From the NCBI GenBank assembly GCA_003554585.1, contig PWGV01000183.1, forward strand, positions 8,574-72,573: 64,000 bases of DNA, given 5' to 3'. Source of the DNA: Halobacteroidaceae bacterium (lineage in GTDB: Bacteria > Bacillota > Halanaerobiia > B1SED10-174). The notes under the pieces were generated by a model that was not told where the DNA came from, did no database searches, and worked only from the letters and a program-made list of their open reading frames with translations. A program made the position numbers and the translations under genes. This document shows, one piece after another, positions 1 through 64,000 of the stretch; positions within the stretch are counted from its first letter, which is position 1; every line of letters starts with the position of its first letter.

Positions 1-137
1 AGAGAAGTTTTTCCGATTGGAGAAAAGGGATTTTGGTTTGCAGGTTATAAGGGTGTGTAAATGCCCGAGAATTTTAAGAAAAATTCTCAGGTTGGTTGAA
101 GGTTTCGGAAAACCAAAACTATTCAGGAGGATTAACC

Positions 138-1400
138 TTGCTTCCCAAAAGTTTCAATGCTGCGATTCTTTTTTCTGCGGGTGTCATGTTGTTGGTTGTT
201 TTTGCCGGAAGCCAGGTCGGATTGGCTGAAAAAAATGTTTTAATTGTGGACAAAAACACTGAAGCGGAGGTTTTGTTCCCCATACTGTTCTTTCCGCTTT
301 TTCAATCCAGATTTACAGCCAGATCTATGAAGGTCTTGTAGGACCCTCGAGTGAGGGGGAGATAATTTCCGAAATCGCTGAATCCTGTGAGATTATTGAC
401 GATACAACCTATCGTTTTGACCTCAGGCAGGGGGTTAAATTTCATAATGACCGGGAAATGACTTCCAAGGATGTGAAATACAGTTTTGAAAGAATGACCG
501 ATCCAGAAGTGGGTTCGCTTGCTGAAACCTATTTTGAAATGGTAGAGGAAATTGAAATCCCCGATGATTAAACTGTTTTTTTCCACCTTGAGGAACCGTT
601 CGCGGATTTCATGATTAATGTGACCCACACCTATGCAAATATAGTTCCCCGGGAGGTAGTTGAAGAACCCGAGGACTTAATGAATGTTGCTGTTGGGACC
701 GGACCTTTCAAAATGGAAAAATGGGTTCCTGATAATTACACTCTGCTTGCGACATATGAAGATTATTATGAAGGAGGGGTTCCCTATGTGGATGTAGGTT
801 GTTATGTAATAATGGAAGACGAATCTGCTCAGATGGCTGCCATAAAAACTGGAGAAGTTCATGTTAATGATATTTCTCCAGAAGGAGCCCAGATTTTAAG
901 GGGGAGGCCGGGTCTTAATGTAATAGAATAACCGAGTTTTGATTACAACTACTGGGCTTTTAATGCAACCGGACCGCCTTTTGATGATCCCAAAGTCCGG
1001 CTAGCAATGAGCTATGCAATTGACCGGGAATTAATTTGGGGAAATTGCCTATGATCGGTTTGTCCAGGTGACCAGGCCGGTCCCCCTCGCAGGAATTATG
1101 GGCTGTTGATGTTGATTAATTTCCCTCTTATGAATATGTTCCCCAGAAAGCTCAGGAATTGCTTGTTGAAGCAGGGTACGGATACGGACTTGAAATAAAC
1201 ATTACTACTTCCAGCGCCCACCCCTACATTGTGGAAACAGCAGTTGTAATCCAGGAACTTTTAATGGGAGTTGGGGTAGATGTGAAAATAGAAATGCTGG
1301 AATGGGGAGCCTATATTGATGCCTGGGTTAATCGGGATTATCAAAGTATGGTAGGGTTAAATGGAGCTGGAACCACCCCCGAAAGAGCCCTGTATTTCTT
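138..1400 (+). pseudogene. Family-5 (Dpp/Opp-type) ABC substrate-binding protein, decayed
   Basis: AGGAGG then TTG at 138 and a signal peptide. SBP5-like segments (IYSQIYEGLV, GTGPFKMEKWVP, FDDPKVRLAMSYAIDRE, LLVEAGYGYGLEI) are spread over three frames. In-frame TAA at 569-571 and 929-931. Family similarity ends near 1390, so the C-terminal part is missing. Confidence 0.8.
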
Positions 1401-1968
1401 TTTCCATTTGCTTCACCTTACCTGGCTGGGGACTGTCCTGGTTGCTTTTGCGGGGTTGGGGGATTTCATTTACCTGGGTTTTGACCTGCCTCCTTCTTTT
1501 TACCTGGCCCGGGCGATATTTTTGGGGCTGATTTTCTTAATGTTCTCTGTTGTATTGCAATGGTTAACCTCTGGGGTAGGAAAAAGGGAAGTTTTCTGCA
1601 GAGGTTATTCTTTGCTACGGTTACAGGAGCATCCCTTATCTTATTTTTGGGTTTTTGGTACTACCGTTTTCCCTTTTTTGATTAATCCGGGAAAATTCTA
1701 ATTTAAGTCTAATGAATTTTAAGCTTCCTGGTGTTCCAGGATGCCCTCTGGGACCACGCCCCAAAGCAAAAAAATGGGGCCATAAAGGGATACTAATAGG
1801 CCTGGAAGGCCTATTCCTGGCTGGGATCTGGTTAATGCCACCCGGAGGGCTGCCCGGGGCAGCTGTAACCGGGAAATGGGCAGTGCAGAGGATTTGCAAA
1901 AAGGAAGGAAAAGAGTTTAGGTTTTGATTAGTTTCTGGGAAAAATAATAAATTTGGTGGGGGCTATAA

Positions 1969-2595
1969 ATGGATGGAATGAAAATTGAACTTGCTGATCA
2001 AAACACTATTGAAAAAGGAACTGAAGTATTACTTGGAGCCTTTTTAAATGAGGGCTTTACAAGTTTTATCTTTGATTTTTCTAAAAAAAACACGAAAAAA
2101 TACCTTTTCCGGGCTTTTTTATTGAAGTCCAGATTAAACCTGGAAGCCGGGGAAAAGATTTTCCTGGCAAAAAAGAATGGGGAAATTGCAGGGATCGTGT
2201 TATTAAAAAGAAACCGTAAAGTTCCCAGGAGAAAGTTATTAAAAATTATTTTTCCCGACATATTTAAGATTCTTCCCCTACTGGGGAAATTTCGTTTCGG
2301 CAATGTAATTCCAGGGCTGAAAAGCCTCAAATTCACTGAAAAAATAGAGGAACCTTTCCTTACCCTGGAAGCGGTTAGTGTTGGTAGAGAATTTCAGGGT
2401 ATGGGAATGGGAAAAAGGCTTTTAAATAAAATCCATGAAATTGCGGAGAAAGATCCCGAAATAAAAGGGGTTTACCTTTTTACTGCGGATAAGAAGAACA
2501 AAGAAATATATGAAAATTTTGGCTATGAATTAATTGAAGAAGCAACACAGAAAGGTATAACAGCATATCACATGTTCAGGAAAAACTGGAAATAA
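1969..2595 (+). CDS. GNAT family N-acetyltransferase
   Basis: 208-aa ORF. Acetyl-CoA motif A, REFQGMGMGKRLL. GGTGGGGG SD upstream of the ATG. Confidence 0.8.
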   Translation: MDGMKIELADQNTIEKGTEVLLGAFLNEGFTSFIFDFSKKNTKKYLFRAFLLKSRLNLEAGEKIFLAKKNGEIAGIVLLKRNRKVPRRKLLKIIFPDIFKILPLLGKFRFGNVIPGLKSLKFTEKIEEPFLTLEAVSVGREFQGMGMGKRLLNKIHEIAEKDPEIKGVYLFTADKKNKEIYENFGYELIEEATQKGITAYHMFRKNWK

Positions 2596-2640
2596 AAACC
2601 CCGATAAAATTTTTCCAATAGCCTGCGGGAGGGGATACAG

Positions 2641-3558
2641 ATTACTGAGGATTTAGAAAGAAAAGTTTACGGTTATTTTGGAAAAGAAGGCTTAAAGTGG
2701 CTTGAGGAAATTCCAAAAATAAAAGAGGAATGTATTAAACTATGGCAGTTAGAAAACCTTTCAGAATCTGAAATTATGTTCGCAAATTACATTTCTTTCT
2801 GCAGGTCCAATCTGTACGGAGAAGTAGTTTTGAAAATAGGTTTTCCCCATCCAGATCTCTTCTCGGAAATGGAAGCTTTGCAAATTTTTGGTGGTAGGAA
2901 GATAGTCAGGCTTCTAGATTTTAACCGGGAGTTTGGAGCTCTTTTGCTGGAAAGAATTAGGCCAGGTGATAACCTGACTACAATAAAGGAGAGGGGCGAG
3001 CGGCTCAAAATTGCTGCGGAAATTTGTGCGGATTTGCCAATCCCATGGGAAAGAAAAGGGAAAATTCCCCTGCTCCGAGAACTGGCAGAAAAAGCGTTTG
3101 CCGACCTACCCAAAGCGGGTAGTGCCGGGGAAAAAGTTCAGGAATTGGTTATTTCTGCCCGGGAACGGCTGAGGGAATTTGCCGAGGAGATGCCTGATTT
3201 TCTTCTTCACGGTGATCTTAACCACTGGAATATCCTGAAAAATGAGAGAGAATGGAAGGCTATTGACCCCAAAGGATATCGGGGCCCAGCCTGCATGGAG
3301 GTAGGTCGCTTTATGATCAATGAATTAAGCATGACTCCTCTCTTGGAAAAAACGGAGTGCCTGGAGGAAATGGTAAATGTTCTCAGTGAAAAAATTGACC
3401 AGACCAAAACAAATATATCCCGAGCCGCTTTTATTGATAAGGCTTTGAGTTTGACCTGGAAATTTGAAGAATATAACCGTGGAGATCTTTCCCCGGATAT
3501 ATCTGATCTGGAACTCCTGGCAAAATTTTCGCAAATCCAGGAGGAAAAAGAAGGGTGA
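2641..3558 (+). CDS. Aminoglycoside/hydroxyurea-resistance-type kinase (APH(6)-like phosphotransferase)
   Basis: Catalytic loop LLHGDLNHWNIL and IDPKGY. The first ATG is at 2776, but the frame is open from 2623 and the upstream 45 codons look like part of the family N-terminus. GGGAGGGG SD lies 6 nt before ATT at 2641. Confidence 0.7.
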   Translation: MTEDLERKVYGYFGKEGLKWLEEIPKIKEECIKLWQLENLSESEIMFANYISFCRSNLYGEVVLKIGFPHPDLFSEMEALQIFGGRKIVRLLDFNREFGALLLERIRPGDNLTTIKERGERLKIAAEICADLPIPWERKGKIPLLRELAEKAFADLPKAGSAGEKVQELVISARERLREFAEEMPDFLLHGDLNHWNILKNEREWKAIDPKGYRGPACMEVGRFMINELSMTPLLEKTECLEEMVNVLSEKIDQTKTNISRAAFIDKALSLTWKFEEYNRGDLSPDISDLELLAKFSQIQEEKEG

Positions 3559-4057
3559 AAAAAATTCTTGTAATTGGGCCAGGGGGACCAGGGAAAAACT
3601 TTGTTTTCCCGGAAACCGGGAGAAAAGCTGGGAATTCCCGTTGTTCATTTGGATAGTCTATACTGGAAACCGGATTGGGAACCAAGTTTACAGGAGGAAT
3701 GGGATGAAATTATTAAAACCCTTGTAAATAGCCCTACCTGGATCATTGATGGAAATTTCAGCCGAACTTCTGTACCCCGCTGAAAAAAGCCGATACCGTT
3801 TTCTTTTTTGATTTTTCACGTAGAATTAATCTTTACAGGGCAGCAAAAAGAAGAGTAAGGTATTGGGGAAATAATAGACCTGATTTAAATCCCAAATACC
3901 CCGAAAAATTGGACCTGCCTTTATTTTGGGTAACTGGAACTTTAAAAAGAGAAAACGAGGGGATTTATTGAAAAAACTGAAAGAATGCGGGAAGAATAAA
4001 AGGATTATTTTTTTCCAAGCCTCCAAAATGGTTGAAAAATACCTGGAGAAATTGTAA
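3555..4057 (+). pseudogene. DNA topology modulation / adenylate-kinase-like P-loop protein (FlaR-like), frameshifted
   Basis: GTG overlaps the upstream stop. P-loop VIGPGGPGK, then the reading frame must switch three times (A5 run near 3593, C run near 3778, G run near 3955) to give GKTLFSRK..VVHLDSLYW..ADTVFFFDFSRRINLYR..RPDLNPKYPEKLD..MVEKYLEKL. Confidence 0.65.
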
Positions 4058-4059
4058 AA

Positions 4060-4092
4060 AAAAGACCTGCTTTTAAAGGCGGGTCTTTTTTC
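4060..4092. terminator. Bidirectional rho-independent terminator
   Basis: Hairpin AGACCTGC-TTTTAAA-GGCGGGTCT flanked by an A-run and a T-run, between convergent genes. Confidence 0.6.
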
Positions 4093-4094
4093 TC

Positions 4095-4739
4095 CTAGAC
4101 CATACTTAGGGCCGTGAAAAGAGCAATGTTGGCAAGAATGTGGGAGTAAACCGTATAGCGAATGGAACCTGTTTTCATTGCAATATAGTTCCAGCATAAG
4201 CCAAATATTGCACCTCCACCGAGTAAAATGAAAACCTGTTCAATGTTCCAGGGTTCAGTGGCAAGAAATGGTCCCAGGTGCCAGGCTCCAAACCCAATTG
4301 CAGGGTAGATAACCCCGCAGAACAATTTTTTTGGGAAAAGCCTGATAAAAGCTCCCCGCCAGAGGATTTCCTCCAGCAACCCGTTCCATAAAGACATTGG
4401 GATAGCGATTAACATCATCAGAAGAGTGGATTCTGGCCAGAGAGCACGTTCTCCTTCAAAAGGGCCGGTAAAAACAACGGAGAGGATTACGGGTATTGCA
4501 AGGATTATTACACCTAAAAAGGCTTGTTTTCTCAAAGGTTGTTGGACCTTTAATAGGACTTGTTTCAATTGTCCCCAGCCCATTAACCAGACTGGAAAGG
4601 CAAGGCACCAGAAAAGCCAGTAGAGGCCGTAACCCAGTGAAAAGGAAACCATGTGTTGGAGTTCACTGGTCCAATGCATTACCAAGTAAACACTCAGGGG
4701 AACAAAAATTGGAGCAAGAATTAAAGCTGCTTTTTTCAT
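4095..4739 (-). CDS. CPBP family intramembrane glutamic endopeptidase (CAAX protease-like)
   Basis: EEILWRGAF, FGAWHL and HILANI motifs. Multi-TM. AAGGAGG SD before MKKAALIL at 4739 (the ORF extends to 4817). Confidence 0.75.
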   Translation of the reverse strand: MKKAALILAPIFVPLSVYLVMHWTSELQHMVSFSLGYGLYWLFWCLAFPVWLMGWGQLKQVLLKVQQPLRKQAFLGVIILAIPVILSVVFTGPFEGERALWPESTLLMMLIAIPMSLWNGLLEEILWRGAFIRLFPKKLFCGVIYPAIGFGAWHLGPFLATEPWNIEQVFILLGGGAIFGLCWNYIAMKTGSIRYTVYSHILANIALFTALSMV

Positions 4740-4753
4740 GCTAGGGTACCTCC

Positions 4754-5806
4754 TTAAAAAATTATTCCGATAATAATAGCCAGGGTTACTCCCAGAGGAA
4801 TTAGGATGCCGCCCCATTTAATGGAAAGCGTGCTTTTTCCATCGGGATAAAGGGGAGTTTCAGGATCATAGTACTTTTGCAGGCTATCAATTACAGGTGT
4901 TTCAGCTCCTGCCCCTTTCAGGATGATCATAAGTTCGTCAGTTAAAACTTTGAGTTCATCCCGAGCCGCCCGGGGATGGCCTTCAATACTTGATTTAGCC
5001 ATTTCTTTACGCATAACGATCTCAACTAATTTAACAAAAACAGGCTCGGGGATTAATTCAACGATGCGCAGGAAAGAAGGGCTGGGAGGGATCCCGACAT
5101 TTTTCCGGAGTCCCCGCATTGCTTCTTTTATTCCCCTGACCCCTAAAATCTGGAGGTCCCGGGTCCGGGCAAGACGCTTCATGCTGATTCCTGCAGCATA
5201 CAACGCCGGGGCAAAAGCAGGCATTAAAAGGGCCACGTGGTACTTTAACCAGGCTTCCATATCTCTTCGAACCTGAACCTTATAACCCCGCATGGATCCT
5301 AATACCGAAGCTATCTCCCGTGTTCTTTCCCTGACTTCACCATCAACCTCTCCGATGGGAATGGTCCAGATCTTTTTCTCATTAACCGGGGCAATTTTCA
5401 TAATGTGTCCTTCTCTTTCCCCGCCGGGGTAAGGGAAACCCAGGAGAACTCTCTTTTGGCCCAGGGCTTTAATCCGCTTTTCTGGCCCTTCAGCGTTATT
5501 TAGCATGAACAGAAAAGTTTTTACTTCTTTGTTTCCGGCCAGGGTAGGGATAATTTCATCTGCCTGGTTTTTGCGCATGACTACCATTACAAGGTCATAA
5601 TCATCTTCAGGTTTTAAGGATTTAACAGGAGTAACTCTGGCAATTTCTTTCTTTTCCGATCCCTCTTCTTGAACTACAATTCCGTGCTTTTTAATATCTT
5701 CGAGGCGCTGGTTTCGAGCAAGAATTGAAACATTGTGTCCTGCTTCATGTAGTCTTGCTGCCATTAAACTCCCCAAGGGTCCAGCACCAAATACTAGAAT
5801 TTTCAT
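4754..5806 (-). CDS. Ketopantoate reductase (ApbA/PanE)-family NAD(P)-dependent oxidoreductase with C-terminal TM helix
   Basis: N-terminal Rossmann motif MKILVFGAGPLGS. Family-like length plus a hydrophobic C-terminus, GILIPLGVTLAIIIGIIF. Confidence 0.6.
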   Translation of the reverse strand: MKILVFGAGPLGSLMAARLHEAGHNVSILARNQRLEDIKKHGIVVQEEGSEKKEIARVTPVKSLKPEDDYDLVMVVMRKNQADEIIPTLAGNKEVKTFLFMLNNAEGPEKRIKALGQKRVLLGFPYPGGEREGHIMKIAPVNEKKIWTIPIGEVDGEVRERTREIASVLGSMRGYKVQVRRDMEAWLKYHVALLMPAFAPALYAAGISMKRLARTRDLQILGVRGIKEAMRGLRKNVGIPPSPSFLRIVELIPEPVFVKLVEIVMRKEMAKSSIEGHPRAARDELKVLTDELMIILKGAGAETPVIDSLQKYYDPETPLYPDGKSTLSIKWGGILIPLGVTLAIIIGIIF

Positions 5807-6043
5807 TTAACACCAACCCCCTTTGAAATTTGCTTCGATTTTTATTAAACTAACTCCCAGATCCCGAATACGATTAATGCAACCGAAGAAAGCTGCCTGA
5901 TCCTGGATCAGCCCGAAAAGGAGGGAGTTTCCTTCTGGTGTGTGTTGGGCTTTTAGTCCGGCGAACCATTCTGACCAGTCGGGATCTATATGCCCCCTGA
6001 TCCAAATTTTTAGTTTCACCTGATTTTTTGCCAAAGAATTCAT
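5807..6043 (-). CDS. Small conserved hypothetical protein (RGHxDxxWSxWF...DQAAxxGxxNRIRDLG type)
   Basis: GGAGGTG SD before MNSLAK at 6043. Abuts the downstream oxidoreductase gene. The sequence pattern is recognised from memory as a widespread uncharacterised family. Confidence 0.55.
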   Translation of the reverse strand: MNSLAKNQVKLKIWIRGHIDPDWSEWFAGLKAQHTPEGNSLLFGLIQDQAAFFGCINRIRDLGVSLIKIEANFKGGWC

Positions 6044-6144
6044 GTCGCACCTCCTGGAATGTTTCTTGCAGATCCATAATAATATTTTGGGGGCCAAAAG
6101 AGAACTGACGAAAGTTAGGTTAGGGTTAGGGAATGGGTTGGTAA

Positions 6145-6180
6145 ATAAAAAAACCGGGAAGCATCCCGGTTTTCAAAAAA
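6145..6180 (-). terminator. Rho-independent terminator downstream of the MalT-like gene
   Basis: On the minus strand: AACCGGGATGCTTCCCGGTT followed by a U-rich run. Confidence 0.65.
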
Positions 6181-6201
6181 AGGTTATTCAATTATATTTT
6201 T

Positions 6202-8889
6202 TTATTCTTCCCTGATCAGGTTCAATTCCCTTGCCCTGGCAATTGCTTCAGCCCTTCTTTCAACCAGGAGTTTGGTATAGATGTTACTAATGTGCCACTT
6301 AACTGTACCCACGGAAAGGAAAAGCTTATCAGCAATCTTCTGGTTGGATAATCCCCGGGCCAAAAGCTGTAGAATCTCCATTTCCCGTGGGCTCAGCCTG
6401 GTGACTTCCGAGGGAGTTAAAAGTTTCTGCTGGCCGTTGGTCCATTTTTCCCCAAGTCTATGGAGAATCCTGGCTGCAAATCTGGAAACCTTTCTTTTGG
6501 CAGGTATTCTGGAAAGAAGTCTTATAATTTCCTCTCCCTCGTCAAGGAAAGGTTGGATAAAGTTTTCGCTGCTTCCCAGGTTCAAGGCTTCGGTAAGATA
6601 GGAAATTGCTGAATTCTTATTATCTTTTCTACAGGCAAGTTGGGCCTTTAAAAGCAGGATTTCAATCTTAATTCCCCTTGCCTCGATTTGGGAGAGATTA
6701 TTTTCCAGGGTATCCAGAATTCTTTCAGCGGTTTGCAGGTTCCCTTCACTTATTTCCAGACGGGCCAGGACCAGGTGGATTGTTTCCTGCCCAAAGGAAG
6801 GTTTGTTTTCAGCAGAGGGTTTTAACCGGGATAGATAGTCCCGGGCCAGGGAGAAATCCCCTTCTTCGAGATAAATCCGGGCTCTCCAGGTAGAAACCAA
6901 CTGGCCAATGACCGCAGGCAGGCCGTCCTCACGCTGGATTTTTGCCATTTCTCCCAGGAGTTCCTGGGCTTTTGCCAGCTCTCCCGAGGAGAAACAAACC
7001 AGGACCAGGCAATACTGGCACCAGGCCAAAATTTGTTTTTCGGGTTGGCATATTTTTATAGCTTTCTTAATTTTATCTCGGGCCTTCTCCAGTTCATTTT
7101 GATCTTTATAAATTAAACCCTCAAGTGCAAGAAGGGGCCCGGTTCGGGGCATATTTGTGAGGTGGTTTTCTTCAGCATATTTAAGAATTTCGGTGCAAAT
7201 CTGGTGGGCTTCTCCCAGACGGCCCCGGTACCAGTGAATATTGCCGAGTTTCCAGCCCGCGAGTAACGTGGAAAAGTGCTGTCCGCTTTTTTTGGCCAGG
7301 GCAATAGCCCTTTCAAACTCTTCCGCAGCTTTATTCAAATCACCTTCCAGGGCCAGGGCGTCTCCAGCAGCCAGGGCTGCAAAACTATGCCATAGGGTTT
7401 TTTCCGGGGGCAGTTTTTCTTGGACTTCCCTGCTCCGGGTAACAATGGCCCTGGTATCGTTCTGGAAAATGGAGAGATAAGTCCTGATTAGGGCCAGCAT
7501 TCCCTCGAATTCCTTCCGTTCACTTTCATCGGTAATCTGGATCTCAGGGGCTTCTTCCATAAAGGAATCCAGCCCTTTTAAATTACCCCTAATGATTAAA
7601 AACAGGGCTTTATAGGCAAAAAGGCGAGGAAAAATTTTCAATAGATCGGAAGGGATTTTTTCAAGCCACCCGGAAAACCTCCTGTTGCCCTCCTGCTGCC
7701 AAATAAAGTCAGGATCCTCGTTAATTATTTCCAGGGCCCACTCCATGTTATCAAAGGCCAGGGCGTGTTCTACAGCCTGTCCTGGCTCCCCTCTTTCCAG
7801 GAAGTGGCGGGCGGCCCTTTCGTGCAGGGCTGGGAGCAGATCTTCATCCCGAATGGAAAGCTGAAAATTTAAAAGCTCAGCAAAAAGTGGATGGTAGCGG
7901 TATTTGAAAACATCTGGATCGACAGGGGTTAAAAAAAGGTTTTGATTTTCCAGCTTAATTAGGATCTCCCCGCTGTCCCCTCTACCCGTAATAGCCTGGC
8001 AGATGGAAGGATCCAGGGTTTTCAATATCGAGGTCTGTAAAAGGAAATCCTGGATTTCCGGGGGTTGCTGGGATAGGACCTCTTCTGTTAAAAAGTTGAG
8101 GATATGGCGGTGGCTCCCGGTAAAGTTCCGGATGAAAGACCGGAGGTCCTTCTGGTTTTGCATCGAATGGGCAGCCATCTGCAGGCTCGTAACCCAACCC
8201 TCTGTTTTCCGGGTTAAATCACTTAAGTCCTCCTCGGTAAGGTTTTCCAGGCCGAATAAATCCAGGAACTCTTTTATTTCATAAGGAGAAAACCGCAGGC
8301 GGTCACCGCGGATTTCCGTCAGCTGTCCCCGGGCTCGCCAGCGGGCCAGAGGCCAGGGTGGATCAGCCCGAGAGGTAACAAACAGTTGAATATGGGGAGG
8401 CAGGTTCTCAATGAAAAAGGAAAGGTTTTCCTGGATTGTTTTTTCTTCGATAAGATGGTAATCATCCAGGATCAGGAATAAGGGTTCGTCAATTTCAACA
8501 AGTTCGTTTAAAAAGGAGACGAGCAAACTTTGTTCAGGAGAAAATTCAGGGTTGGGGGCCCCGGCCTGAATATTCTCCAGGGCAAAATCACCCAGACCTG
8601 GTTCGACTCTCTGCAGAGCAGAAATAAAATAGGTCCAGAAAAGGCGGGGATCATTATCACTCTCATCCAGGCTGTACCAGGCTGTTCTCCCTTCCCATTT
8701 TGCCGCCCACTGCAGGGCAAGAGTCGTTTTTCCAAACCCGGCTGGAGCCGAAATTAAAATCAGTTTGCGGGGATATCCCCGGGCAGGAGTAGGGCCTTTT
8801 TCAATCTGTTCTAAAAGGCGGGTCCTTTTTACCAGCCCTACCGGTTGAGGTGGTGGAGTTATTTTAACTTTCAGTAACCTTCCAGCCAT
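6202..8889 (-). CDS. MalT-like STAND ATPase / LuxR-family transcriptional regulator
   Basis: 895 aa. Walker A APAGFGKTT and Walker B LFLILDDYH. Long TPR-like helical middle region. C-terminal LuxR HTH (LSPREMEILQLLARGLSNQKIADKLFLSVGTVKWHISNIY). Confidence 0.85.
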   Translation of the reverse strand: MAGRLLKVKITPPPQPVGLVKRTRLLEQIEKGPTPARGYPRKLILISAPAGFGKTTLALQWAAKWEGRTAWYSLDESDNDPRLFWTYFISALQRVEPGLGDFALENIQAGAPNPEFSPEQSLLVSFLNELVEIDEPLFLILDDYHLIEEKTIQENLSFFIENLPPHIQLFVTSRADPPWPLARWRARGQLTEIRGDRLRFSPYEIKEFLDLFGLENLTEEDLSDLTRKTEGWVTSLQMAAHSMQNQKDLRSFIRNFTGSHRHILNFLTEEVLSQQPPEIQDFLLQTSILKTLDPSICQAITGRGDSGEILIKLENQNLFLTPVDPDVFKYRYHPLFAELLNFQLSIRDEDLLPALHERAARHFLERGEPGQAVEHALAFDNMEWALEIINEDPDFIWQQEGNRRFSGWLEKIPSDLLKIFPRLFAYKALFLIIRGNLKGLDSFMEEAPEIQITDESERKEFEGMLALIRTYLSIFQNDTRAIVTRSREVQEKLPPEKTLWHSFAALAAGDALALEGDLNKAAEEFERAIALAKKSGQHFSTLLAGWKLGNIHWYRGRLGEAHQICTEILKYAEENHLTNMPRTGPLLALEGLIYKDQNELEKARDKIKKAIKICQPEKQILAWCQYCLVLVCFSSGELAKAQELLGEMAKIQREDGLPAVIGQLVSTWRARIYLEEGDFSLARDYLSRLKPSAENKPSFGQETIHLVLARLEISEGNLQTAERILDTLENNLSQIEARGIKIEILLLKAQLACRKDNKNSAISYLTEALNLGSSENFIQPFLDEGEEIIRLLSRIPAKRKVSRFAARILHRLGEKWTNGQQKLLTPSEVTRLSPREMEILQLLARGLSNQKIADKLFLSVGTVKWHISNIYTKLLVERRAEAIARARELNLIREE

Positions 8890-8915
8890 TTTGCTTGCCC
8901 CCTAACGGGTAATAT

Positions 8916-10064
8916 TTAGTCGTTGTTTCTATAATCCAGGGTTTTAAGGAAATTTTCCAGGGGTATTTCCCCGGAGATGTTTTCCTTGAGTTCCTGGTAT
9001 TTTCCTCTTGCTCCGGGCTGGTTGTAACCCTTAATGGCGCGGAGCATAATGTTTTTCGGTGTTTCGAGTGGAGAAACATATTCCACCACAGAAACCCTGT
9101 AGTTGTAGGCTTCCAGGGCTGCAGCTCTAAGGCCATCGGTGAAGATATCAGCCAGGCGGTTATGAAAAATATTATGCTTGCTGATTGGTTTCCACTGGTT
9201 AAAATCAATTTTTTGGTGCAGAGCGGCCTGGCAGCAGGGAACGGCAATAATGTACTTGCTTTCCAGGTGTAAACCGAGGGCCAGGGCTTCGTCTGTGGCC
9301 GTATCACAGGCATGCAAACTTAATACCATGTCGATATCCGAAGAAGAATGGAAATCCATTATTTTCCCCTGCCGGAATTCCATGTTGTGATAACCGAGCT
9401 GTTTTTGAATTTTCCGGGAGGAAGCAATAACATCGGCGTTATCATCGATCCCAATCACTTTACAGGGCATCCGTTTTTTTTCTGTTAACCAGTAATTAAG
9501 GACGAAGGAAAGATAGGACTTTCCGCAGCCGCAGTCGAGAATGGTGATTTTTCCCTTGTCGGGTTGTTCCTCAATTATTTCATCGATAAGTTCAATAAAC
9601 CGGTCAACCTGGTAGAACTTGCGGCGTTTATCGGCCTTGATTTGACCCTCGGGGGACATTATTCCCACTGCCTTTAGTAGTTCTTCGGCTTCACCCGCCC
9701 GGATGAAGTCCTGGCGGGTGCCGTATTCCGGGGTTTTTTGGTGCTGGGCAGGTTCATCCTGGGTATTAATTTCCATTTTCACGTCTCCGGGGAGTATCTT
9801 TAACTGGACAACACTTCCCCTTTCAATTATTTTTACCGTTGCCTTTTCAATACCGGCCAGTTGCTGTTCAAGATATTCCCGGAGCTCTTCGCGGCTGATC
9901 CGGTCCTTTTCTGCAAGTAAATAGCGAGGATTTTCCGGGTCAACCTGGAGAGTGCTTTTTTCCCTGGCAGAGGTGATTTCTATCCGCTTTAAGTTATCCG
10001 TATCTTTCAGCCGGTAAAAGGTCATCTGCAGTAGGTTTCTCAGCTTCTGGTTCCTTTTTTTCAT
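8916..10064 (-). CDS. Class I SAM-dependent methyltransferase with N-terminal extension
   Basis: Motif I ILDCGCGKSYLS. HACDTATD motif. 382 aa. Confidence 0.65.
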   Translation of the reverse strand: MKKRNQKLRNLLQMTFYRLKDTDNLKRIEITSAREKSTLQVDPENPRYLLAEKDRISREELREYLEQQLAGIEKATVKIIERGSVVQLKILPGDVKMEINTQDEPAQHQKTPEYGTRQDFIRAGEAEELLKAVGIMSPEGQIKADKRRKFYQVDRFIELIDEIIEEQPDKGKITILDCGCGKSYLSFVLNYWLTEKKRMPCKVIGIDDNADVIASSRKIQKQLGYHNMEFRQGKIMDFHSSSDIDMVLSLHACDTATDEALALGLHLESKYIIAVPCCQAALHQKIDFNQWKPISKHNIFHNRLADIFTDGLRAAALEAYNYRVSVVEYVSPLETPKNIMLRAIKGYNQPGARGKYQELKENISGEIPLENFLKTLDYRNND

Positions 10065-10278
10065 ATTGTTCTCTCCTTGAACTCGGTTTAAGATTTTTTT
10101 TGCTCCTAGGTTTTTATTAGATTTTAGCAGAGGGAAGTCCTTTTTTAAAGGGAAAAAACCTTGAAAGATTAGGTTTGAAAGGGGTAAGGAAAGCAGAAGT
10201 ACGGTGAAGGAAAGGGTTTTTTTGGAAACCGTCGAAGGGAAAATAGAGCAAACAAAATTCTAGGAGGGGGAAAACACC

Positions 10279-12051
10279 TTGCTTAAAAACCTGGAAAAAA
10301 CCTGGGACCTGGAAGATATTTTCCCCGGGGGCAGCGAATCAGAAGAATTAAAAGAATATATAGCAGAGCTGGAAAAAGAAATTAAAGAATTGAACGAAGG
10401 AGTAAGAGGAGAAATTGAGAACTGGCCAGCTTTAATAGACCGGGTGCAGAAGGCAGGGGGGAGGCTCCGGGAGGCAAGTTCTTTTATCGGCTGCCTTAAC
10501 GCCCAAAATACTAAGGACGAGCAGGCCAAGCTTTTAGGGCGGAAAATGCAGCAGTTGGGCGCTGCCCTGCAGTCAGTTTTTACAACCCTGGATAAAAAAA
10601 TGCTGCAAATCCCCGAAGCAGTATGGGAAAAGCTTCTCGAGGAAATGAGTGAACTTGCTTATAACCTGGAAGAAAGGCGGCAGCGGGCAGCAGAATTAAT
10701 GTCCGAAGAACAAGAAAAACTGGCTACGGACCTTTCTGTAGATGGGTACCACGGCTGGAGTGACCTTTATAATGTTATTACCGGTCGAATGGCTATTCCG
10801 TTTACTGTTAAGGGGAAGAAAAAAAAGCTGTCTATTGGCCAGGCCGCCAATATTTTTGCCGATCCGGATCCAAAGGTCCGGAAGGAAATGGGGGAAAAGT
10901 GGGAAGAAGCTTGGTCGGAGGAAGCCGAACTCTGTGCCAATGCTTTAAACCACCTGGGAGGGTTCCGCCTGAATCTCTACCGGCACCGGGGCTGGGATTC
11001 GGTATTAAAAGAACCCCTGGAAATTAACCGGATGGCTCCCCAGACCCTTGACGTGCTGTGGGAAGTAATTGAGCAAAATAAAGATGTGTTTGTTAGTTTC
11101 CTGAACCGCAAGGCCGAGATGCTGGGCCTGGAAAAACTTCGCTGGTGTGATCTGCGGGCACCAGTGGCCGAGACCTCGAAGGAATATTCTTTTGAGGAAG
11201 GGGCCAATTTTATTGTTAACCAGTTTGAGCAGGTCAGTCCCCGCATGGCTGAATTTGTCCGGCAGGCTTTTGCAAAAAGGTGGGTTGAAGCTGAAGACCG
11301 TGGTGGGAAAAGGCAGGGAGCTTTTTGCACCAGCTTCCCCATGAGCGAACAAACCAGGGTTTTTATGACCTATTCCGGGACCGCTGGCAACGTTTCCACC
11401 CTGGCCCATGAACTGGGTCATGCTTTCCATCAGCATGCGATGAAAGGCTTACCCCTACTTTCCCAGCGTTACGCCATGAATGTAGCCGAAACAGCTTCTA
11501 CTTTTGCGGAAATGGTAGCAGCTGATGCTGCTCTGCGCAATGCCAAAGATGAGCAAGAAAAAATTGCTCTGCTGGGAGATAAAGTCGGCAAGAGTATCTC
11601 TTTTTTCATGGATATCCACTGCCGGTTCCTGTTTGAAAAGGACTTTTACGCTGCCCGGAAGAAAGGGCCAGTTGGTACGGATCAATTAAATGAGATAATG
11701 GAAAACGCTCAGAAAAAAGCTTTCAGGGAGAGTCTTGCCGATTATCACCCTCACTTCTGGGCTTCCAAGCTGCATTTCTATATTACTGCAGTTCCATTCT
11801 ACAATTTCCCCTATACCTTCGGTTATCTTTTCAGTGCGGGAGTTTACGCCATGGCCAGTCAGGAAGGGGAAAACTTTGAACAGAAATATATAGACCTGCT
11901 CAGGGATACGGGTAGAATGCAGGTAGAAGACCTCGCCCGCAAGCACCTGGGTGTAGACCTGACTCAGCCAGATTTCTGGCAGAAAGCTGTGAGCCTGGCC
12001 GCTGAAGATGCAGAGGAATTTTTAAGGTTAACCGAACAAAAGAAAAGGTAG
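10279..12051 (+). CDS. pepF: M3B oligoendopeptidase F
   Basis: 590 aa. Zinc motif HELGHAFH. AGGAGGGGG SD before the TTG start. Confidence 0.85.
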   Translation: MLKNLEKTWDLEDIFPGGSESEELKEYIAELEKEIKELNEGVRGEIENWPALIDRVQKAGGRLREASSFIGCLNAQNTKDEQAKLLGRKMQQLGAALQSVFTTLDKKMLQIPEAVWEKLLEEMSELAYNLEERRQRAAELMSEEQEKLATDLSVDGYHGWSDLYNVITGRMAIPFTVKGKKKKLSIGQAANIFADPDPKVRKEMGEKWEEAWSEEAELCANALNHLGGFRLNLYRHRGWDSVLKEPLEINRMAPQTLDVLWEVIEQNKDVFVSFLNRKAEMLGLEKLRWCDLRAPVAETSKEYSFEEGANFIVNQFEQVSPRMAEFVRQAFAKRWVEAEDRGGKRQGAFCTSFPMSEQTRVFMTYSGTAGNVSTLAHELGHAFHQHAMKGLPLLSQRYAMNVAETASTFAEMVAADAALRNAKDEQEKIALLGDKVGKSISFFMDIHCRFLFEKDFYAARKKGPVGTDQLNEIMENAQKKAFRESLADYHPHFWASKLHFYITAVPFYNFPYTFGYLFSAGVYAMASQEGENFEQKYIDLLRDTGRMQVEDLARKHLGVDLTQPDFWQKAVSLAAEDAEEFLRLTEQKKR

Positions 12052-12079
12052 TTCATTGCTGGAAAGGGCTGGAGTAAGC

Positions 12080-12674
12080 TATGGACCTGGCAAAGAAAAC
12101 GTTTTTTTGTTCGTGGAGGGGGGCAAGGCTCCCTGCCTTGCCCTCTATTATGCCCTGAAAGGGAAAGGAGATCCCCGGTTTCTTTTAACTATGATGGTTG
12201 GGGAAGGCAAGCTGGTTTCCCAGGCCTACTTCCTGGGAAGACTACGAAAGAAGTTTTTTGGATATGGGCCGGGAGTTTAAACGGCGGGGAGTAGAAGCAG
12301 GAGTTTTTGGAGACATTGACCAGGAAGATCACAGGGCGTGGATGGGGAAGGTTTCCAAAAAAGCTGGGCTCGAAGCCATTCATCCCCTCTGGAATATGGG
12401 GTGGGAAGAAGTTATTGAGAAATTTATTTCCCTGGGTTTTAAAGCGGTAGTAATTGCTGTTGATAGTAATAAACTCGGGCCGGAATATCTGGGCAGGGAA
12501 TTAAACAGCCTGCTGCTCGTTGAGTTAAAAAAGAAAAATGTAGACCCGGCTGGAGAGAATGGAGAATATCATACCTTTGTAAAGGGTGGCCCGATTTTCC
12601 AGGAGGAAATCCATTGCGAACCGGGAGAAGTTATCGGAAGGGACGGGTTTTATTTCCAGGATTTAATAATTTGA
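12080..12674 (+). pseudogene. Dph6-related (MJ0570-type) PP-loop ATP pyrophosphatase, frameshifted
   Basis: MDLAKKTFFCSWRGG, then a frame change in a G6 run near 12116, then GKAPCLALYY (the PP-loop SGGKDS is degenerate). A second shift or short deletion occurs near 12200. The C-terminal part is intact (GVFGDIDQEDHRAW, ENGEYHTFV). Confidence 0.6.
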
Positions 12675-12796
12675 CCTGTTTTAAAAGCTTCCCCGGACCT
12701 TTTTTTGCAATAAATTGGGAGGAAATTGTTAAAGGGAAGACGGAGAGATAAAGGCAGCCTGGATTACCGGTTATTACTAAAAAAAGGAGTGGTTTT

Positions 12797-13333
12797 TTGT
12801 TCAAACTGGCTATTTTTTTAGTTGGGATTTTGCTTTTTTCCTGGAGTTTAAATCCAGGGATGGTCCTGGCCGGGGGCGAGCAGGAACTGCTGGAAATCGA
12901 ATTCGAGGAAATTGTAATTTACCACACCATGGACTGGTTGGGCCACGGGCATCTGGATGAATTATTTTACCTTTTCCCGGTTGATAGCACAAATGAGGAC
13001 TTCATGGCCAATATAAATTTCCTAATCGAAGAAAAGAAAGAAGAGGACAGGGAAAGATTCTGGGAAAAACAAATTAAAAACCTGGAAGAATCTATTGAGG
13101 ATTTCAAACTGGGAAAACGGGAAGAAGTCGAAATTGACGGGAAACCAGGATATAAGTTGATTTTTACAGGTTACCTTCCCGACATTTTCCCCGATAAAAT
13201 TAAATGGCTACAGGTTTTTTCTTTTCTTCCGGAAGAAAAGTACCTTGTTAGTACTTATACGGCAAGTGATGATACCTTTCCAGAATACCAGGAGGAGGCA
13301 ATGGAAATAATTTTAAGGACAGAAATCAGGTGA
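12797..13333 (+). CDS. Hypothetical secreted protein
   Basis: 178-aa ORF. AAGGAG SD before the TTG. N-terminal signal peptide FKLAIFLVGILLFSWSLNPGMVLA. Confidence 0.55.
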   Translation: MFKLAIFLVGILLFSWSLNPGMVLAGGEQELLEIEFEEIVIYHTMDWLGHGHLDELFYLFPVDSTNEDFMANINFLIEEKKEEDRERFWEKQIKNLEESIEDFKLGKREEVEIDGKPGYKLIFTGYLPDIFPDKIKWLQVFSFLPEEKYLVSTYTASDDTFPEYQEEAMEIILRTEIR

Positions 13334-13426
13334 AAATTATTCCAGGGGAAAGTAAATGTTGTTAGGAGAGTTAGAAGAAAAATCTGATTGAATTCCCGGC
13401 ATCCAACCAACACGAGGAGGAGCAAA

Positions 13427-13684
13427 ATGGACCCAACAGTACTGAGAATGGCCATCTTGAGGATTTTATTTGGTTCGGTCAGTATTATCGGAGCGCTTTT
13501 TATGTTTTATTTTAACCGGGTGGAACATGCCCTGAAAGTAAATGCGGTAATAGGGAGTATTGGACCATTTGTTTTTTTAACAATAAGCGGAATTGGCCTG
13601 GTAGGAATATCCGGGCAGGTTGAGGTATATAAAATTATTATGATTATCAGTGGAATCGGCCTGATTTTATTTGGCACTCGATGA
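13427..13684 (+). CDS. YqhV-like small membrane protein (DUF2619-like)
   Basis: GAGGAGGAG SD before the ATG at 13427. Three predicted TM segments. Resembles B. subtilis YqhV from memory (LRMAILRIL..SIIGALFM..). Confidence 0.5.
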   Translation: MDPTVLRMAILRILFGSVSIIGALFMFYFNRVEHALKVNAVIGSIGPFVFLTISGIGLVGISGQVEVYKIIMIISGIGLILFGTR

Positions 13685-13699
13685 AAGGAAAAGAGAATT

Positions 13700-13748
13700 A
13701 AAAAACAGCAGGAGAGTGGTTTTTGTTCTCCTGCTGTTTATTTTTTTG
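13700..13748. terminator. Bidirectional rho-independent terminator
   Basis: AACAGCAGGAGA-loop-TCTCCTGCTGTT followed by a T-run, with an A-run upstream. Lies between convergent genes. Confidence 0.7.
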
Positions 13749-15504
13749 GAAGGCTGAAAGAGAAAACTGCTCCCCGTTCCTTTTGGTTTTGAGCACTTAT
13801 GGATTCTCCGTGAGCTAAAAGTATTTCTCGGGCAAGAGCAAGTCCCAGTCCCCAGCCCCTTCCGGATTCCGGACTGTTTCTTTTGCCCCGGAAAAAACGC
13901 TCCCAGATGAAAGGCATTTCTTCAACTGGTATTCCCGGTCCCGAATCAATTATTGAAATCCAGATTTTTTCTTCTTCGTTTATTTCTATTTCAATTGTTT
14001 CCTTCGGTGGAGTAAAGGTAATTGCATTGTCTATTAGGTTAGCAATAACAATTCGAATCAGAGCGGGATCTCCCCGGGCGGGAATTTCTGTAGAAGGGAA
14101 GTTTCTTTTAACAGAAATTTTTTTATCCAGTAGGGCTAGTTTCCGGCTAGCAAGAACTTCGTTTATCAACTCTCCCAACTGAAATTCCTGCCACCGGGGT
14201 TTAATTTTCCCGGCCTTAAGGCGGGAATAGTCCAGGATTTCATTAATTAAAAGGCCGAGGTTTTCTGCTTCCTCGCAGATTATTTTAATAAAACGTTCCC
14301 TGGTTTCAGTGTCTCCTGCTGTTCCATCCAGGAGAGCCTGGGCGTAACTGCGGATTGCAGTAAGCGGAGTTTTCAATTCATGGGAAACGCCCGCAAAAAA
14401 TTTCCGCTGGACTTCCTCCAGTCCATCCAGATTGCGCAGGTTATGCAGCAGCGCAACTATACCGATGATTTCTCCAGAATTGTCCCTGATGGGAAAGCTC
14501 TGGAAAAAGAGAGTGAGGTTTCCTTCAAGTTCAATCAATTCGCTGTACTTATCCCTGCCCGCCAGGGCTTTATTGAATAGCTCCAGGACTTCAGGAGATG
14601 TGATAAGCTCATCGATTTTTGTCCCACTGAATTCTGCGGGCGTTTTATCAGGACGGAAGAAATTAATTGCCGGCTGATTGGCCAGGATAATTTTCCTTTC
14701 CCGGTTGAGGGCCAGTACTCCCTCCTCGATACTGGAAACGGTGTGGGCCAGCTTGTCCCTTTCCTGGGAAAGCTGGTTCAGTGTGCTTTGCAATTGGGAA
14801 GCCATGTGGTTAAAGGATTTGCCTAGAGTTCCCAGCTCATCTTTACGGGACAACCTGATTTTTCTTGAAAAGTCACCTTGAGCAAGGGCCTGGGCAGAAT
14901 GGTCCATTTCCAGAATTGGACGGGAGATACTTTGGGAAAACCAGAAGCTAAAAAATCCGGTTAGCACGACAGCAAAAATTGCTGCGTTCAGGAGGTTGGT
15001 CTGGATCTGGCGGATAGTACCCTGGATTCCTGAAATGGGGTAATGGAGAAAAACACCCCCTATGACCCGTCCTCCTTTGGTTACAGGGATACCTGTGGAA
15101 AGCATCAGGGTATTGTAATAATTTTTGTTGGGAGGGTGAGAAATTATCTCGCCCTGCAGGAGAATATCCATTTCTCTGGATGAAATTCTGGCTATGCCCC
15201 TTTCCACCTGGGCTTCGGGACGGGAACTCTTAATAATGTTACCTGTTTCGTCAATTATCCAGACCCTTGTTTCCAGGGCCCTGTCCAGGAAGAAAAGCAG
15301 TTCAGAATGGTTCTGGCCCACCTCGGTAAGGATAGTCCGGGCCAGGGTAGCCAGTTCTTTACCCGTGGAAACCTGGTCATTGGAGCGGGTGGAAATAATA
15401 TGATCTTCCAGGAGAAAAGAAAAAGAAACCCCGACTAAAATTAATACTAAAAAGATCAGGGTGAGGTAAGAGAAGAATATTTTCCTGTAAATGGTGTTCA
15501 GCAC
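13738..15504 (-). CDS. Sensor histidine kinase (TM-sensor-HAMP-PAS-HisKA-HATPase, WalK/ResE-like)
   Basis: H-box SHELKTPLTAI, N-box NLIDNAITF, G-boxes DSGPGI and GWGLGLA. N-terminal TM helix plus a second TM helix before the HAMP domain. Confidence 0.9.
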   Translation of the reverse strand: MLNTIYRKIFFSYLTLIFLVLILVGVSFSFLLEDHIISTRSNDQVSTGKELATLARTILTEVGQNHSELLFFLDRALETRVWIIDETGNIIKSSRPEAQVERGIARISSREMDILLQGEIISHPPNKNYYNTLMLSTGIPVTKGGRVIGGVFLHYPISGIQGTIRQIQTNLLNAAIFAVVLTGFFSFWFSQSISRPILEMDHSAQALAQGDFSRKIRLSRKDELGTLGKSFNHMASQLQSTLNQLSQERDKLAHTVSSIEEGVLALNRERKIILANQPAINFFRPDKTPAEFSGTKIDELITSPEVLELFNKALAGRDKYSELIELEGNLTLFFQSFPIRDNSGEIIGIVALLHNLRNLDGLEEVQRKFFAGVSHELKTPLTAIRSYAQALLDGTAGDTETRERFIKIICEEAENLGLLINEILDYSRLKAGKIKPRWQEFQLGELINEVLASRKLALLDKKISVKRNFPSTEIPARGDPALIRIVIANLIDNAITFTPPKETIEIEINEEEKIWISIIDSGPGIPVEEMPFIWERFFRGKRNSPESGRGWGLGLALAREILLAHGESISAQNQKERGAVFSFSLPKK

Positions 15505-16214
15505 TTTTCTCGCTCCCTGCCTGGTTCATATACAAAACGGTAACCGACACCCCAGACTGTTTCCAAACCCCAGGGCTGGTTTTCCCGTGATCTGAGCTTA
15601 TCTCGAATATGTTTTATGTGAACGTCAATATTGCGGTTGGCCCCCGTATATTCATAACCCCAGATATCCTTAATAAGCTGTTCCCGGGAAAAAACAAGTC
15701 CGGGGCGGCGGGCCAGGTAGGAGAGAATTTCAACTTCCCTGGGAGTCATTTCAACAGGTTTTCCCTCAAGAATAACCTGGTACTGCTCGGTGTTGATTTC
15801 CAAACCCGGAAAAGAGATTAAATTTTCATTTTTTTGAGGGGGAGCTGCCCGCCTTAAAATCGCTTTTACCCGGGAGACAATTTCTACCGGGTTAAAGGGT
15901 TTTTCTACATAGTCATCTGCTCCCAAGTCCAGTCCGATAATTTTATCATAATCCTCGGTTTTGGCTGTGAGCATCAGGACAGGAATCTGGCTTTTCTTAT
16001 TGCGGAGAACACGACAAACTTCCCAACCGTCCATCTGGGGAAGCATAATATCAAGGATTATTAAGTCAATGGGTTCTTGGTCAATTACCACTAACGCTTT
16101 TTCCCCACTCTGGGAAGTGAGCACCTGGAAACCTTCCTTCTGCAAATAGAGAGAGAGGATTTCGCAAACCCGTGGATCATCGTCAACAATTAAAATTTTA
16201 ATTCTATTGCCCAT
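15498..16214 (-). CDS. OmpR/PhoB-family response regulator
   Basis: ILIVDDD, DLIILDIMLP, LMLTAK. C-terminal winged helix (WGVGYRF). Overlaps the kinase start. Probable start is MGNRIKIL at 16214. Confidence 0.9.
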   Translation of the reverse strand: MGNRIKILIVDDDPRVCEILSLYLQKEGFQVLTSQSGEKALVVIDQEPIDLIILDIMLPQMDGWEVCRVLRNKKSQIPVLMLTAKTEDYDKIIGLDLGADDYVEKPFNPVEIVSRVKAILRRAAPPQKNENLISFPGLEINTEQYQVILEGKPVEMTPREVEILSYLARRPGLVFSREQLIKDIWGYEYTGANRNIDVHIKHIRDKLRSRENQPWGLETVWGVGYRFVYEPGREREKC

Positions 16215-16281
16215 GGTGAAAACTCTCCCATTTCCCAAAATATTAAACTAATTATACCACAGTTTTCAAGGGAAAACAGGA

Positions 16282-17082
16282 CTAGAAAAAATCAACGAAA
16301 TCAGCGAACTCAATGGTGTCTACCAGAAAACGGGGAATTGCCTGAAGACTATCTTCAGGAGTAAAGGGAACATTGCCCAGTTCAAATAATAGTTTGAATC
16401 CTGTTTCTTGGGCCAGGTCTTTTGTTTTGTCCGTGGTAACTCCGTAAGGCCAGGCCAGGGCAATGATTTTCTGGTCGGTCTGCAGGGCTAAGAGGTTCCT
16501 GCTGGTCACCAGATCCTGTTTGATGCGGCACTCGTATTTTTCTTTGCTTTCGCCGGGTTGCTGCAAAATAGCTGGAGTCTGGTTTTCGGTATAATGATGA
16601 AGGTTATAGGTGTGGGAGCCAACATCAATTAACCCACTCATATTATTCATGTAGCGAATATTATTAAAAGACATTTTCTCCGAGAAAAGGATAGTCCGCT
16701 GCAGACCGGGCATGTGGGAAACAATGGGGAAAACAACTGCAGGGAATTCAAATTCCAACAAAACCGGGTAAGCTTTTGAAAAGAAAGATAAATAACCGTC
16801 ATCAAAGGTAAGGAGAACTGATTTTTCGGGGAAGCTCCCTTCCTGGTGGTGTTTTAAAAATTCGCCGAGGGAAAGGACTGAAAAATCGTTTTCCTGCAAA
16901 AATTCCATTTGCTTTTTAAAATTTGCCAGGCTTGTTTCCGAGTTGCCCTCTGGGTCACCTTCAACAATGTGGTGATAACAGAGGATAAATACTTCATAGG
17001 CTTTTACTTCCCCGGAGAAAACCGGGCAAACTAAAAGTGTAATCAGGAGAAAAAAAGCGATAATGGTGATATTTTTTTTCAT
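16282..17082 (-). CDS. Secreted polysaccharide deacetylase (NodB homology domain)
   Basis: Signal peptide. LLTFDDGY motif. 266 aa. Confidence 0.75.
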   Translation of the reverse strand: MKKNITIIAFFLLITLLVCPVFSGEVKAYEVFILCYHHIVEGDPEGNSETSLANFKKQMEFLQENDFSVLSLGEFLKHHQEGSFPEKSVLLTFDDGYLSFFSKAYPVLLEFEFPAVVFPIVSHMPGLQRTILFSEKMSFNNIRYMNNMSGLIDVGSHTYNLHHYTENQTPAILQQPGESKEKYECRIKQDLVTSRNLLALQTDQKIIALAWPYGVTTDKTKDLAQETGFKLLFELGNVPFTPEDSLQAIPRFLVDTIEFADFVDFF

Positions 17083-17145
17083 TTAAAGTCCTCCCGGAAT
17101 TGAAAAAAATAAAAGGGGCAGTTGCTGGGCTGCCCCCTGAAACAA

Positions 17146-17394
17146 CTAGCTGCCAAAACTCTGCCGCATCTGCCGACGGAAAAAACCATTTTCCCCAAGG
17201 AGAAGTTCTCGTTGGGTCATGGCCCGGAATTGTTTTTGTAAGGGTTCTCCGTTGCAATCCTCGCAGCCCGTATTCTGGGAGAAATCTGTCACAGTATTTA
17301 CAGGGCTGTTCTGTCTGTTGGCTGCAAAAACGAAGACACTCAAGGAGAAAAGCAGAACCAGGCAGAGCAAGATGCTTAAAACTTTTTTATCCAT
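17146..17394 (-). CDS. Small secreted hypothetical protein
   Basis: 82 aa. Signal peptide MDKKVLSILLCLVLLFSLSVFVFA. CEDC pair. GGGAGGGG SD. Confidence 0.5.
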   Translation of the reverse strand: MDKKVLSILLCLVLLFSLSVFVFAANRQNSPVNTVTDFSQNTGCEDCNGEPLQKQFRAMTQRELLLGENGFFRRQMRQSFGS

Positions 17395-17566
17395 TTAATC
17401 CCCTCCCTGTTGGTTAATCTCAGTTGAGTATAACAGGGAGCTGTTAATAGATTATTTATTATTTATTAATTTTTTATTAAGGTTTTTGCATATAAGAACT
17501 ATCTAAAAGCAGGTGCTCGTGGTAAAATAAGAAGAATTGTAAAAATAACAGGATGGGGGTAGTTCT

Positions 17567-18463
17567 GTGAAAAAGGTTTTTCTGGTTATTTTTTTAGCAA
17601 TTGCCCTTTTAATCATTATTACCGGGGGAGTAATTTCCTGGCATGCCAATTCCCTGATTGGAGAAATGGTTAATTTACGGGTAGAGAGAAGCGGGGAATT
17701 GATTGAATATTACAGCGATTTTTTAGAACAGGTGGAGCTGCAGGCTGAAGATGGTGTTTTCCTCAGCACCTGGAATTTTCCCCGCGAAGACCCGCAGGCA
17801 GTAATAATAATGCTGCATGGAATGCACGGGATGGATGCATCTTCTCTCCTGGAAATAGGGTTTGATTTTTATCAAGAAGGCTTCGAGGTTTTCAGTCTTG
17901 ATATGCGGGCCCACGGGATGAGCAGTGGGGAGGAAATAGGGCTGGGTTATACCGTAGTCAGGGATGTTGGTGCGCTGCTGGACTGGATAAAAGAAAGTGA
18001 AAAACTTCAGAATAAAGAGGTTTACCTTTTTGGTTTTTCCATGGGAGGAGCGGCTGCCATCAATACTGCTGCTAGGAGGGAAGATGTTAGCAGGGTAATC
18101 AGCATAGCTTCTTTTACTTCCTATGAAGATAATTTCCTCTATTATATGCGGCGGGAAAATTTGCCGGAAATAATAGTTGCAATGTACCGGCCGGCAATCC
18201 GTTTGAGTTTGCGCCTGAAATATGGAGTTGATCCAGTGGATAATTCTCCTATTAATAATATTTCCCGGATATCCCCACGGCCGGTTTTGCTAATTCACGG
18301 TGACGGGGACGACCAGATTCCCATAGAACAGGGTAAACGTTTATTTGCAGAGGGAGGCGAAAGCGTTGACCTTCATGTAGCAAAGGGGAAAGGGCATTTT
18401 TTAATTATGGATCTTCTCCAGGAAAAAGAGACGAGGGATTTGATCCTGGAATTTTATAATTAA
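17567..18463 (+). CDS. Membrane-anchored alpha/beta hydrolase
   Basis: N-terminal TM helix. Nucleophile elbow GFSMGG. IHGDGDD. 298 aa. Confidence 0.75.
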   Translation: MKKVFLVIFLAIALLIIITGGVISWHANSLIGEMVNLRVERSGELIEYYSDFLEQVELQAEDGVFLSTWNFPREDPQAVIIMLHGMHGMDASSLLEIGFDFYQEGFEVFSLDMRAHGMSSGEEIGLGYTVVRDVGALLDWIKESEKLQNKEVYLFGFSMGGAAAINTAARREDVSRVISIASFTSYEDNFLYYMRRENLPEIIVAMYRPAIRLSLRLKYGVDPVDNSPINNISRISPRPVLLIHGDGDDQIPIEQGKRLFAEGGESVDLHVAKGKGHFLIMDLLQEKETRDLILEFYN

Positions 18464-18518
18464 AAACGAGAGAAACAAGACTTGGAAATTTCAGGTTTCA
18501 AAAATTACAGGGAGGGGA

Positions 18519-19724
18519 TTATCGGGTTGTTTCAATCCGGTCCCTTCCTTTGTTTTTTGCCTTGTATAAACCCTTGTCGGCCGCTTTAATAACCTCGCCG
18601 GGAGCTGGGAAATTCTCGTTATCAGCAAGCCCAAAACTCGCAGTTACTTTAATTTTGTTACCCAAACGCCGGGAACTGTTTTTCCCCGGTTTTTTGCGCC
18701 GTCGGTTTTTACCCCTGACGTAAAAAGGCCTCTGGATCATTTTTTCCCGAAGATCTTTTAGGTAGGGCAGGGCTTCATCTTTGTTCTTCCCGGGGAAAAT
18801 TATTGCAAATTCTTCTCCTCCAAAACGGTAGGGCTTACCTGGCCGGGAGTGCTTTTGCAAAATAGCCCCAACAAATTTCAACACCTGGTCTCCAGTAGCA
18901 TGGCCGTAACGGTCATTGACCCGCTTGAAATGATCAATATCGACCATGGCTATACTGAAGGGACTGGAAAGTTTTAAAATGTCCTGTTGTAATGATCTGC
19001 GGGAAGGCAGTCTGGTTAACTCATCGAGATAGGCTAAAATATAAAGATCTATCACCAATCGGAAAATAACAAAGGCAATTAAGGCCAGGTAAAATACAAT
19101 CCAGACCTGGTTTGAAGCGGGATAAAGGAACGGGGAGAAGGAGGCACCCCAGATTGCGCCCAGGGTAACCGGCGTAGGATCCCTTCGAATATAACCCACA
19201 GCACAAAAAAAGAAAAAACCAAGTCCCATTATTGCCAGTAACAGGCTCGCAGGAGAAATGTTACCAGGAGCATCAAAAAACTCGAAATAAATTTTATCCA
19301 GCCAGTCCTGGTTGGGGAAAATAAGCAGAGGAAAGGCAACAAGCTGGATGAGTATAATAAATATCCTGGTTTTCCCCGGGGAAGAGAGAATGCCTTTTTC
19401 CCTGGATAAAGCCAGGTAAAAAAGGTTGCCCCAGAAAATTAAAAGCAAAACAAAAAGGAGCGGGGAGTTTTGAAAATCAGGAGGAAAACCTCCGGAAAAA
19501 TTTATGCCAAAAAGGGAGAGAGCAAACAGGAGGCCCAGGAAAAACCTGGATTTATCAAAAACAACTGTCAGGATTAAAATAACTAAAAAAAGAACAATAA
19601 TTAAAAGCGAGGTATTAAAAACTGGAAAAGATGGTAAAAGCCGGGTAATTAAAAGATAATGAGCTGCAGCAATAAAAAAGAGAGGAGGGATTATGGTTTT
19701 TAAAAATTCTTTTTTGTTAGCCAT
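18519..19724 (-). CDS. Membrane-bound diguanylate cyclase (GGDEF)
   Basis: About 230-aa polytopic N-terminus. Active-site RFGGEEFAIIF. No RxxD five residues upstream. Confidence 0.85.
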   Translation of the reverse strand: MANKKEFLKTIIPPLFFIAAAHYLLITRLLPSFPVFNTSLLIIVLFLVILILTVVFDKSRFFLGLLFALSLFGINFSGGFPPDFQNSPLLFVLLLIFWGNLFYLALSREKGILSSPGKTRIFIILIQLVAFPLLIFPNQDWLDKIYFEFFDAPGNISPASLLLAIMGLGFFFFCAVGYIRRDPTPVTLGAIWGASFSPFLYPASNQVWIVFYLALIAFVIFRLVIDLYILAYLDELTRLPSRRSLQQDILKLSSPFSIAMVDIDHFKRVNDRYGHATGDQVLKFVGAILQKHSRPGKPYRFGGEEFAIIFPGKNKDEALPYLKDLREKMIQRPFYVRGKNRRRKKPGKNSSRRLGNKIKVTASFGLADNENFPAPGEVIKAADKGLYKAKNKGRDRIETTR

Positions 19725-20129
19725 AGACTTCCCCTTTCTTCAGGAAAAAATATGTCAGATTTTATACTATCATAGTTTTCCCTGGAAAAAAAGCGGAACA
19801 AAATTTGACCTGTTAATTTTTGGGATGGTAAAAGAAAAAATGCAATTAAGACAGTCTCTTTTTGTGCACTTTTCCCCCTATCCTGGATTTCCCCTTGCAT
19901 TATTTTTAACATAAATGGATTTTATTGTAGTATAATAAAGGATTTATAGGGTGTTTTGGGGAATATTAAAAAGATAATAATTCAAAATATTAAAACAATA
20001 ATATGCACAAAATTTTTTATCCTTAATTTACTGAATATACTGAAAAAAGAGGGGAGGGAGGCCTGGGAATAAATATGTTAAAAAAGAGATAGAAACTGGT
20101 TTAGGAAAAACAAAAAAGGAGGATGAGGG

Positions 20130-21659
20130 ATGAATCGATTAGAAGGGAAGGGTCCCTGGTTATTAAGTTGCGCTTTAGTGTTGTGCCTCTTTCTGGTTTT
20201 AGGTTCGACAGCAGTTCTTGCTGATGATGTTTTAAAGGTCAGGAATAGATTGGGTATGGATATAACGACAATGGATCCCGCTCACTATACTGGTCCGGAA
20301 TATGCAATTGATATGTCCGTTTTTGCCAAGTTGATGAGGTTTAAGCCGGGTTCATCAGAACTGGAACTGGACGCGGCAGAGTATGTCGAAATCAGCGATG
20401 ATAACCTGGTCATTGAATTCCGGTTGCGGGAGGGAATTCAATTCCACCACGGTTTCGGCGAAATGACTGCAGAAGATGTGAAATTTTCCTTTGAGAGGAT
20501 TATCGATCCCGATGTCAACTCTGAATATGCGGCTGACTGGGCCGTTCTGGAGGAGGTTGAAGTTACCGGCAGATATACCGGGAGAATTATTTTAAATGAT
20601 ACCTATGCGCCGCTTTTTGTTAGCACTATTCCCTACACTCCCGGTAGTATAATCAGCAAAAAAGCCTTCGAGGAGCTGGGCGATCAGTTCGCCTCCAGAC
20701 CCGTTGGTGCCGGGCCCTATCAATGGAAAGAATGGGTGCCGGGCCAGAGAATTGTCCTGGAAAGATTTGAAGATTACTTCGGAGAAACGCCCCAGTTCAG
20801 CCAGATTGAGCTGTATCCAATGGTTGAATACGAGGTCGCGGAAATGGCTTTTGACCGGGGTGACCTTCACGCTACTGAGATTTCCCTGGATTCCTACGAA
20901 CGCTATAAGGCCGATCCCAATACTGAAATTCACCTTCTTTCCACCCTGCGCTACCACTGGCTCGGTTTTAATCACCAGAAAGAACCCTTTAATGATATCA
21001 GGGTGAGGGAAGCAATCCGCTACGCAGTTGATGTTGATGCAGTTATTGCTGGCGCCTATGCGGGTATACCCCCCCGGAATAATACCATGCTTGCTCCGGG
21101 AATTCTGGGTCACTGGGAAGATGCTCCCCACTATGAGCGGGACCTGGATAGAGCCCGACAACTGCTGGCAGAAGCGGGTTTCCCGGATGGTTTTGATACC
21201 CAGATCACGGTCGACTCGACTTCTGTTCATGTTGACTCGGTTCAGATAATCCAGGATCAGCTCCGCCAGATAGGAGTTAACGCCAGGATTAACGTCGTAG
21301 AGGCGGGCGCGGGTTATGAAACCATGGGTCGGGGGGATCCGGAGGGAATGCACTACCAGAGCTTCTCTGCAATCCTTGATCCCGGTTACTGGTTTGAATG
21401 GTTTACCACCGAACAGATTGGAGCCTGGAACTACTGGAAATGGTCTAATGAGGAATATGATGAACTCAAAGCCAGGGGAGATATGACCATTGATCCCGAA
21501 GAAAGAGAGCAGATCTATATCCGAATGCAGGAGATAATTGATGAAGAAGTAACCTGCATTTGGGTAACCAATGGTGCCAGCATATATGTAACCAAACCTG
21601 GAATTGATCCTTCTTTCCTTGCTCACTATCCCCAGTACCATTACTGGACCGGGGAATAA
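20130..21659 (+). CDS. ABC transporter substrate-binding protein, family 5 (peptide/nickel type)
   Basis: 509 aa. Signal peptide. SBP5-like motifs (GAGPYQWKEWVPGQRIVLERF, VREAIRYAVD). Confidence 0.85.
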   Translation: MNRLEGKGPWLLSCALVLCLFLVLGSTAVLADDVLKVRNRLGMDITTMDPAHYTGPEYAIDMSVFAKLMRFKPGSSELELDAAEYVEISDDNLVIEFRLREGIQFHHGFGEMTAEDVKFSFERIIDPDVNSEYAADWAVLEEVEVTGRYTGRIILNDTYAPLFVSTIPYTPGSIISKKAFEELGDQFASRPVGAGPYQWKEWVPGQRIVLERFEDYFGETPQFSQIELYPMVEYEVAEMAFDRGDLHATEISLDSYERYKADPNTEIHLLSTLRYHWLGFNHQKEPFNDIRVREAIRYAVDVDAVIAGAYAGIPPRNNTMLAPGILGHWEDAPHYERDLDRARQLLAEAGFPDGFDTQITVDSTSVHVDSVQIIQDQLRQIGVNARINVVEAGAGYETMGRGDPEGMHYQSFSAILDPGYWFEWFTTEQIGAWNYWKWSNEEYDELKARGDMTIDPEEREQIYIRMQEIIDEEVTCIWVTNGASIYVTKPGIDPSFLAHYPQYHYWTGE

Positions 21660-21733
21660 TTAATTGCAAAAAGGGGTGGGGGATTTTCCCCTGCCCCTAA
21701 TCTTTAATTTAAAAACCGGGAAGGAGATTAACC

Positions 21734-22780
21734 TTGAGCGTAGATATTTTAACTGTTAGCGGAACTCCTTATGAAAGAGGTTTGGCTCACGGCAAGTCCA
21801 AGAGAGAGGAAATTGATAATTATCTCCAGCATTTTTACTCCCTGGTTGAAAAAGATAAAACTGCCCGAGAGACTATTCAGCACGTTAGAAAATTTGTTCC
21901 CTTTGTTGAGGATTATTCACCCTCGATACAGGAAGAACTGCTGGGAATTTCAGAAGGTGCTCAGCGGGGTTATGAAGAGATAATCATGCTCCACCTGCAC
22001 GAAGAAATTGGTTGTTTTGTCCCCCGCTGCACCAGCTTTGCAGTTACGGCTCCCGGGACTGTTGATAACCAGGTTTACACCGGACAGACCTGGGATATTC
22101 CAGTGGACCTCTGTATTAATGCCCATCCTTTTTTACTGAGGTCAATTAACGAGGAGGGGGAAGCTTCAATTGCCTTCACCTATGCCGGGGTAATTGCCGG
22201 AGCAGGTTTGAATTCACACGGCATTTCTCTCAATTGGAATTCCCTGCCCCGTTTGCAGTTTGAAATAGGGGTCCCGACCTATGTAATAATTGCCGAAGTA
22301 TTGAGGCAGAAAACCATAGGAAAAGCCCTGGAAGCCATATTTAGGGCCCAGCGGGCGGGGTGTTTTAAGTTTATGGTCTCCGATACAGACGAAATATATG
22401 CAGTTGAAGCAACCCCGGCTGATGCAGAGATTTTTTACTCCCACAGGTTTTTGGGTCATGCCAACCATTATGAAGGACGCCATAAAGACAGGCAGGATTT
22501 AAATAAGGTCTGCAGTGAGAGGGCTGCTTCTACGATTGTCCGACAAAACCGAATGATCCGGTTTTTAAATGAAAACTGGGGTTCAATAAATGTGGAAAAA
22601 TGCCAGGGCATCCTCAGGGATCATGTCAATTATCCTTTTTCCATTTGCCGCCATCCCGAAGAAGAGGCCAACCATATAACCTGTGGAGCCTGGATTGTCC
22701 TACCGGGGAAAGGGGAGTTCTATTATTCTCCCGGGCCTCCCTGTGAGAACAGTTTTACCCGGGTAAATGTTATTGATTAA
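21734..22780 (+). CDS. C45-family Ntn-hydrolase (acyl-CoA:6-APA acyltransferase-like peptidase)
   Basis: 348 aa. Putative nucleophile in PRCTSFAV. GKSKREEI at the N-terminus is typical of the family. Embedded between the SBP and the permeases. Confidence 0.65.
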   Translation: MSVDILTVSGTPYERGLAHGKSKREEIDNYLQHFYSLVEKDKTARETIQHVRKFVPFVEDYSPSIQEELLGISEGAQRGYEEIIMLHLHEEIGCFVPRCTSFAVTAPGTVDNQVYTGQTWDIPVDLCINAHPFLLRSINEEGEASIAFTYAGVIAGAGLNSHGISLNWNSLPRLQFEIGVPTYVIIAEVLRQKTIGKALEAIFRAQRAGCFKFMVSDTDEIYAVEATPADAEIFYSHRFLGHANHYEGRHKDRQDLNKVCSERAASTIVRQNRMIRFLNENWGSINVEKCQGILRDHVNYPFSICRHPEEEANHITCGAWIVLPGKGEFYYSPGPPCENSFTRVNVID

Positions 22781-22801
22781 TCGCAAAGGAGGATCAAGCA
22801 A

Positions 22802-23743
22802 ATGACTGGTTTTATTATTCGGCGCCTCCTGGTTACCGTAATAACTGTTTTGGGAGCAATGGTTTTGTTGTTCGCCATTCTTCAACTGATCCCGGGTGAT
22901 TTTGCCTCGGTGGTTTTAGGACCCAGGGCGACCCCGGATATTATCGAGAGTTTCAGGGTTAAAATGGGCCTGGATCAGCCCATCTATGTCCAGCTTTTCA
23001 ATTTTATTTTTAATGCCATCCAGGGTGATTTTGGGCAGGATGTTTTAAGTCACCTGCCGGTGAGAACCCTGGTTTTGCAGGTCCTTCCCCATACAATAGT
23101 TCTGGCCTTAACCAGTATTGTAATCGCTTCTTTACTGGGGATCCCCCTTGGAGCCTATGCAGCCGCTTTCAAGGGCTCATGGATTGACAGAATCCTCGGG
23201 GTGATTTCGATTTCGGCAATCACCATCCCCAGTTTTCTGGCAGGGCTTTTAGGGCTATTAATTTTTTCTGTTTACCTGCAGTGGTTTCCGGCAATGGGAG
23301 CAGGTCAATCCGGGAATATAGTCGACCAGATCTACCATTTGATCCTTCCCGCAGCAGCCCTTGCTCTGGGCTGGGTGGGGTATCTCGCCCGGATTATGCG
23401 GGCTTCCATGCTGGATGAATTAACCGAGGATTATGTGCGGACTGCAAGGTCAAAGGGATTAAAAGAATCGGTTGTTGTTTTCAAGCATGCCCTGCGGGGG
23501 GCCCTGATTCCAGTAATTGCAGTAATCGGGGTTGGATTTGGCAACCTACTCGGCGGGGCAGTTTTAATTGAAATTATATTTCACCGGCCCGGACTGGGTT
23601 ATTTGATCTATACCGCAATAAGGACCAGGAATTATCCGATTGTCCAGGGGGGATTGATTATTGCGGTTATCCTTTATTCCCTGGCCAACCTTTTGGCTGA
23701 TCTTTCCTACGGGCCCATAGATCCCAGGGTAAGGAGTGAATAA
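22802..23743 (+). CDS. ABC peptide transporter permease (DppB/OppB-like)
   Basis: 313 aa, 6 TM. EAA-type loop YVRTARSKGLKESVVVFKHALRGAL. Confidence 0.9.
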   Translation: MTGFIIRRLLVTVITVLGAMVLLFAILQLIPGDFASVVLGPRATPDIIESFRVKMGLDQPIYVQLFNFIFNAIQGDFGQDVLSHLPVRTLVLQVLPHTIVLALTSIVIASLLGIPLGAYAAAFKGSWIDRILGVISISAITIPSFLAGLLGLLIFSVYLQWFPAMGAGQSGNIVDQIYHLILPAAALALGWVGYLARIMRASMLDELTEDYVRTARSKGLKESVVVFKHALRGALIPVIAVIGVGFGNLLGGAVLIEIIFHRPGLGYLIYTAIRTRNYPIVQGGLIIAVILYSLANLLADLSYGPIDPRVRSE

Positions 23744-23746
23744 ACC

Positions 23747-24583
23747 ATGCGGAGAATAATTAAAAAACTCCTGGCCGAGCCGCTGGCAGTAGCGGGTGTT
23801 GTAATCATTTTATTTATCCTCCTGGTGGCAGTTTTTGCTCCTTTTATTGCCACCCACGATCCCCAGAGTACCTATCCGGCAAATCGACTCCAACCTCCTT
23901 CCAGAGATAACTGGATGGGGACGGACAACCTGGGCCGAGACACATACAGTCGGGTGGTTTTTGGAACCAGAATTGCCCTTTTAGTCTCTCTTCTTGCAAT
24001 TTCTTTTGCCACTATCCTGGGGATTACCTTCGGTATTATTTCAGGTTTTGCCGGGGGGAGAATTGACAGTGCCTTTTTAATCTTTTTTGATATAATTAAG
24101 TCTTTTCCGGCCTTACTTTTAGCGATTACCATTATTGCCATTACGGGACCCAGCCTGCCGATGTTGATTATAATCATCGGTATTACCCGTTTTCCTGCAT
24201 ATTCCCGCCTGGTTAGAGCTCAAACTCTCAGAGTTAAAGGCCATGATTATATCCTGGCAGCAAAAGCTCTGGGTGTTTCTGTGCCCAGGATCATGTTAAA
24301 ACACCTCCTGCCCAACGTTTTGGGGCCGGTTTTTATCCAGGCTGCAATGGATATCCCAATTGTCATAACCTTTGAAGCAGGCTTGAGCTTTTTGGGGTTG
24401 GGGGTTCCTCCACCAACCCCAAGCTGGGGCTCAATTTTGCGGACGGGGTATTCTTTCCTCCGAATTGCGCCGTACATGGTAATTTTCGGAGGAGCGGTTT
24501 TGATGCTGACAACTCTAGGTTTTACTTTGATGGGAGAAACTCTAAGGGATTTCCTGGACCCCAAGTTGCGAAAGGTGGTTTGA
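23747..24583 (+). CDS. ABC peptide transporter permease (DppC/OppC-like)
   Basis: 278 aa. YILAAKALGVSVPRIMLKHLLPNVLGP. Confidence 0.9.
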   Translation: MRRIIKKLLAEPLAVAGVVIILFILLVAVFAPFIATHDPQSTYPANRLQPPSRDNWMGTDNLGRDTYSRVVFGTRIALLVSLLAISFATILGITFGIISGFAGGRIDSAFLIFFDIIKSFPALLLAITIIAITGPSLPMLIIIIGITRFPAYSRLVRAQTLRVKGHDYILAAKALGVSVPRIMLKHLLPNVLGPVFIQAAMDIPIVITFEAGLSFLGLGVPPPTPSWGSILRTGYSFLRIAPYMVIFGGAVLMLTTLGFTLMGETLRDFLDPKLRKVV

Positions 24584-24593
24584 AAATAGTGGA

Positions 24594-24623
24594 AAAACCC
24601 CGGTTTTTTACCGGGGTTTTTTG
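24594..24623 (+). terminator. Rho-independent terminator
   Basis: AAAAACCCCGG-TTTTTTA-CCGGGGTTTTTT. Confidence 0.75.
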
Positions 24624-24776
24624 GTTGCAAAGGCAAAAGAACTGGATTTGCAGGGGAATAAGGATTCTATTGGATAAAGGAAGGTTTTTCGTTTCCGGGG
24701 AGGAAATGAAAAGATATGGATATGAAAAGATTTTTCCTTTTTTAGCTCACCATTAAAGAAAAGCGGGGGTGGTTTT

Positions 24777-25358
24777 TTGGGCCAGGAGATTGATGCAAAA
24801 AGAATAAATTTTTTACCTGCAGGAAAGGTTAAGCTGGATCGATTTAATTGTGGAGAAAGAATTTTGGATATTGGTGGAGGTGGAGAGGGCATTATTGCTC
24901 GCCTTTTCGGAGAAAAGGTGGTTGCAATTGATTTAAGCAGAGAAGAATTACAGGAAGCTACTGCAAATGGAGCTTTACGAATTGAGATGGATGCAACTGA
25001 ATTAAAATTCCTTGATGAAGAATTCCCAACTGTTACTTCCTTTTTTTCTTTAATGTATATGACTCCCGAAGATCAAAAAAAGGTTTTTACAGAAGCATCC
25101 AGGGTTTTGCAAAAGGGAGGAAACTTATTAATTTGGGATACGGAGATTACCCCCCATGCTGGAGGAGAAAAGGATGTAATTGCCCTGGAGCTATCCATTG
25201 AACTGGAAGGTGAAGAAATTAAAACCGGATATGGAGTTTACTGGCCAGGTAAGGAGCAGTCGGCAGAAACCCTGGCCAAATTAGGAGAAGAAATCGGTTT
25301 TAGTGTAAGAAAACAGGAGAAGGATGGAAGCATTTTTTTTATAAAACTGGAGAAATAA
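24777..25358 (+). CDS. Class I SAM-dependent methyltransferase
   Basis: 193 aa. Motif I ILDIGGGGEG. TTG start after GGGGGTGG. Confidence 0.7.
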   Translation: MGQEIDAKRINFLPAGKVKLDRFNCGERILDIGGGGEGIIARLFGEKVVAIDLSREELQEATANGALRIEMDATELKFLDEEFPTVTSFFSLMYMTPEDQKKVFTEASRVLQKGGNLLIWDTEITPHAGGEKDVIALELSIELEGEEIKTGYGVYWPGKEQSAETLAKLGEEIGFSVRKQEKDGSIFFIKLEK

Positions 25359-25419
25359 CCGGAAAAAATGGTCAACATGTCCATATGTAGATAAAAAAAT
25401 AAAAAAAGGGGAATAAAAA

Positions 25420-26619
25420 ATGAGCTATTTTTCACACCTTTATTGTCCCAAGTGTTCAGAAACCTATGAAAAAAACCGGCCTGTAAACCTTTGTAAATGC
25501 GGGGGCCCCCTTTTAGCCTCCTACAATCTTAAAAGTGCAGGAGAATTTAAAAAGGAAGATTTAAAAGGGCGCCCGGAAAATATGTGGCGCTACCGGGAAA
25601 TGTTACCTGTAGAAGATCCAAAAAATATTGTCTCCCTGGGAGAAGGGTATACCCCAATTTTTTCTTTAAAACGCCTGGGGGAAAAACTGGGCCTGGAGAA
25701 CCTCTGTTGCAAGGACGAAGGACTGAATCCAACCGGTTCTTTTAAAGCCCGGGGAGCTGCAGCCGGGATTTCTCGAATCCGGGAACTGGGTATTAAAGAA
25801 ATTGCCATGCCTACTGCGGGAAATGCTGGAGGGGCCTGGGCTTCCTTTGGAGCCAGGGCGGGAATTAAAGCGCATATTGCCATGCCCGCGGATGCTCCGG
25901 AGATAACCAAGACCGAATGTGCTGTTGCTGGAGCTTCTGTTTACCTGGTTAACGGTAATATTGCTGATGCGGGGAAGATAATCGGCGAAGGGGCTAAAAA
26001 GTATGGGTGGTTTGAAGTATCGACTCTCAAAGAACCTTATCGGATTGAAGGGAAAAAAACCATGGGTTATGAGATTCTGGAGCAAATGAACTGGGACCCA
26101 CCAGACTATATTTTTTACCCCACAGGCGGGGGAGTAGGAATAATTGGGATCTGGAAAGCAATCAAGGAGATGGAAGAACTGGGCTGGATTGATGGGAAAA
26201 AGAAACCCAAAATGGTATCAGTCCAGGCTGAGGGTTGCGCCCCAATAGTAAGAGCTTATGAGCGGGGAGAAAGCTTTGCCACAGAATGGACCGAACCGGA
26301 AACAATCGCAGCGGGTATCCGGGTTCCCAAAGCCCTGGGAGATTTCCTCGTCCTCGAAGCGATAAGAGATTCAGGTGGAACAGCCATTGCGGTTAGTGAT
26401 GGGGAAATAAAAAAAGCAATGGAGGAAACAGCCCGACTGGAAGGAATGTTTATCTGCCCTGAGGGTGCTGCTAATGTTGTAGCCCTGGAAAAACTGGTAG
26501 AGCGAGGGTGGATAAACACCCAGGAAAAAGTTCTTCTCCTAAACACGGGAGCGGGAATAAAATACTCGCAAACTTTAAATTATGATTTCCCCCTTCTGGA
26601 AAAAACTGATAGACTTTAA
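25420..26619 (+). CDS. thrC: Threonine synthase
   Basis: 399 aa. N-terminal Cys4 ribbon (CPKC..CKCG). PLP-lysine motif GSFKARG. Confidence 0.85.
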   Translation: MSYFSHLYCPKCSETYEKNRPVNLCKCGGPLLASYNLKSAGEFKKEDLKGRPENMWRYREMLPVEDPKNIVSLGEGYTPIFSLKRLGEKLGLENLCCKDEGLNPTGSFKARGAAAGISRIRELGIKEIAMPTAGNAGGAWASFGARAGIKAHIAMPADAPEITKTECAVAGASVYLVNGNIADAGKIIGEGAKKYGWFEVSTLKEPYRIEGKKTMGYEILEQMNWDPPDYIFYPTGGGVGIIGIWKAIKEMEELGWIDGKKKPKMVSVQAEGCAPIVRAYERGESFATEWTEPETIAAGIRVPKALGDFLVLEAIRDSGGTAIAVSDGEIKKAMEETARLEGMFICPEGAANVVALEKLVERGWINTQEKVLLLNTGAGIKYSQTLNYDFPLLEKTDRL

Positions 26620-26636
26620 TAGAAAAGTGTAATTCA

Positions 26637-26668
26637 TCCGGAGGGAATTATTTCCTCCGGGTTTATTT
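26637..26668 (+). terminator. Rho-independent terminator
   Basis: CCGGAGGGAA-TTAT-TTCCTCCGG followed by a T-rich tail. Confidence 0.65.
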
Positions 26669-26912
26669 GTTTCGATAGGAATTTGCAAAGAATACCAAAT
26701 GTTTTTCTTAATTAATCCAGTCCAACAATTTTTTAGGAAATTGAATTTAAAAAAACAAAATTAAGCAAAAACACTGGCAAAACAAAAAGGGTACAGGAAA
26801 CTGAGAGCGAATAGGTAAAGATCAAACACACCAAACCAGTCGCAGCAATAACTTTCCGAAACCTGGAAACGGGTTTCCCCAAATTAAATCCAGCTTAGGA
26901 GGAGCAAAAGAT

Positions 26913-28742
26913 ATGCCAACCAAATTGTCCTTTGGAAGAAGGACTCTGTTTCTGTTATTGAGTCTTGTTTTGTTTTTGTTTATTCAGGGTTGCGATTCCA
27001 TAACAGGTGATAGTTACAAGCTTTTTGTGGAAGTTGAAGGGAAAGGGTTAGTTGAAATTTCACCGAAAACCTCTACTTATCAACCGGGAACTGAGGTTAG
27101 TTTAAAAGCAGTTACTCCCCCTGATGGGGAATGGGAGTTTTCCCACTGGAGTGGAGATGTTTCGAGTAACGAGGAAGAAATAAGCATAATCATTGAAGAG
27201 GATGTCCTGGTAGTAGCGTATTTTGATTTAATCAACGGAGCTTCTTTAGAAGGAAGTATTACTATCCAGCATTCCTGGCCCAACTCCCCCAATTTTTCTG
27301 GAAAGCAAAACACTGCCTCCAGTTCTGAAAAAATATCGGTATCGGAAGGGGAGTATAAAAGGGACGAACTAATTATCCAGTTGATGCCTTTCTCTGCAGC
27401 AGCAGAAAAGATTAATGTTGCTAACGCTCTTGGGGGAGAAATAATAGGGGAAATTAAAGAACTGCAAAAGTTACTGATAAGTGTCTCCGGAGATGCAGTG
27501 GGGATAGTGGCCAGGGCCGAAAAATTACCCGAAGTAATAAGTGTCCAACCCAACTATATTTATCAAACCCAGGATAAAATTCCCAACGATCCCTTCTTTT
27601 CTCATCAATGGCACTACCCCCTGATCAGACTCCCCCAGGCCTGGGAAAAAACTGCAGGGAGCGGAAGTATTAATATTGCTGTTTTGGATACAGGGGTTGA
27701 TGGTAACCATCCTGACCTGGATAAGGTTGTTCAGGGTTATAATTTTATAGATGATAATGAAGATCCCATGGATTATAACGGGCACGGAACTCATGTTGCC
27801 GGTACCATAAGGGCAGCAACAGATAATAAAAGCGGAGTTTCCGGAGTCATGTGGCAGGGCAATATTGTTCCCGTGAAAGTTTTGGGTGATAACGGTTATG
27901 GTACTACCTATAGTGTTGCCCGGGGAATTTTATATGCTTCCGATCTTCTGGAAACCCTTAAAAACCCCAATCCCGCCCAGGTAATCAATATGTCTTTAGG
28001 AGGAGATCCTCCTAAAGACGACACGCTGGAGAAAGCTGTTAAAAAGGCCAGAGAAAATGGAACAATTCTTGTGGCCTCGGCTGGTAACACCGATGAAAGC
28101 CAGCTTGGCTACCCCGCAGCTCTGGAAGATGTTATTTCCGTTGGTTCTGTTGCTTACAGTTCTTCAGGTCCCCCGCCCCGAGCAAGCTATTCCAATTACG
28201 GCGAAGATCTGGATATTGTTGCTCCCGGCGGTGGTCATGGTAGCGGAGTGCTGAGCACATATTTTTCCGGCAATGGAGATAATAAAACATATCAATACGG
28301 ATATATGATGGGGACCTCCATGGCTGCTCCCCATGTTTCTGGAGTGATTGGCCTGATGCTTGGTGTGGGGATTCCCGAGAGAGAAATCCGGGAAATTCTC
28401 CATAAAACAGCAATGGATTTGGGAGAGGAAGGATTTGACCCTGAATTTGGCCACGGTCTTGTTAACGCTAACTGGGCGGTCAACGGGGTTGATAGTATAA
28501 GAATTATTATTGGAAAGAAGGAGGGAAATACATTCAAATCCCTTGCTGAAAAAACAATTTCCCTTGAAGATAAATTTTTTGCAATACCTGAAGTTGTTCC
28601 TGGAGAATATCGGGTTTATGCCTGGATCGACATTGGAAATAACGGTATTCTCGAACCGGGAGATTATTTTGCAGAATCAGAGTTAATTTATTTTGGCCCC
28701 GGGCTGGAGGTTACTGTGGACCTGATTTTGCAGGAATTTTAG
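26913..28742 (+). CDS. Secreted S8 subtilisin-family serine protease with N-terminal InlB-B-like repeat
   Basis: Signal or lipoprotein-like leader (..FIQGCDS). Catalytic D (AVLDTGVD), H (HGTHVAGT), S (GTSMAAPHVSG). 609 aa. Confidence 0.9.
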   Translation: MPTKLSFGRRTLFLLLSLVLFLFIQGCDSITGDSYKLFVEVEGKGLVEISPKTSTYQPGTEVSLKAVTPPDGEWEFSHWSGDVSSNEEEISIIIEEDVLVVAYFDLINGASLEGSITIQHSWPNSPNFSGKQNTASSSEKISVSEGEYKRDELIIQLMPFSAAAEKINVANALGGEIIGEIKELQKLLISVSGDAVGIVARAEKLPEVISVQPNYIYQTQDKIPNDPFFSHQWHYPLIRLPQAWEKTAGSGSINIAVLDTGVDGNHPDLDKVVQGYNFIDDNEDPMDYNGHGTHVAGTIRAATDNKSGVSGVMWQGNIVPVKVLGDNGYGTTYSVARGILYASDLLETLKNPNPAQVINMSLGGDPPKDDTLEKAVKKARENGTILVASAGNTDESQLGYPAALEDVISVGSVAYSSSGPPPRASYSNYGEDLDIVAPGGGHGSGVLSTYFSGNGDNKTYQYGYMMGTSMAAPHVSGVIGLMLGVGIPEREIREILHKTAMDLGEEGFDPEFGHGLVNANWAVNGVDSIRIIIGKKEGNTFKSLAEKTISLEDKFFAIPEVVPGEYRVYAWIDIGNNGILEPGDYFAESELIYFGPGLEVTVDLILQEF

Positions 28743-28758
28743 AAAAAAACCTTTCCAA

Positions 28759-28791
28759 GCACCCGTCAATTTTGCGACGGGTGCTTTTTTA
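28759..28791 (+). terminator. Rho-independent terminator
   Basis: GCACCCGTC-AATTTTGC-GACGGGTGC followed by TTTTTT. Confidence 0.8.
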
Positions 28792-28993
28792 ATGTTCAAA
28801 AATTGCGATTTTTCGCATCAATCTAAGAAAACCTGTAGGAAAGAAGGAAAAACTGATTAAAATTCTTAAGTATTGAAGGTTTTTGTGGAAAAATGCAGAA
28901 GATTAAATTTGCTTAAAAAATAAAAAAATTAAATTATTATGCATAAGATGTTGTTTCGCGAAAGGAAAACTTTTCTGAAAGCGGTGGTAGGAA

Positions 28994-30176
28994 GTGGATG
29001 CTATTGATAAAAATACTCTTCAGGTTTTCAGCCTGGGCCGCTTCGAAGTCAGGAGAGGCGGACAGCCTATCTCCCAGGAAGAACAACGTTTGAATAAAAG
29101 ATGGCGACTTTTCCAAATATTAATTACTTATAAAGGGCAGGCCTTATCATCGGAGCAAATGTATAAATATTTTTCCCTGGAAGAGAGTGTTAACCCCTCT
29201 GAGGCTTTGAAGAGTCTTGTTTTTTATCTTCGACGCTCTCTGGAAAAGGACAAAGGTAAAATAAAAAATGGGGAACAGTATATTATTTGTTCCCAAGGGC
29301 GTTATTTATTCAATGAAAAATCACACTACTGGCTTGATGCTGAAGTATTTGAAAACCTGTGTAAAAAGGGTAGGCAGGTTGCGGAGGAATCAGCTGCAGT
29401 AGCCATTGATATGCATCTTGAAGCCCTTTCACTTTACCGGGAAATTACCTTAGGGAAGTTCCACATGCTTACTGGGCTATTTCTGCCCGCAATCATTACC
29501 GGGAACTCTATCTACGGGCTATGCTGGAGGCGAATGAACTATTTAGAAAGGAAGCAAGGTATGAGAAGCCTGGGAACTTTGCGAAGCAGGACTGCGTATT
29601 GTTCCCCTGGAAGAAAAACTCCATACTAGTTCCCTGAAAGCCTTGATTGATGGGGGGAAAGCTGGGCTGGCTTTAGTCCAGTATCAAGAAGCAGCTTCTT
29701 TATTCAGGGAAAATGGGTTGGATGTTCCTGCAGCTTTAAAGGGCCTGGGAGAATCTCTGAAAAAAGAAAGCAAAAAACAAGAAAAACCAGAAGAAATTTT
29801 GCGAAAGTTGCAGGCGAGAAGTCGGGAAGAAGGGGCTTTTGAAAGCGGTCTGGAGAGTTTTTCATTGATCTATGAACTGGAAAAAAGTAGAAGTGAACGG
29901 AGGCAAAAACCCGGCTACCTTGTTTACTTGAATTTAAATGGGGAATGCCCGGATTCTGAAGTTTCGCGGGTTGGCAAAAGCTTAAAAGAATCTTTAAAGA
30001 AAAATTTGCGCAAAGGAGATGTTTTTTGTAATTGGAGCCCAAGGAATTATCTGGCTATTCTTATAAATGTTCCTTCGGGGGAGATAGGTAAAATTATGGA
30101 GAGAATTAAAAATAATGTAACCCGGGAATGTGCTGGTACTGAAATGGAATTTGAGCACAGGCGGAAGGAAATATAA
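28994..30176 (+). pseudogene. SARP-like (wHTH+BTAD) regulator with degenerate GGDEF C-terminal domain, two frameshifts (paralog copy 1)
   Basis: Paralog of 60159-61370 and 63858-end. The reading goes frame 2 to frame 1 (G-run near 29438) to frame 0 (near 29567), which restores ..SLYRGNYLREVPHAYW..RYEKAWELCEAGL... The C-terminus has RKGD-VFCNW-SPRNY in place of RxxD-x5-GGDEF. Confidence 0.75.
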
Positions 30177-30424
30177 GGGAGACCTGCGAGGGGCTCCTTT
30201 TTATTTTGGTTAGATATTCTTTTACCAGCACTGCAAAAACAGGGAGAAAAAAGTTTGTGTTAGGGAGCCCCCCCTAAAGAAGGTTCTTTTTCTTATAACC
30301 TTAATCTAACCTGATTTTAACCCTTGAATAACTGACAGGGTTAAAAAGGGGTGTTATACTTCAAGTAAAGAGGGTGTATTAGCATAGGCGGATAGTTGCT
30401 TCTGGGGAATAGGGGGACTTAAAA

Positions 30425-30709
30425 GTGGCAGAGGAACGCTTGGTTGTTGAAAAAAAACTAGTTTTTTCAATAAAAATTTATTCCCGGAATGGGCTTGATA
30501 TTCAGGGAGAAATTAAGAATATAGGATCCGGTGCCCAGGAGAAATTTAATGATTTTTTTGAACTTGCTTATATTTTAGAAAAATATCTTGAACGAATTAA
30601 CCCCGATTTTTCCATTGAAAATGCGAGATCCTGGGACAATGATGAAGGTTCAGTTGATAAACAGGGGGAGCGCTTGTTTAAATTTATGCGGAGTTTAAAG
30701 CCCTTTTAA
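30425..30709 (+). CDS. Small conserved cytoplasmic protein, divergent member of the WQGEI/FRSxLEM family
   Basis: 94 aa. GTG after AGGGGGA. Shares the pattern F.I.I....QGEI...F..F.EL..IL...LE...RSWD with 30711 and 61580. Confidence 0.6.
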   Translation: MAEERLVVEKKLVFSIKIYSRNGLDIQGEIKNIGSGAQEKFNDFFELAYILEKYLERINPDFSIENARSWDNDEGSVDKQGERLFKFMRSLKPF

Positions 30710-30710
30710 A

Positions 30711-31001
30711 ATGAATGAGGGAGTGAAAACGTTGTCCCCAAAGACAGGTGATAAGAAAAAGAAAATTGGTTCCACAGATTTCCTGATTCGCGTCCAGTTC
30801 CGGCAGCATTCAACCTGGCAGGGAGAAATTCAGTGGCTGGGTGTTAAACACGAGCGGAGACGTTTTTTCCGGAGTTTTTTGGAAATGGTAATGCTAATCC
30901 AGGAAGCCTTAGAAAAAGAAGGTAAAATAGAGCCGAGTATTACTTTGCAAAACTGGGATGAAATCCAGGAGAAACTTTTAAAAACAAGACCCGCGGAGTA
31001 A
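30711..31001 (+). CDS. Small conserved cytoplasmic protein (WQGEIQW...FRSFLEMVMLIQEALEK)
   Basis: 96 aa. An alternative TTG start at 30732 follows GAGGGAGTG. Close paralog of 61580-61843. No signal peptide. Confidence 0.7.
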   Translation: MNEGVKTLSPKTGDKKKKIGSTDFLIRVQFRQHSTWQGEIQWLGVKHERRRFFRSFLEMVMLIQEALEKEGKIEPSITLQNWDEIQEKLLKTRPAE

Positions 31002-31015
31002 CCTAAAAAGGTAGG

Positions 31016-32382
31016 GTGAAAATCATGGAAAAGAAAAACACCTTGCTGATTTTAATAACAATTTTCTTGTTAGCAACGTCGGCAGGAGCGGCTGACCGAC
31101 CAGCAGTTGATTTCGGCACGTATACCGCCCCACAAGAAATTAGTAAGACGGTGGCGGTTCTTGTGCCCCTGGCCGATGAGGGGTGGAGTACCTGGAAGTG
31201 TGGCTGGAAAGTTTACCCGCAACAGAAGATAGGTTGCTCACCCTGGAAGGACAGCGGTTGAAGTTAGAAACCCGTGGATGGATATACTGGGTGGATATAG
31301 ACCCGGTCGCTATTCCCACGGAACATCAAATGCTGACCGATGATAATACAACCGCCCTGCCGTTAATGGTAACCTATACAATTAAACCGCAGGATAGGCC
31401 GGGGCAATATAGAACAGTTCTGGTTATGCGGGAGATGGGCAGTGAAGGTCTGATTAAAGAAAGATCTCTTCCCATTCGTTTGCAAATTAATCCCTGGGTG
31501 AAAATTGAAACAGTTTCTGGAGACGTCCCTGTAGGGAGCTGGGGAGAAGAACCGGGGATTTTAATTAACCGAATTCCCGGTGAAGTTAGAGTGGGTTCCA
31601 ACTCCAACTGGCAACTTTTCCTCGAATGTTTCCCGATAGAAGAATTAAAATCGGGAGATTTGGAACTGGTCCTGATGACCGGGGAGGATAGTGGATTTGA
31701 GGGTCTTACCCAGCTTTCAGTTCGGCTCAAAGAGGAGCAAATTCTCCTCGGTGGGGGGAGGGCCGACATATGTTATGATTGGAATGTTAATGAAAAAAAT
31801 GAACTAGTTGAATATGAAATGGGAACTTTAAAAGAAACCCTGGATGGGTTAATCCGTTTCAATCCCCGGCGATCTTCTCTGGAACCTTGGGAATCGCAGA
31901 TAGTAAGAATTACAATAAATTTCCCCGAAGGTGAGGGGGAGCCTTTTGAGCGAAGGGGGATTATTTTTTTCGAGCACGAGGAAGAGGCCGAAATGGAGGA
32001 ATGGTTAGGGGCTGTTATTAAAACAATGATTGGCGCTATCATTTATGCAAGGCCCAGCGAATTCAGTTTTAATTTCCTGCTGATAGAAGGTTTAGTATTA
32101 AGCGGTCCCAGTGGCCAACAGGTGGCAGCTCTTCTATTGGGAAATCCTTCATTTGTTCATGCTCGCTTTACTATTGATTACAGGGTAGTAACTGCGGAAG
32201 GGGAAATTTTCGAGGAAGGAGAGGTAACGGAAAAGGTTTTTTTACCGGAAACAGCAAGAACAATTTATATTCCTTTTCAAAAACCATATCCGCCCGGAGA
32301 ATACAGATTAATTCTTGAATTGAAATTTACCGACATAGATTTTAGGTTGAATGAAGTTGTTTCTTTTCGAGTTGAAGATTAG
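31016..32382 (+). pseudogene. Secreted hypothetical protein (~455 aa) with one apparent frameshift
   Basis: A signal peptide ORF (31016-31261; probable ATG at 31025) overlaps a 399-aa ORF (31183-32382) in another frame. The junction is a G4 run at about 31179-31182. I recognise no family. Confidence 0.55.
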
Positions 32383-32503
32383 GAGAGGGGCTTGGGCATC
32401 CAGAAAAATCATACTCTTCACAAATTAATAATCATCCTCATAGTTTTGTTTTTTTGCATGGCTCTTTTATAAAAGCTGCCAATGAGGAAACCAGTATTGT
32501 ACT

Positions 32504-33989
32504 TGTTGAGGGTCAAGACATAGGTAACACTTTAGGGCCAGGACATAGGTTACACTTATAACCAATAATTAGGAAAATTTCAGTTTTTAACAACCATTTT
32601 AGGTCAGGACATAGGTAACAGTTTAATGTTTAAATAGGGGCAACACATAGGTTACAATTTGCCCAGTGTCTAAATCATCCTTGAGGTGATTTAGATGCCA
32701 TATCAAGAACAACAGCGTCAAGAAGCCATGCAGCGTTATCTTTCCGGTGAGAGCATTTCCAGTATCTGCAGGGATTTTAAGCGGAGCCGAAAATGGTTTT
32801 ACAAGTGGCAAAAGCGGTATGAATCAGGGAACCCGTATTGGTATAAGGTTGAAAGCCGGGAACCTCGTGAAAAGCCCCGGAAAATTGCTCCTGAAGTTGA
32901 AGAAACTATTATTCAGGTTCGTCGCAAACTAAAACAGGATAAGTATGCCCGGATTGGCCCCCAAATGATTGACTGGGAATTGAGAAGGTTAGGTTATGAT
33001 CCTCCTCCTTGCCTTTCAACTATCAAAAGGGTTATTCGTCGAAATAAGCTTGTTACAAGGCTTGAGCGGTATGAGAAGAAGGGGACTACATACCCCCAGA
33101 TTCCACCTCTTTTCCCAAATACAATACATCAAATAGATTTTTGGGGTCCTCGTTATATTAAAGGAGATGGAAGGTTCCACAGTCTTAATGTCATGGATAT
33201 TTATACTCGCAGGGTTAGTACTTACCCTGCCAGGCGCAAAAGAACCCAAGAAGCTTTAGAAGGCATCAATACTGTCTGGAAATTGATGGGAGCCCCGGAG
33301 TTTATGCAATTTGACAATACCCTGGCATTTAGGGGTAGTAATAGATACCCCCGTTCTTTTGGGCCTGTTATTAAATGGTGCCTGAGACATAGAATACAAC
33401 CGGTCTTTATACCCTTTGGTGAGCCCTGGAGAAATAGTCATTTAGAAAAGTTTCACCACACCCTTGAAAAGCAGTTTTTTCGGCGGATCAATTTTAATAG
33501 TTTTACTAATTTGGTCCAGGAAATAGAGGGGTTCAAAACCTATCATAATCAGCATTACCGTTACAGTCCACTTAACGGATATACCCTTGAAGAAGTATAT
33601 GAGCGTGATCGAATTTGTCCAGATGCTTCCCTGGGAACAGATTTTTCCATGGATGAGGATATTCCTTTAGAAGACGGCTACATTCACCTTATACGGTTTA
33701 TCCGCAGTGATCGTAAACTTAATATTTTCGGCGAAACTTTCCCGGTACCTAAAGAATTAGAATATGAGTATGTGGTAGCAACAATATGCACAGATAACCA
33801 CTTTATCAGGGTCCATGATAACCAGTGGAAATCCCTTTTCACCATACCGAATTCCCATCGACAGTTTGTAACCTATGTCCTGGCCCTAAAAGGGTTTTAG
33901 GAAAATCCACGGCCCCTAGGGGCCGTGTAACCCATGTGGTGATCCCCTAAAGCCATTAGGAAGTGTAACCTATTTGATGGACTTCAACA
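32504..33989 (+). mobile_element. IS481-family insertion sequence
   Basis: Imperfect terminal IRs, TGTTGAGGGTCAAGACATAGGTAACAC / GTGTAACCTATTTGATGGACTTCAACA. Flanking 6-bp near-repeat TGTACT / TGTAAT. Subterminal repeats ACATAGGT(A/T)ACA, 4 left and 3 right. Single rve transposase gene. Confidence 0.75.
32695..33900 (+). CDS. IS481-family DDE (rve) transposase
   Basis: 401 aa. N-terminal HTH. Catalytic residues in IHQIDFWGP, MQFDNTLAF and WRNSHLEKFHHTLEK. Confidence 0.85.
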   Translation: MPYQEQQRQEAMQRYLSGESISSICRDFKRSRKWFYKWQKRYESGNPYWYKVESREPREKPRKIAPEVEETIIQVRRKLKQDKYARIGPQMIDWELRRLGYDPPPCLSTIKRVIRRNKLVTRLERYEKKGTTYPQIPPLFPNTIHQIDFWGPRYIKGDGRFHSLNVMDIYTRRVSTYPARRKRTQEALEGINTVWKLMGAPEFMQFDNTLAFRGSNRYPRSFGPVIKWCLRHRIQPVFIPFGEPWRNSHLEKFHHTLEKQFFRRINFNSFTNLVQEIEGFKTYHNQHYRYSPLNGYTLEEVYERDRICPDASLGTDFSMDEDIPLEDGYIHLIRFIRSDRKLNIFGETFPVPKELEYEYVVATICTDNHFIRVHDNQWKSLFTIPNSHRQFVTYVLALKGF

Positions 33990-36276
33990 TGTAATTCTTA
34001 AAATCAAGACCGAAATTCAAGACCTTTGGTGGGATGATTTTTTGAGATTCTTGATAAGCAGGACTACATCCTTTTGCCTGTTGCTGAAATTTCTAGGTAT
34101 CTGGACCTGCAACCCCGTTATTTTCGCGAAGAAAATCCCCTTTATATTGAACATGTTCCCAGTAGCAGGAGTGCCAGGATTGACTTAAAATTGGGTATTT
34201 ATGAAGGGTACCCTGAACTATCAGCCCAACCTCCAGTTCAGCACGAGGGGGACTTTTTTGTTTCCTCTTCTTTAATCGAAAGCCTTACCGGGGGCAAATT
34301 AGCTGGAACCCAAGGCGACAGGAGGTAACAATTTTCCCGAGTGGAGAATTAGTTCCGTCCGGGCCTTTACTTCGATTTCTGGAGAGGCCAGCCCGGGAGA
34401 TACAGTTACTCTTTATGTTAATGAACGCCGGGTTGACGAAGTATATGTTTTCAGAGGAGAACAGTCCTATAAATTCGAGGAAGTTTCTTTGATTTCCAAC
34501 CGCATTAACACTATCAGGATTGAAATCAGGAGGTTTGACGGGGAAATTGTGGAGATAGAAAAGCAAATACCAGGAAGCCCCAATATCCTGGAAGAAGGAG
34601 TTTGGGAATACCTTGTTTTCCTTGGAAGGTATGGAGGAAAAGGTGGAAGAGATTATAAAGGTGATATTGTTGGACAGGAAATGAAATTTGCAATTACCGA
34701 TCGGGTTACGGGAACCTGGGAATTGCTGGGTTAAGGGATTTTGATTCGAGCGGTGAGCCCAAGGATTTTGTTGAGGTTGGTAATGTACTAGGACTTGCTT
34801 TATGGCCCTTTGATGCTCCCCTGCTTTTTTCAGTTGATTGGCTTACTGGTGGAATATTCGGGGAACTGGCCCATGGATTCAGGTCAGCAATGCTTATTAC
34901 ACTGGAAAAAGGCTATTTTGAACTGGGTTTCTCTTATGTCCCTCCCCCAGTAACGGTGGGAGTTAGAGAAGATTCCGGGGTTAATGTTTGGACAACCCTG
35001 GATTATGAATTATCTCCTGATTATGGTTTATCCTTAACTGGTGAACTATATCGACCCCTTTGGGATTTGGAATATAAAACCGGCCAGAAGGTAGAGACAA
35101 CGGTCAGTTATCGAGACGGCAGAAGATTATCCCTGGCAGTTACGGGAGCTCTGGGGCATCGTTTTTATATTGATAAAGATACAAGCGGAAAGGATCGTTA
35201 CAACGATATTATCGACCTGGATTTAATTTTTGAACACAGGTCCTTTACACCAGGAGGTTCGACCCGGAGCAAAATAGGTTTTCTGGGGGGATACCTTTAT
35301 CCCGGCGACCATCACCCGTATTTATTATCCAATGTTATTTTCGACCTGGGTTTCACCAGGAACCTTACTGATGATTTTCTGGTAGGAGGCAATGCCAGTA
35401 CTTCTGCTTTTTGGTTGGGAACGAAATTTGAGGAACTGAAAGTAAGAGCTGATGCCAGAGCGAGAATTACGGCAAGCGATAATTTAATAATTACGGGGAC
35501 GGGGTTACTCGAGGGAGAGGGAGAGCAGGAAAATGATGATCTGGTGGAAGCGGGAAAAATAGAACTGGGGATTTCAGCTACCTATTATTTTTCCCGTCAG
35601 TTTTATACCACGGGGGAGTTAAAATGTACCCGTTTACCCCAAACCGAGGATGCTTTTTACACCAGCAAGGGTACAGTTTTTTATAATAACCCGGATTTGA
35701 ATCTTAGATTGTCCCTGCGAGGGGAATACCTGACTCCAACAAATTTCAGGGAAGTGCCTCAAATAAAAGCAGGGATAACCGCAACAAAAACTTTTTCATC
35801 CGGCTTGGGTATTTCTCTGAATGCTGCTCGAACTTACCGTTCCGCAACAGCCGTAGCACCTGAATATACTGTTGGATTTTCAATAAACCAGACAATTGGC
35901 TTTGCCGGCGGGAATATTTTCGGTCAGAGATACCCTTCAGGCACAGACCACGTTTCTTTTATCGCAGGTGTTGTTTACCTTGATGAAAATGGGAATGGCA
36001 TTCGGGATAAAGGAGAGCCATTACTTTCCGATATACCCATTCTTCTTGATCGAAGAAGGATCAGGACGGATGAGGAGGGAGGGTTCTTTTTTGAAAGGAT
36101 CAGACCTGGATTATATGAAGTGGGTATTGATCCTGCCCAGCTATCTGGAGAATACCAGATAATTACTCCGAAGAAGGTTGTTCAGATCCGAGAAAATGAG
36201 AATATTTTCCTTGAGTTCGGTGTAACTAAGTCGGAGTAAAAAGGAAAAAGTACTAACAAAAAATAGAGGATGAAAT

Positions 36277-36305
36277 AAAAACACCGGATATTTCCGGTGT
36301 TTTTA
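36277..36305 (+). terminator. Rho-independent terminator
   Basis: AAAAACACCGGA-TATT-TCCGGTGTTTTT. Confidence 0.8.
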
Positions 36306-36430
36306 TTGGGAAAAAAGTTTTTTCAACCTTTCGAGGAAATTGAGCAGAAAATAATTTGCAGGGTTTTTAATTTTTCTGGCAAAATAAAAGATAGAGTCCA
36401 GGCAGGTTTTGGTTTGAGGGGGTGTGGTTT

Positions 36431-37333
36431 TTGATTATAAGCGCGAGCCGGAGGACAGATATTCCGGCCTTTTATTCTTCCTGGTTCATGGATAAAATTA
36501 ATCGCTCTTACTGTGTTGTAAGTAATCCTTTCAATCCCCGGCAGGTTAAGCGGGTAAGCTTAAAAAAGGAAGATGTAGACCTGTTTGTCTTTTGGACAAA
36601 AAATCCCGATCCCTTGATTCCTCACCTGGAAAAACTGGATAGAATAGGCTTTAATTACTATTTCCTGTTCACTTTGAATCCCTACTCCGAAGAGATAGAA
36701 CCGGGGCTGGAGAGTGTTGAAAAAAGAATAGAGGTTTTCCAGGAGTTATCCAGGCTTATCGGGCCGGGAAAAGTAATCTGGCGTTATGACCCGATAATAT
36801 TAACTCGAGGGATGGATCTGTTTTACCACAGGGAGCAGTTTGATTTTTTATCATCTGCCTTAAAAGGAGCAACCAGGCGGGTTATAATTAGTTTTTATTC
36901 TTCCTACCGTTCCGGAGATAAGCGCCTGAAAAAGGCAGGGATGGATATTTTTTTTCCGGAAAACTGGGAGAAGAAGCGGAAGGAGTTTCTCCATGATCTG
37001 GCCAAAATTGCCCGGCAAAAGGGAATGGTTGTCCAGGGATGTGCACAAAAAGATCTCGAAGGAACTGGAATTGGGCGGGGTAAGTGCATCGATAACGATT
37101 TTATCGAGGAAACTTTTGGGCTAAGTTTCCAGGCTAAAAAAGATACTGGGCAAAGGCCTGGGTGTGGTTGTATTCCCAGCCAGGATATAGGTTCCTATGA
37201 TACCTGTTTGCATGGCTGTCTGTACTGTTACGGCTGGGGTAGCAAAAAAAGGGTTGAAGGTAATTTTTCACATTATAATTATGAATTTCCCTCCCTGGCT
37301 GGAACAGTAAATGAAAATAAGGAATTCAAGTAA
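36431..37333 (+). CDS. DUF1848 domain-containing protein
   Basis: N-terminus (M)IISASRRTDIPAFY is typical of DUF1848. C-terminal Cys cluster CGCIPSQDIGSYDTCLHGCLYCYG. TTG at 36431 follows GAGGGGGG (the ORF opens at GTG 36422). Confidence 0.7.
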   Translation: MIISASRRTDIPAFYSSWFMDKINRSYCVVSNPFNPRQVKRVSLKKEDVDLFVFWTKNPDPLIPHLEKLDRIGFNYYFLFTLNPYSEEIEPGLESVEKRIEVFQELSRLIGPGKVIWRYDPIILTRGMDLFYHREQFDFLSSALKGATRRVIISFYSSYRSGDKRLKKAGMDIFFPENWEKKRKEFLHDLAKIARQKGMVVQGCAQKDLEGTGIGRGKCIDNDFIEETFGLSFQAKKDTGQRPGCGCIPSQDIGSYDTCLHGCLYCYGWGSKKRVEGNFSHYNYEFPSLAGTVNENKEFK

Positions 37334-37548
37334 AAAAAGTTTTTGAACTGGGCAAATTAATTTTTTCTCCCCTGCAGGACAAGCGGAGAATTTATTTCAG
37401 GGTTTTGTGGCCAGGAATTTTTTCTTAATTTTCCCGGCAATTTTCTGCTGGGGGAGGCAGATTTTCTTTTCATTTTCCTTTCTATAATGAACAAGTTTTG
37501 GAGCAGTTCGGGCAAAAGTTTGAAGTTAATGAAACGAGGTGAAAAATT

Positions 37549-38169
37549 GTGGATTTCTGGAAAGTTATTCGTAAGAGGAGAAGTTCGAGAGATTTTTTGC
37601 CGGATTCCATCCCGGACAATATTTTGGAAAAAATTCTTGAAGCAGGTCGACAATCTCCAACCGGAGGAAATGGCCAGAACCATTTTTTTGGAGTTATCAG
37701 GGAAAGAAACCAGAAAATTAAACTGTCCCGGGCGGCGGGGGGGCAGGACTGGATTGCAAAAGCACCGGTAATTATCGCCCTGTGTACCTGGGTAGGAGGC
37801 GATCTCCGGGATCTTCCGGAAGGAAACTTTGGCCTGGAAGTAAACCGGACCCGCTTTGGCAGAGATTTAATTACTCACCTGAATGCTTATCCTGACCGCA
37901 GAGCAGTAGCTTTACTGTGGGAAAATGGAAATTGCCTGATCCCGGGAGAACATATTTTTCTTGCTGCGATCAGCTTTGGTTTGAATGCCTGCTGGATAGG
38001 GTACCTTGATATTGAAAAAGTTGGGGAAATTCTGGATTTGCCCCGGAAAATGGCCTGCCATTTTCTAATGCCCATTGGGTATTCCCGGGAACAACCAGAA
38101 AAAACCGAAAAAAAGCGGCTTGAAGAAATAGTTTTTTTTGATTCCTGGCCAAAGGAAAAGGAGACCTGA
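37549..38169 (+). CDS. Nitroreductase family protein
   Basis: 206 aa. RRSSRDF and SPTGGNGQ motifs. GTG after GAGGTG. Confidence 0.8.
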   Translation: MDFWKVIRKRRSSRDFLPDSIPDNILEKILEAGRQSPTGGNGQNHFFGVIRERNQKIKLSRAAGGQDWIAKAPVIIALCTWVGGDLRDLPEGNFGLEVNRTRFGRDLITHLNAYPDRRAVALLWENGNCLIPGEHIFLAAISFGLNACWIGYLDIEKVGEILDLPRKMACHFLMPIGYSREQPEKTEKKRLEEIVFFDSWPKEKET

Positions 38170-39193
38170 AAAATTGCTTAAAACAGCAAAGAATCTGCTG
38201 GTTTATTATGATCTAGCCCGGGAAGGGTTAAAAGTAAGCCCCATTAAAGCGGGCCATATTGGCAATAATTTTAAGGTTTCTTCCGGAAGGGGAAATTTTG
38301 TTTTAAAAATCCGCCATCCTCAGTTTTCGCAGGAGATGGTTTTAGCGGATCATTCTTTTCTAGGTTTTTTAAAGAAAAATGAATTTCCCGTCCCCCAAAT
38401 AATTACCAAAAGAAACGGGGAAACCTGTGGGATAACAGACGATAAAAGGGTTTTTGAACTGCAGGAGTATATTCAGCATAATGCCAGTGCAGAAGACAAA
38501 TCTTATGGGGAGATTTCCGGAGACCTGGCCAATTTTCTCGGGGGATATCATGCTCTGGCCCGGAAATTTCCCGGGGAGATATTAAAAATGGATTATCTTG
38601 GGGATATACCCCTGGGTTTCTGGGAAAAGTACTTTTCCGGTCCTCTGGAAAGGGGACGAGAAAGGTACCTGCGGACCGCCCGGAATGCGGGAGGAGCTAT
38701 CGGGGAAGAATTAAAGGACCGAACTTTTTTCCTGGCCGCGAGGCTGGAAGGGATTAAAAAAAAGATGGAAGGAAGCTACAAGCAAATCTCCAGTTTAATA
38801 AACCACAACGATTTTTACGGTAACAATATTCTCTTCCAGGGAGATAAAATTGCCGGTCTTGTTGACTTTGATTTCTGCTCAACGGGAATTTTCTATATTG
38901 ACCTAATCGAACTGCTGCATGGTTCGGTGATCTGGCAGGATGGCGAGGAAAAATACTGGGGGCTGCATCCCGAAGGCAGGGTTCGCCTTGAACAGGGAAA
39001 GAGGGACCTGGGGTATTATCTGGAAAGCGGGCCAGAACTGGAAGTTGACATGGAAATTTTACGGGAATTGTTGAAAACTAAAATTATCAGCCTGGCCTGG
39101 TATCCTGCATTTGATATGGTTCAAGGTGCTGGTGACCGCCTGGAGGTTTTAAAAAGATTGGAAAAGACCATAAAAGAGATTGATAAACTTTAG
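38138..39193 (+). CDS. Aminoglycoside phosphotransferase (APH)-fold kinase, substrate unknown
   Basis: INHNDFYGNNILF and LVDFDF motifs. The ATG at 38138 overlaps the nitroreductase by 32 nt. An alternative TTG at 38174 follows GGAG. Confidence 0.7.
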   Translation: MIPGQRKRRPEKLLKTAKNLLVYYDLAREGLKVSPIKAGHIGNNFKVSSGRGNFVLKIRHPQFSQEMVLADHSFLGFLKKNEFPVPQIITKRNGETCGITDDKRVFELQEYIQHNASAEDKSYGEISGDLANFLGGYHALARKFPGEILKMDYLGDIPLGFWEKYFSGPLERGRERYLRTARNAGGAIGEELKDRTFFLAARLEGIKKKMEGSYKQISSLINHNDFYGNNILFQGDKIAGLVDFDFCSTGIFYIDLIELLHGSVIWQDGEEKYWGLHPEGRVRLEQGKRDLGYYLESGPELEVDMEILRELLKTKIISLAWYPAFDMVQGAGDRLEVLKRLEKTIKEIDKL

Positions 39194-39393
39194 CCCGATG
39201 CAAAGGGTTTTTTCTTTGGGGAATCCAATTTTTTTATTCTAGTAAAGGAAGTTTTCCACCTTTAGTAGAAATTTAAATAAACAAAGAAGGTTTATTAGGT
39301 ATTTTCTCCTTAAAAAATTGCTAAGTTAAAGGGAAAAGCAAAATTCAAAGTTTTAAGAAGAATAATGTCATTAAAAAATCGGGGAGAATTGAC

Positions 39394-40332
39394 ATGAAAA
39401 AATGGCGTTATGTAATTAAGAGATTAATCAGGACCATTCCCATAGTAATTGGTGTTACCCTTGTTACTTTTTTGATCTTGCACCTGACGCCGGGGGATCC
39501 GGTCCGGATTATGCTTGGACCGTATGCCACAGCAGAGAACATGGCTGCCCTGCGGGCCCAGTATGGCCTTGACCAGCCTCTTCCCATGCAGTATATGACC
39601 TGGATTGCCAATATTACCCGGGGAGACCTGGGAACTTCTATCCGTTATAATCGGCCAGTGACCGAGCTTGTTAAAGACCGGATTGGGATTACTCTGACGT
39701 TAACCCTTTCCGGTCTTTTTATTTCGGTGACCCTGGGAAGCCTGCTGGGGATTCTTGCTGCCTTAAAGCAGAATTCCTGGGTGGACTATTTATGTACCTT
39801 TCAGGCCATGTTCTGGATTTCTATACCCGGTTTCTGGCTCGCCATTATTTTCCTTTATATTTTCGGTCTCCAGCTCCGCTGGGTTCCTATTGCTGGTTTA
39901 ACGGGTTTTGTTTCTATTATTCTGCCTGCTCTAACTATTGGTTTGCAGGAGGAAGCCTGGTTTGCCAGGCCAATGCGGGCGGAAATGCTTGGGGTTTTAA
40001 ATGAGGGTTACATTAAAGCTGCCCGGGCCAAGGGTGTGCGTTACTACAAGGTAGTGGGCAAGCACGCCCTGCGAAATGTCATGGTTCCGATGATAACCAT
40101 GCTCGCTTTACGCCTGCCCTGGGTTATTGCCGGTTCAGTCGTGGTAGAGGTGGTTTTTGCCTGGGGTGGAATGGGATCCCTCCTGGTTAACAGCGTCCTG
40201 GCCCGGGATTACCCTGTGGTGCAGGGGGCTTTGCTGATTATTGCCCTCAGCGTTGTAGCGGCTAACCTTTTAGCCGACCTGGTTTACAGTTTAATAGATC
40301 CCCGAATAAGGGTAGAGGGGGGCAAAAAATGA
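39394..40332 (+). CDS. ABC peptide transporter permease (DppB/OppB-like)
   Basis: 312 aa. YIKAARAKGVRYYKVVGKHALRNV. Confidence 0.9.
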   Translation: MKKWRYVIKRLIRTIPIVIGVTLVTFLILHLTPGDPVRIMLGPYATAENMAALRAQYGLDQPLPMQYMTWIANITRGDLGTSIRYNRPVTELVKDRIGITLTLTLSGLFISVTLGSLLGILAALKQNSWVDYLCTFQAMFWISIPGFWLAIIFLYIFGLQLRWVPIAGLTGFVSIILPALTIGLQEEAWFARPMRAEMLGVLNEGYIKAARAKGVRYYKVVGKHALRNVMVPMITMLALRLPWVIAGSVVVEVVFAWGGMGSLLVNSVLARDYPVVQGALLIIALSVVAANLLADLVYSLIDPRIRVEGGKK

Positions 40333-41219
40333 GCGAAGAACTGCGGAAAGAAATAGCCAATCTCAAGCAGAAAAAAACCGGCCAGATGTATTTAACCTGG
40401 TTAAGGTTTAAGAGGAACCGCCTATCGGTAATTGGGCTTTCCTTCGTGGTGGTAGTTATCTTTATCGCAATTTTCGCCCCATTCCTTACCCCCTACGAAC
40501 CTTTTGATACCAATCCCTTCCGCAGGTTAGAAGGACCCTCCCGGGAACATCTTCTTGGAACTGACGAACTGGGCCGGGACCTGCTTACAAGGCTCCTTTA
40601 CGGGTCCAGAATAGCTCTCCAGGTGGGGATTTTAATTGTCCTTTTTGAAGGTTTCATTGGTATTTCTTTTGGGCTCCTGGCCGGGTATTTCGGGGGCTGG
40701 GTAGACGAGATAATTATGCGGTTGGTGGACATTCTCCGGTCATTTCCAGTTATTATCCTGGCCATGGCCATTGCAGGGATAATGGGGCAGGGACTTTTCA
40801 ATGTTGTTCTGGCCATTGGGCTTGTGGGGTGGACGACCTATGCCCGGATGGTGCGGGGTAAAATTCTTTCCATCAAGGAATCAGATTATGTGGAAGCAGC
40901 TTTTGCTACGGGTGAATCGACGGTTTCCGTTATCCTCAGGTATATTTTGCCCAATGTCCTTCCCACCGCTATTATTATGGTGTGCATTATGATGCCAACT
41001 GCCTTAATTGCCAGCGCAACTTTGAGTTTCCTGGGGGTTGGAGTGCAGCCACCCCTTCCCTGCTGGGGATCAATAGCTGCAGCGGGAAGAGATTATATTA
41101 CAAGGGCGCCCTGGATATCGACTACGGCCGGAATTTTTATTATGTTTACCGTTCTGGGTTTCAATTTTATTGGAGATGGTCTGCGGGATGCCTTTGACCC
41201 AACCAGTAAAAGAAATTAG
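40329..41219 (+). CDS. ABC peptide transporter permease (DppC/OppC-like)
   Basis: 296 aa. YVEAAFATGESTVSVILRYILPNVLP. The start overlaps the upstream stop. Confidence 0.9.
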   Translation: MSEELRKEIANLKQKKTGQMYLTWLRFKRNRLSVIGLSFVVVVIFIAIFAPFLTPYEPFDTNPFRRLEGPSREHLLGTDELGRDLLTRLLYGSRIALQVGILIVLFEGFIGISFGLLAGYFGGWVDEIIMRLVDILRSFPVIILAMAIAGIMGQGLFNVVLAIGLVGWTTYARMVRGKILSIKESDYVEAAFATGESTVSVILRYILPNVLPTAIIMVCIMMPTALIASATLSFLGVGVQPPLPCWGSIAAAGRDYITRAPWISTTAGIFIMFTVLGFNFIGDGLRDAFDPTSKRN

Positions 41220-41237
41220 GTATAAGGAGAAAAAACA

Positions 41238-42200
41238 ATGGAAGAACTATTGAAAATAGAAAACCTCCAGGTTTCTTTTTCAACTGAAGAAGGGCCGGTT
41301 GAAGCCCTGGATGGGGTTGAACTTACCATCCGCCAGGGAACCTTCCACGGCCTGATTGGGGAAACCGGCTGTGGAAAGAGCGTAACCGGCCAGGCCATTC
41401 TGGGTCTTTTAGATAATAACGCCCGGATAAGGGGAGGGCGAATTTTGTACCGGGAAAAAGACCTTTTAAAACTTTCCTCGCGCCAGATGGGGAGAACTAT
41501 CCGGGGCAAAGAAATTGCCATGATTTTTCAGGATCCTGGCTCTTCATTGAATCCGCTGTTTACAATCAAAAATCAGATTGAAGAGGCAATATGTATGTTC
41601 AGAAAAGTTCCCCGGGAAAAGAGGGAGGGGTTGATTCTTGAGGCTCTAAAACAGGTCAAACTTCCCGACGCTGAAAATCTTATGTACAGGTATCCTCATC
41701 AGCTTTCGGGGGGGATGAAGCAGCGGGTAATGATTGCCATGATGCTGGCCTGCAGGCCGCAGCTCCTGATTGCGGATGAGCCAACTACAGCCCTTGACGT
41801 ATCTATCCAGGCCCAGTTTATTAAAGTCCTCAAGGAATTAAAGGATAACCTAAACCTGACCATCCTTTATATTACCCACGACCTGGCTGTTATAAGCGAA
41901 TTATGTGACTACGTTTCCGTAATGTATGCAGGGCGAATTGTGGAAGACCTTTCCATGCGGGATTTATTCAAAAATCCCCGCCATCCCTATACCACGAAAC
42001 TGGTTAATTCTGTCCTGGGAGCAAATACCACCCTGGATCAACTCGAAGAAATACCGGGGTCTGTACCCCGTTTAATTAATCCGCCCAAGGGGTGCCGTTT
42101 CCACCCCCGCTGTGAGGAAGCTATAGCCGTCTGCAACCGGGAGGTTCCACTATTAAAAGAAGTTAAGGCCGATCATTCCGTGGCCTGCCACAGGAGGTAG
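41238..42200 (+). CDS. ABC peptide transporter ATP-binding protein (DppD/OppD-like)
   Basis: Walker A GETGCGKS, signature LSGGMKQR, Walker [14 protein letters not shown]-terminal oligopeptide-type CRFHPRC. Confidence 0.9.
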
Positions 42201-42204
42201 GGTA

Positions 42205-43152
42205 ATGAGTTCAACTTTAATGGAGGTTCGCAATCTAAAAAAGCATTTTCCTTCCCCCGCAGGTCCGGTTAAAGCTGTGGACGGAATTAACCTGAAGATT
42301 GAACAGGGAAAATCTTTTGGCCTGGTCGGGGAATCAGGGTGCGGCAAGTCAACTCTGATAAGGGTTATGCTTAAACTGCTTGAACCGACTGAAGGGGAGA
42401 TTATTTTCCAGGGGCAGGATATTACCAAATATGGTTTTCGAGAAATGCGTTCTCTCAGGAAAGAAATGGGCATGGTTTTTCAGGATCCCCACCTGGCTTT
42501 AAATCCGAAGATGACCGTCTTTGATATAATCTCCCGGCCCTTGAAAATTCACGGCCTGGCCCGGAAAAAGGGAGAGTTGATGGTCCAGGTTGTAGAGCTC
42601 ATGCAGGCCATGGGCCTGCAGACAGAGCATATGATCCGTTTTCCCCACGAACTGAGCGGGGGCCAGAAGCAGAGAATAGGGGTTGCCCGGGCTATGGCTG
42701 TCGAACCGAAAATCATATTCCTTGATGAGCCCACTTCAGCCCTGGATGTTTCTGTCCAGACCAAGATTTTAAAACTTCTGGAACAAGCCCGCAGGGAGCG
42801 GGACCTGACCTTTTTTTATATTTCCCATGATATTAACCTGATCCGGGTGGTTGCAGATATTATGGGAGTTATGTACCTTGGGAAAATTGTTGAAATGGGG
42901 CCCAAGGCTCTTCTCCTTAAAGATCCCCACCATCCCTATACCCGCGGTCTCTTTGCCGCAGTTCCTGAACCAGATCCAGATATAATTATTTCTGAAATTC
43001 AACTGACCGGGGAGGTTCCCAGCCCCGTGAACCCGCCTCCAGGGTGTAATTTTAATCCGCGCTGTCCTCATGTTATGGATCGATGCAGGAAAGAAGAACC
43101 CGAATTCAAGGAACTTTCAGATGGAAGGAGTGTTGCCTGCCACCTTTATTAA
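42205..43152 (+). CDS. ABC peptide transporter ATP-binding protein (DppF/OppF-like)
   Basis: Walker A GESGCGKST, signature LSGGQKQR, Walker B IIFLDEPTSALD. CNFNPRC. Confidence 0.9.
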   Translation: MSSTLMEVRNLKKHFPSPAGPVKAVDGINLKIEQGKSFGLVGESGCGKSTLIRVMLKLLEPTEGEIIFQGQDITKYGFREMRSLRKEMGMVFQDPHLALNPKMTVFDIISRPLKIHGLARKKGELMVQVVELMQAMGLQTEHMIRFPHELSGGQKQRIGVARAMAVEPKIIFLDEPTSALDVSVQTKILKLLEQARRERDLTFFYISHDINLIRVVADIMGVMYLGKIVEMGPKALLLKDPHHPYTRGLFAAVPEPDPDIIISEIQLTGEVPSPVNPPPGCNFNPRCPHVMDRCRKEEPEFKELSDGRSVACHLY

Positions 43153-43197
43153 CGCTGGCCAGTTAGGGGAGGAAAAAAATAAGGAAAGGTGGTTTTT

Positions 43198-44730
43198 ATG
43201 AAAAAGATCCTTTGTATGCTTTTGGTGCTGGGTCTTGTTCTTGGTCTGTCCGGGCTTGCCCTGGCACAGACGTCGGTAGGAATTGCTTTCCAGGTTGAGC
43301 CTTCCAAACTCAATCCCATAACCTACCAGGATACTGAAACCGGTTTTGTTCTTGGTTCAATCTGCAGTCCCCTGGTTACTCTGACTGAAGAAGGTGATTT
43401 CACAGCAGATGACGCAGTAATTGAAAGTTTTTCTGTTGAGGAAGGAGGAAGAATTTATACCTTTGTGATTCGGGAAGGAATAACCTTCCACAACGGAGAT
43501 CCCCTCACAGCCCACGATGTCAAATTTACCTTCGAAGCTTTTATGGACGAATCTTTAGGTTCTCCCCACCACCGCTATTATACCGGGATTGAAGAACTGG
43601 AATTGGAGGGAGATTACACTCTCCGCGTAATTTTAAGTGAACCCAATGTAACATTTTTGACCATGTCCCGTCTTCGCAACCATGTTCTGCCCAAGGATTA
43701 TATTGAGGAAGTGGGCTGGGAAGGTTTTGAAAGACAACCCATTGGCTCCGGTCCTTTCAAATTCGTAGAGCATGTTCCGGGGAACCGTATTGTCCTGGAA
43801 AAATTCGAGGATTTCTGGGGTGAGGAAGCCAAGCTTGACCAAGTGCAGTTCCGCTTCTACCCGGAGCTTTCTACAGCTCTCATGGCCCTGGAAACTGGCG
43901 CTGTAGATTTTATGCCCGAAATGCCGGCGGAAGAATTCATGGATCTTCAGGATAGGGGAGTCGCAGGTTTGAACTTTGGAACATACCAGAAATTTGAAGA
44001 CCACCGGATCTGCTTTAATAAGAGGGAAGGTTCGGAATTCAGTGACATCCGGGTGAGACAGGCTGTAGCCTATGCTATCGACATTAATGAGCTGATTGTC
44101 CTTACCAGGGGCGAGATGGCTACTGCTGCCCGGGGCCGGATACCTTCTTTCCACCCGGGTTATGCCGAAAATGCAAATGCCTATGAAGTTGATCTGGATA
44201 AAGCCAGGGAACTCCTTGCTGAAGCAGGATATCCCGATGGATTTGAAACTGCAATTTATGCGCCTGCAGGTTACCGGGAGCGGGTTCAGGAGGTTCAGCA
44301 GATCCAGCAGCAGCTGGCCCAGATCGGTATCCAGGCAGAGGTAGTAACCCTGGAGTGGGGAACCTATCTGGACGTAACCGCTGAAGGAGAGGCACCTATG
44401 TTCCGTGAGCGCTGGAGCGCTGGAGTTCCCGAGCCCATCGGTTTCATTGAATCCTGGCATTCAGAATCAAGCTGGAACCCCATTTTCGGGACCTATGAAA
44501 ATCCCGAGGTGGATGCCCTGATAGATCAAATAATGCAGACAGTTGATACCCAGGAGCGCTGGGAGCTGTACAAACAGGTCCAGGAAATTGCCATGGAAGA
44601 TGTTGCAGACTACCCACTTTACTGGCCTTTAATTGGAGAGGCCTTCAATGATCAGCTTGATATTCCGGACCATCTCTGGAACGCTTTCAAACGCCCCATT
44701 TACTTCATCAACTACTGGAGCTACAAGTAA
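43198..44730 (+). CDS. ABC transporter substrate-binding protein, family 5
   Basis: Signal peptide MKKILCMLLVLGLVLGLSGLALA. GSGPFKFVEHVPGNRIVLEKF. The ORF opens at GTG 43189. Confidence 0.85.
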   Translation: MKKILCMLLVLGLVLGLSGLALAQTSVGIAFQVEPSKLNPITYQDTETGFVLGSICSPLVTLTEEGDFTADDAVIESFSVEEGGRIYTFVIREGITFHNGDPLTAHDVKFTFEAFMDESLGSPHHRYYTGIEELELEGDYTLRVILSEPNVTFLTMSRLRNHVLPKDYIEEVGWEGFERQPIGSGPFKFVEHVPGNRIVLEKFEDFWGEEAKLDQVQFRFYPELSTALMALETGAVDFMPEMPAEEFMDLQDRGVAGLNFGTYQKFEDHRICFNKREGSEFSDIRVRQAVAYAIDINELIVLTRGEMATAARGRIPSFHPGYAENANAYEVDLDKARELLAEAGYPDGFETAIYAPAGYRERVQEVQQIQQQLAQIGIQAEVVTLEWGTYLDVTAEGEAPMFRERWSAGVPEPIGFIESWHSESSWNPIFGTYENPEVDALIDQIMQTVDTQERWELYKQVQEIAMEDVADYPLYWPLIGEAFNDQLDIPDHLWNAFKRPIYFINYWSYK

Positions 44731-44752
44731 GTATAAAATAAATTAAGAAAGG

Positions 44753-44790
44753 AAAGGCCGCGTTTACCAGTTAAGGTAAATGCGGCCTTT
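44753..44790. terminator. Bidirectional terminator
   Basis: AAAGGCCGCGTTTACC-AGTTAA-GGTAAATGCGGCCTTT between convergent genes. Confidence 0.7.
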
Positions 44791-44807
44791 AATTTTCTCG
44801 GGACTAT

Positions 44808-45512
44808 TTAAAATTTATCCTTGAAAAATTCAATCATTACTTCGAATATCTTTTTCTCCTGTTCTTCTCGCGTAATTTCGGGTTCCCCGTCACCCCTCTG
44901 CAGACCGTATCTGCCAAAAAATGAGTGAATTCCACCCTGGATTAGATGCACCCGGGTCTGGACCGGAAGTTGGGTAATTCCCTTTTCTACATCTTTGGTA
45001 GTTGCCAGGCCGTCGTTTTCTGCCATTAAAACCAGAACGGGAAAAACTGCTTCGGTAAGGTCGGTCCAGAAGGGTGGATAGGCGGCCCAGAGGAATAAAC
45101 CACCTACGGGATTGTTGTCTGCAAAACGAGCTGCCATTGCTCCCCCCAGGGAATGGCCGCCGATTATGGGCTGGCCTTCCCAGGACCAGCCCTCATTTAA
45201 TAGAAACCTGTGTACGGCCCGGGCCCTGTTGGGAGCTAATACTCCCAGGTTGAAGGGAAAATCAACGACTGCGACTAGAAAATCGTGTTCAGCCATTTTT
45301 TCTCCAAACCAGAAGTATGCCTCGGGATCAACTCTTCCTCCGGGATAAAAAATAAGCAGGCCCCGGAAATGCTCTGTTTCCTGCTGGAAGATCAGGGTAA
45401 AGGGAGGTCTGGAAAAAGGTTCCCTCGCTAAATTATCCTGGGCCAGGGTCGAAAGGGAGAAGAAGAGGACAACCAGTAAAACCAGGTGGGCGATAAGGGT
45501 TTTTTTTAACAA
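44808..45512 (-). CDS. Secreted alpha/beta hydrolase (dienelactone-hydrolase-like)
   Basis: Signal peptide. GGHSLGG nucleophile elbow. TTG start after AAGGTGA. Confidence 0.7.
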   Translation of the reverse strand: MLKKTLIAHLVLLVVLFFSLSTLAQDNLAREPFSRPPFTLIFQQETEHFRGLLIFYPGGRVDPEAYFWFGEKMAEHDFLVAVVDFPFNLGVLAPNRARAVHRFLLNEGWSWEGQPIIGGHSLGGAMAARFADNNPVGGLFLWAAYPPFWTDLTEAVFPVLVLMAENDGLATTKDVEKGITQLPVQTRVHLIQGGIHSFFGRYGLQRGDGEPEITREEQEKKIFEVMIEFFKDKF

Positions 45513-45529
45513 CTAAATCACCTTCTTTT

Positions 45530-46234
45530 TTAACTTGCTTTTTCCATGTCCAGAAGGTTTTGGGGGCACTTCTCAGTGCAGATTGCACATTTTATACATC
45601 TTGTCTCCTGGAAACCTTCTTTTTCGAGGGCGTTTTGGGGGGTGAGTTCAAGGGGGCAGGAACGATTGCACAGCCCGCAGTCGACGCATTTACCAGGAGA
45701 AGAACCGCTAACAACCAGGTCCGTCTTCCGGGTTAACCCCAGTTTCCTGCCCAGCCTGTAACTTAATTCAGCGACAGTTCCCATGGGGCAGAACCTGCAC
45801 CAGGCCCGCGGTTTAATAACAAGACCCAGGGTAATCCCAATTATGGTTGGCATCATGTAATTAAAAACCATGACAAACCCCAGCTGGTCCCAGAAATCGA
45901 GACTGCCCCAGTAACCGAGGACACGGACCACCCGGACAACAAACATCCCCATGAAAAAGATGAAAAATCCCCATTTTAAAAACGGGCTTTTTATTAATTC
46001 GGGAAATTTCCTTCCCGCTGAAAAGGGGGAAATAAGTCGGTCAAAGAGGCTGCCGTGGGGGCATAGATTACCGCACCAGTATTTTCCCCGGAAAAGTCCA
46101 ATACCTATCAGGGCCAACATGATGGCGAAGAGTAAAAGACCCAGTTTGGGCCAGAAAAGGCCACCGATTGCGATAACAGGAACTAAAAACCAGCTCCAGT
46201 TCTTGATCTGTTTTTGCGCAGTTTTAAAAGCCAT
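45530..46234 (-). CDS. Membrane 4Fe-4S ferredoxin-type protein (NapH/MauN-like)
   Basis: TM helices. CGNLCPHG. Two CxxCxxCxxxCP motifs (CVDCGLCNRSCP, CIKCAICTEKCP). Confidence 0.75.
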   Translation of the reverse strand: MAFKTAQKQIKNWSWFLVPVIAIGGLFWPKLGLLLFAIMLALIGIGLFRGKYWCGNLCPHGSLFDRLISPFSAGRKFPELIKSPFLKWGFFIFFMGMFVVRVVRVLGYWGSLDFWDQLGFVMVFNYMMPTIIGITLGLVIKPRAWCRFCPMGTVAELSYRLGRKLGLTRKTDLVVSGSSPGKCVDCGLCNRSCPLELTPQNALEKEGFQETRCIKCAICTEKCPQNLLDMEKAS

Positions 46235-46261
46235 CCAATAACCTCCCCATAATCAGTAAAA

Positions 46262-46273
46262 TATAATATTATA
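46262..46273. promoter_or_regulatory. Candidate ArsR-type operator (perfect 12-bp palindrome TATAATATTATA)
   Basis: Perfect palindrome in the divergent intergenic region between the 4Fe-4S gene and the ArsR gene. AT-rich, so a chance occurrence is plausible. Confidence 0.3.
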
Positions 46274-46354
46274 ATAATATGATTATTGCTAAAGGTCAAC
46301 CCCAATTGACAAAATCCTCATAATTTCTTAATATATAGATATACGAATAAAGGG

Positions 46355-46651
46355 GTGGTTGGTTTGGAAATGTTTAGCTGGAAAGACGAGGAAATGGGTG
46401 AAGCCGCGGAAAAACTTAAAGCCCTGGGTCATCCCCTGCGGTTGTGCATGGTTCGGGGATTGATTGATTGTGGTGGCTGCAACGTGAAAAAAATCCAGGA
46501 ATGCACTGAAGTACCTCAATCCACTATTTCCCAGCACCTGGACAGGCTGAAAAACGCAGGCTTAATCGCTGGTGAAAGGAAAGGAAATGAAATTGTTTAC
46601 CGGGTAGTTGATCCCCGGGTAAAAAGACTATTAGAATGCATGTTTTCCTGA
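46355..46651 (+). CDS. ArsR/SmtB family transcriptional regulator
   Basis: ALGHPLRLCMVRGL and HTH QSTISQHLDRLKNAGLI. The start could instead be the ATG at 46370. Confidence 0.8.
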   Translation: MVGLEMFSWKDEEMGEAAEKLKALGHPLRLCMVRGLIDCGGCNVKKIQECTEVPQSTISQHLDRLKNAGLIAGERKGNEIVYRVVDPRVKRLLECMFS

Positions 46652-46674
46652 GGAATTTTAATTAATTTCCAAAT

Positions 46675-46707
46675 AAAAAACCGGGAGCAATGCTCCCGGA
46701 TATTTTT
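46675..46707. terminator. Rho-independent terminator (bidirectional context)
   Basis: AAAAAACCGGGAGC-AATG-CTCCCGG followed by a T-rich tail. Confidence 0.7.
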
Positions 46708-47371
46708 ATGTCTGCATAATTTTGACTCCCGAACTGGTTCCGATTCTTGTTGCTCCTGCTTGAAGCATTGCCTTGCAGTCCTCCAGGGTTCTGATCCCAC
46801 CGGAGGCTTTAATTCCTAATCTTCCTCCTGCCAGTTTTCTAAACAGCCTGATATCTTCTAATGTTGCTCCCGCAGGTCCAAAACCCGTGGAGGTTTTAAG
46901 AAAATCTACTCCTTTGATTTCCAGACAGAGCTGGATCAGTTCCTTTTTTTCCTTTTCTTCGAGATAACAGGTTTCCAGGATTACCTTTAAAATCGATTCT
47001 CCGCAGACTTCAGAAACAGCCCGGATATCCTTTTCCACTTCAGTCCAAATCCCGCTTTTTACAGCTGTAATATTGGAAACCATGTCAATTTCAGTTGCCC
47101 CATTTTCCAGGGCTTCTCTGGCTTCGAATGCTTTTGTTTTAGGCGTTGTATAGCCCAGGGGAAATCCGATAGCAGCACTGAGTTCAATTCCGGAGCCTTC
47201 CAGTTCCCGGGCTGCAAGGGGAACGTAGTAAGGGCCAATGGCGACTGCGGCAAAGCCAAATTCTTTGGCTTCATTACAGATTTTTGTAATGGCCTCCGCT
47301 TTCCCTTCGGGGCGAAGGTAGGTGTGGTCAATTGTTTTTGCAATTTCTTTTTTAGTGAAGTCCATTATCAA
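46706..47371 (-). CDS. deoC: Deoxyribose-phosphate aldolase family (DeoC)
   Basis: 221 aa. Schiff-base lysine context FLKTSTGF. EIDMV. Last gene of the PTS operon. Confidence 0.8.
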   Translation of the reverse strand: MIMDFTKKEIAKTIDHTYLRPEGKAEAITKICNEAKEFGFAAVAIGPYYVPLAARELEGSGIELSAAIGFPLGYTTPKTKAFEAREALENGATEIDMVSNITAVKSGIWTEVEKDIRAVSEVCGESILKVILETCYLEEKEKKELIQLCLEIKGVDFLKTSTGFGPAGATLEDIRLFRKLAGGRLGIKASGGIRTLEDCKAMLQAGATRIGTSSGVKIMQT

Positions 47372-48129
47372 CTTCTCCTAACTCCCTGGTAACGCTGCAA
47401 CCAGGGCAGAAGGTTCTGGTATTTTCTTATCAGTTTCTCATTGTGCTCGGGACCCCAGTCCAGGTTACCGCTGGCGATAACAGGTGGTTCAATTCCCCGG
47501 GAGGATAGTAGTTTAACGATTTCAGATGTTAATGCCTGGAGGATAAAGGGCCCGGTAATACCGGAGATGGCACCGTAAGGGACTGGAGCATTTTCAGTTT
47601 CCAGAATTGCATCTCCTGCAGGGGCACAGTTATCGATTACCACATCGGCCAGCTGGTAAAGGTTTTCCCCGCCAGGATGCCGGGAAGAAACACTTTTACT
47701 GTGCTGCAGGGAAGTGACAGCGACAATTTTCAACCCCATTTCCTTCCCCAGCAGGGCTGTTTCAATGGGAACTGCATTTCGCCCGGAGTTGGAGATAATT
47801 ATCAGTGTATCCCCGGAGGAAAGGGGGTGGTGAGGCAAGAATCTTTCCGCAAGTCCCGGCAGGCGTTCGAGTTCACCGCTTTTAAAGGGTTGTTCATGGA
47901 GCATCAGGCTCGGTTCCAGAATGGCCTGGACAGGCAAAAGGCCTCCTGCGCGCAGGTAAATATCTGCAGCGACAAGATGGGAGTGGCCGGTACCAAAGGT
48001 GTGCAGCAGGCCACCGTTTGCTATGCTATCTGCTCCCAGTTCTGCTGCTTTTTGAATGTTTTCCAGTTGGGTTTTTTTTACCTTTTCCAGTATTTCTTCG
48101 GCTTTTTCCATATAATCCAGAGCGCTCAT
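47368..48129 (-). CDS. SIS domain protein, UPF0309 family (paralog 3)
   Basis: 253 aa. GTGHSH and ISNSGRN motifs. Overlaps the deoC start by 4 nt. Confidence 0.75.
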   Translation of the reverse strand: MSALDYMEKAEEILEKVKKTQLENIQKAAELGADSIANGGLLHTFGTGHSHLVAADIYLRAGGLLPVQAILEPSLMLHEQPFKSGELERLPGLAERFLPHHPLSSGDTLIIISNSGRNAVPIETALLGKEMGLKIVAVTSLQHSKSVSSRHPGGENLYQLADVVIDNCAPAGDAILETENAPVPYGAISGITGPFILQALTSEIVKLLSSRGIEPPVIASGNLDWGPEHNEKLIRKYQNLLPWLQRYQGVRRS

Positions 48130-48137
48130 AGTAATAC

Positions 48138-48875
48138 CTACCAGTTTTTAATCCTGGAGCAGTACCGTTCCAGGAGTTCCTCGTTGTGTTCTCTACCTTC
48201 GTCAATATTCCCGCTCAGAAATACAGGTGGTTTCAAGCCCTGCTCCAGCATTTTTTCAATTGCCATGACCACCAGGGAGTGGACGATGAAAAAGGCAGAA
48301 ATATTGGAAGTCGGGCCGATTGGGGTTTTTAAACCGGATAACTTGAAGGTGGCATCGCCCCGGACCCCGCAGTTATCAATCAAAATATCAGCAACGTCGA
48401 GCAATTTTTTCCCGCTGGAATGGCGGGATGTTGTGTTCATGCTGTGGTCCCGGGAAATAATGGCAATAACCGGAATGCCCCGGTTTCGGGCTGAAGCGGC
48501 GACTTCAATGGGAGCAGCATTTCGCCCCGAATTAGAAATAACTAGCAAGGTATCCCGGGGTTCGGGTTTGTGGTAATCAAGCAGTATTTCTCCCCAGCCT
48601 TCCATCCTTTCGGTATACTCGCTTTTGGTAACCTGTTCCTGTCCGGTCAGGCTTGGTTCCAGCCAGGCATTGACAGGAGCCAGCCCTCCGGCCCGGTAAA
48701 AAATTTCTTCTGCCACCAGGTGGGAATGGCCGGTCCCAAAAGCGTGGATAAGGCCATCACTTCCCAGGGTTTTGGCAAGGGTTTCGGCCGCTTTTTCCAG
48801 GTTTTCACCCTGGGTGTTTTTAACCTTTTCCAGGATTTCAGTGACCTTTTCATAATATGTTTCAAAAGCTTTCAT
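48138..48875 (-). CDS. SIS domain protein, UPF0309 family (paralog 2)
   Basis: 245 aa. GTGHSH and ISNSGRN motifs. Confidence 0.75.
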   Translation of the reverse strand: MKAFETYYEKVTEILEKVKNTQGENLEKAAETLAKTLGSDGLIHAFGTGHSHLVAEEIFYRAGGLAPVNAWLEPSLTGQEQVTKSEYTERMEGWGEILLDYHKPEPRDTLLVISNSGRNAAPIEVAASARNRGIPVIAIISRDHSMNTTSRHSSGKKLLDVADILIDNCGVRGDATFKLSGLKTPIGPTSNISAFFIVHSLVVMAIEKMLEQGLKPPVFLSGNIDEGREHNEELLERYCSRIKNW

Positions 48876-48893
48876 CTGAATTGCCTCCTTATT

Positions 48894-49652
48894 CTACCAG
48901 TGGACCCGCCCTTCGTAACGGGTTTTAATTTTTTCGTTGTGTTCGTCAGCCCCGTCCACGTTGAGGCTGATAAATACCGGCGGGGTTTCTCCCTCGGCCA
49001 GGATTAATTTAATGGTTTCTGCCGTTAGAGCCTGGGCGATAAACATGTTGGAAACTGAGGAAACAGAACAAACTTTGGTGTCTATCGCTTCGAGGGAAAT
49101 TGCGGCATCACCATATGGCCCGCAGTTATCGATGACAATGTCGGCAATTTCGAAAAGCCTCTTCCCGGAAGGGTGCCGGGCTTCGGTTTTCTTAGAATGG
49201 CTGAGGGAGGTAACCCCAATCAGGGGGATCCCTCTTTTTTTCATTTCCAGGGCGAGTTCCACGGCAGAACCATTCCGGCCCGAATTGGAACAGATTATCA
49301 TGACGTCACCCGGTTGAATATCGTGAATATTAAGCAATTCATGTGCCGTTTGGGGATCGCGTTCAGTTTCAGGCTGGCGCAGTTCTTCGTAGGTTATCGG
49401 GTTTTCAGCTTTTGTTACCAGGTCGTCCAGGGCGATCCCACTACAGGGTGCCAGTCCTCCCGCCCGGTGAACAAGTTCCATGGCGAAACTCTTGGAATGG
49501 CCCGGCCCGAAAATATGGACTACACCGTTATTTAAAATCCTCTGGGCCATGACCCGAGCAGCTTTTTTAATGTTCTCCATCTGTTCTTTTTCCAGGCGGT
49601 CAATAATTTCTCTCCCCTTCTGGAAAAACAACTCGGCTGAAATTTTTTCCAT
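48894..49652 (-). CDS. SIS domain protein, UPF0309 family (paralog 1, divergent)
   Basis: 252 aa. GPGHSK and CSNSGRN variants of the motifs. Confidence 0.75.
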   Translation of the reverse strand: MEKISAELFFQKGREIIDRLEKEQMENIKKAARVMAQRILNNGVVHIFGPGHSKSFAMELVHRAGGLAPCSGIALDDLVTKAENPITYEELRQPETERDPQTAHELLNIHDIQPGDVMIICSNSGRNGSAVELALEMKKRGIPLIGVTSLSHSKKTEARHPSGKRLFEIADIVIDNCGPYGDAAISLEAIDTKVCSVSSVSNMFIAQALTAETIKLILAEGETPPVFISLNVDGADEHNEKIKTRYEGRVHW

Positions 49653-49654
49653 TT

Positions 49655-50821
49655 TTATGCCTCCTTCTGTATTTGGCCGCTGACAATTGTTGTCACTGCC
49701 TCGAAGTCATCATCGAGGACGGTAAAAGTTGCTTCTTTGCCGGGTTTAAGGTCTCCCAGGTTTGTTTCTTTTATAGCAAGGGCAGGATTCCGGGAAGCAA
49801 CAGAACTAATGGCTGGAAGCGAAAGGCCTACCTCGTTAAATAAAGTTTTTGCTCCCCTGGCCATCAAGGCGGTGCTGCCGGCAAGGGTTCCATCATCGAG
49901 AAAGCTTCTTCCTGCCTGGTCGATATTAATTTTTTTGCCCCCAAAATCATAAGATCCGGGAGGTAATCCAGCAGCCAGAATCGCGTCGGAAATAAGGACG
50001 AGTTTTTCACTGCCCTTGCAGCGGTAGGCCAGATTTAGAACTGCAGGGTGGATATGAATTCCATCGGCAATAACCTCGCAGAAGACCCGGTCATCAGTTA
50101 AATAGGCCCCTACAACACCTGGTTTTCTGTGGTGAAGAGGGCTCATGGCATTGAAAAGGTGGTTGGCAATTGAAATCCCGGCGTTGATGCCTTCTGTCAT
50201 CTGCTCATAGGTTGCATTTGTATGCCCGCCAGCAATTAAATAACCCCTTTGCCTGGCATACTTAATTAAATCAAGAGCTCCTTCTTTTTCCGGGGCCAGG
50301 GTTAAACGCAGCAGCATCCCCCGGGCAGCTTCCTCCAGTTCAGCGAAAAAATCAAGGGATGGTTCAAGCAAGTATTTTTCAACCATGGCTCCTTTCCTTT
50401 CCACATTCAAAAAGGGGCCTTCCAGATGAATTCCTAAAATTTTGGCTCCGCCGGCCCCGTTTTCCTGTTCTTCCCGGGCTTTTTTTACTGCTTTAATTTG
50501 TTTAATCAGATCCTCGAGGCCCAGGCTGGTAGTAGTGGGCATAAAAGCGGCGGTTCCTTTTTTGGCCAGGAAACGGGCTAACTTGAGAATATCTTCCGGT
50601 TTTTCGGTTAAAGGATAGCCCCCTGCGCCGTGGATATGCAGGTCAACAAAACCGGGAAAAACCATCTTACTGCCCAGATCTATTTTTTCTCCCGAAAAAG
50701 AAGGAGGTATTGGCCCCCTGGTTACTTCAGCTATTTCCCCATCGGAAATTATCATGTGTCCGGCAAGAATTTCTTCAGTTGAAATTAGTTTTTCGCTGTA
50801 AAGGGCAAAGGATTTGCCCAT
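49655..50821 (-). CDS. nagA: N-acetylglucosamine-6-phosphate deacetylase family amidohydrolase
   Basis: 388 aa. DLHIHGAGG and HLFNAMS motifs. Confidence 0.85.
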   Translation of the reverse strand: MGKSFALYSEKLISTEEILAGHMIISDGEIAEVTRGPIPPSFSGEKIDLGSKMVFPGFVDLHIHGAGGYPLTEKPEDILKLARFLAKKGTAAFMPTTTSLGLEDLIKQIKAVKKAREEQENGAGGAKILGIHLEGPFLNVERKGAMVEKYLLEPSLDFFAELEEAARGMLLRLTLAPEKEGALDLIKYARQRGYLIAGGHTNATYEQMTEGINAGISIANHLFNAMSPLHHRKPGVVGAYLTDDRVFCEVIADGIHIHPAVLNLAYRCKGSEKLVLISDAILAAGLPPGSYDFGGKKINIDQAGRSFLDDGTLAGSTALMARGAKTLFNEVGLSLPAISSVASRNPALAIKETNLGDLKPGKEATFTVLDDDFEAVTTIVSGQIQKEA

Positions 50822-50822
50822 T

Positions 50823-52100
50823 TCAGATCATCTCCTTTAAAATTTCTTCCAGGGTTTTGACCAGGTCCTGGCCAAAGGTTGGCGCGAGGGGGGAGGAAAG
50901 GGCTTCATAACCACCCTCATTAAAAGCATCGGGATCGGGAATATAACCGAGGTGCCCATTGGAATACCCGCAGAGAATAATTGCCGAGGAGGGAAGTTGA
51001 TAAAGTGGCTGGGCCAGACTTGAGAAAAGCTCGCCGGGAATTGACGCCAGCGCAGTCCCCCCAATGTAACCGCAGGTTATTTCTGCGTTCTGTTCCAGTT
51101 GATCCTGGAGTTCGGCCACGTATTCCTGGATTCTGGCTCCTTCCAAACCGGTCTGAGCCAGGCGAATATCCCCGGGTTCTGCACCCTGAGCCTCCAGTTC
51201 CTTTTTCTTTTTTTCCCACTTTTTGATTTCCTGTTTTCTCTCCTCCGGGGAGGGGAGTTTACGGAAAGGAACTTCGATAGCAAAATTTTTTACCTGCAGG
51301 CTATCCTTAGGAAATTTTTTAAACTTGAGATTGCAGTAAAGGGAAAGGGCTTCTCCAGCAAAAAGTTTGCCCAGTCTTTCAACTTCTTCTAAATTTTGGG
51401 CCCTGCGTTCAAAACGGGTGCTGATATCTCCAGCGGCCCCGTTTACAAATCCTATGGTTGTTTGGGGAAACAGCTTGCGCAGGTTTTTGATCATTGCCCC
51501 CGGAAAATCAGGGGAGAGGAGAAGGTTATCTGCACCGAGGACTGTGGGGTGACACCCGTAGTTTACTATAATCGCTTTGGGTTCTTTATTACCGGGAATT
51601 TTAGCGCTCAACAGGGAAAGGGGAAGAGAGGGTTTTTCTTCTTTACCCCGCCTGTTGCTTCCAATTCCGGTGATATATCTGCTGCCGGAAGCCATTTCGA
51701 TTTCTTCCAGGTTCTGTTCTGCCATAAGCAGAGAGCCGGCAAGGGCGCGTTGAACCCAGTCCACATAATCGGGATCAGGGTCGAATCTAAAATCCCCCCG
51801 GCTGAAAGTGGAAGGACCGGAATGGGTGTGACTGCAGGAAACAATAATATTGGAAGAGGGGATCCCGGTTAACCTTTCCGCTTCCTCCCTGATAAAGGAG
51901 GATTGATCAAAGTTGAGCATTAAGAGATCGGCAGTAATTAAACCCAGTTTCTCTTTCCCGTCCTGGAAAACAAACGAACGGGCATAGAGGGGAGAGGCAA
52001 TTCCCTTTGCAGGGCCTGCTCTTGCTCCATACCCCCCCATTGTAATTGGTATCTGGGGGGTGATTTCAATTTCTGCACAACCAAAAAGCATTTTTATCAC
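50823..52100 (-). CDS. Neutral/alkaline-ceramidase-N-terminal-like hydrolase (function unknown)
   Basis: 425 aa. The N-terminus FGCAEIEITPQIPITMGGYG..LYARSFVF..ITADLL resembles the ceramidase_alk family (from memory, not verified). Confidence 0.5.
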   Translation of the reverse strand: MIKMLFGCAEIEITPQIPITMGGYGARAGPAKGIASPLYARSFVFQDGKEKLGLITADLLMLNFDQSSFIREEAERLTGIPSSNIIVSCSHTHSGPSTFSRGDFRFDPDPDYVDWVQRALAGSLLMAEQNLEEIEMASGSRYITGIGSNRRGKEEKPSLPLSLLSAKIPGNKEPKAIIVNYGCHPTVLGADNLLLSPDFPGAMIKNLRKLFPQTTIGFVNGAAGDISTRFERRAQNLEEVERLGKLFAGEALSLYCNLKFKKFPKDSLQVKNFAIEVPFRKLPSPEERKQEIKKWEKKKKELEAQGAEPGDIRLAQTGLEGARIQEYVAELQDQLEQNAEITCGYIGGTALASIPGELFSSLAQPLYQLPSSAIILCGYSNGHLGYIPDPDAFNEGGYEALSSPLAPTFGQDLVKTLEEILKEMI

Positions 52101-52588
52101 AACCCATTTTTTTCTAGGGCCTTGATGAAGTCCATACCGCTGTCAGAAGGCATAACTTTGGAACGCAGGTTGTATCCTTTATCCGCGATTGCCCGATAGA
52201 TCGGGGCCTGGTCCTCGGTAACAGCTATGGAACGGGTGATGTGTTTGGGCTTGGTCTTGGGTAAAGTTGCCTGATTGCCAACAATTACTTCTTTGGGGTC
52301 TGCGCCCTTTTCAATTAAATCAAGAGCATCGGAAGGGAATTTTGCAACTACCATAATTTTTTCCTTCTGGGCCTTTTCTGAATCCAGGTATTCAATGGCT
52401 TTATCGATTCCCAAAACGGAGGTTTTGACCCCCCGGGCTGCGTTGGGAAGGAGCTGTTTCTGGATGGGATCCTGGGCAACTTTATCATTAACCACGATAA
52501 TATGGTCTGCCCCGAGGTAGCTCACCCAGGCCACGGTTACCTGGCCGTGGATTAATCGATTATCAATTCTCATGTGAATCAAAGGCAT
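52097..52588 (-). CDS. PTS mannose/fructose/sorbose family EIIB
   Basis: MPLIHMRIDNRLIHGQV (phospho-His context). AAGGGGGA SD. The ORF extends to 52660, but that part overlaps IIA. Confidence 0.85.
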   Translation of the reverse strand: MPLIHMRIDNRLIHGQVTVAWVSYLGADHIIVVNDKVAQDPIQKQLLPNAARGVKTSVLGIDKAIEYLDSEKAQKEKIMVVAKFPSDALDLIEKGADPKEVIVGNQATLPKTKPKHITRSIAVTEDQAPIYRAIADKGYNLRSKVMPSDSGMDFIKALEKNGL

Positions 52589-52601
52589 CTTTTGTCCCCC
52601 T

Positions 52602-53012
52602 TTATTGGTCTTTTTGCATGACTTCAGACATAATCTGGACGCTTTGAGTCGCCAGTTCACGGCAATTTTGGGCTAATTCTTTAAGTCCCGTGGAACTGCG
52701 CATGTTTGCAATTTCCAAAAGCATGGGTAAATTTACTCCTGTAACCACTTCGATAGGAGGGTTTTCCGAGTCCAGAAGGTAAGCGGAAGCGTTGGAGGGA
52801 GTTCCCCCGAAAAGATCGGCCATAATGAGTACCCCATCAGGAGTTTCCATTGCCTGGGCTGCTTTTTTTAATTTTTCCCTGTAATCTTCAGGGCCCATAT
52901 CGGGTTCCAGAGCCAGGGCAGTAATTTTCTCCTGGGGTCCCATGATCATTTCCAGGGCATCCATAAAACCTCCGGCCAGTTGCCCGTGTGATGCAACTAT
53001 AATTCCAACCAT
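52602..53012 (-). CDS. PTS mannose family EIIA
   Basis: MVGIIVASHGQLAGG. 136 aa. Confidence 0.85.
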   Translation of the reverse strand: MVGIIVASHGQLAGGFMDALEMIMGPQEKITALALEPDMGPEDYREKLKKAAQAMETPDGVLIMADLFGGTPSNASAYLLDSENPPIEVVTGVNLPMLLEIANMRSSTGLKELAQNCRELATQSVQIMSEVMQKDQ

Positions 53013-53072
53013 ATTTTTTCCTCCTAAAGCTAAAATTGGGGCAGGGGCACGGCCCCTACCCCTTGAGGTTTT

Positions 53073-53918
53073 TTACAGAATTCCAATAAGGCTTCCGCCG
53101 AAGGCGATAACAACCAGGGCCAGCAGGACCTTGATTGGTGACCACTTAAGCGGTCCCCTCAGCAACCAGTAGGCCAGGGCAACGAGCAGGACCGGAATTA
53201 AATAGGGGAGCAACTGGTCCAGGACGTCCTGAACTGCAACAACCTGTTCAGTTAGCTCACCTTCGACTTCCACGGTCTCGGTGTATTCCAGGGGAGTGGT
53301 TACTCCCGAGAGGATACTGGGAACAAACCCACCAATAACCGTTAAACCGAGTATCGTGGCACTTGTTGTTAGCTTATCCATTGTACCGCCAGCTGCGGTA
53401 TCCTGGACAATATCAGCACCACGCTGATAACCTTGCCAGAAGAGGTAAATTTTTACCCCGATACCCCAGAAGAGGCCGAAAAGGATCATCAGCCAGAAAC
53501 CGCCCATGCTGCCTCCCAGGGCCAGGGAAGCGGCAAAAACACCAATAATCGGGCGGGTTAGGATGGCAAAAAGGGTATCGCCAATTCCGGCGAGGGGTCC
53601 CATCAGACCTACCTTGAGACTGTCCACTGCCTCGCCTTCTGCGCCCTGTTCTTCAAGGGCAGCGGCTGCCCCAATAATACCCGCACCCATGGGAGGGGGA
53701 GTATTGAAAAAGTTCAAATGCCGCTGCAGGGCGAGCTTAAGGTCTTCCTTAGTTTCGTTTACCTTTTCCAGGATGGGCATAATGGCCCAGGCAAAACCCA
53801 GGGCCTGCATCCGTTCATAGTTCCAGGACCACTGGAAGGTGAACATGTACCGCAACAAAACACGCCACAGATCTCTTTTGGTTACCTTCTTTTCGTTTTT
53901 ATTAGGCACTTGCCTCAC
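53073..53918 (-). CDS. PTS mannose family EIID
   Basis: 281 aa. N-terminal KKVTKRDLWRVLLRYMFTFQWSWNYERMQALGF is typical of IID. Confidence 0.85.
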   Translation of the reverse strand: MRQVPNKNEKKVTKRDLWRVLLRYMFTFQWSWNYERMQALGFAWAIMPILEKVNETKEDLKLALQRHLNFFNTPPPMGAGIIGAAAALEEQGAEGEAVDSLKVGLMGPLAGIGDTLFAILTRPIIGVFAASLALGGSMGGFWLMILFGLFWGIGVKIYLFWQGYQRGADIVQDTAAGGTMDKLTTSATILGLTVIGGFVPSILSGVTTPLEYTETVEVEGELTEQVVAVQDVLDQLLPYLIPVLLVALAYWLLRGPLKWSPIKVLLALVVIAFGGSLIGIL

Positions 53919-54675
53919 CTTCTTTCATGTGAAAATAGAGGGCGGCCAGTGCTGCACCAGCGATGGCAAGGCCGATTACCGGTACTTCCAGATAGGCAAA
54001 AAGGATGAAACCGATAATGAGAAACGGCCAGTATTTCTTAACAGGCAGCATGCTTAAAAGCAGGGCAAAACCGAGTGCGGGAAGGACGGCCCCGGTAGTA
54101 GAAATTGCTTCCTGAAACCATTCCGGGATCCACTCCATAAACCGCTGGACAGGACCAGCACCGAGCCATATAGCCAGAAATACGGGGATGGCCCGGGTCA
54201 ACCCCCAGGGTAACTGCCCTAAAATGTGCATTAAAGTTACGCCCCGGAAGTTTTCGTCCTCGACATATTTGTCTGCTCCGTGAATAAATACCGTGGTTAT
54301 AGCCCGACCAAAAACGTCCAACTGGGTCATCAAGAGGGCGGCGGGAACTGCAATGGTTAACCCCGTGGCCATGGCCGATTCTACATTGCCGTCATAGGCC
54401 AGGGCACCGAATGCTGTTCCCAGGATCGCCCCTGTTAAGAAGTCGGGAATAGTAGCACCACCATAAGTATGCATTCCCAGTGAGATAATCATTAGTGTAC
54501 CACCAACTGCCAGACCAAGGGGAATGTTCCCGACAATAATTCCAGTTACAGCGCCGGCAACTATTGGTTCGTGGAAGCTGATGTTAGGGGCCAGCATGGA
54601 AACGATAGCAATATAGGCCCATAAACCCAGGACTAAGGCTGTCCCTATACCATAGGGAGAGACAACTTCTTCCAT
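53902..54675 (-). CDS. PTS mannose family EIIC
   Basis: 257 aa, polytopic. Sits directly upstream of IID. Confidence 0.8.
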   Translation of the reverse strand: MEEVVSPYGIGTALVLGLWAYIAIVSMLAPNISFHEPIVAGAVTGIIVGNIPLGLAVGGTLMIISLGMHTYGGATIPDFLTGAILGTAFGALAYDGNVESAMATGLTIAVPAALLMTQLDVFGRAITTVFIHGADKYVEDENFRGVTLMHILGQLPWGLTRAIPVFLAIWLGAGPVQRFMEWIPEWFQEAISTTGAVLPALGFALLLSMLPVKKYWPFLIIGFILFAYLEVPVIGLAIAGAALAALYFHMKEGEASA

Positions 54676-54758
54676 GTCACTACCTCCTTAATAAAGAATG
54701 ATAAATCCGTTTTACTACCCCAACAAGCATAGAATTTAAGGGAAAACCACCTCCTTAA

Positions 54759-55514
54759 TTATCGTTCAAGGTAAAAGAAAAATTTGTAGCGGTCCGCTCG
54801 GTAAAATGATCTGACAAATTCAAAAGGTTCACCCTGTTCGGTGTAGGTTAATCGTTCCCGCAAAAAAACCGGGGTTCCGGGAAGTATTCCCAGAAGATCT
54901 GCTTCTTTTTTTTCTGCTGCTAAAGCCTCCAGGGTTTCTTTAGCCCGGCCAAGGGTCAGGTTGAATTTATCCCGCAGGAGACTGTAAAGAGAACCGTGCT
55001 CCAAATCCCTTTTATTCATACCAGGAAAAAGAGAAAAGGGAAGAAAGGAAATTTCCCTGGCCATGGGTTCATTGTTAGCCAGACGTAATCTTTCAATCAG
55101 GTATATTTTTCCGCCGGGCCGAAGTTTTAGCTCCTCCTGGATCTGGTTCTCGGGAGTTTTTATGGAAAAAGAGAGCAGGAGGGTGGCCGGTTTAAGCCCC
55201 CGGCTGATCATATCCTCGGTAAAACTGGTTAAATGGAACAAACCCTGGTTGAGCTTGGCCTGGGCAACGAAGGTTCCCAGTCCCCGCTTGCGGACAAGAA
55301 CTCCTTTGTTAACAAGGGCATTGGTTGCCTGCCGAACTGTTAGACGGTTAATATTATAGGTTTTTGCCAGTTCCCGTTCCGAGGGGAGTTTTTCCCCCGG
55401 CTGGAGAAGTCCCTCATCTATTGCTTTTTGAATTATTTTCTGGAGCTGGTAATAAAGGGGTGCTGGTAATTTGGGATCTAACGGGTATTTTTTCTGTGGG
55501 CTGGAAAAAACCAT
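54759..55514 (-). CDS. GntR/HutC-family regulator with UTRA domain (NagR/DasR-like)
   Basis: LPSERELAKTYNINRLTVRQATNALV wHTH. UTRA-like C-terminus. A dre-like site lies 20 nt upstream. Confidence 0.85.
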   Translation of the reverse strand: MVFSSPQKKYPLDPKLPAPLYYQLQKIIQKAIDEGLLQPGEKLPSERELAKTYNINRLTVRQATNALVNKGVLVRKRGLGTFVAQAKLNQGLFHLTSFTEDMISRGLKPATLLLSFSIKTPENQIQEELKLRPGGKIYLIERLRLANNEPMAREISFLPFSLFPGMNKRDLEHGSLYSLLRDKFNLTLGRAKETLEALAAEKKEADLLGILPGTPVFLRERLTYTEQGEPFEFVRSFYRADRYKFFFYLER

Positions 55515-55534
55515 GGGATCGCCTCCCGTGGGTT

Positions 55535-55550
55535 AGTGGTATAGACCACC
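55535..55550. promoter_or_regulatory. dre-like operator AGTGGTATAGACCACC
   Basis: Matches the NagR/DasR consensus A(G/C)TGGTCTAGACCA(C/G)T at all but two positions. Lies just upstream of the GntR start. Confidence 0.6.
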
Positions 55551-55735
55551 AGCATTTATTATAATGATTCGTCAGCAGGAAAAAAAATCCTGCAACTGGA
55601 AACGAAATTTTTATAACACCCTTGTCCTTTATGTTATAATATATCTTGAGATTTCTCTTTTTGAACAGAGTGGCGAAGTTGTTTTGCAAAAAGAAAACCA
55701 TGCAAGAATTTTTTTAACAAGGGGAGCAGATAACC

Positions 55736-56593
55736 GTGAAGAAAAAAATAATAAAAGTAATTGCCATAGACCTGGATGGAACCCTGCTGGATTCCAGGCA
55801 GAGGATCAGTGCTTATACAAAGAAAATCCTCGATGAATGCCGCAACAGGGACATTAAACTGGTTATCGCCACAGGTAGAAATCAGCACTCTGCCCGGGAG
55901 CTGGTCCGGGGCATAGGGCCGGTTTCTTTTGTTAGCAATAACGGGAGCAATATTGTTGATGAGGAGGGAAAAGTCCTCCGAGAGCGGGAAATTTTCCGTT
56001 CGACCACGAGGGAGATTATCGCCCATAGCAGGGAGATCGGAAAACTATATTTCTTTTTGGTTTCCCCGGATACTCTGCTGATGCCACCGACCCGGAAAAG
56101 TCTATGTAGACCTTTAATTCGTCACCTTTTTTCCAGGCAGGGGCTGATGGAGTACCTGGACAACAGGAAGCTTGTCCCGAGAATAAGAACAAGGGATATT
56201 GAAGGTTATATCCAGAAAAATCCTTTTAAGGTTCAGAAGATAAATTTTATCGGTGAAGCTTTTCGGATTGAAGAACTGGAAAAGAGGATTGAGGCCTTTA
56301 ACCTGGCGATAACCAGGGGTCACGAGTGGAGTATAGATATCAATCCTTCTGGTGTTAACAAGGGGGAGGCCCTGCAATTTTTAACTGGACACTGGGGAAT
56401 ATCCCAGGACAGTTTTCTGGCTTTTGGAGACGGGCATAATGACCTGGATATGCTCCGCTTTGCGGGAACGGGAGTAGTTATGGATAACTCCAGCCTGGGT
56501 CAATTAAAAGACAACGCCGACCTGGTTGCTCCGAGTAATAACGAAGATGGGGTGGCCCGGATAATAGAAAAAATGGTGCTTAGAGAAACCTGA
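55736..56593 (+). CDS. Cof-type HAD-IIB phosphatase
   Basis: IAIDLDGTLL and FGDGHNDLDM. GTG start. Confidence 0.85.
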   Translation: MKKKIIKVIAIDLDGTLLDSRQRISAYTKKILDECRNRDIKLVIATGRNQHSARELVRGIGPVSFVSNNGSNIVDEEGKVLREREIFRSTTREIIAHSREIGKLYFFLVSPDTLLMPPTRKSLCRPLIRHLFSRQGLMEYLDNRKLVPRIRTRDIEGYIQKNPFKVQKINFIGEAFRIEELEKRIEAFNLAITRGHEWSIDINPSGVNKGEALQFLTGHWGISQDSFLAFGDGHNDLDMLRFAGTGVVMDNSSLGQLKDNADLVAPSNNEDGVARIIEKMVLRET

Positions 56594-56599
56594 TATTTA

Positions 56600-56628
56600 A
56601 AAAAGGCCCTTTGAGGGGCCTTTTTTAC
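56600..56628. terminator. Bidirectional terminator
   Basis: AAAAAAGGCCC-TTTGA-GGGGCCTTTTTT between convergent genes. Confidence 0.75.
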
Positions 56629-56649
56629 TGATTGAGTTAATAAAATTTT

Positions 56650-57858
56650 TTACCGATAGAGGCCTTCTTCATCGTACCTGGCCACTTGGGCTACATCCTT
56701 GTCACCTCGGCCTGAGAGGTTTACTATTATTGTTTTATCAGGTGGTAGGGTTTTTGCAAGATGCAGGGCATAGGCTACAGCATGGGCGCTTTCCAGGGCA
56801 GGAATAATTCCTTCTTCCCGGCTCAAAAGCCGGAAGGTTTCCAGTGCTTCGCGATCGGTTACGCTTTCGTAACTGATTCTTCTAGTATCTCTTAAGTAGG
56901 AGTGTTCCGGGCCTACTCCCGGGTAATCTAAACCGGGGGCAATGGAATGAACGGGAAGGGGTTCGCCTTTTTCATCCTGGAGGGTGTAGCATTTAAAACC
57001 ATGAATTATACCTGGAGAACCTCTGCTGATAGAAGCAGCGTGCTGATTTGTATCCAGGCCTCCACCGGCGGGTTCAACTCCAATTATCGCTACCTTCTCG
57101 TCCTTGAGGAAAGGATGGAATAGTCCGATGGCGTTGCTGCCTCCTCCCACACAGGCTACAAGGTAATCGGGGAGTTTCCCGGTAGCTTCCATAACTTGCT
57201 CCCGGGCTTCTCTTCCTATTATACTCTGGAAATCCCTGACCATCGTGGGATAGGGGTGAGGCCCTACTGCTGAACCCAGCAGATAGAAACTGTTTTCAAA
57301 GTCCCCGGCATACGTATCCAAAGCCTTATCAACGGCATCTTTTAGAGTTCTGGTTCCAGTTTCTACAGAGACCACTTCCGCGCCCAATAACTCCATTCGG
57401 AAAACGTTCATCTGCTGGCGAATTACATCTTCAGCCCCCATGAATATTGTGCATTCAAGGTCAAAAAAGCTTGCTACAGTTGCCGTGGCTACTCCATGCT
57501 GACCGGCCCCTGTTTCAGCTATCAATCTTTTTTTGCCCAGATCCCGGGCCAGGAGAGCCTGCCCCATGGCGTTATTAATTTTGTGTGAGCCGGTGTGGTT
57601 TAAATCTTCTCGTTTGAGGAAAATTTTTGCTCCTCCAGCATACTCCGATAGTCTTTCCGCGAAATAAAGGGGATTGGGGCGGCCCACAAAATGTTTTAAA
57701 TGAAAGGCCAGTTCCTCCTGGAAAGTTGGTTGCTCCCGCAATCTCTGGAAGGCATCGGTTAATTCCTGCAGGGGTTTTTCCAGGGGAGGGGGGACAAACC
57801 TGCCTCCGTAATCTCCAAAAAAACCTTCTCTTGTCAGTTCTTCCTTTTTAGTTGCCAT
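56650..57858 (-). CDS. trpB: Tryptophan synthase beta chain (TrpB1-type), stand-alone
   Basis: 402 aa. [13 protein letters not shown] lysine [17 protein letters not shown]. No trpA adjacent. Confidence 0.9.
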
Positions 57859-57881
57859 TATAATTCCTCCTTTTTGGGTTG

Positions 57882-57913
57882 AAAATAAAAAAACTCCGGC
57901 GAAAACCGGAGTT
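57882..57913 (-). terminator. Attenuator terminator in the trpB leader
   Basis: Minus strand AAACTCCGG-TTTTCG-CCGGAGTTT followed by TTTTTATTTT. It ends about 20 nt before the trpB SD AGGAGG. Confidence 0.75.
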
Positions 57914-57961
57914 TAAACCAATAAAAACAAATATAAAATTCCCGGATTCCTTCCTCTTTAT

Positions 57962-58042
57962 TTACCCAGATGAAATTAGACGTGGTGTTGCGCCACGCCA
58001 GGACCAGGTATTAAAAAGGATAAGACCGGAAACCTTAGCCAT
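57962..58042 (-). CDS. Candidate trp leader peptide MAKVSGLILFNTWSWRGATPRLISSG
   Basis: 26 codons plus TAA. GAGGG SD 9 nt upstream of the ATG. Two Trp codons (W13, W15). Lies between a consensus promoter and the terminator. Confidence 0.55.
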   Translation of the reverse strand: MAKVSGLILFNTWSWRGATPRLISSG

Positions 58043-58075
58043 TTTTCTGCCCTCACTTATTTTGTAATACAGATC

Positions 58076-58104
58076 ATTATATACTCTTGTTAAAGCGTTG
58101 TCAA
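58076..58104 (-). promoter_or_regulatory. Sigma-70/SigA-type promoter TTGACA-N17-TATAAT
   Basis: Perfect -35 and -10 hexamers with a 17-nt spacer on the minus strand, about 30 nt upstream of the leader ORF. Confidence 0.7.
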
Positions 58105-58175
58105 GGTAAAGAAGGTGGTTTTTTTGGAAAAACGCATTGAAAGGGGCAAATGTCGGTTTTAACTAAATTTCTAGC

Positions 58176-59084
58176 TTATTCAACCCTTTCTTCCATTATC
58201 CCCCTCAGTATTCCAGGGAAGTCAGTAATAATTCCGTGGACTCCTGCTTCCAAAAACCGCTCCATTCTGTCAGGCTCATTTATGGTCCAGAGGAAGATGG
58301 GGTAACCCCCGGCTCTTGATCCCGCCAAAAAGGGGGCGGTGAGAATAGGGAAGCGATTTAGCCGGGGAGGGACAAAAAGGCCTTCAAAATCCCAGTTCAT
58401 TAGCCAGGCAAGTCCCAAATGGGCAGAATAGAAAAAACGGCGGATTTCTTTCCAGGAAGCAGCCGTTGGAACCTCAGGCATAATGCGGCGAAAATGCTCA
58501 ATTGTATGGCTGTTCATGGTTCCAACAAAGACCCGGTTTTCTGCATTGGCTTCTTCAATAACCCGGGCGACAATTTCTGCGCTCGCAATCCCCGGCCGCT
58601 TTATTTCTATCATTACGGGGATGTCGGGGAAGGTTTCCAGTACTTCATCCAGCATGGGAACCTTTATCCCAATTCCCCGGAAAGGATAATATCCTTCCGG
58701 AGTTGAAAAATCGTAGCCGGCGTCCAGATCCTGGATTTCTTCCCGGGTAAAAGAAGAGACAAATCCTTCCCCGTCAGTGGTTCGATCAACAGTCCTGTCG
58801 TGAATTACTGCTGGATGAAAATCTTCGGTAAGCCAGATATCAAGTTCCAGGATATTCGCTCCTTTTTCTATAGCCCGGGAGAAGGCCTTCAGGGTATTCT
58901 CGGGATAGTTTCCAGAAGCTCCTCTGTGAGCTATGTTTAAGGGGGGATCGAAAAGGGAAAAAATCTCCAGATCAGTGTAGGGGTCTGGAAAGTAAACGCT
59001 TTTTGCCATCTGAAACGTGTTGATTAGAACCAAAATCCCAACTATGGTAATAATGGTTTTAAAGGTATTGCCGAACCTCCGCAA
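58176..59084 (-). CDS. Glycerophosphodiester phosphodiesterase (membrane-anchored)
   Basis: IAHRGASGNYPENT. N-terminal TM helix. TTG start after GAGGAGGG. Confidence 0.85.
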   Translation of the reverse strand: MRRFGNTFKTIITIVGILVLINTFQMAKSVYFPDPYTDLEIFSLFDPPLNIAHRGASGNYPENTLKAFSRAIEKGANILELDIWLTEDFHPAVIHDRTVDRTTDGEGFVSSFTREEIQDLDAGYDFSTPEGYYPFRGIGIKVPMLDEVLETFPDIPVMIEIKRPGIASAEIVARVIEEANAENRVFVGTMNSHTIEHFRRIMPEVPTAASWKEIRRFFYSAHLGLAWLMNWDFEGLFVPPRLNRFPILTAPFLAGSRAGGYPIFLWTINEPDRMERFLEAGVHGIITDFPGILRGIMEERVE

Positions 59085-59231
59085 AATTTTTCCCTCCTCA
59101 AAAAATCGCTGTAAATATTTTCTACAAAAGAAACTGGATTCCTATTTTGCAGGATATAATGTGATAAAAAAGAAGGACAATAATAGAATTAATTGAATAA
59201 AAAATTTATAGAAAAACAAGGAGGGGATACG

Positions 59232-59687
59232 TTGGAATATTTCCGTAATGTTGACGAAATCCTTGATTTTGCAATTAAGGAAGAAGAAAAGGCCCGAGAT
59301 TTTTACCTTTACCTCGCGAAAAGAGTTGAACGGCCAGCAATGCAAGAATCTCTTAAAGAATTTGCTGGAGAAGAAGAAAAACACAAGGAAAGATTGCTGG
59401 AGGTCAAGGAAGGAAAAAGATCAGCAAAAAAAGCTGAAGAAGTTCCTGATATGAAAATGAGCGATTACCTGGTTGATGTTACTCCGAAAAAAGACATGGA
59501 TTATGGCGATGCCCTGATTCTGGCAATGAAAAGGGAAAAAGCCGCCTACCGTCTCTATACCAGGCTTGCCGAAGTGGTTGATGATGAAAACCTGAGTCAG
59601 GTTTTCAAAAGCCTTGCTTCAGAGGAAGCGAAACATAAAATGGCTTTTGAAATTGAATACGATGAACAATATATGGCAGAAAATTAA
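59232..59687 (+). CDS. Ferritin-like / rubrerythrin-family diiron protein
   Basis: Two ExxH motifs (EEEKHKERL, EEAKHKMAF). AAGGAGGGG SD 5 nt before TTG at 59232 (the ORF opens at 59193). Confidence 0.7.
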   Translation: MEYFRNVDEILDFAIKEEEKARDFYLYLAKRVERPAMQESLKEFAGEEEKHKERLLEVKEGKRSAKKAEEVPDMKMSDYLVDVTPKKDMDYGDALILAMKREKAAYRLYTRLAEVVDDENLSQVFKSLASEEAKHKMAFEIEYDEQYMAEN

Positions 59688-59697
59688 AAGAAGTTTA

Positions 59698-59729
59698 CAA
59701 AGCCCCGATTTATCGGGGCTTTGTTTTTT
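59698..59729 (+). terminator. Rho-independent terminator
   Basis: CAAAGCCCCGAT-TTAT-CGGGGCTTTG followed by TTTTTT. Confidence 0.8.
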
Positions 59730-60158
59730 GAGTAAAACCTTTTTTGGTAAAATAACCCAATTGGGTAATGGAGAAAGTGAAATTTAAAAAAGGAATTAGG
59801 CGGCTTAAGATTAAATAATAATATAAACCTTCTTAATGAAGAATATTTTTGAGCAAAGAAATTTTACCCAGCCAGATTTTTAGCCATAGTTCCATTTTTA
59901 ACAGGTGAACTTTCTAATAAGCATTTTTGCTTTTTTGTTTAAATGGAAAGTATTTCCGTAAAAAAAAGTTTAAAAAGTGAATCCTAAAAATATAAACACA
60001 AAAATTATTTTTTGAGGTGCAAAAAGACCGATTACAAAATATTTAGTAGCCCAATTACTTGATTTTTATTGGCTGCGTGGGGGAGTTTTTGGTCATTAAT
60101 TGCATCTTTTTATATTGTCAGAGCTACGGATAATCTAAAGGATTGGGGTGGAAGAGCT

Positions 60159-61370
60159 TTGGGTGGGCAGGAACAAAAACAATTAAAAATCTTTACCCTT
60201 GGCAAGTTTCAGGTTTTTACAGGGGAAGAAAACCTGACAAAAAAATATCCCAAAAGCAGGAGACCCTGGCTTTTATTTCAGTTTCTATTAACCAATGCTG
60301 GGCAATCATTGTCTTCAGAAATTGTTGTTGGAACTCTCTGGCCGGCCACCAATTATGAAAATCCGCAGCATTCATTACGAAATCTTGTATACCGGTTACG
60401 TCAAATGTTGAAGGATGAAGGAAACGGAGATAGGTACATAATTCAAACCCAGGGTAATTATTCCTTTAATACCCGGTCTAATTACTGGTGTGATTTTGAA
60501 GAACTGGAGAAACTTTTAGAACGTGCTTTTTCTTTAAAGGATAAGGATCCCCAAAAAATAAAGTTACTCGAAAAAGCATATCAACTTTACGGTGGGGAGT
60601 TTCTTCCCTCCAGACCCTACGAGGAATGGACAGTGAACCTTCGGCTTTACTGCCAGAGGATTTTTCTTAAGGTAGTAGTTGAACTAAACCGCCTCTACGA
60701 GGAAAAGAACCAGTGGAAAAAAACAATAGCCCTGTGTGAAAAAGCCCTTGAATTTGAACCTTTTGAAGAAAATCTTCACTGGAGTTATGTGCAGTCTCTG
60801 ATAAAAACTGATCAGAAGGCCCGAGCAAAAAACCACTACCATCAGACCCACGCTCTTTTTCAAAAAGAGTTGGGTGTTAGTCTGGGGTTTGATATTGATG
60901 AGATGATTAATAAACATAATAACTTTGAGCCGAAAAATTCATCTTCAACATGGGGCGATTTCCAGGAAATTTTAGAGGAAAAAGAAGAGGATAAAGGGGC
61001 ATTCATTTGCGATGGCGAAAATTTCAGGATGATATACCAGCTTGAAGAAAGGCGAGCGGAGAGAAACATAAGAAAATCAAGCCTTGCTTCCTTACAACTA
61101 ATTGCCCCTAAGGGGAAGAAATTACCAGAAGCAGAATTGGATGAAAAAAGCCGGATATTGCAGGGGACTCTTTTGAATTGTCTGAGAAGGGGTGATGTTA
61201 TCTTTCCCAATAAGCCGGGCGAATTTCTCCTTTTACTGGTTGATGTTCCTCCGGATAAGGTTGATAAAGTTTTAAACAGGATAGCCTCCAAATATTACGA
61301 GAATAGTCCAGATGATGAAGTGAGAATTAATGTAAGGCATCGCCCGTTATTACAAGGAGGAACAATTTAA
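60159..61370 (+). CDS. SARP-like (wHTH+BTAD) regulator with degenerate GGDEF domain retaining RxxD (paralog copy 2, intact)
   Basis: LKIFTLGKFQV..LRNLVYRLRQML (wHTH). YQLYGGEFLP..W (BTAD). C-terminal RRGD-VIFPN-KPGEFLLLLV. The ORF opens at 60069, but by comparison with the paralogs the probable start is TTG 60159 after GGTGGAAG. Confidence 0.75.
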   Translation: MGGQEQKQLKIFTLGKFQVFTGEENLTKKYPKSRRPWLLFQFLLTNAGQSLSSEIVVGTLWPATNYENPQHSLRNLVYRLRQMLKDEGNGDRYIIQTQGNYSFNTRSNYWCDFEELEKLLERAFSLKDKDPQKIKLLEKAYQLYGGEFLPSRPYEEWTVNLRLYCQRIFLKVVVELNRLYEEKNQWKKTIALCEKALEFEPFEENLHWSYVQSLIKTDQKARAKNHYHQTHALFQKELGVSLGFDIDEMINKHNNFEPKNSSSTWGDFQEILEEKEEDKGAFICDGENFRMIYQLEERRAERNIRKSSLASLQLIAPKGKKLPEAELDEKSRILQGTLLNCLRRGDVIFPNKPGEFLLLLVDVPPDKVDKVLNRIASKYYENSPDDEVRINVRHRPLLQGGTI

Positions 61371-61380
61371 TTTAAAATTA

Positions 61381-61405
61381 GCACCCAAGTGGTGCTTTTT
61401 TTTTG
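61381..61405 (+). terminator. Rho-independent terminator
   Basis: AGCACC-CAAG-TGGTGCT followed by T9. Confidence 0.75.
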
Positions 61406-61495
61406 TTTTTTTTTAAAAAATTTAATTCCTATAAAACCTTTAATAATAAGTTTTTTGGGGTTTTCTGGGAAAATTTTAATTCTAATGAGATTTTC

Positions 61496-61540
61496 TTGTG
61501 ACCAAAACGGGATTGTTTTGTGACACTAAAGAGTTAGAAT
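61496..61540 (+). promoter_or_regulatory. Direct heptamer repeats TTGTGAC-N15-TTGTGAC followed 10 nt later by a -10-like TAGAAT
   Basis: Exact repeats at 61496-61502 and 61518-61524 (22-bp period). TAGAAT at 61535-61540. About 40 nt upstream of the small gene. Confidence 0.45.
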
Positions 61541-61579
61541 GAAGAAAACCGGTAAAAGCCGGGGCTGCGGGGGATTTAA

Positions 61580-61843
61580 ATGAGAAAGGAAGGAAAAATC
61601 TGCCACTTAATACCTCCAGGAGGAGCTTCCTTTATTGTGAGGATCCTGAATTGCCAGCAGAATAACTGGAAAGGGGAAATCAGATGGCTGGACGGAAAGG
61701 GTAATGTCTACTTCAGGAGTTTACTAGAGATGGTAATGCTTATCCAGGAAGCTCTTGAAAAACAGGACTTGCATTCTGAGGTGGATGATTTCCGTTCCTG
61801 GACTGAAATTGAAGAGATCACCGAGGGGAAAGAGAGAAATTAA
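61580..61843 (+). CDS. Small conserved cytoplasmic protein (WKGEIRW...FRSLLEMVMLIQEALEK)
   Basis: 87 aa. GCGGGGGA SD. Paralog of 30711-31001. Confidence 0.7.
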   Translation: MRKEGKICHLIPPGGASFIVRILNCQQNNWKGEIRWLDGKGNVYFRSLLEMVMLIQEALEKQDLHSEVDDFRSWTEIEEITEGKERN

Positions 61844-62130
61844 GGTCAGATTTTATCCCGATGTGATCGTTTTTAAAAGGTGGAAAAAACCGAAAAAATA
61901 CAGTTTTTTTAGGGGCTAATTCGTGAACTGCATATTTGGTGAATTATAAGCTGTCAAAGGTTTAAATCCCAAGTTAAATTGAGAGGGAGAGAAAAATGGC
62001 CAGTTTTTCCAGGGAACTAAAAAAATAAAACTATCAGCGGAGAAACCAAAAAAGATAATTGAGATTCTTTCCTCGCATAGTGGAAAGGACCCGCTTCCCA
62101 AGCGGGTCCTTGTGGTTGTAAATTGATTTT

Positions 62131-63420
62131 TTAGGAGTATTGTTCCCGGTATATGTGGTCAATTCCCAAGTTTTTTAAATATGAGCGGGGGACCATTGCA
62201 GTTACCTGCACCACTCCGGGAAGCCGGCTGATGGAAATTGAACCAGCAATGGTAACCCTGTTTTTAACTTCATCAAGGGGCATATTTAAAAGTGGTGCAA
62301 TTCTTTCCAGCCCATTTTCGACTGCTTCATTTAGGTTTGCACCACTACCAAAAGACTGAAAGGGGAAAACTTCTTCCTCTAGTGGTGTTTTGAATTTTTC
62401 GCCCAGACTTCGGGCTGCTTCTTTTAAGCCACTGTCGTGAGGTTGAGCTAGGAAGGGAAGGTCTTCTTTTTTAGGTAGAAGGATTGGCCCAGCAAGGTTC
62501 AGTCCTTTTATGACCTCAACTTCTAATTCAACTTCAGCGCTTACGTCAGTAGTATGACCAGCTATTTCTCCATCTCCCTGCATTGCGTGCACGTCTCCAA
62601 TATATATTCCTGCTCCAGGGACTTTAACAGGAACTAAAAGGATTGACCCTTCGCGGACTTCATCCGAATCCATATGCCCGTCAGTTCGCTGGGAGAGCTC
62701 TTCTTTTTTTAAGGTGTAATCATGGGGAGCATCAATAAGGAACTGGGCAAAATCTCCTGCATTGTGGGAAGAAGGGAAGGGAACGGAAGGACAGCTCCCA
62801 ATATTTCCAATCATAGGCCTTATTCTGGTAACTACTCCAGGAAGATCTGCCCTTGCCCAGAGGTTAATAGGGTATTGTTTAGATGCAGGGGGAAGGGAGG
62901 CCATCTCCCTGGCTTTTTTTGCGACTTCTTTACTTCCTTCAGTATTTAAAGTAATAGCAGTGTTTGTTTTCTGGTCAAATACCATTGTATAACCTGAGCC
63001 GAAGCCAAAGGGAGTTACGGGATTCCCACATTCCTTACACCTAATACTTTCCTCTCCTGTCCCAGTTACTTCGCATTCTGGATTGGTGATGTTACAAACC
63101 GGACAGCGGGCTGCAACAAATGGGTCACCGTTGAAATAACCTTCTTTGGGCTGGTCAGTTCCGGACACAGTTGCCTGGGAGAGGATTTTCACTTTTTTGA
63201 TTTTTAAAGCAACTGCATCACCGATTTCTGCACCTTCAACTTCCACGGGTTTTGTTACCTCATGTCCGCTTGGTCCCTCGGGTGTAATCATGGGACCCCA
63301 ACATCCCGGAGAGGTATGAGCAATAATTTTCCCTCCGTTTGCTACGGGTCCAAGCGTTTTTTCCTTTGGATCCAGCACCCAAACCATTTCTTCGGTCCTG
63401 ACAACTTTTTCGGCCATCAA
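62131..63420 (-). CDS. Acetamidase/formamidase family protein with inserted Cys4 ribbon
   Basis: 429 aa. GDVHAMQGDGEIAGHTTDVS is typical of FmdA/AmdA. CPVC..CKEC insertion. Confidence 0.75.
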   Translation of the reverse strand: MMAEKVVRTEEMVWVLDPKEKTLGPVANGGKIIAHTSPGCWGPMITPEGPSGHEVTKPVEVEGAEIGDAVALKIKKVKILSQATVSGTDQPKEGYFNGDPFVAARCPVCNITNPECEVTGTGEESIRCKECGNPVTPFGFGSGYTMVFDQKTNTAITLNTEGSKEVAKKAREMASLPPASKQYPINLWARADLPGVVTRIRPMIGNIGSCPSVPFPSSHNAGDFAQFLIDAPHDYTLKKEELSQRTDGHMDSDEVREGSILLVPVKVPGAGIYIGDVHAMQGDGEIAGHTTDVSAEVELEVEVIKGLNLAGPILLPKKEDLPFLAQPHDSGLKEAARSLGEKFKTPLEEEVFPFQSFGSGANLNEAVENGLERIAPLLNMPLDEVKNRVTIAGSISISRLPGVVQVTAMVPRSYLKNLGIDHIYREQYS

Positions 63421-63857
63421 AAGAACCCCCTTTCAAGAAATAAAATAAATCAAATCCTAAAGATTAATAAATAGTCGGTCTTTTTGTTTGCCTGTTAATT
63501 CTAATTACAATATTCTTGCTTATTAACTCGATACCTTCCAAAAATATTTGCTGGGATAGTTTGGCTGGGGATTAAGACTTTGGAAAAACGGAATTCATTG
63601 GGAAAAAACGCGAAATAAAATCTATTTACTTGTTTTTACCTGATTTTTTTAGTTTTTTAAAATTAAAAAGAAAAAGTGTGAGCCAAATTACAAAAAAATA
63701 ATTTAACATATCATATTATTAAAAAATGAAAATAATTTATGGGGAAATATACTGGGTCTGGGGTTGGTTGGATTAAAGTATATTTTTTGGTGACTCCAAA
63801 ATTTGTTTGGCAAGGTTGGGGCAGAATTTGAAATTATTCTGAAGGTGGTGTTTGGCT

Positions 63858-64000
63858 ATGGGTATAGATAAAAAAACGCTTCAGATATCAACCCTTGGCC
63901 GTTTTGAGGTAAAAAGAGGAGGACAAAAAATTTCCCCCAAAGACCAGCGACTTGGCAAACGCTGGCGTCTTTTCCAAGTACTTATTACCTTCAAGGGACA
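63858..64000 (+). CDS. SARP-like regulator paralog copy 3 (5' partial, runs off the window)
   Basis: MGIDKKTLQISTLGRFEVKRGGQKISPKDQRLGKRWRLFQVLITFKG closely matches the N-terminus of copy 1. GGTGGTG SD. Confidence 0.7.
   Translation, partial: MGIDKKTLQISTLGRFEVKRGGQKISPKDQRLGKRWRLFQVLITFKG

Follow-up and report, generated by a model that had tools for sequence, protein, structure and literature searches.

Positions 28994–36239 of the window, by which we mean the whole 64,000-nucleotide stretch of Halobacteroidaceae DNA analysed, hold a broken remnant that is probably a recently inactivated copy of an eight-gene, highly divergent chaperone–usher-type cluster for a surface fibre or adhesin (Table 1). 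The system is dead in this genome. The original prediction of a largely inactivated surface- or envelope-structure locus adjoining a SARP-like regulator is supported, as are most of the observations behind it: all ORFs lie on the plus strand in the order it gave, the two small genes are unbroken, a transposase insertion is present in the last gene, and frameshifts occur in the regulator and in the genes that it called secreted and barrel. Two of its gene models proved wrong when aligned to the intact locus L006, the secreted protein of about 455 aa being a deletion fusion of genes A and C with B lost, and the barrel protein of about 785 aa a deletion fusion of D and E, so that neither product is natural. 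What had been missed is that the true locus has eight genes, among them B, now lost, the PapD-like chaperone gene C and a pair of usher-like paralogues.

Table 1. Parts of the remnant and the element inserted in it, by window position
Feature	Position	Strand	Description
Reg pseudogene	28994..30176	+	SARP-like; one nucleotide deleted at each of two sites, about 29444 and about 29565
s1	30425..30709	+	Unbroken 94-aa ORF; no signal peptide
s2	30711..31001	+	Unbroken 96-aa ORF; homology begins at 30732
A remnant	31025..31768	+	First 250 or so residues of a secreted protein of 289 aa; one nucleotide deleted at about 31178
C remnant	31773..32382	+	Residues about 67–270 of a 270-aa predicted PapD-like protein; in-frame fusion with the A remnant
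D 5' fragment 1	32392..32502	+	Signal peptide region of a 1010-aa usher-like protein
IS481-like insertion sequence	32503..33989	+	1487 bp; inserted in D
D 5' fragment 2	33996..34332	+	Residues about 38–150; copper-amine-oxidase-N1-like N-terminal domain
E 3' remnant	34333..36239	+	Residues about 289–925 of a 925-aa usher-like paralogue

Halobacteroidaceae (Halanaerobiales) are Firmicutes with an outer membrane, and intact syntenic loci of eight genes each were found in at least five soda-lake relatives within this family. The intact cluster comprises Reg, s1, s2 and the genes for the secreted proteins A and B (289 and 304 aa) and for C, D and E (270, 1010 and 925 aa), in this order in L006, L008 and L009 and in L012 and L013; L010 has the same order with no s1 gene called, and L016 runs from Reg to D without E. 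The regulator and small genes are thus co-located with intact orthologues of the rest, and the order kept in relatives fits the idea, already put forward in the original prediction, that the genes decayed jointly as one functional unit. The last gene has intact homologues of 921–925 aa (E) and of about 1010 aa (D). A scan for the A-B-C-D cassette returned 35 loci, of which those long enough to show the core have A-B-C-D, in Halobacteroidaceae, Halanaerobium, Orenia, Hydrogenispora and other Bacillota MAGs. Carriers available in culture include Halanaerobium saccharolyticum, H. kushneri and Orenia metallireducens. Several paralogous loci occur per genome (L013/L014, L012/L015 and L011/L017 each derive from one MAG), and a pseudogenized copy among several such loci is a likeness to fimbrial operons. 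By inspection, A, B, C, D and E all start with a signal-peptide-like sequence; D and E are about 33 % identical, and A, B and C are mutually unrelated by BLAST.

In its AlphaFold model (pLDDT 69 overall, about 75–90 across the barrel), E is predicted to form a large β-barrel with a β-sandwich plug after strand 6, in that six long strands are followed by a six-strand sandwich at residues 299–368 and by more long strands to residue 813. Foldseek ranks 1–18 for this model were all FimD/PapC (E 1.3e-19 to 3e-12), with LptD behind (6e-10). The model was built on just 10 sequences, with the C-terminal domain unmodelled; its TM-scores to ushers are low (0.30–0.41, Foldseek), and its DSSP strand count suggests about 30 barrel strands as against 24. 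D gave a local NCBIfam PefC/AfrB usher match over the plug region (positions 261–394 of 796, E 2.7e-8) and a Pfam Usher match at E 0.023 (14 bits against a cut-off of 27.1), so that the usher plug cautiously suggested in the original prediction holds, whereas the segment that it likened to an usher N-terminal domain instead resembles, by a weak Pfam match in D fragment 2, the Cu_amine_oxidN1 type. Only 2 of the 33 D/E members matched the NCBIfam usher model at E ≤ 0.01, and D/E profiles run against the PDB found no usher by sequence. The terminal domains of D and E are Cu_amine_oxidN1-like at the N-terminus and of the SdrD_B and CarboxypepD_reg types at the C-terminus; besides the plug and most of the barrel, the E remnant retains the C-terminal domain, whose SdrD_B-like character had been recognized correctly (Pfam E 1.9e-5, under the gathering threshold).

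The product of C, modelled at pLDDT 87.8 as a signal helix and two β-sandwich domains, is predicted to fold as a PapD-like two-domain chaperone. Its Foldseek matches (E 1e-12 to 1e-7) were WxLIP, CfaA (TMt 0.60–0.64), FimC, CsuC, Caf1M, PapD and EcpB, the best being Enterococcus faecium WxLIP structures (PDB 9i1y and 9i25, E 1.8e-12); WxLIP is not a pilus chaperone. A C-family profile run against the PDB matched the EcpB chaperone (E 0.0033), and one C homologue was named 'P pilus assembly chaperone PapD' by JGI. The search of C against Pfam gave no PapD-family match, the only hint there being WxLIP_PGBD (E 0.0082). Conserved features of the family are a first-strand Arg (PSRFIF), kept in at least 90 % of its members, and the strand motif G..IY..P.

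These resemblances to WxLIP, together with A and B, in which we looked for similarity to pilins or solved structures and detected none, and with terminal domains of D and E unlike those of classical ushers, lend some weight to a less likely reading, in which the barrels and the PapD/WxLIP-like C serve outer-membrane secretion or surface display and build no polymeric pilus. A and B could then, for example, be exported as monomers that associate with the surface or the cell wall, C being their WxLIP-like binding partner, and the window copy would still be decayed. The cluster is like the WxL loci of Enterococcus and Lactobacillus (WxLIP = DUF916/DUF3324) in belonging to Firmicutes and in being clustered with secreted surface proteins. 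However, C is soluble and two-domain like PapD, with no C-terminal membrane anchor, no WxL-domain protein occurs in the locus, A and B giving no such match even at E ≤ 1, and outer-membrane barrels, predicted here, would be unusable in monoderm WxL loci. Moreover, the tight order of subunit candidates, chaperone and usher, with the predicted plug-in-barrel fold, has the look of a chaperone–usher operon, and the conserved C-terminus of the B family (G-x-Y-x-G-x-V-x-F-R-A-Y-T-[IL]) is reminiscent of pilin C-terminal strands.

On the chaperone–usher reading, which we prefer, A and B would be exported to the periplasm by their Sec signal peptides, captured there by C and handed to D, its paralogue E being a further recipient in this clade; D and E are presumed to be outer-membrane barrels with the plug inserted as in FimD/PapC. 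The subunits would traverse the barrel to reach the cell surface, A and B presumably polymerizing by donor-strand exchange. Set against the proteobacterial chaperone–usher pili (Fim and Pap, 'alternate' CFA/I and ECP, and 'archaic' Csu), the cluster shares secreted subunit candidates, a putative two-Ig-domain periplasmic chaperone whose closest structures include CfaA, FimC, CsuC, Caf1M and EcpB, and a large predicted barrel closest to FimD and PapC, with the plug after strand 6 and β-sandwich domains after the barrel. It differs in sequence similarity, which lies below every curated threshold, no component of the system reaching a curated family cut-off; in the terminal domain types of D and E, in their length (925–1030 aa) and possibly in having more than 24 strands; in A and B, which at about 290–300 aa exceed typical pilin size and have no sequence relation to known pilins; and in its diderm Firmicute host. 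The two tandem usher paralogues of this clade are likewise atypical. A search of the literature found no published description of, or experiment on, such a system, and in diderm Firmicutes it appears to be a very divergent, undescribed version of the chaperone–usher type. As a pseudogene the window copy is unremarkable; such novelty as there is, of a moderate degree, lies in the family.

The decay was mapped by block-by-block blastn alignment to L006. Window positions 28794–31768 correspond to L006 439–3410, and 31773–32507 to L006 4954–5692, so that 1.5 kb (L006 3411–4953) has been deleted, a loss that covers B entirely and cuts into A at its 3' end and into C at its 5' end. Beyond the insertion sequence, 33991–34332 corresponds to L006 5684–6027 (91 % identity) and 34333–37267 to L006 9700–12641, so that a further 3.7 kb is gone, taking with it the greater part of D and 864 nt from the start of E. 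Homology is absent at the junctions of both deletions, and these two illegitimate events created the A–C and D–E fusions. In addition, seven frameshifting 1-nt deletions strike Reg, A, D and E within about 5.8 kb of remnant coding sequence, those in D being a T8→T7 change at about 32449–32455 (aligned to L006 and L011), a T7→T6 change at about 34042 and one at about 34294, and that in E lying at about 34723. An apparent frameshift at about 34330–34380 was rejected, the site being the out-of-frame D/E junction. The frame changes are also visible by tblastn, which placed Reg in three frames, A residues 1–52 and 54–245 in two, and E residues 288–421 and 415–925 (87–88 % identity) in two; C residues 69–270 matched at 84 % identity. 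The D start codon has changed from ATG to ATC (32398–32400, aligned to L006 and L011), and the N-terminus of D fragment 1 matches P0007, a 1010-aa paralogue.

Every one of the seven frameshifts is a 1-nt deletion, and several lie in runs (the T runs above and G-runs). This, and their position within about 2.7 kb either side of the insertion sequence, where assemblies are weakest, might suggest homopolymer under-calls in a poorly polished stretch near a repeat, and paralogue collapse, in a functional locus. We consider this highly improbable. Flanking genes covering about 14.5 kb contain no frameshift, their orthologues being matched end to end in one frame; the chance of all seven falling inside the locus under a uniform spread is 1.6e-4. 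The transposase ORF is unbroken, and another pseudogene of the window has in-frame stop codons. Homopolymer miscalls cannot yield an insertion sequence with target duplication, two homology-free deletions or an ATG→ATC substitution, and collapse is implausible because the deletions join non-homologous sequences. Bacterial pseudogenes, besides, normally decay with a deletion bias. The lesions are genuine features of the assembled sequence. Values of dN/dS against relatives of 0.11–0.19 in the broken genes, with window-specific nonsynonymous to synonymous codon changes of 15 : 20 as against 11 : 38 in L010 (Fisher p = 0.058), suggest that selection was relaxed recently. That the fused frames are functional novel genes of a remodelled, simplified system is scarcely credible: the A–C fusion is in frame (a 399-aa ORF) and is probably what was called as P0014, a 394-aa database protein that matches 75 % of C at 84 % identity, but its A part is frameshifted upstream and its C part lacks the signal peptide and first β-strands, while the D–E junction is out of frame with a further frameshift in E, and D is split by the insertion, has lost its start codon and carries three frameshifts.

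The inserted element, present as one copy in the window, resembles the IS481 family in its single DDE (rve) transposase with N-terminal HTH (401 aa, 32695–33900), its TG...CA ends, here with imperfect terminal inverted repeats, and its 6-bp target duplication (TGTACT, 32497–32502; TGTAAT, 33990–33995). The best NCBIfam family for the transposase is transpos_IS481, at 136.8 bits, which falls below the equivalog cut-off of 224. The sub-terminal GACATAGGT(A/T)ACA repeats number four on the left and three on the right; several such direct repeats are not known to be typical of IS481.

The regulator was correctly described as SARP-like with a degenerate GGDEF-like tail. Its repaired product scores 60.2 bits for BTAD, above the Pfam cut-off, preceded as in SARP-family regulators (OmpR-type winged HTH plus BTAD) by a winged-HTH match (Trans_reg_C, 21.8 bits), and the 394-aa orthologue in L006 has a weak GGDEF match (E 0.0021). 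Unlike that family, it has an extra C-terminal GGDEF-like domain lacking the GG[DE]EF motif (it reads CNWSPRNY), is paired with two small proteins and adjoins envelope rather than antibiotic biosynthesis genes; such a regulator also sets the cluster apart from known chaperone–usher pili. From its adjacency, it presumably controls the locus, together with s1 and s2, which would be cytoplasmic. Neither small protein matched a Pfam or NCBIfam family; s1 is 85 % identical over 94 aa to its L006 counterpart, with a dN/dS of about 0.2, and s2 is 83 % identical to its own. A paralogue of s2 lies at 61580–61843 (43 % identical over 61619–61816), adjoining a second SARP-like regulator.

At least five relatives, on contigs from soda-lake sediment metagenomes that carry D/E-type proteins, have a common cluster arrangement to which the locus at 28994-36239 can be aligned. 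The intact cluster consists, in order, of a SARP-like regulator gene (Reg, about 394 aa), two small genes (s1, about 94 aa, and s2, about 87 aa; the s1 gene was not called in locus L010), genes for two secreted proteins (A, about 289 aa, and B, about 300 aa), a PapD-like protein (C, 270 aa) and two usher-like barrels (D, about 1010 aa, and E, about 923 aa), with a DUF1848 gene downstream. The window and these relatives also have common flanks, namely threonine synthase and S8 peptidase genes upstream and DUF1848, APH and Opp genes downstream. Alignment with L006, which among the intact loci is the closest (blastn; 84-91% identical at the nucleotide level), identifies the window copy as an ordinary pseudogenised operon from which two segments have been deleted and into which a mobile element has been inserted (see table).

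Features of the locus in the window, their counterparts in the intact locus L006, and single-nucleotide deletions relative to L006
Feature	Window position	Strand	L006 position	Remark
Reg, two ORFs jointly	28994-29629 and 29643-30176	+		ORF list
Two small ORFs (s1, s2)	30425-30709 and 30711-31001	+		ORF list
Signal-peptide ORF	31016-31261	+		ORF list; overlaps 399-aa ORF
399-aa ORF	31183-32382	+		ORF list
401-aa transposase ORF	32695-33900	+		ORF list
449-aa ORF, the last of several ORF fragments	34890-36239	+		ORF list
Reg, s1, s2, most of A	28794-31768		439-3410	blastn
A 3' end, whole B, first ~200 nt of C	absent		3411-4953	deleted
Remainder of C, start of D	31773-32507		4954-5692	blastn
Inserted element	~32503-33989			no L006 counterpart
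D residues ~36-150	33991-34332		5684-6027	blastn
Remainder of D, first 864 nt of E	absent		6028-9699	deleted
Remainder of E, DUF1848	34333-37267		9700-12641	blastn
1-nt deletion in Reg	~29444			short G/A run
1-nt deletion in Reg	~29565			A2->A1
1-nt deletion in A	~31178			G-run region
1-nt deletion in D	~32449			T8->T7
1-nt deletion in D	~34042			T7->T6
1-nt deletion in D	~34294			G-run region
1-nt deletion in E	~34723			A3->A2

The deletions account for the two largest proteins of the original prediction, a '455-aa secreted protein' and a '785-aa barrel protein', both of which were wrong as gene models, alignment to L006 revealing them as deletion chimeras. The former is, to judge from the alignment, A(1-~250) joined in frame to C(~67-270), and the latter, on the same reading, D(1-150) joined out of frame to E(289-925). 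Used as a query, the repaired 786-aa product of the last gene returned only 11 relatives, each covering about 80% of it and falling into two size classes, one of 921-925 aa with 59-89% identity, the other of 1007-1029 aa with 30-35% identity; its first ~150 residues match the 1010-aa class and the sequence from FPEWRISSVRAFTSISGEA onward the 923-aa class. A single 786-aa protein with five frameshifts and an IS was rejected, since the homologues are 921-1010 aa long and the N-terminus and the rest match different paralogues. No homology was found at the deletion junctions, A, B and C showed no similarity to one another (BLAST), and D shares only 33% identity with E (BLAST), which argues for illegitimate deletions and not for a collapse of paralogues; deletion by homologous recombination between A, B and C as paralogues is ruled out by the same absence of BLAST similarity and junction homology. 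The original prediction had described the raw sequence (ORFs, regulator domains and frame changes) largely accurately, and its surface-structure locus, usher-like barrel and joint decay have held, whereas the true make-up of the locus had escaped it, together with the chaperone and the deletions.

The inserted element has TG...CA ends with imperfect terminal inverted repeats, a target duplication of 6 bp with one mismatch (TGTACT/TGTAAT) and an intact rve-type transposase with rve and HTH domains, for which transpos_IS481 is the best family match at 136.8 bits, below the cut-off of 224. Sub-terminal GACATAGGT(A/T)ACA repeats, four at the left (32501-32659) and three at the right (33867-33987), look like multiple transposase-binding sites, a predicted role; in this multiplicity the IS481-like element brings to mind Tn7/Mu-type ends rather than a simple IS. 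It is present as a single copy, no other being found in the window; two ORFs of 401/402 aa (18519-19724 and 56650-57858) were considered as IS copies and rejected, as they encode a GGDEF protein and a PALP enzyme.

Three-frame translations reveal repeated reading-frame changes across the locus, and the alignment to L006 bears out the lesions that had been proposed there: the frame-breaking indels in the remnant coding sequence are all 1-nt deletions (n=7), and the ATG start codon of D reads ATC; s1 and s2 are still intact ORFs. Several of the deletions lie in short runs of one base, and a rival explanation is that the lesions are sequencing or assembly artefacts. The evidence argues against this. 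Over about 14.5 kb of flanking genes (at 25.4-26.6 kb and 36.4-49.6 kb) the orthologues can be aligned over their full length without a change of frame; were frameshifts uniform over the tested sequence, the chance of finding 7/7 within the locus coding sequence (5.8 kb) would be 1.6e-4; nor can homopolymer errors account for the IS, the deletions or the start-codon substitution. Furthermore, several in-frame stops and a change of frame make a pseudogene of the SBP_bac_5 (Opp-type solute-binding protein) gene near the window start (~150-1700, + strand), which gives independent evidence of true gene decay in this genome. We also rejected phase variation at homopolymers, for there is no way back from the deletions, the IS and the loss of the start codon. 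The dN/dS of Reg and E between the window and relatives (0.11-0.19) is like that between intact relatives, and the codon changes specific to the window lean slightly towards nonsynonymous ones (nonsynonymous to synonymous 15:20, vs 11:38 in L010; p = 0.058), a combination that fits recent inactivation. We regard the decay history of the locus, as it would be read from these sequences, as very probable.

Some observations on neighbouring and paralogous genes may be added. The DUF1848 gene (36422-37333, + strand) has diverged from L006 (dN 0.25, dS saturated) far more than have the adjoining locus genes (dN 0.04-0.08), and the two sides of the locus boundary may thus have had separate histories. 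A Diphthami_syn_2 ORF (12198-12674, + strand) matches profile positions 74-198 of 219 only and may be 5'-truncated, and two ORF pairs (4095/4754 and 52097/52602), considered as frameshifted genes, were rejected, each pair being separate genes. Among the related loci, L013 and L014, L012 and L015, and L011 and L017 each represent two paralogous C-D loci on different contigs of a single MAG, so loss of one copy, as in the window, may be tolerated.

Fimbrial-type operons often die, and the dead copy in the window would by itself attract little interest, but the locus points to a conserved unannotated cassette, no Pfam family spanning the core of A, B, C, D or E. C is encoded at 4751-5563 in L006. 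Its AlphaFold model, built on a family alignment of 25 sequences (pLDDT 87.8), has a signal helix, two beta-sandwich domains and no C-terminal helix or membrane anchor. Foldseek comparison with the PDB placed the recently solved Enterococcus faecium WxLIP (9i1y, 9i25) first (E about 1e-12), ahead of the fimbrial chaperones CfaA (TMt 0.60-0.64), FimC, CsuC, Caf1M, YadV, PapD, SfaE and EcpB (E 3e-10 to 1e-7 for those other than YadV). The C-family profile also matches EcpB by sequence (E 0.0033), and one C member is labelled 'P pilus assembly chaperone PapD' by JGI. We predict from the model that C is a soluble periplasmic protein of the two-Ig-domain PapD fold. No PapD Pfam match (PapD_N / PapD_C) was obtained for C even at E <= 1. 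By inspection only, a first-strand arginine conserved in at least 90% of sequences (R37, PSRFIF) was likened to Arg8 of PapD and a conserved strand motif (G155/Y159/P162) to the G1 strand; no equivalent of PapD Lys112 was identified.

The model of E, for one family member (P0001), was built with AlphaFold on a 10-sequence D/E alignment (pLDDT 69, higher across the barrel) and begins with an alpha/beta domain, followed by six long strands (191-289), by a sandwich of six strands (299-368) and by further long strands to 813. At this confidence E is modelled as a large beta-barrel with a plug sandwich between strands 6 and 7. The first 18 Foldseek ranks against the PDB were all FimD or PapC (E 1.3e-19 to 3e-12), with ushers ahead of LptD and TonB-dependent receptors; TM-scores to the ushers are low (0.30-0.41), and the DSSP strand list of the model contains about 30 long strands vs 24 in the usher barrel. 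The sandwich holds the motif ISGEA.PGD.V.LYVN...F..V.L...N.I.IEI...DG, in which a likeness to usher plugs had originally been noticed, and the usher matches agree with that suggestion. The terminal domains of D/E appear to differ in type from those of FimD/PapC ushers, the N-terminal domain giving a weak Cu_amine_oxidN1 match only and the C-terminal SdrD_B / CarboxypepD_reg domains being beta-sandwiches, modelled at pLDDT below 50; the repaired last gene in the window gave a sub-threshold SdrD_B match and a weak copper-amine-oxidase-N1 match. By sequence, D of L006 matches Pfam Usher (PF00577) with E 0.023 and 14 bits, below the cut-off of 27.1, and E gave no match to this family. D also matches the NCBIfam PefC/AfrB usher model locally (positions 261-394 of 796, E 2.7e-8; 32.3 bits, below the cut-off of 752), a model to which only 2/33 D/E family members have a match at E <= 0.01. 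The D/E sequence profile found no ushers in the PDB, its only useful matches being to SdrD_B repeats, and SdrD_B repeat proteins dominated the exhaustive representative search, in which about 35-40 of the best 150 were full-length relatives.

A and B had no Pfam, NCBIfam or PDB sequence matches, and no relatives were detected among pilins or solved structures; a Pfam scan across all B-family members likewise gave no match. The profiles of A and B are marginally related at their C-termini (hhalign probability 26%), where the B family conserves G-x-Y-x-G-x-V-x-F-R-A-Y-T-[I/L], which we take to recall the C-terminal strand motif of pilins, as a lead only.

Relatives of C are encoded in 35 loci (scan of one genome per species), in nearly all of which B, C and D, and usually also A, are adjacent (tblastn); Reg lies upstream in a subset and E occurs in the closest clade only. 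According to their records the hosts are Halobacteroidaceae, Halanaerobiales, Halanaerobium, Orenia, Hydrogenispora and unclassified Bacillota MAGs. Intact C-D cassettes occur in L029, L036, L040 and L025, the full A-B-C-D set is found in a Hydrogenispora MAG, and the cultured Orenia metallireducens MSL40, Halanaerobium saccharolyticum WC1 and H. kushneri ATCC 700103 carry a C-D cassette with a B-like gene upstream, A not being detected in these three by tblastn. The Halanaerobiales are described as diderm Firmicutes (PMC4793230; PMC7549365), and on the evidence of the hosts of the related loci and of this literature the hosts have an outer membrane; the organism of the window would belong with them by its 80-90% identity to these MAGs.

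From the matches of C, D and E, the gene order corresponds to two secreted proteins, a PapD-like chaperone and then one or more usher-like barrels. No component reaches a curated family threshold for chaperone-usher membership, and we place it beside the chaperone-usher pathway for its predicted way of working, not as an established member of the classical family. The cassette family would seem to be a new and very divergent form of chaperone-usher-type machine. We consider a chaperone-usher-like mechanism reasonably probable, and hold the overall explanation, which joins this mechanism to the decay, to be likely to about the same degree. A serious rival is a system for surface display that builds no polymer and may be related to WxL/WxLIP loci. 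The structural rank of WxLIP fits such a system; C shares only the fold with the WxL loci (WxLIP, DUF916/DUF3324), being without a C-terminal anchor or WxL partners, the WxLIP_PGBD match in C scores 16.6 bits, below the cut-off of 27.3, and A and B have no WxL-domain match. The modelled fold nevertheless hints at a link between the chaperones of diderm-Firmicute chaperone-usher systems and the WxL loci of monoderm Firmicutes.

Most of the chaperone-usher systems on record are proteobacterial, and some come from Cyanobacteria and Deinococcus-Thermus. In the literature searched, which covered Halanaerobiales, diderm Firmicutes and Negativicutes, no paper linking ushers to Halanaerobiales was found, nor any prior description of the A-B-C-D cassette; a survey of secretion systems covering diderm Firmicutes explicitly excluded the chaperone-usher pathway (PMC4793230), a paper on a Veillonella adhesin mentions E. 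coli fimbriae, and the WxLIP paper makes no mention of chaperones or ushers. It is interesting to speculate that A-B-C-D is an unrecognised, deeply divergent chaperone-usher lineage native to diderm Firmicutes (Halanaerobiales, Limnochordia-like), its chaperone structurally nearer to WxLIP than to proteobacterial chaperones, which we consider unlikely. If it were true, WxL loci could be chaperone-usher leftovers after outer-membrane loss, in which the passage from diderm to monoderm cells has left its molecular mark, and the origin of the chaperone-usher pathway would move outside the Proteobacteria. As matters stand, the cassette seems to serve outer-membrane-bearing Firmicutes as a chaperone-usher-like assembly system. 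Confirmation would add one more envelope machine to the inventory for the debate on the origin of the Firmicute outer membrane, and would provide very distant usher and chaperone sequences useful for establishing what the mechanism essentially needs. The cultured carriers Halanaerobium saccharolyticum, H. kushneri and Orenia metallireducens make the chaperone-usher-like idea testable, and are possible experimental hosts.

Reg is predicted to be a SARP-type regulator, with an OmpR-type winged HTH followed by BTAD. In the repaired product and the L006 orthologue BTAD scores 60-73 bits (cut-off 22.1), and Trans_reg_C, at the expected N-terminal position, scores 21.8-24.1 bits, slightly below its cut-off of 26.2. 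The degenerate GGDEF domain originally ascribed to the regulator was recovered in the L006 orthologue as a sub-threshold match (PF00990; 18.3 bits vs a cut-off of 23.8) over profile positions 60-109 only; its motif position reads CNWSPRNY instead of GG[DE]EF, and the domain is therefore degenerate. Also of interest is a second SARP-like regulator in the window (60069-61843, + strand; 433 aa, wHTH and BTAD, 32% identical to Reg), with no A-B-C-D genes adjacent to it. It is followed by an 87-aa ORF 43% identical to s2, which suggests that Reg together with an s2-type protein may be a recurring regulatory module.

Follow-up and report, generated by a model that had tools for sequence, protein, structure and literature searches.

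Among described systems, the UPF0309 protein NagS of Streptomyces (SCO4393) acts together with NagA (PMC12680351) in a toxicity and signaling side path, not in a catabolic operon. To our knowledge, NagS is the only UPF0309 enzyme that has been characterized. Its homologs outside Streptomycetaceae share about 30% identity with it, and three distant ones, including two from Bacillota, show no dehydration of GlcNAc-6P (PMC12680351). MurNAc is recycled by the products of murQ-murR-murP-amiE-nagZ in B. subtilis and by MurP/MupG/MurQ in S. aureus. The levoglucosan pathway consists of the C3-dehydrogenase LgdA, a lyase and a hydratase, and GH4/ChbF-ChbG cleaves chitobiose-6-P.

The locus compared here lies in a window of 64,000 nucleotides, the whole stretch of DNA analyzed, from a Halobacteroidaceae bacterium. 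Between 46706 and 55514 the minus strand carries eleven intact, tightly packed ORFs. The features are listed in the direction of the operon, with the spacing to the following gene.

55736-56593, plus strand: Cof-type HAD-IIB sugar-phosphate phosphatase (TIGR00099, 168 bits, cut-off 137)
55537-55548, strand not given: NagR/DasR-type dre-like operator TGGTATAGACCA, with a TATAAT box on one side and the GGGAGG ribosome-binding site for GntR on the other
54759-55514, minus strand: GntR+UTRA, a GntR/HutC-subfamily repressor with UTRA effector domain (Pfam PF00392 and PF07702); gap of 83 nt
53902-54675, minus strand: mannose-family PTS IIC, EII-Sor (Pfam PF03609, 229 bits); overlap of 17 nt
53073-53918, minus strand: mannose-family PTS IID, EIID-AGA (Pfam PF03613, 280 bits); gap of 60 nt
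53038-53062, minus strand: strong G+C-rich hairpin of 11 bp in the IID-IIA spacer
52602-53012, minus strand: mannose-family PTS IIA, EIIA-man (Pfam PF03610); gap of 13 nt
52097-52660, minus strand, likely gene 52097-52588: mannose-family PTS IIB, PTSIIB_sorb (Pfam PF03830); overlap of 4 nt
50823-52100, minus strand: CerL, zinc amidase of the neutral-ceramidase fold (Pfam Ceramidase_alk, N-terminal match); gap of 1 nt
49655-50821, minus strand: NagA paralog, N-acetylhexosamine-6-phosphate deacetylase (TIGR00221, 318 bits, cut-off 226); gap of 2 nt
48894-49652, minus strand: SIS-B, UPF0309 SIS paralog (PRK02947/SIS_2, 285 bits, cut-off 135); gap of 18 nt
48138-48875, minus strand: SIS-C, UPF0309 SIS paralog (PRK02947/SIS_2, 310 bits, cut-off 135); gap of 8 nt
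47368-48129, minus strand: SIS-A, UPF0309 SIS paralog (PRK02947/SIS_2, 298 bits, cut-off 135); overlap of 4 nt
46706-47371, minus strand: DeoC, deoxyribose-phosphate aldolase, DERA (TIGR00126, 262 bits, cut-off 117)
46681-46699, minus strand: intrinsic terminator hairpin and T-run, directly 3' of the deoC stop codon

The initial annotation had described eleven tightly packed, partly overlapping minus-strand genes of these families at these coordinates, and the ORFs and the Pfam and NCBIfam scores confirmed it. Its statement that a sugar kinase and a NagB- or AgaS-type deaminase are missing held inside the operon; both kinds of genes are encoded elsewhere in the genome. Its further claim that the gene set matches none of the textbook GlcNAc, GalNAc, glucosaminate and fructoselysine routes also held: the gene set lacks the defining features of the nag, aga, dga and frl/gfr routes, and those of the MurNAc route as well. 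A characterized pathway with the same gene set would have refuted the annotation, but no published pathway with this combination was found in the full-text literature searched. Spacing, operator and terminator lead us to infer that the eleven genes probably form one transcription unit, for which no transcript data exist.

Neighborhood comparison, a check proposed in the initial annotation, revealed that the core of PTS, CerL, NagA-like deacetylase and two or more UPF0309 proteins, mostly accompanied by an LgdA-like oxidoreductase, recurs in Bacillota and Chloroflexota. Counts were taken from the 43 species-level loci that are flanked by 5 kb or more on either side. Overall, the core was present in about 40/43 loci, with component counts of 27-42/43: a mannose-family PTS was found in 39/43, at least one UPF0309 gene in 42/43, at least two in 27/43 and a NagA-like gene in 33/43. 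A GFO oxidoreductase gene was found in 25 of the 43. The carriers are dozens of bacteria from these two phyla, mostly MAGs from Anaerolineae and Bacillota, and we infer that they are anaerobes feeding on necromass. One rich cluster (L010) contains GFO, CutC, DeoC, PHP, HAD, four SIS genes and two amidohydrolases. The gene arrangement is not due to chance, because the order is the same in the locus of a sister species (L007) and the core is found in dozens of genomes. Conservation across phyla, supported by a CerL-SIS fusion described below, argues for a real, shared and undescribed pathway. The gene set is no local oddity; it recurs in two phyla, and the literature searched offers no explanation for it.

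The PTS genes contain the sole IIC/IID pair of the genome, and no PF02378 EIIC was found anywhere in it; ptsHI is located on another contig (C61). Although the IIB reading frame extends to 52660, the PF03830 match begins at residue 29 and orthologs have 159-164 aa. Translation probably begins at the ATG at 52588, which is preceded by AAGGAGG. In a first step, this only mannose-family PTS, whose components are shown, would import the sugar and phosphorylate it at C6, a role that is inferred.

Dre-like sites with a 10-11/12 match were located 33-39 nt upstream of the GntR start in five loci (L001, L007, L008, L009 and L015). The whole genome has 3 such sites, which is no enrichment, so the case for the operator rests on its position. 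The best NCBIfam match of the regulator was the LSA1692 subfamily, below its cut-off. The NagR/DasR-like regulator is predicted to repress its own operon via this site. At the other end, the terminator is bidirectional and shared by deoC and a convergent ArsR gene. The IID-IIA spacer hairpin likely acts on mRNA stability or as a leaky terminator, and most Bacillota loci have a hairpin of differing sequence at this place (L001, L003, L007-L015, L022, L036 and L063). The Cof-type phosphatase gene diverges from the control region, and its likewise divergent counterpart in L007, 70% identical, lies upstream of GntR. Phosphatases (Cof, MtnX-like HAD-IB, bPGM-like HAD and PHP) were found repeatedly in related clusters.

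CerL was modeled with AlphaFold2 (pLDDT 94). In the structure-based comparison, also proposed initially, Foldseek returned only neutral ceramidases (probability 1.0, TM 0.75-0.79), and a profile alignment with 2zws showed that the site residues are kept (HTHSGP, Arg, His, Glu and Tyr). Judging from the modeled fold and the kept residues, CerL is very probably a zinc amidase of the cytoplasm whose catalytic domain folds like that of neutral ceramidases. It has neither a C-terminal Ig-like domain nor an annotated N-terminal extension. Arginines that are invariant and specific to the family (R27, R229, R232 and R313) hint that the substrate is anionic and not a lipid. CerL and SIS-A-type genes are mostly adjacent in Bacillota loci, and in a natural CerL-SIS_2 fusion protein (P0173) the SIS part is of the SIS-A type. 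SIS-B is encoded directly after the NagA-like gene in most loci. Together, these adjacencies and the fusion suggest two amidase plus SIS modules. In the first, CerL would leave the usual 2-N-acetyl group in place, cut a different amide and hand the product to SIS-A. In the second, the NagA paralog, partnered with SIS-B, would take off the N-acetyl group. It remains conceivable that CerL is merely a non-orthologous HexNAc-6P deacetylase, in which case the operon is partly redundant.

The NagA-like protein shares 48% identity with the amidohydrolase inside the L001 cluster and 38% with the canonical NagA of the genome. The latter is encoded with MurR, MurQ, NagZ, AnmK and NagB on contig C23, and a housekeeping DeoC lies beside cdd/era on contig C123. 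Since these genes are encoded separately, the operon enzymes are dedicated copies. Judged by its score, the NagA-like protein is a true HexNAc-6P deacetylase; the route may thus be conventional in part, and the canonical NagB could possibly complete the pathway.

In the tree, the three SIS genes fall into three old paralog lineages, with SIS-B (support 99) and SIS-C (support 98; 40 members, 31 of them from Chloroflexota) as well-supported clades. Residues H53, R64, E94, S119, S121 and D179 (NagS numbering, assignments from PMC12680351) were invariant in 127/127 cluster UPF0309 proteins, and the NagS catalytic residues are kept in SIS-A, SIS-B and SIS-C. The sugar-contacting loop varies among the paralogs, and position 91 is clade-specific. 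With the NagS-type set of His, Arg, Glu, Asp and Asn, these enzymes would deprotonate C2 of the open-chain phosphosugar and then eliminate, isomerize or deaminate, the chemistry of each paralog being inferred. As the distant NagS homologs failed to dehydrate GlcNAc-6P, any UPF0309 chemistry in the operon is an extrapolation.

Operon DeoC aligned with the solved DERA 8qps (232 bits) including the catalytic motifs. Although enzyme data are lacking, its sequence leaves little doubt that it is a bona fide DERA and a dedicated second copy. Its closest outside relative lies within a deoxyribose-type ABC/kinase operon. With DeoC in only about 6 of some 80 clusters, it may play a peripheral part, and at least two separate DERA lineages are found in these clusters. 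In this genus, SIS-C and DERA would convert a deoxy-sugar phosphate to glyceraldehyde-3-P and acetaldehyde; most other carriers have an LgdA-like GFO oxidoreductase instead. The GFO proteins of related clusters match the LgdA model best, with 170-176 bits far below the cut-off of 650. In this genome, an LgdA-like GFO and CutC are encoded outside the operon on contig C107. No reaction is known to us that connects a hexosamine-6-P to the DERA substrate.

The initial annotation had proposed a modified amino sugar degraded by an undescribed route. This is supported, with the substrate inferred and part of the route possibly conventional. We consider it likely that the eleven genes are a real operon for import and breakdown of some modified N-acetyl amino sugar, and that an externally supplied N-acylated amino sugar is catabolized. 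Gene content, conservation of catalytic residues and of the cluster, the CerL-SIS fusion, operator and terminator are shown; step order, SIS chemistry and substrate are inferred. The substrate may be a HexNAc bearing one more group in amide linkage, for example MurNAc with stem peptide or some similar sugar of the cell wall, but this is only our best guess. Against the reading stands that no substrate, transcript or enzyme data are behind it, and that MurQ and AnmK for muramic-acid recycling are already in the genome.

Four more specific explanations were considered. The first, which we doubt, is muropeptide scavenging. The PTS would import MurNAc with stem peptide or a MurNAc-containing fragment, CerL would strip the peptide in the role of AmiE/AmpD, SIS-A would be a MurQ-like etherase freeing D-lactate, the NagA paralog would deacetylate GlcNAc-6P, and SIS-B or the genome's NagB would deaminate. 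Every core enzyme is used once, the CerL-SIS-A fusion fits two cuts on one lactyl-peptide arm, and NagS carries out, on the same scaffold, half of the MurQ reaction. The regulator is NagR-type, a MurQ, NagB or MurR-like gene adjoins the cluster in L003/L017, L037 and L056, and the inferred necromass feeding of the carriers would fit. However, GFO, CutC, DERA and phosphatases are not accounted for, MurQ in the same cluster means that the SIS paralogs there cannot all be etherases, the genome already has MurQ, NagZ and AnmK, and a mannose-family PTS is not known to transport muropeptides.

Equally improbable is an elimination route, in which the NagS-to-NagA path of Streptomyces would run productively. 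A UPF0309 dehydratase would form a 2,3-unsaturated HexNAc-6P, amidase deacylation would lead via enamine/imine to a 2-keto-3-deoxy sugar phosphate, and an LgdA-like GFO would oxidize or reduce it or, in this genus, SIS-C and DERA cleavage would yield G3P and a C2/C3 fragment. The order NagS then NagA works in vitro, the NagA-like-SIS-B adjacency is conserved, and all catalytic residues are kept. Under no other reading would the aldolase or oxidoreductase meet a substrate that has, like deoxyribose-5-P, a D-erythro C4-C6 phosphate tail, and DERA entered the clusters in at least two separate lineages. On the other hand, the tested distant homologs failed to dehydrate GlcNAc-6P, DERA is not known to cleave 2-keto-3-deoxy-aldose phosphates, which would yield methylglyoxal, no enzyme for C1 loss is evident, and CerL is left without a clear role.

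We also hold it to be unlikely that this is an ordinary multi-HexNAc operon, in which CerL and UPF0309 are a non-orthologous replacement for NagA and NagB. Two or three epimers (GlcNAc, GalNAc, ManNAc) would be converted by parallel deacetylase and deaminase pairs to Fru-6P, with DeoC as a hitch-hiker. Two amidase plus SIS pairs are present, SIS_2 relatives, GmhA for example, interconvert aldoses and ketoses, and 16 Chloroflexota loci carry an AgaS/GlmD-like deaminase and 3 carry NanE. Yet the widespread presence of GFO, the recruitment of DERA from at least two lineages, and the age and distinctness of the three SIS lineages stay unexplained, and the AgaS-like or NagB genes that neighbor SIS genes argue against SIS proteins as final deaminases. 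Use of Amadori/Heyns glycation products, with SIS deglycases as in frl, gfr and fra and amidases trimming amide side chains, is highly improbable: mannose-family PTS and SIS deglycases do serve fructoselysine and glucoselysine, fructose-asparagine use requires an amidase and the cluster has no kinase, but the SIS proteins are not FrlB/AgaS-type, the NagA-equivalog deacetylase and the dre operator indicate N-acetyl sugars, and a sigma-54/LevR-type activator is missing.

The preferred reading, catabolism of an N-acylated amino sugar, can be compared with the known systems as follows. Like NagS, the SIS proteins belong to the PRK02947/SIS_2 family (E-values 1e-33 to 1e-49 against PDB 9eol) with all catalytic and phosphate-binding residues kept, and NagS is likewise paired with a NagA-type deacetylase acting on its product. 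In contrast to NagS, there is no dmdR1 synteny, three paralogs with differing sugar-contacting loops are present, and the setting is a PTS catabolic operon. MurNAc recycling shares the combination of PTS, amidase, SIS-fold lyase and NagA under NagR/MurR-type control, with MurQ in some related loci. However, the operon has a PTS of the Man instead of the Glc family, a ceramidase fold instead of Amidase_3, UPF0309 instead of MurQ/GKRP, and GFO or DERA in addition. The E. coli aga (GalNAc/GalN) regulon and L. casei gnb resemble it in the mannose-family PTS, NagA paralog, SIS protein and GntR/DeoR-type repressor, whereas the operon lacks the AgaS-type double-SIS deaminase, tagatose-6-P kinase, bisphosphate aldolase and glycosidase and has CerL and DERA as extras. 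Levoglucosan and GH4/ChbF-ChbG degradation are alike in a dehydrogenase with proton-abstracting enzymes and in a deacetylase before cleavage, similar to redox-assisted eliminations, but here the partners are SIS-fold proteins instead of xylose-isomerase-like TIM barrels, and GFO lies outside the operon. Neutral ceramidases (P. aeruginosa 2ZWS, human 4WGK) have about 640-690 aa with a C-terminal Ig-like domain, whereas CerL, with 425 aa, has none and neighbors only cytoplasmic sugar-phosphate enzymes; the catalytic-domain fold is shared, and zinc and catalytic residues align.

The operon consists of eleven consecutive open reading frames on the minus strand, with intergenic gaps of -17 to 83 nt (ORF listing). 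The gene calls of the initial annotation all held, each being confirmed by Pfam and NCBIfam.

Features of the operon and its flanks
55537-55548, TGGTATAGACCA, putative dre-like operator
46706-55514, minus strand, eleven-gene operon, beginning with a GntR+UTRA regulator gene (Pfam/NCBIfam) and mannose-family PTS genes for IIC, IID, IIA and IIB (Pfam/NCBIfam)
50823-52100, minus strand, CerL, ceramidase-like protein of 425 aa; only the first ~100 residues match the neutral-ceramidase model
49655-50821, minus strand, NagA-like protein, NagA equivalog (TIGR00221, 318 bits vs a cut-off of 226)
48894-49652 (SIS-B), 48138-48875 (SIS-C) and 47368-48129 (SIS-A), minus strand, three PRK02947/SIS_2 ("UPF0309") proteins (285-310 bits vs a cut-off of 135)
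46706-47371, minus strand, DeoC equivalog (TIGR00126, 262 bits vs a cut-off of 117)
46681-46699, hairpin and T-run after the deoC stop

The IIB gene probably starts with the ATG at 52588, which has AAGGAGG upstream; the residues before 29 lie outside the Pfam match, and ortholog lengths are 159-164 aa. The dre-like site precedes the regulator gene, with a TATAAT box on one side and the ribosome-binding site on the other, and has one mismatch to the NagR/DasR dre core. Similar sites were found 33-39 nt upstream of the GntR start in five related loci (L001, L007, L008, L009 and L015). A genome-wide count revealed no enrichment of the dre 12-mer (3 sites at ≤1 mismatch). The putative operator is supported solely by where it lies and by its recurrence in related loci. 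Divergent from the operon lies a gene for a Cof-type HAD phosphatase.

A separate observation concerns the IID-IIA spacer, which contains a strong hairpin at 53038-53062. Most Bacillota loci have such a hairpin (the window, L001, L003, L007-L015, L022, L036 and L063), often followed by a short T-run, and the sequences are unrelated to one another. In the Chloroflexota loci a SIS gene occupies this position in place of the hairpin. Its role may be that of a leaky terminator or of an RNA-stability element, setting the proportion of membrane to soluble components. We also observed a gene for a family-5 (Opp/Dpp/MppA-type) peptide-binding protein no more than ~10 kb from the cluster; it occurs in the window (43189-44730), in the sister species locus L007 (17347-18888) and in L003 (19974-end). 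This may be a coincidence or a link to peptide-bearing substrates.

A neighbourhood comparison in other genomes had been proposed in the initial annotation and was run with CerL as query. About 900 relatives were found; an exhaustive search at E ≤ 1e-30 gave 789 clusters at 50% identity. We retrieved 79 species-level loci and classed their ORFs by comparison with the window proteins. Counts of features were restricted to the 43 loci having at least 5 kb on both flanks.

Gene counts in these 43 loci
mannose-family PTS membrane genes, 39/43
at least one UPF0309 gene, 42/43
at least two UPF0309 genes, 27/43
NagA-like amidohydrolase, 33/43
GFO/IDH/MocA oxidoreductase (GFO), 25/43
GntR/UTRA gene, 19/43

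The core gene set recurs across Bacillota (Halobacteroidaceae, Symbiobacteriaceae, Tissierellia-type genera and Lachnospiraceae) and Chloroflexota (Anaerolineae and Ktedonobacteria). Cultured species among the carriers are Wukongibacter baidiensis, Sporosalibacterium faouarense, Brassicibacter mesophilus, Pelolinea submarina and Ktedonosporobacter rubrisoli. A lineage-specific cluster was considered and rejected, as two phyla carry it. The order from the HAD gene to deoC is identical in the window and in L007, and the SIS-C-SIS-A-DeoC arrangement was found in four of five genomes of the window's genus. The comparative evidence that the operon is one functional unit is strong, and we regard this as likely in the absence of transcript data. 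Within the organism's own class CerL is limited to its own genus (3/61 genomes); the operon was therefore probably acquired horizontally. CerL genes were also seen on three contigs binned as Bathyarchaeia (L030, L052 and L066), in L066 together with PTS IIA, amidohydrolase, SIS and Enzyme I genes. Binning contamination and transfer into archaea are both conceivable.

The three SIS proteins match two solved structures. One is 3cvj, labelled a "putative phosphoheptose isomerase", whose function is unknown; the other is 9eol, which is SCO4393 (NagS) of Streptomyces. NagS, reported in 2025, dehydrates GlcNAc-6P to 6P-chromogen I, which is then deacetylated by NagA (PMC12680351). H53, R64, E94 and D179 of NagS are essential and N228 is important (PMC12680351). 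All five residues, as well as the phosphate-binding serines S54, S119 and S121, are kept in all three window proteins, and in 125-127 of 127 cluster homologs the catalytic and phosphate-binding residues are invariant. The paralogs differ at the sugar-contacting position 91, which is G, P or E in the cluster proteins, and in the loop preceding E94. The window paralogs do not meet the criteria for NagS orthology, namely at least about 59% identity, origin in Streptomycetaceae, a gene adjoining dmdR1, and S91 (PMC12680351). Three homologs from outside Streptomycetaceae, two of them from Bacillota, were inactive or nearly so in GlcNAc-6P dehydration, and their substrates are unknown (PMC12680351).

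In a tree of the 127 cluster UPF0309 proteins NagS forms a separate long branch. The three window copies fall in three old lineages, that of SIS-B with a support of 99 (22 rows), that of SIS-C with 98 (40 rows, 31 from Chloroflexota) and that of SIS-A with a weaker support of 82. Because of these old lineages, three distinct reactions are more likely than redundancy, although the chemistry is inferred. A fourth UPF0309 gene elsewhere in the genome (C127:4362-5216) is SIS-C-like and has N228 replaced by Ser.

The predicted model of CerL has a high confidence (pLDDT 94). Its only PDB matches in Foldseek were human and Pseudomonas neutral ceramidases, at a match probability of 1.0, with a TM-score of 0.75-0.79 when normalised to the query and about 0.5 when normalised to the target. 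Together with the length of 425 aa, these values indicate that CerL spans the catalytic domain only, and the prediction that it is a ceramidase catalytic domain without the C-terminal Ig-like domain is very well supported. When the family profile was aligned with the ceramidase chain, the HTHSGP motif, an Arg, the His of CHPT, the Glu of PGE and two Tyr aligned; these we take to be the zinc ligands and catalytic residues, based on the Pseudomonas structure. CerL therefore meets part of the definition of a neutral ceramidase, having the catalytic-domain fold, zinc ligands and catalytic His/Arg/Tyr (Foldseek, profile alignment), but not the C-terminal Ig-like domain, the secreted or membrane location or the lipid substrate. 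Four arginines are invariant specifically in the CerL family (R27, R229, R232 and R313), which would fit an anionic, phosphorylated substrate, as inferred from sequence alone. The neighbours of CerL are all cytoplasmic sugar-phosphate enzymes. A role as a lipid ceramidase was rejected in view of this context and of a fusion to a SIS domain.

This natural fusion (P0173, 698 aa, from the representative library) combines a CerL domain (~18-420) with a UPF0309 SIS_2 domain (443-577), and its SIS half groups with SIS-A. By Rosetta-stone inference, CerL and a UPF0309 enzyme are thus likely to act in succession on the same molecule. In Bacillota loci the SIS-A gene usually follows directly after CerL, and SIS-B follows the amidohydrolase. 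We consider it likely that the cluster comprises two amidase+SIS pairs with accessory enzymes. The GFO of related clusters has levoglucosan dehydrogenase (LgdA) as its best model (170-176 bits vs a cut-off of 650). In Chloroflexota, 32 loci additionally contain an MtnX-like HAD-IB phosphatase and 16 an AgaS/GlmD-type deaminase; two membrane proteins are a further addition there. MurQ, NagB, NanE, CutC or PHP genes are present in some loci, and L010 unites GFO, CutC, DeoC, PHP, two HADs, four SIS genes and two amidohydrolases in a single cluster.

The operon NagA-like protein is 48% identical to the in-cluster amidohydrolase of L001 and 29% to a second NagA-like protein of that locus. It is orthologous to the amidohydrolases found within the clusters of other genomes, and not to that second protein of L001. 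It shares 38% identity with the NagA encoded beside NagB on contig C23 of the same genome and is thus a second copy. A role as housekeeping NagA was rejected, given this separate nagA-nagB set.

Solved deoxyribose-phosphate aldolases (DERA) align with the entire DeoC, whose catalytic motifs are intact; compared with 8qps, the DMV, K..ET, KTSTGF, KASGG and TSSG motifs are kept. Equivalog score, Schiff-base Lys and phosphate-binding motifs of a DERA are all met. Its nearest relative outside the cluster (57%) lies in an operon with an RbsB-like ABC transporter, a PfkB kinase and GntR. Operons of this type are typical of deoxyribose use. This makes the operon DeoC very probably a genuine aldolase of the deoxyribose-5-P type, although activity data are lacking. 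A housekeeping function was rejected, since the housekeeping copy lies on C123 beside cdd/era. Besides the window's genus, L001/L008/L009 and L010 have DeoC linked to the cluster, and all these linked copies together belong to at least two separate DERA lineages. We noticed in a relative of the same class a GntR-regulated operon (L116, G020:C9:231000-249000, 2136-11516) encoding an RbsB-like binding protein, DeoC, an ABC ATPase, a permease, a PfkB kinase, an FGGY kinase, an OMPdecase/HUMPS-family protein and an aldo-keto reductase. Judged by gene content, it appears to be a deoxyribose or pentose utilisation unit.

The source assembly (2.89 Mb, 91.5% complete) contains further relevant genes. 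A compact peptidoglycan-recycling cluster at C23:12513-22641 has the canonical set of RpiR/MurR, MurQ, a DUF1343-like protein, GH3 NagZ, AnmK, a large secreted protein, NagB (20105-20842) and NagA, in this order. MurQ, NagB and NagA were named by blast, the others read from translations without family models. No MurP-type transporter or muramoyl-alanine amidase was visible within this cluster. An LgdA-like GFO gene (44% to that of L001) adjoins CutC on a 3.6-kb contig (C107:1683-3444). This pair and the UPF0309 gene on C127 both adjoin DegV-family genes; L010 has the same accessory genes (GFO, CutC and UPF0309) within its cluster. An orphan IIB-like gene lies beside etfAB (C55:6607-7233). ptsH-ptsI was located at C61:6859-8831. 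No PF02378 EIIC (Glc/Fru/Lac-type) was found in the whole genome, and the operon encodes the only mannose-family IIC/IID pair found. On these grounds the operon PTS could be the principal PTS permease of the genome, and ptsHI may be retained largely for its pathway.

We propose that the operon is likely under NagR-type repression and serves the catabolism of an N-acetyl amino sugar that is imported, 6-phosphorylated and carries a further amide-linked group; the substrate is inferred. Two amidase+SIS modules would process the imported sugar by NagS-like C2-enolisation chemistry. A bolder reading, which we regard as no more than possible, is that the cluster family encodes an undescribed NagB-independent amino-sugar pathway. 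In this pathway a cell-wall-type HexNAc-6-phosphate would lose its amide groups and nitrogen by elimination chemistry, through the action of ceramidase-fold amidases and NagS-like UPF0309 enzymes, and the deoxy-sugar phosphate would then pass to DERA or, in most carriers, to the LgdA-like oxidoreductase. If true, this would provide the first functions for two large orphan enzyme families.

The remaining alternatives are less well supported. Use of muropeptide-type sugars, in which CerL would be the peptide amidase and SIS-A would act like an etherase, makes the most economical use of the core enzymes and fits the MurQ, NagB and MurR neighbours, but leaves GFO, DERA and CutC unexplained, and we consider it unlikely. 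A productive NagS-to-NagA elimination route feeding a deoxy intermediate to DERA or GFO is the sole specific reading that explains both aldolase and oxidoreductase; it requires unprecedented steps and is likewise doubtful. A set of NagA/NagB-like pairs working in parallel on several HexNAc epimers, with a peripheral DeoC, is also improbable. Utilisation of a glycation product is very unlikely.

For the proposed amino-sugar operon, a solution would give functions to two large families without any in this context, CerL and UPF0309, of which NagS is the only characterised UPF0309 member. It would also name a nutrient taken up via PTS by fermentative Anaerolineae and Bacillota, which dominate the recovered loci (mostly MAGs, sample sources untabulated). 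A PTS in Chloroflexota is notable in itself.

Finally, the operon was compared with known pathways. Its gene content had been said not to match the GlcNAc, GalNAc, glucosaminate and fructoselysine routes and to lack the usual NagB/AgaS-type deaminase. Both claims held, the latter by family scans of the 11 proteins. Of the canonical nag pathway the deacetylase is present, as a second copy, whereas NagB (PF01182) and NagB-II/AgaS deaminases are absent from all 11 proteins. The AgaS double-SIS deaminase, tagatose-6-P kinase and tagatose-bisphosphate aldolase of the aga/GalNAc regulon are all absent, and the operon's aldolase belongs to the DERA equivalog rather than to LacD or AgaY. MurNAc recycling (MurP-MurQ-AmiE-NagZ) is analogous in logic alone, as GKRP_SIS_N etherase, Glc-family MurP and Amidase_3 are missing from the operon. 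Neither a FrlB/GfrE-type deglycase (frl/gfr) nor DgaE (SelA-like) with KDPG aldolase (dga) occurs among the 11 proteins. The operon thus fails the defining features of all five systems. Searches of the full-text literature found no published pathway with the same gene set; only the NagS work was relevant. In summary, the operon likely belongs to the general kind of PTS-linked amino-sugar catabolic operons, and what sets it apart from the known kind are two enzyme families of unknown role and a terminal aldolase used by no known amino-sugar route.

Follow-up and report, generated by a model that had tools for sequence, protein, structure and literature searches.

A candidate ribosome-mediated tryptophan attenuator upstream of a stand-alone trpB in Halanaerobiales-like bacteria of soda lakes

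Known amino-acid attenuators and the trpB leader

Enterobacterial trpL (Trp_leader, RF00513) combines a constitutive promoter, a short ORF in which Arg follows two Trp codons, four RNA segments that pair as 1:2, 2:3 or 3:4, and an intrinsic terminator ahead of the leading trp gene. In E. coli, the trpL terminator is, by its energies, more stable than the antiterminator. We found the same arrangement of elements and predicted pairings, likewise with a terminator more stable than the antiterminator and thus implying kinetic control, upstream of trpB in a Halobacteroidaceae bacterium, within a window of 64,000 nucleotides (the whole stretch of DNA analyzed here). Several traits set this leader apart from trpL: its ORF is longer (26 codons against 14) and lies wholly inside the anti-antiterminator hairpin; its Trp codons are separated by Ser and follow the segment-1 CCGG core at a distance of ~20 nt, whereas those of trpL are inside segment 1; and a ribosome at its stop codon would abut segment 2 rather than cover it. 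Furthermore, it belongs to a Bacillota-like anaerobe, would control just one gene, the stand-alone trpB, and lacks a match to the trpL covariance model (E<=10).

Predicted classical Trp attenuators have been described in Corynebacterium and Streptomyces, some before trpB-led operons (PMC1262725), as in C. diphtheriae, where the attenuator-preceded operons trpB1EDGC and trpB2A both begin with trpB (PMC1262725). These share with our leader a peptide with UGG codons, a G+C-rich terminator with a U-tract and an overlapping antiterminator, but they feature double or triple consecutive UGG codons (PMC1262725), belong to another phylum and display no detectable sequence relationship to it. The window leader appears to be independent of the actinobacterial attenuators and an invention of its own. 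A further set is formed by the His leader-peptide attenuators predicted in the Bacillus cereus group, Peptostreptococcaceae and Erysipelotrichales (PMC9413887). Like the window leader, they come from Firmicutes lineages without the usual T-box or repressor control, were found by alignment of upstream regions and are not matched by the proteobacterial Rfam model; they differ in responding to histidine, in having 3-5 consecutive regulatory codons and in placing the peptide just upstream of the structures rather than embedded in them. These his-operon cases temper the view of the initial annotation that leader-peptide attenuation would be exceptional in Firmicutes: it is rare there, but it had already been predicted (PMC9413887).

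Two further systems offer functional parallels. The trpB T-box (RF00230) occupies the same position before the same stand-alone trpB subfamily, with uncharged tRNA-Trp as the presumed signal and antitermination at an intrinsic terminator as the output; however, the T-box RNA reads the tRNA itself, with no ribosome, whereas sensing in the window leader would fall to a translating ribosome. In the ribosome-mediated attenuators of Bacillus subtilis, namely bmrB-bmrCD (PMC4191407), vmlR (PMC9226507) and tlrB/yxjB (PMC6851288), leader-ORF translation controls an intrinsic terminator despite uncoupling, typically with RNA polymerase pausing; there, the stall is triggered by antibiotics and not, as in our model, by amino-acid codons.

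Anatomy and conservation of the leader

Given the anatomy, conservation and alternative pairings shown for this region, and the absence from it of any other known Trp-sensing element, we consider it probable that the leader acts by ribosome-mediated (leader-peptide) transcription attenuation and thereby ties trpB expression to how much charged tRNA-Trp is available. All elements named in the initial annotation, from the promoter, Shine-Dalgarno (SD) sequence and 26-codon W-S-W ORF to the terminator with its U-run and trpB, were recovered on the minus strand (Table 1). The TTGACA-17-TATAAT promoter is the sole perfect site in the 3 kb scanned. The ORF carries two Trp (UGG) codons, W13 and W15, split by Ser14; by a rough estimate, the chance of at least two Trp in 25 codons is ~0.03-0.04, and there are four SD-preceded ATG sORFs with W-x-W or WW in all on both strands of the 64 kb. 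One of the other three was examined (35533-35562) and set aside, as it sits within a 449-aa ORF. The terminator stem has 10 bp, five of them G-C, with a stability of -14 kcal/mol in all variants, and is followed by a U7 run; 32 nt separate the terminator from the trpB ATG. The trpB product scores 593 bits against TIGR00263, whose cut-off is 392, and an exact look-up of this TrpB gave no record. The gene stands alone, the next one downstream being a convergent HAD hydrolase. A promoter-like site at 57885-57857 was rejected as a trpB promoter since its -10 element overlaps the trpB start codon, and an antisense ORF (57879-58067, plus strand) was rejected because a stop codon interrupts it in the related locus L001 and its start is not conserved.

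Table 1. Features of the trpB leader region (window coordinates)
Feature	Coordinates	Strand	Details
Promoter, sigma-70-type	58076..58104	-	TTGACA (58104-58099), 17-nt spacer, TATAAT (58081-58076); 12/12 consensus match
Predicted transcription start	near 58069	-	
Leader-ORF Shine-Dalgarno	58050..58056	-	GTGAGGG, from sequence; GAGG to ATG = 8 nt
Leader ORF	57962..58042	-	26 codons + TAA, MAKVSGLILFNTWSWRGATPRLISSG
Trp codons	W13 58006-58004; W15 58000-57998	-	
Segment 1	58022..58037	-	P2 5′ strand (UAAGGUUUCCGG + UCUU), codons 2-7, first CCGG box; from MFE helices
Upper part of leader hairpin, P3-P5	57963..58020	-	same helices predicted in six variants
P3	58020-58012 with 57960-57952	-	UCCUUUUUA pairs with UAAAGAGGA, the latter just beyond the 57963..58020 range
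P4	58010-58004 with 57969-57963	-	UACCUGG pairs with CUGGGUA
P5	57999-57993 with 57985-57979	-	GGCGUGG pairs with CCACGUC
Segment 2	57941..57950	-	GGAAUCCGG(G) box; invariant island in variable spacer
Segment 3	57901..57910	-	UCCGGUUUUC; 3′ half of terminator 5′ arm + loop; antiterminator partner
Intrinsic terminator	57881..57914	-	arms AAACTCCGGT/GCCGGAGTTT at 57914-57891, then TTTTTTTATTTT; AAACUCCGGU-UUUC-GCCGGAGUUU (57914-57891), then UUUUUUUAUU
trpB	56650..57870	-	SD GGAGG 57870-66; ATG 57858; CDS 57858-56650, 402 aa

Uncultured Halanaerobiales-like bacteria of soda lakes carry the same leader: we identified six sequence variants of it, which represent four lineages with TrpB identities of 84-93%. 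A GDPD gene and trpB flank it in every case, with the synteny rubrerythrin-GDPD-leader-trpB in all variants. The conservation of the ORF and its Trp codons, which the initial annotation had named as a test of its reading, is borne out: 6/6 variants retain the promoter, the RBS, the ATG, an ORF of 26 codons with its two UGG codons, and the stop codon, despite nearly saturated synonymous sites in the flanking genes. The GGAAUCCGG and CTCCGGTTT boxes and the terminator are also kept, and the promoter hexamers and their spacing are identical in L001, L081 and L082. The SD block, AAGTGAGG.CAGA.A.ATG, is invariant across an alignment of seven sequences, although the P1 3′ strand with which it is predicted to pair varies and has indels. 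Indels are absent from the 81-nt ORF versus three positions with them in the ~50-nt spacer after its stop.

Within the W-S-W core, Ser14 alone changes, synonymously, from TCC to TCT, and across codons 10-17 and 20-26 of the six variants the only other substitution, CTA to CCA in codon 22, is nonsynonymous. By comparison, 44-49% of the codons for conserved residues in trpB are identical in the more divergent pairs. Even AAUUUCAU, predicted to be unpaired, is invariant. This invariance at synonymous and unpaired sites points to a constraint on the RNA rather than the peptide, which the helices explain in part; substitutions elsewhere in the ORF are mostly nonsynonymous and thus give no sign of selection on the peptide, which is not conserved beyond FNTWSWRG and PR.ISSG.

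We consider it highly improbable that the nascent peptide (FNTWSWRG...PR.ISSG) is a TnaC-like arrest peptide that senses free tryptophan in the exit tunnel rather than tRNA charging. Its two motifs are invariant in amino acids, and the conserved Trp and Pro in a leader of ~25 residues recall TnaC; yet, with the invariance lying at the nucleotide level, they lend no specific support to a peptide function, and the ORF lacks a terminal Pro-stop. Moreover, TnaC stalling induces catabolic genes under excess Trp by blocking Rho, whereas the gene at hand is a biosynthetic or salvage gene behind an intrinsic terminator, with orthologues under T-boxes that sense uncharged tRNA.

An nhmmer search with the leader against 80 trpB loci of reference genomes matched L001 alone, and one against the 64-kb window detected no second copy. 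A metagenome scan with the peptide pattern [ITS][LP]FNTWSW yielded 77 raw matches, of which only three proved genuine; each was a trpB leader, and they came from the same soda-lake samples, so that the scan did not extend the family. These observations bear on the proposal that promoter, sORF and terminator together make up a small gene of their own, whose sRNA or 26-aa peptide acts in trans, with trpB expressed by constitutive leak-through only or with the attenuator RNA having a second role (cf. rnTrpL of Sinorhizobium). Such a gene would be in keeping with the strong promoter and efficient-looking terminator of its own, with nucleotide conservation beyond the needs of the helices and with the precedent of attenuator-derived sRNAs and leader peptides that act in trans (PMC6614838, PMC7298713). 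We nevertheless judge it decidedly unlikely: the element is tied to trpB at a fixed distance in every variant, trpB has no other promoter, the peptide motif occurs in the metagenomes only upstream of trpB, the peptide varies outside its two short motifs and a trans role would supplement attenuation, not displace it.

Alternative pairings and the proposed switch

The leader RNA has a predicted fold of -64.9 kcal/mol (z = -4.08; equaled by 0/200 shuffles), in which a long hairpin, P2-P5, encloses the whole ORF from the start to the stop codon, hides the invariant GGAAUCCGG box and holds both Trp codons within the 5′ strands of P4 and P5. The same P2-P5 hairpin and terminator are predicted in all variants. 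Across the alignment, 86% of the pair cells are paired, against 41-59% with the partners slid, and five pairs change on both sides, though the covariation statistics are weak because there are only six variants from one narrow clade. P2 shows one compensatory change (alignment columns 48/137), the changes in P3 are compatible with pairing, and P4 and P5 are invariant with a variable P5 loop. In L082, the terminator has a compensatory A-U to G-C double change; in segment 3, CTCCGGTTT is invariant, and the loop of L082 is one U shorter with the pairing register kept.

A strong fold (z = -4.1), a near-invariant core of ~60 nt that includes synonymous sites and the unpaired AAUUUCAU next to a trpB with near-saturated synonymous sites, loop and outer helices that vary while keeping their pairing, and unconstrained amino-acid changes outside the core are also what a riboswitch-like RNA would display. 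Such an RNA would directly sense tryptophan, tRNA-Trp or an RNA-binding protein, with a ligand that stabilizes or melts P2-P5 and so chooses between antiterminator and terminator, the ORF being incidental or secondary. We regard this reading as unlikely. It leaves unexplained the invariant SD at the correct spacing, the ATG, the indel-free 26-codon frame and the stop codon; the UGG triplets are buried in P4 and P5, unlike the loop-displayed specifier of a T-box; and the structure is a simple stacked hairpin with neither a multi-helix junction nor an obvious pocket. Further, an Rfam match, the T-box core and TRAP repeats are all absent (see below), and our literature search surfaced no description of a natural Trp riboswitch. 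A related scenario, which we entertain as a long shot, is that the ~60-nt core (UUUAAUACCUGGUCCUGGCGUGGC ... CCACGUCNAAUUUCAUCUGGGUAA) is itself a direct sensor of Trp or tRNA-Trp, or that the leader is an attenuator combined with a trans-acting sRNA, replacing the T-box, with the ORF as a second input or incidental; direct binding of Trp by this core would make it a natural tryptophan riboswitch.

Turning to the attenuator reading that we favor, the predicted layout comprises mutually exclusive 1:2, 2:3 and 3:4 pairings built on invariant CCGG boxes, with segment 2 able to form either the anti-antiterminator P2 with segment 1 or the antiterminator with segment 3. The alternative structures proposed in the initial annotation, in which UCCGGGAAUUU pairs with AGGUUUCCGG or with the 5′ arm of the terminator, thus exist as predicted pairings. 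The 1:2 duplex, at -21.4 kcal/mol, is equaled in just 0.2% of cases when the spacer of the window is shuffled (p = 0.002) and is likewise stronger than with shuffled spacers in L081 and L086 (p = 0.004-0.012). The antiterminator duplex, at -9.7 to -12.1 kcal/mol, is not better than with dinucleotide-shuffled spacers (p = 0.05-0.23); both its strands are invariant islands in all lineages and hence offer no covariation. With the 5′ part masked, the antiterminator (GGAA-CCGGG with UCCGG-UUUC) is the MFE structure in all four lineages. Folding produces it only when the RNA on the 5′ side of the ribosome is taken away; if RNAfold is constrained at the footprint alone, no switch occurs, and P2a and the terminator remain. 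Being weaker than the terminator (-14 kcal/mol), the antiterminator would have to act kinetically.

We posit the following sequence of events. The strong constitutive promoter would drive a ~190-nt leader, the first 130 nt of which are predicted to fold into the P2-P5 hairpin holding the 26-codon ORF and to lock the GGAAUCCGG box (segment 2) onto the ORF start (segment 1). With segment 2 locked, the 3:4 terminator would form and transcription would end before trpB as the default state. When Trp is plentiful, the ribosome would pass W13-S14-W15 to the UAA and depart, upon which the hairpin would re-zip and termination follow. When Trp-tRNA is scarce, the ribosome would stall with UGG13 or UGG15 in the A site, cover ORF nt ~18/21 to 49/55 and keep P2b, P3, P4 and P5 open while abutting the CCGG core of P2a. 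The freed segment 2 could then pair with UCCGGUUUUC, so that the terminator could not nucleate and the polymerase would enter trpB. Four points of this scheme are inferred: that the ORF is translated, that ribosomes stall on it, how polymerase and ribosome are timed relative to each other, and in which direction the system responds. On this model, changing GGAAUCCGG to GGAAUGGCC would abolish read-through, and a compensatory change of UCCGG in segment 3 would restore it.

Two aspects of the geometry and kinetics place demands on this scheme. A stalled-ribosome footprint at W13 or W15 masks P2b-P5, with the CCGG core of P2a 2-5 nt outside it; as the footprint thus misses the segment-1 core (ORF nt 13-16), the model needs steric exclusion by the trailing edge of the ribosome. 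P2a is 12 bp long in the window and only 4 bp in L082, and this short helix would, on the model, fall apart next to a stalled ribosome. In Bacillus subtilis, RNA polymerase outruns ribosomes (PMC13323073); if so here, the mechanism would need a polymerase pause. By eye, a NusG-type TTNTTT pause motif lies in the U-rich spacer of the window but is not conserved in L001 or L082.

T-box control in related lineages and the apparent exchange of sensors

The initial annotation had itself named a better-fitting T-box or other riboswitch model as one finding that would speak against its reading. No Rfam model fits the window or its relatives: at the gathering score, there is no relevant match in either, including T-box and Trp_leader, and at E<=10 with permissive filters, positions 57500-58500 show neither a T-box nor Trp_leader (RF00513). 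Weak matches to rimP, PyrR, GcvB and others were dismissed since they aligned to the terminator alone. The window leader has no Stem I, specifier loop or T-box sequence, and the GGUGGNACC core is absent from it. TRAP repeats, for which we used a criterion of 9-11 (G/U)AG triplets 2-3 nt apart, are also absent, with three triplets in the window leader, one in that of L082 and a longest properly spaced chain of one.

The search that returned no T-box (RF00230) in the window or its relatives did find T-boxes at 12/20 of the next-closest trpB loci scanned, with scores of 100-126 bits, and all 12 precede a stand-alone trpB. The specifier is UGG in the one T-box inspected, that of L004. Control of this gene by some sensor of Trp-tRNA charging is thus to be expected, and the T-boxes at the outgroup loci argue for a replacement in this clade, which appears to have exchanged the T-box at trpB for a leader-peptide attenuator. 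The initial annotation's view that the element was noteworthy for sitting on an orphan trpB holds in altered form: stand-alone trpB genes are not unusual, including those of the 12 T-box outgroups, and it is the exchange of the regulatory element that is notable.

The mechanism proposed here is a known one and introduces no new principle; the notable point is the exchange of a T-box for a leader peptide. If the model is right, the sensor of tRNA charging has been swapped before the same gene, from the RNA-only T-box to a leader peptide read by ribosomes, in Bacillota-like anaerobes, a group in which amino-acid genes are rarely under leader-peptide control and the coupling of polymerase and ribosome is thought to be loose. 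It would then add a Trp example to the few leader-peptide attenuators predicted in Firmicutes. With an ORF buried in the anti-antiterminator and four CCGG boxes, this ~190-nt element has a design that differs from the E. coli paradigm and may offer a useful test of the coupling that such switches need.

Organization of the trpB leader

The initial annotation had placed a promoter, an SD, a short ORF with a W-S-W motif, a terminator and trpB in that order on the minus strand, and the sequence bears out every element of this arrangement (see table). Apart from the leader promoter, no promoter-like site across the scanned 3 kb is perfect, and the spacer from the leader stop codon to the terminator is 47 nt in the window. 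The gene that follows is stand-alone and encodes a genuine TrpB, which scores 593 bits with TIGR00263 (cut-off 392); the gene has a same-strand glycerophosphodiester phosphodiesterase (GDPD) gene upstream and a convergent Cof-type HAD hydrolase gene downstream. Across the whole window, W-x-W or WW occurs in just four SD-preceded ATG sORFs; the one examined of the other three falls within a 449-aa ORF. We rejected a 62-aa antisense ORF with a TTG start (57879-58067, plus strand), which is open in the window and in the close relatives L081 and L082, is interrupted by a stop codon in another relative, L001, and probably just follows from conservation of the sense strand.

No Rfam family reached its gathering score anywhere in the window, a search of the 1-kb region relaxed to E<=10 gave only spurious terminator-driven hits, none of them to T-box or Trp_leader, and the relatives' loci were likewise blank; thus, no Rfam model for a T-box or other riboswitch fits the leader better, as the initial annotation had allowed might be the case. 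Neither a TRAP-type chain of (G/U)AG triplets nor the T-box core motif was found in the leader.

Features of the window and of the compared trpB loci (L-prefixed positions refer to those loci)
Feature	Position	Strand	Details
Leader promoter	58104-58099, 58081-58076	minus	TTGACA-17 nt-TATAAT, 12/12 match
Leader SD	58056-50	minus	GTGAGGG, 8 nt 5' of ATG
Leader ORF	ATG 58042, TAA 57964-57962	minus	26 codons, MAKVSGLILFNTWSWRGATPRLISSG
Leader Trp codons	58006-04, 58000-57998	minus	UGG13, UGG15
AAUUUCAU	57978-57971	minus	leader codons 22-24
Terminator	57914-57891	minus	AAACUCCGGU/GCCGGAGUUU, 10-bp hairpin, then U7AU4
trpB SD and start	ATG 57858	minus	3' of terminator
Helix P5			GGCGUGG x CCACGUC; stem invariant, loop variable
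Helix P4			UACCUGG x CUGGGUA; first Trp codon paired to stop-codon region
Helix P3			pyrimidine run x purine run
Helices P2b + P2a			codons 2-7 x post-stop GGAAUCCGGGAAUUUU
1:2 pairing			-21 kcal/mol in window; -11 to -18 elsewhere
2:3 pairing			-10 to -12 kcal/mol
3:4 pairing			-14 kcal/mol
SIS_2 proteins	47368-49652	minus	three tandem paralogs, ~250 aa (PF13580)
SIS_2-PTS-GntR cluster	47368 to 55514
SARP-like regulator	60069-61370	plus	433 aa, winged-helix Trans_reg_C + BTAD
GDPD-leader insertion	L081:1116-1840, L086:1-260		~750 nt
Outgroup T-boxes (examples)	L004:300-543, L007:2710-2948, L009:2576-2823
CRISPR array	L009:902-2348	minus	RF01315 repeats, at least 16 copies

Elsewhere in the window, after the SIS_2 trio come an amidohydrolase, a protein whose N-terminus is ceramidase-like, four PTS components of the mannose family and a GntR regulator, a cluster that looks like one for amino-sugar or glycated-substrate utilisation. 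The rubrerythrin-GDPD-trpB block is adjoined by the gene for a SARP-like regulator, a type more typical of actinomycetes.

Conservation of the leader in soda-lake relatives

Reference genomes scanned with the TrpB protein yielded one close locus, L001, from a Halobacteroidaceae MAG of soda-lake sediment (TrpB 89% identical), with all remaining matches at 71% or below. The protein database supplied two more close TrpBs (93% and 84%, on contigs L081 and L082-L085), and L086 and L087 came from searching metagenomes for the leader-peptide motif. All are from soda-lake-type samples and have in common the gene order rubrerythrin-GDPD-leader-trpB, with the genes 3' of trpB differing from lineage to lineage. 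In the 93%-identical lineage, GDPD and the leader promoter are separated by an insertion that the window, L001 and L082 lack; its long open frame matches a phosphoribosyltransferase domain (PF00156, 41 bits) but is without an evident ATG/GTG/TTG start. An sRNA or small-peptide gene, either independent or with a dual function, would be compatible with the strong promoter and terminator and has precedent in rnTrpL and peTrpL (PMC6614838, PMC7298713), but we consider this quite unlikely, given that the element is known only in fixed linkage to trpB, which has no other promoter.

Six different leader variants occur across the four lineages, with the peptides MAKVSGLILFNTWSWRGATPRLISSG, MVKSSGSTLFNTWSWRGVTPRLISSG, MANGSGLILFNTWSWRGEKPRLISSG and MFSNTVFSPFNTWSWRGSKPRPISSG. 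All of them share, without change, the promoter hexamers and their spacing, the SD block, ATG, the length of 26 codons, the two UGG codons and TAA, and the ORF is free of indels, as against three indel positions in the ~50 nt from its stop codon to the terminator. Since both UGG codons, frame, SD and stop are kept, the comparison does not refute a leader-peptide attenuator. A TnaC-like sensor of free Trp, with the wrong regulatory logic and a leader without a Pro-stop ending, is very improbable.

In trpB, only 44-49% of conserved residues retain an identical codon in the more divergent lineage pairs (70% for the window against L081), so synonymous sites are close to saturated. Leader codons 10-17 and 20-26 nevertheless show no more than two substitutions across the six variants, a synonymous TCC to TCT at Ser14, the sole change in W-S-W, and CTA to CCA at codon 22, which is nonsynonymous, while codons 2-9 and 18-19 vary freely and mostly nonsynonymously. 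Selection thus acts on RNA sequence, frame and UGG codons, not on the peptide, and RNA-level constraint on paired segments is what an attenuator predicts. A riboswitch-like direct RNA sensor would account for the nucleotide-level invariance, but it is unlikely, as it leaves the conservation of SD, ATG, frame and stop unaccounted for and both UGG triplets lie hidden within helices. The attenuator model gives no explanation for the invariance of AAUUUCAU, which is unpaired in every predicted fold and for which only one candidate partner turned up, a 5-bp pairing with GGAAU in segment 2.

Alternative structures and ribosome geometry

The leader RNA has a predicted fold of -64.9 kcal/mol (z = -4.08 against dinucleotide shuffles), in which P5, P4, P3 and P2b/P2a, then the terminator, are common to all variants. 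Standard pairs fill 86% of pair cells in a 7-sequence alignment (41-59% with partners slid), five pairs show both-side changes (e.g., U-G to A-U in P2a, A-U to G-C in the terminator), and the observed covariation score is attained by 5 of 500 shuffles. The alignment supports the fold, but weakly, given an invariant core and a structure that was itself obtained from the window sequence.

Four CCGG boxes form segments 1-4 (ORF nt 13-16, spacer, and terminator 5' and 3' arms), whose pairings would constitute an anti-antiterminator (1:2), antiterminator (2:3) and terminator (3:4). As to the mutually exclusive structures initially proposed, once the 5' part is removed, mimicking a stalled ribosome, GGAA-U-CCGG(G) x (U)CCGG-U-UUUC is the MFE in every lineage, but this 2:3 duplex is no better than in shuffled spacers (p = 0.05-0.23). 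Its partner is the 3' half of the terminator 5' arm plus the loop, so 2:3 pairing would block terminator nucleation. Both strands are invariant islands within the variable spacer, and the register is kept in L082, where the terminator loop is one U shorter. With just a 28-nt ribosome footprint constrained in RNAfold, P2a and the terminator persist. The energy hierarchy resembles that of the classical trp attenuator, in which, as would be needed here, the antiterminator wins kinetically only.

With the footprint modelled as -12 to +15 around the P site, a ribosome whose A site contains UGG13 spans ORF nt ~21-49 and one at UGG15 spans nt ~27-55; either masks the 5' strands of P3, P4 and P5, the former also P2b, and abuts the P2a CCGG core (nt 13-16) rather than covering it. 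The leftover P2a of 4 bp in L082 would not survive a stalled ribosome, and the 12 bp left in the window would need steric exclusion. At the stop codon the ribosome extends to nt ~90 without quite reaching GGAAUCCGG (nt 92-100), so termination in excess Trp would have to use ribosome release and hairpin re-zipping, not masking of segment 2. The geometry thus truly differs from that of E. coli trpL, with the P2a core uncovered and segment 2 unmasked at the stop. Taken together, the comparative and structural evidence makes a ribosome-mediated Trp leader-peptide attenuator of trpB, as first annotated, reasonably likely, short of proof; it is mainly these differences from trpL that keep our confidence from rising higher.

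Relation to T-box-controlled trpB genes

Among the trpB loci next in similarity (61-71% identity, within L002-L022), 12 of 20 examined have T-box leaders (RF00230, 100-126 bits) ending 50-150 nt 5' of trpB, and the sole specifier inspected, that of L004, is UGG. No trpA could be recognised directly 3' of any of these 12 genes, and the ORFs 3' of trpB are diverse and unrelated, as judged by eye. At L009, from Clostridiaceae bacterium 35-E11, a CRISPR array ends ~230 nt 5' of the T-box. The orphan status of trpB, part of what the initial annotation thought noteworthy, is therefore ordinary, these outgroup genes being stand-alone too, and the notable point is the change of sensor.

Published predictions include His leader-peptide attenuators in several lineages of Firmicutes without T-box or HisR control (PMC9413887) and classical Trp attenuators in Actinobacteria, some 5' of trpB-led operons (PMC1262725). 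In B. subtilis, ribosome-mediated attenuation, aided by polymerase pausing, operates at antibiotic-response genes (PMC4191407, PMC6851288, PMC9226507), and a further study describes ribosomes there as outpaced by RNA polymerases (PMC13323073).

This TrpB subfamily, typically stand-alone under T-box control (Trp-specific in L004), looks widespread and possibly serves indole salvage. In the window clade, a non-T-box leader occupies the T-box position 5' of trpB. The probable Trp leader-peptide attenuator of this clade is previously uncatalogued and, as far as the collections searched show, confined to a narrow soda-lake Halanaerobiales-like clade, where it apparently replaced the T-box controlling the orthologous stand-alone trpB.
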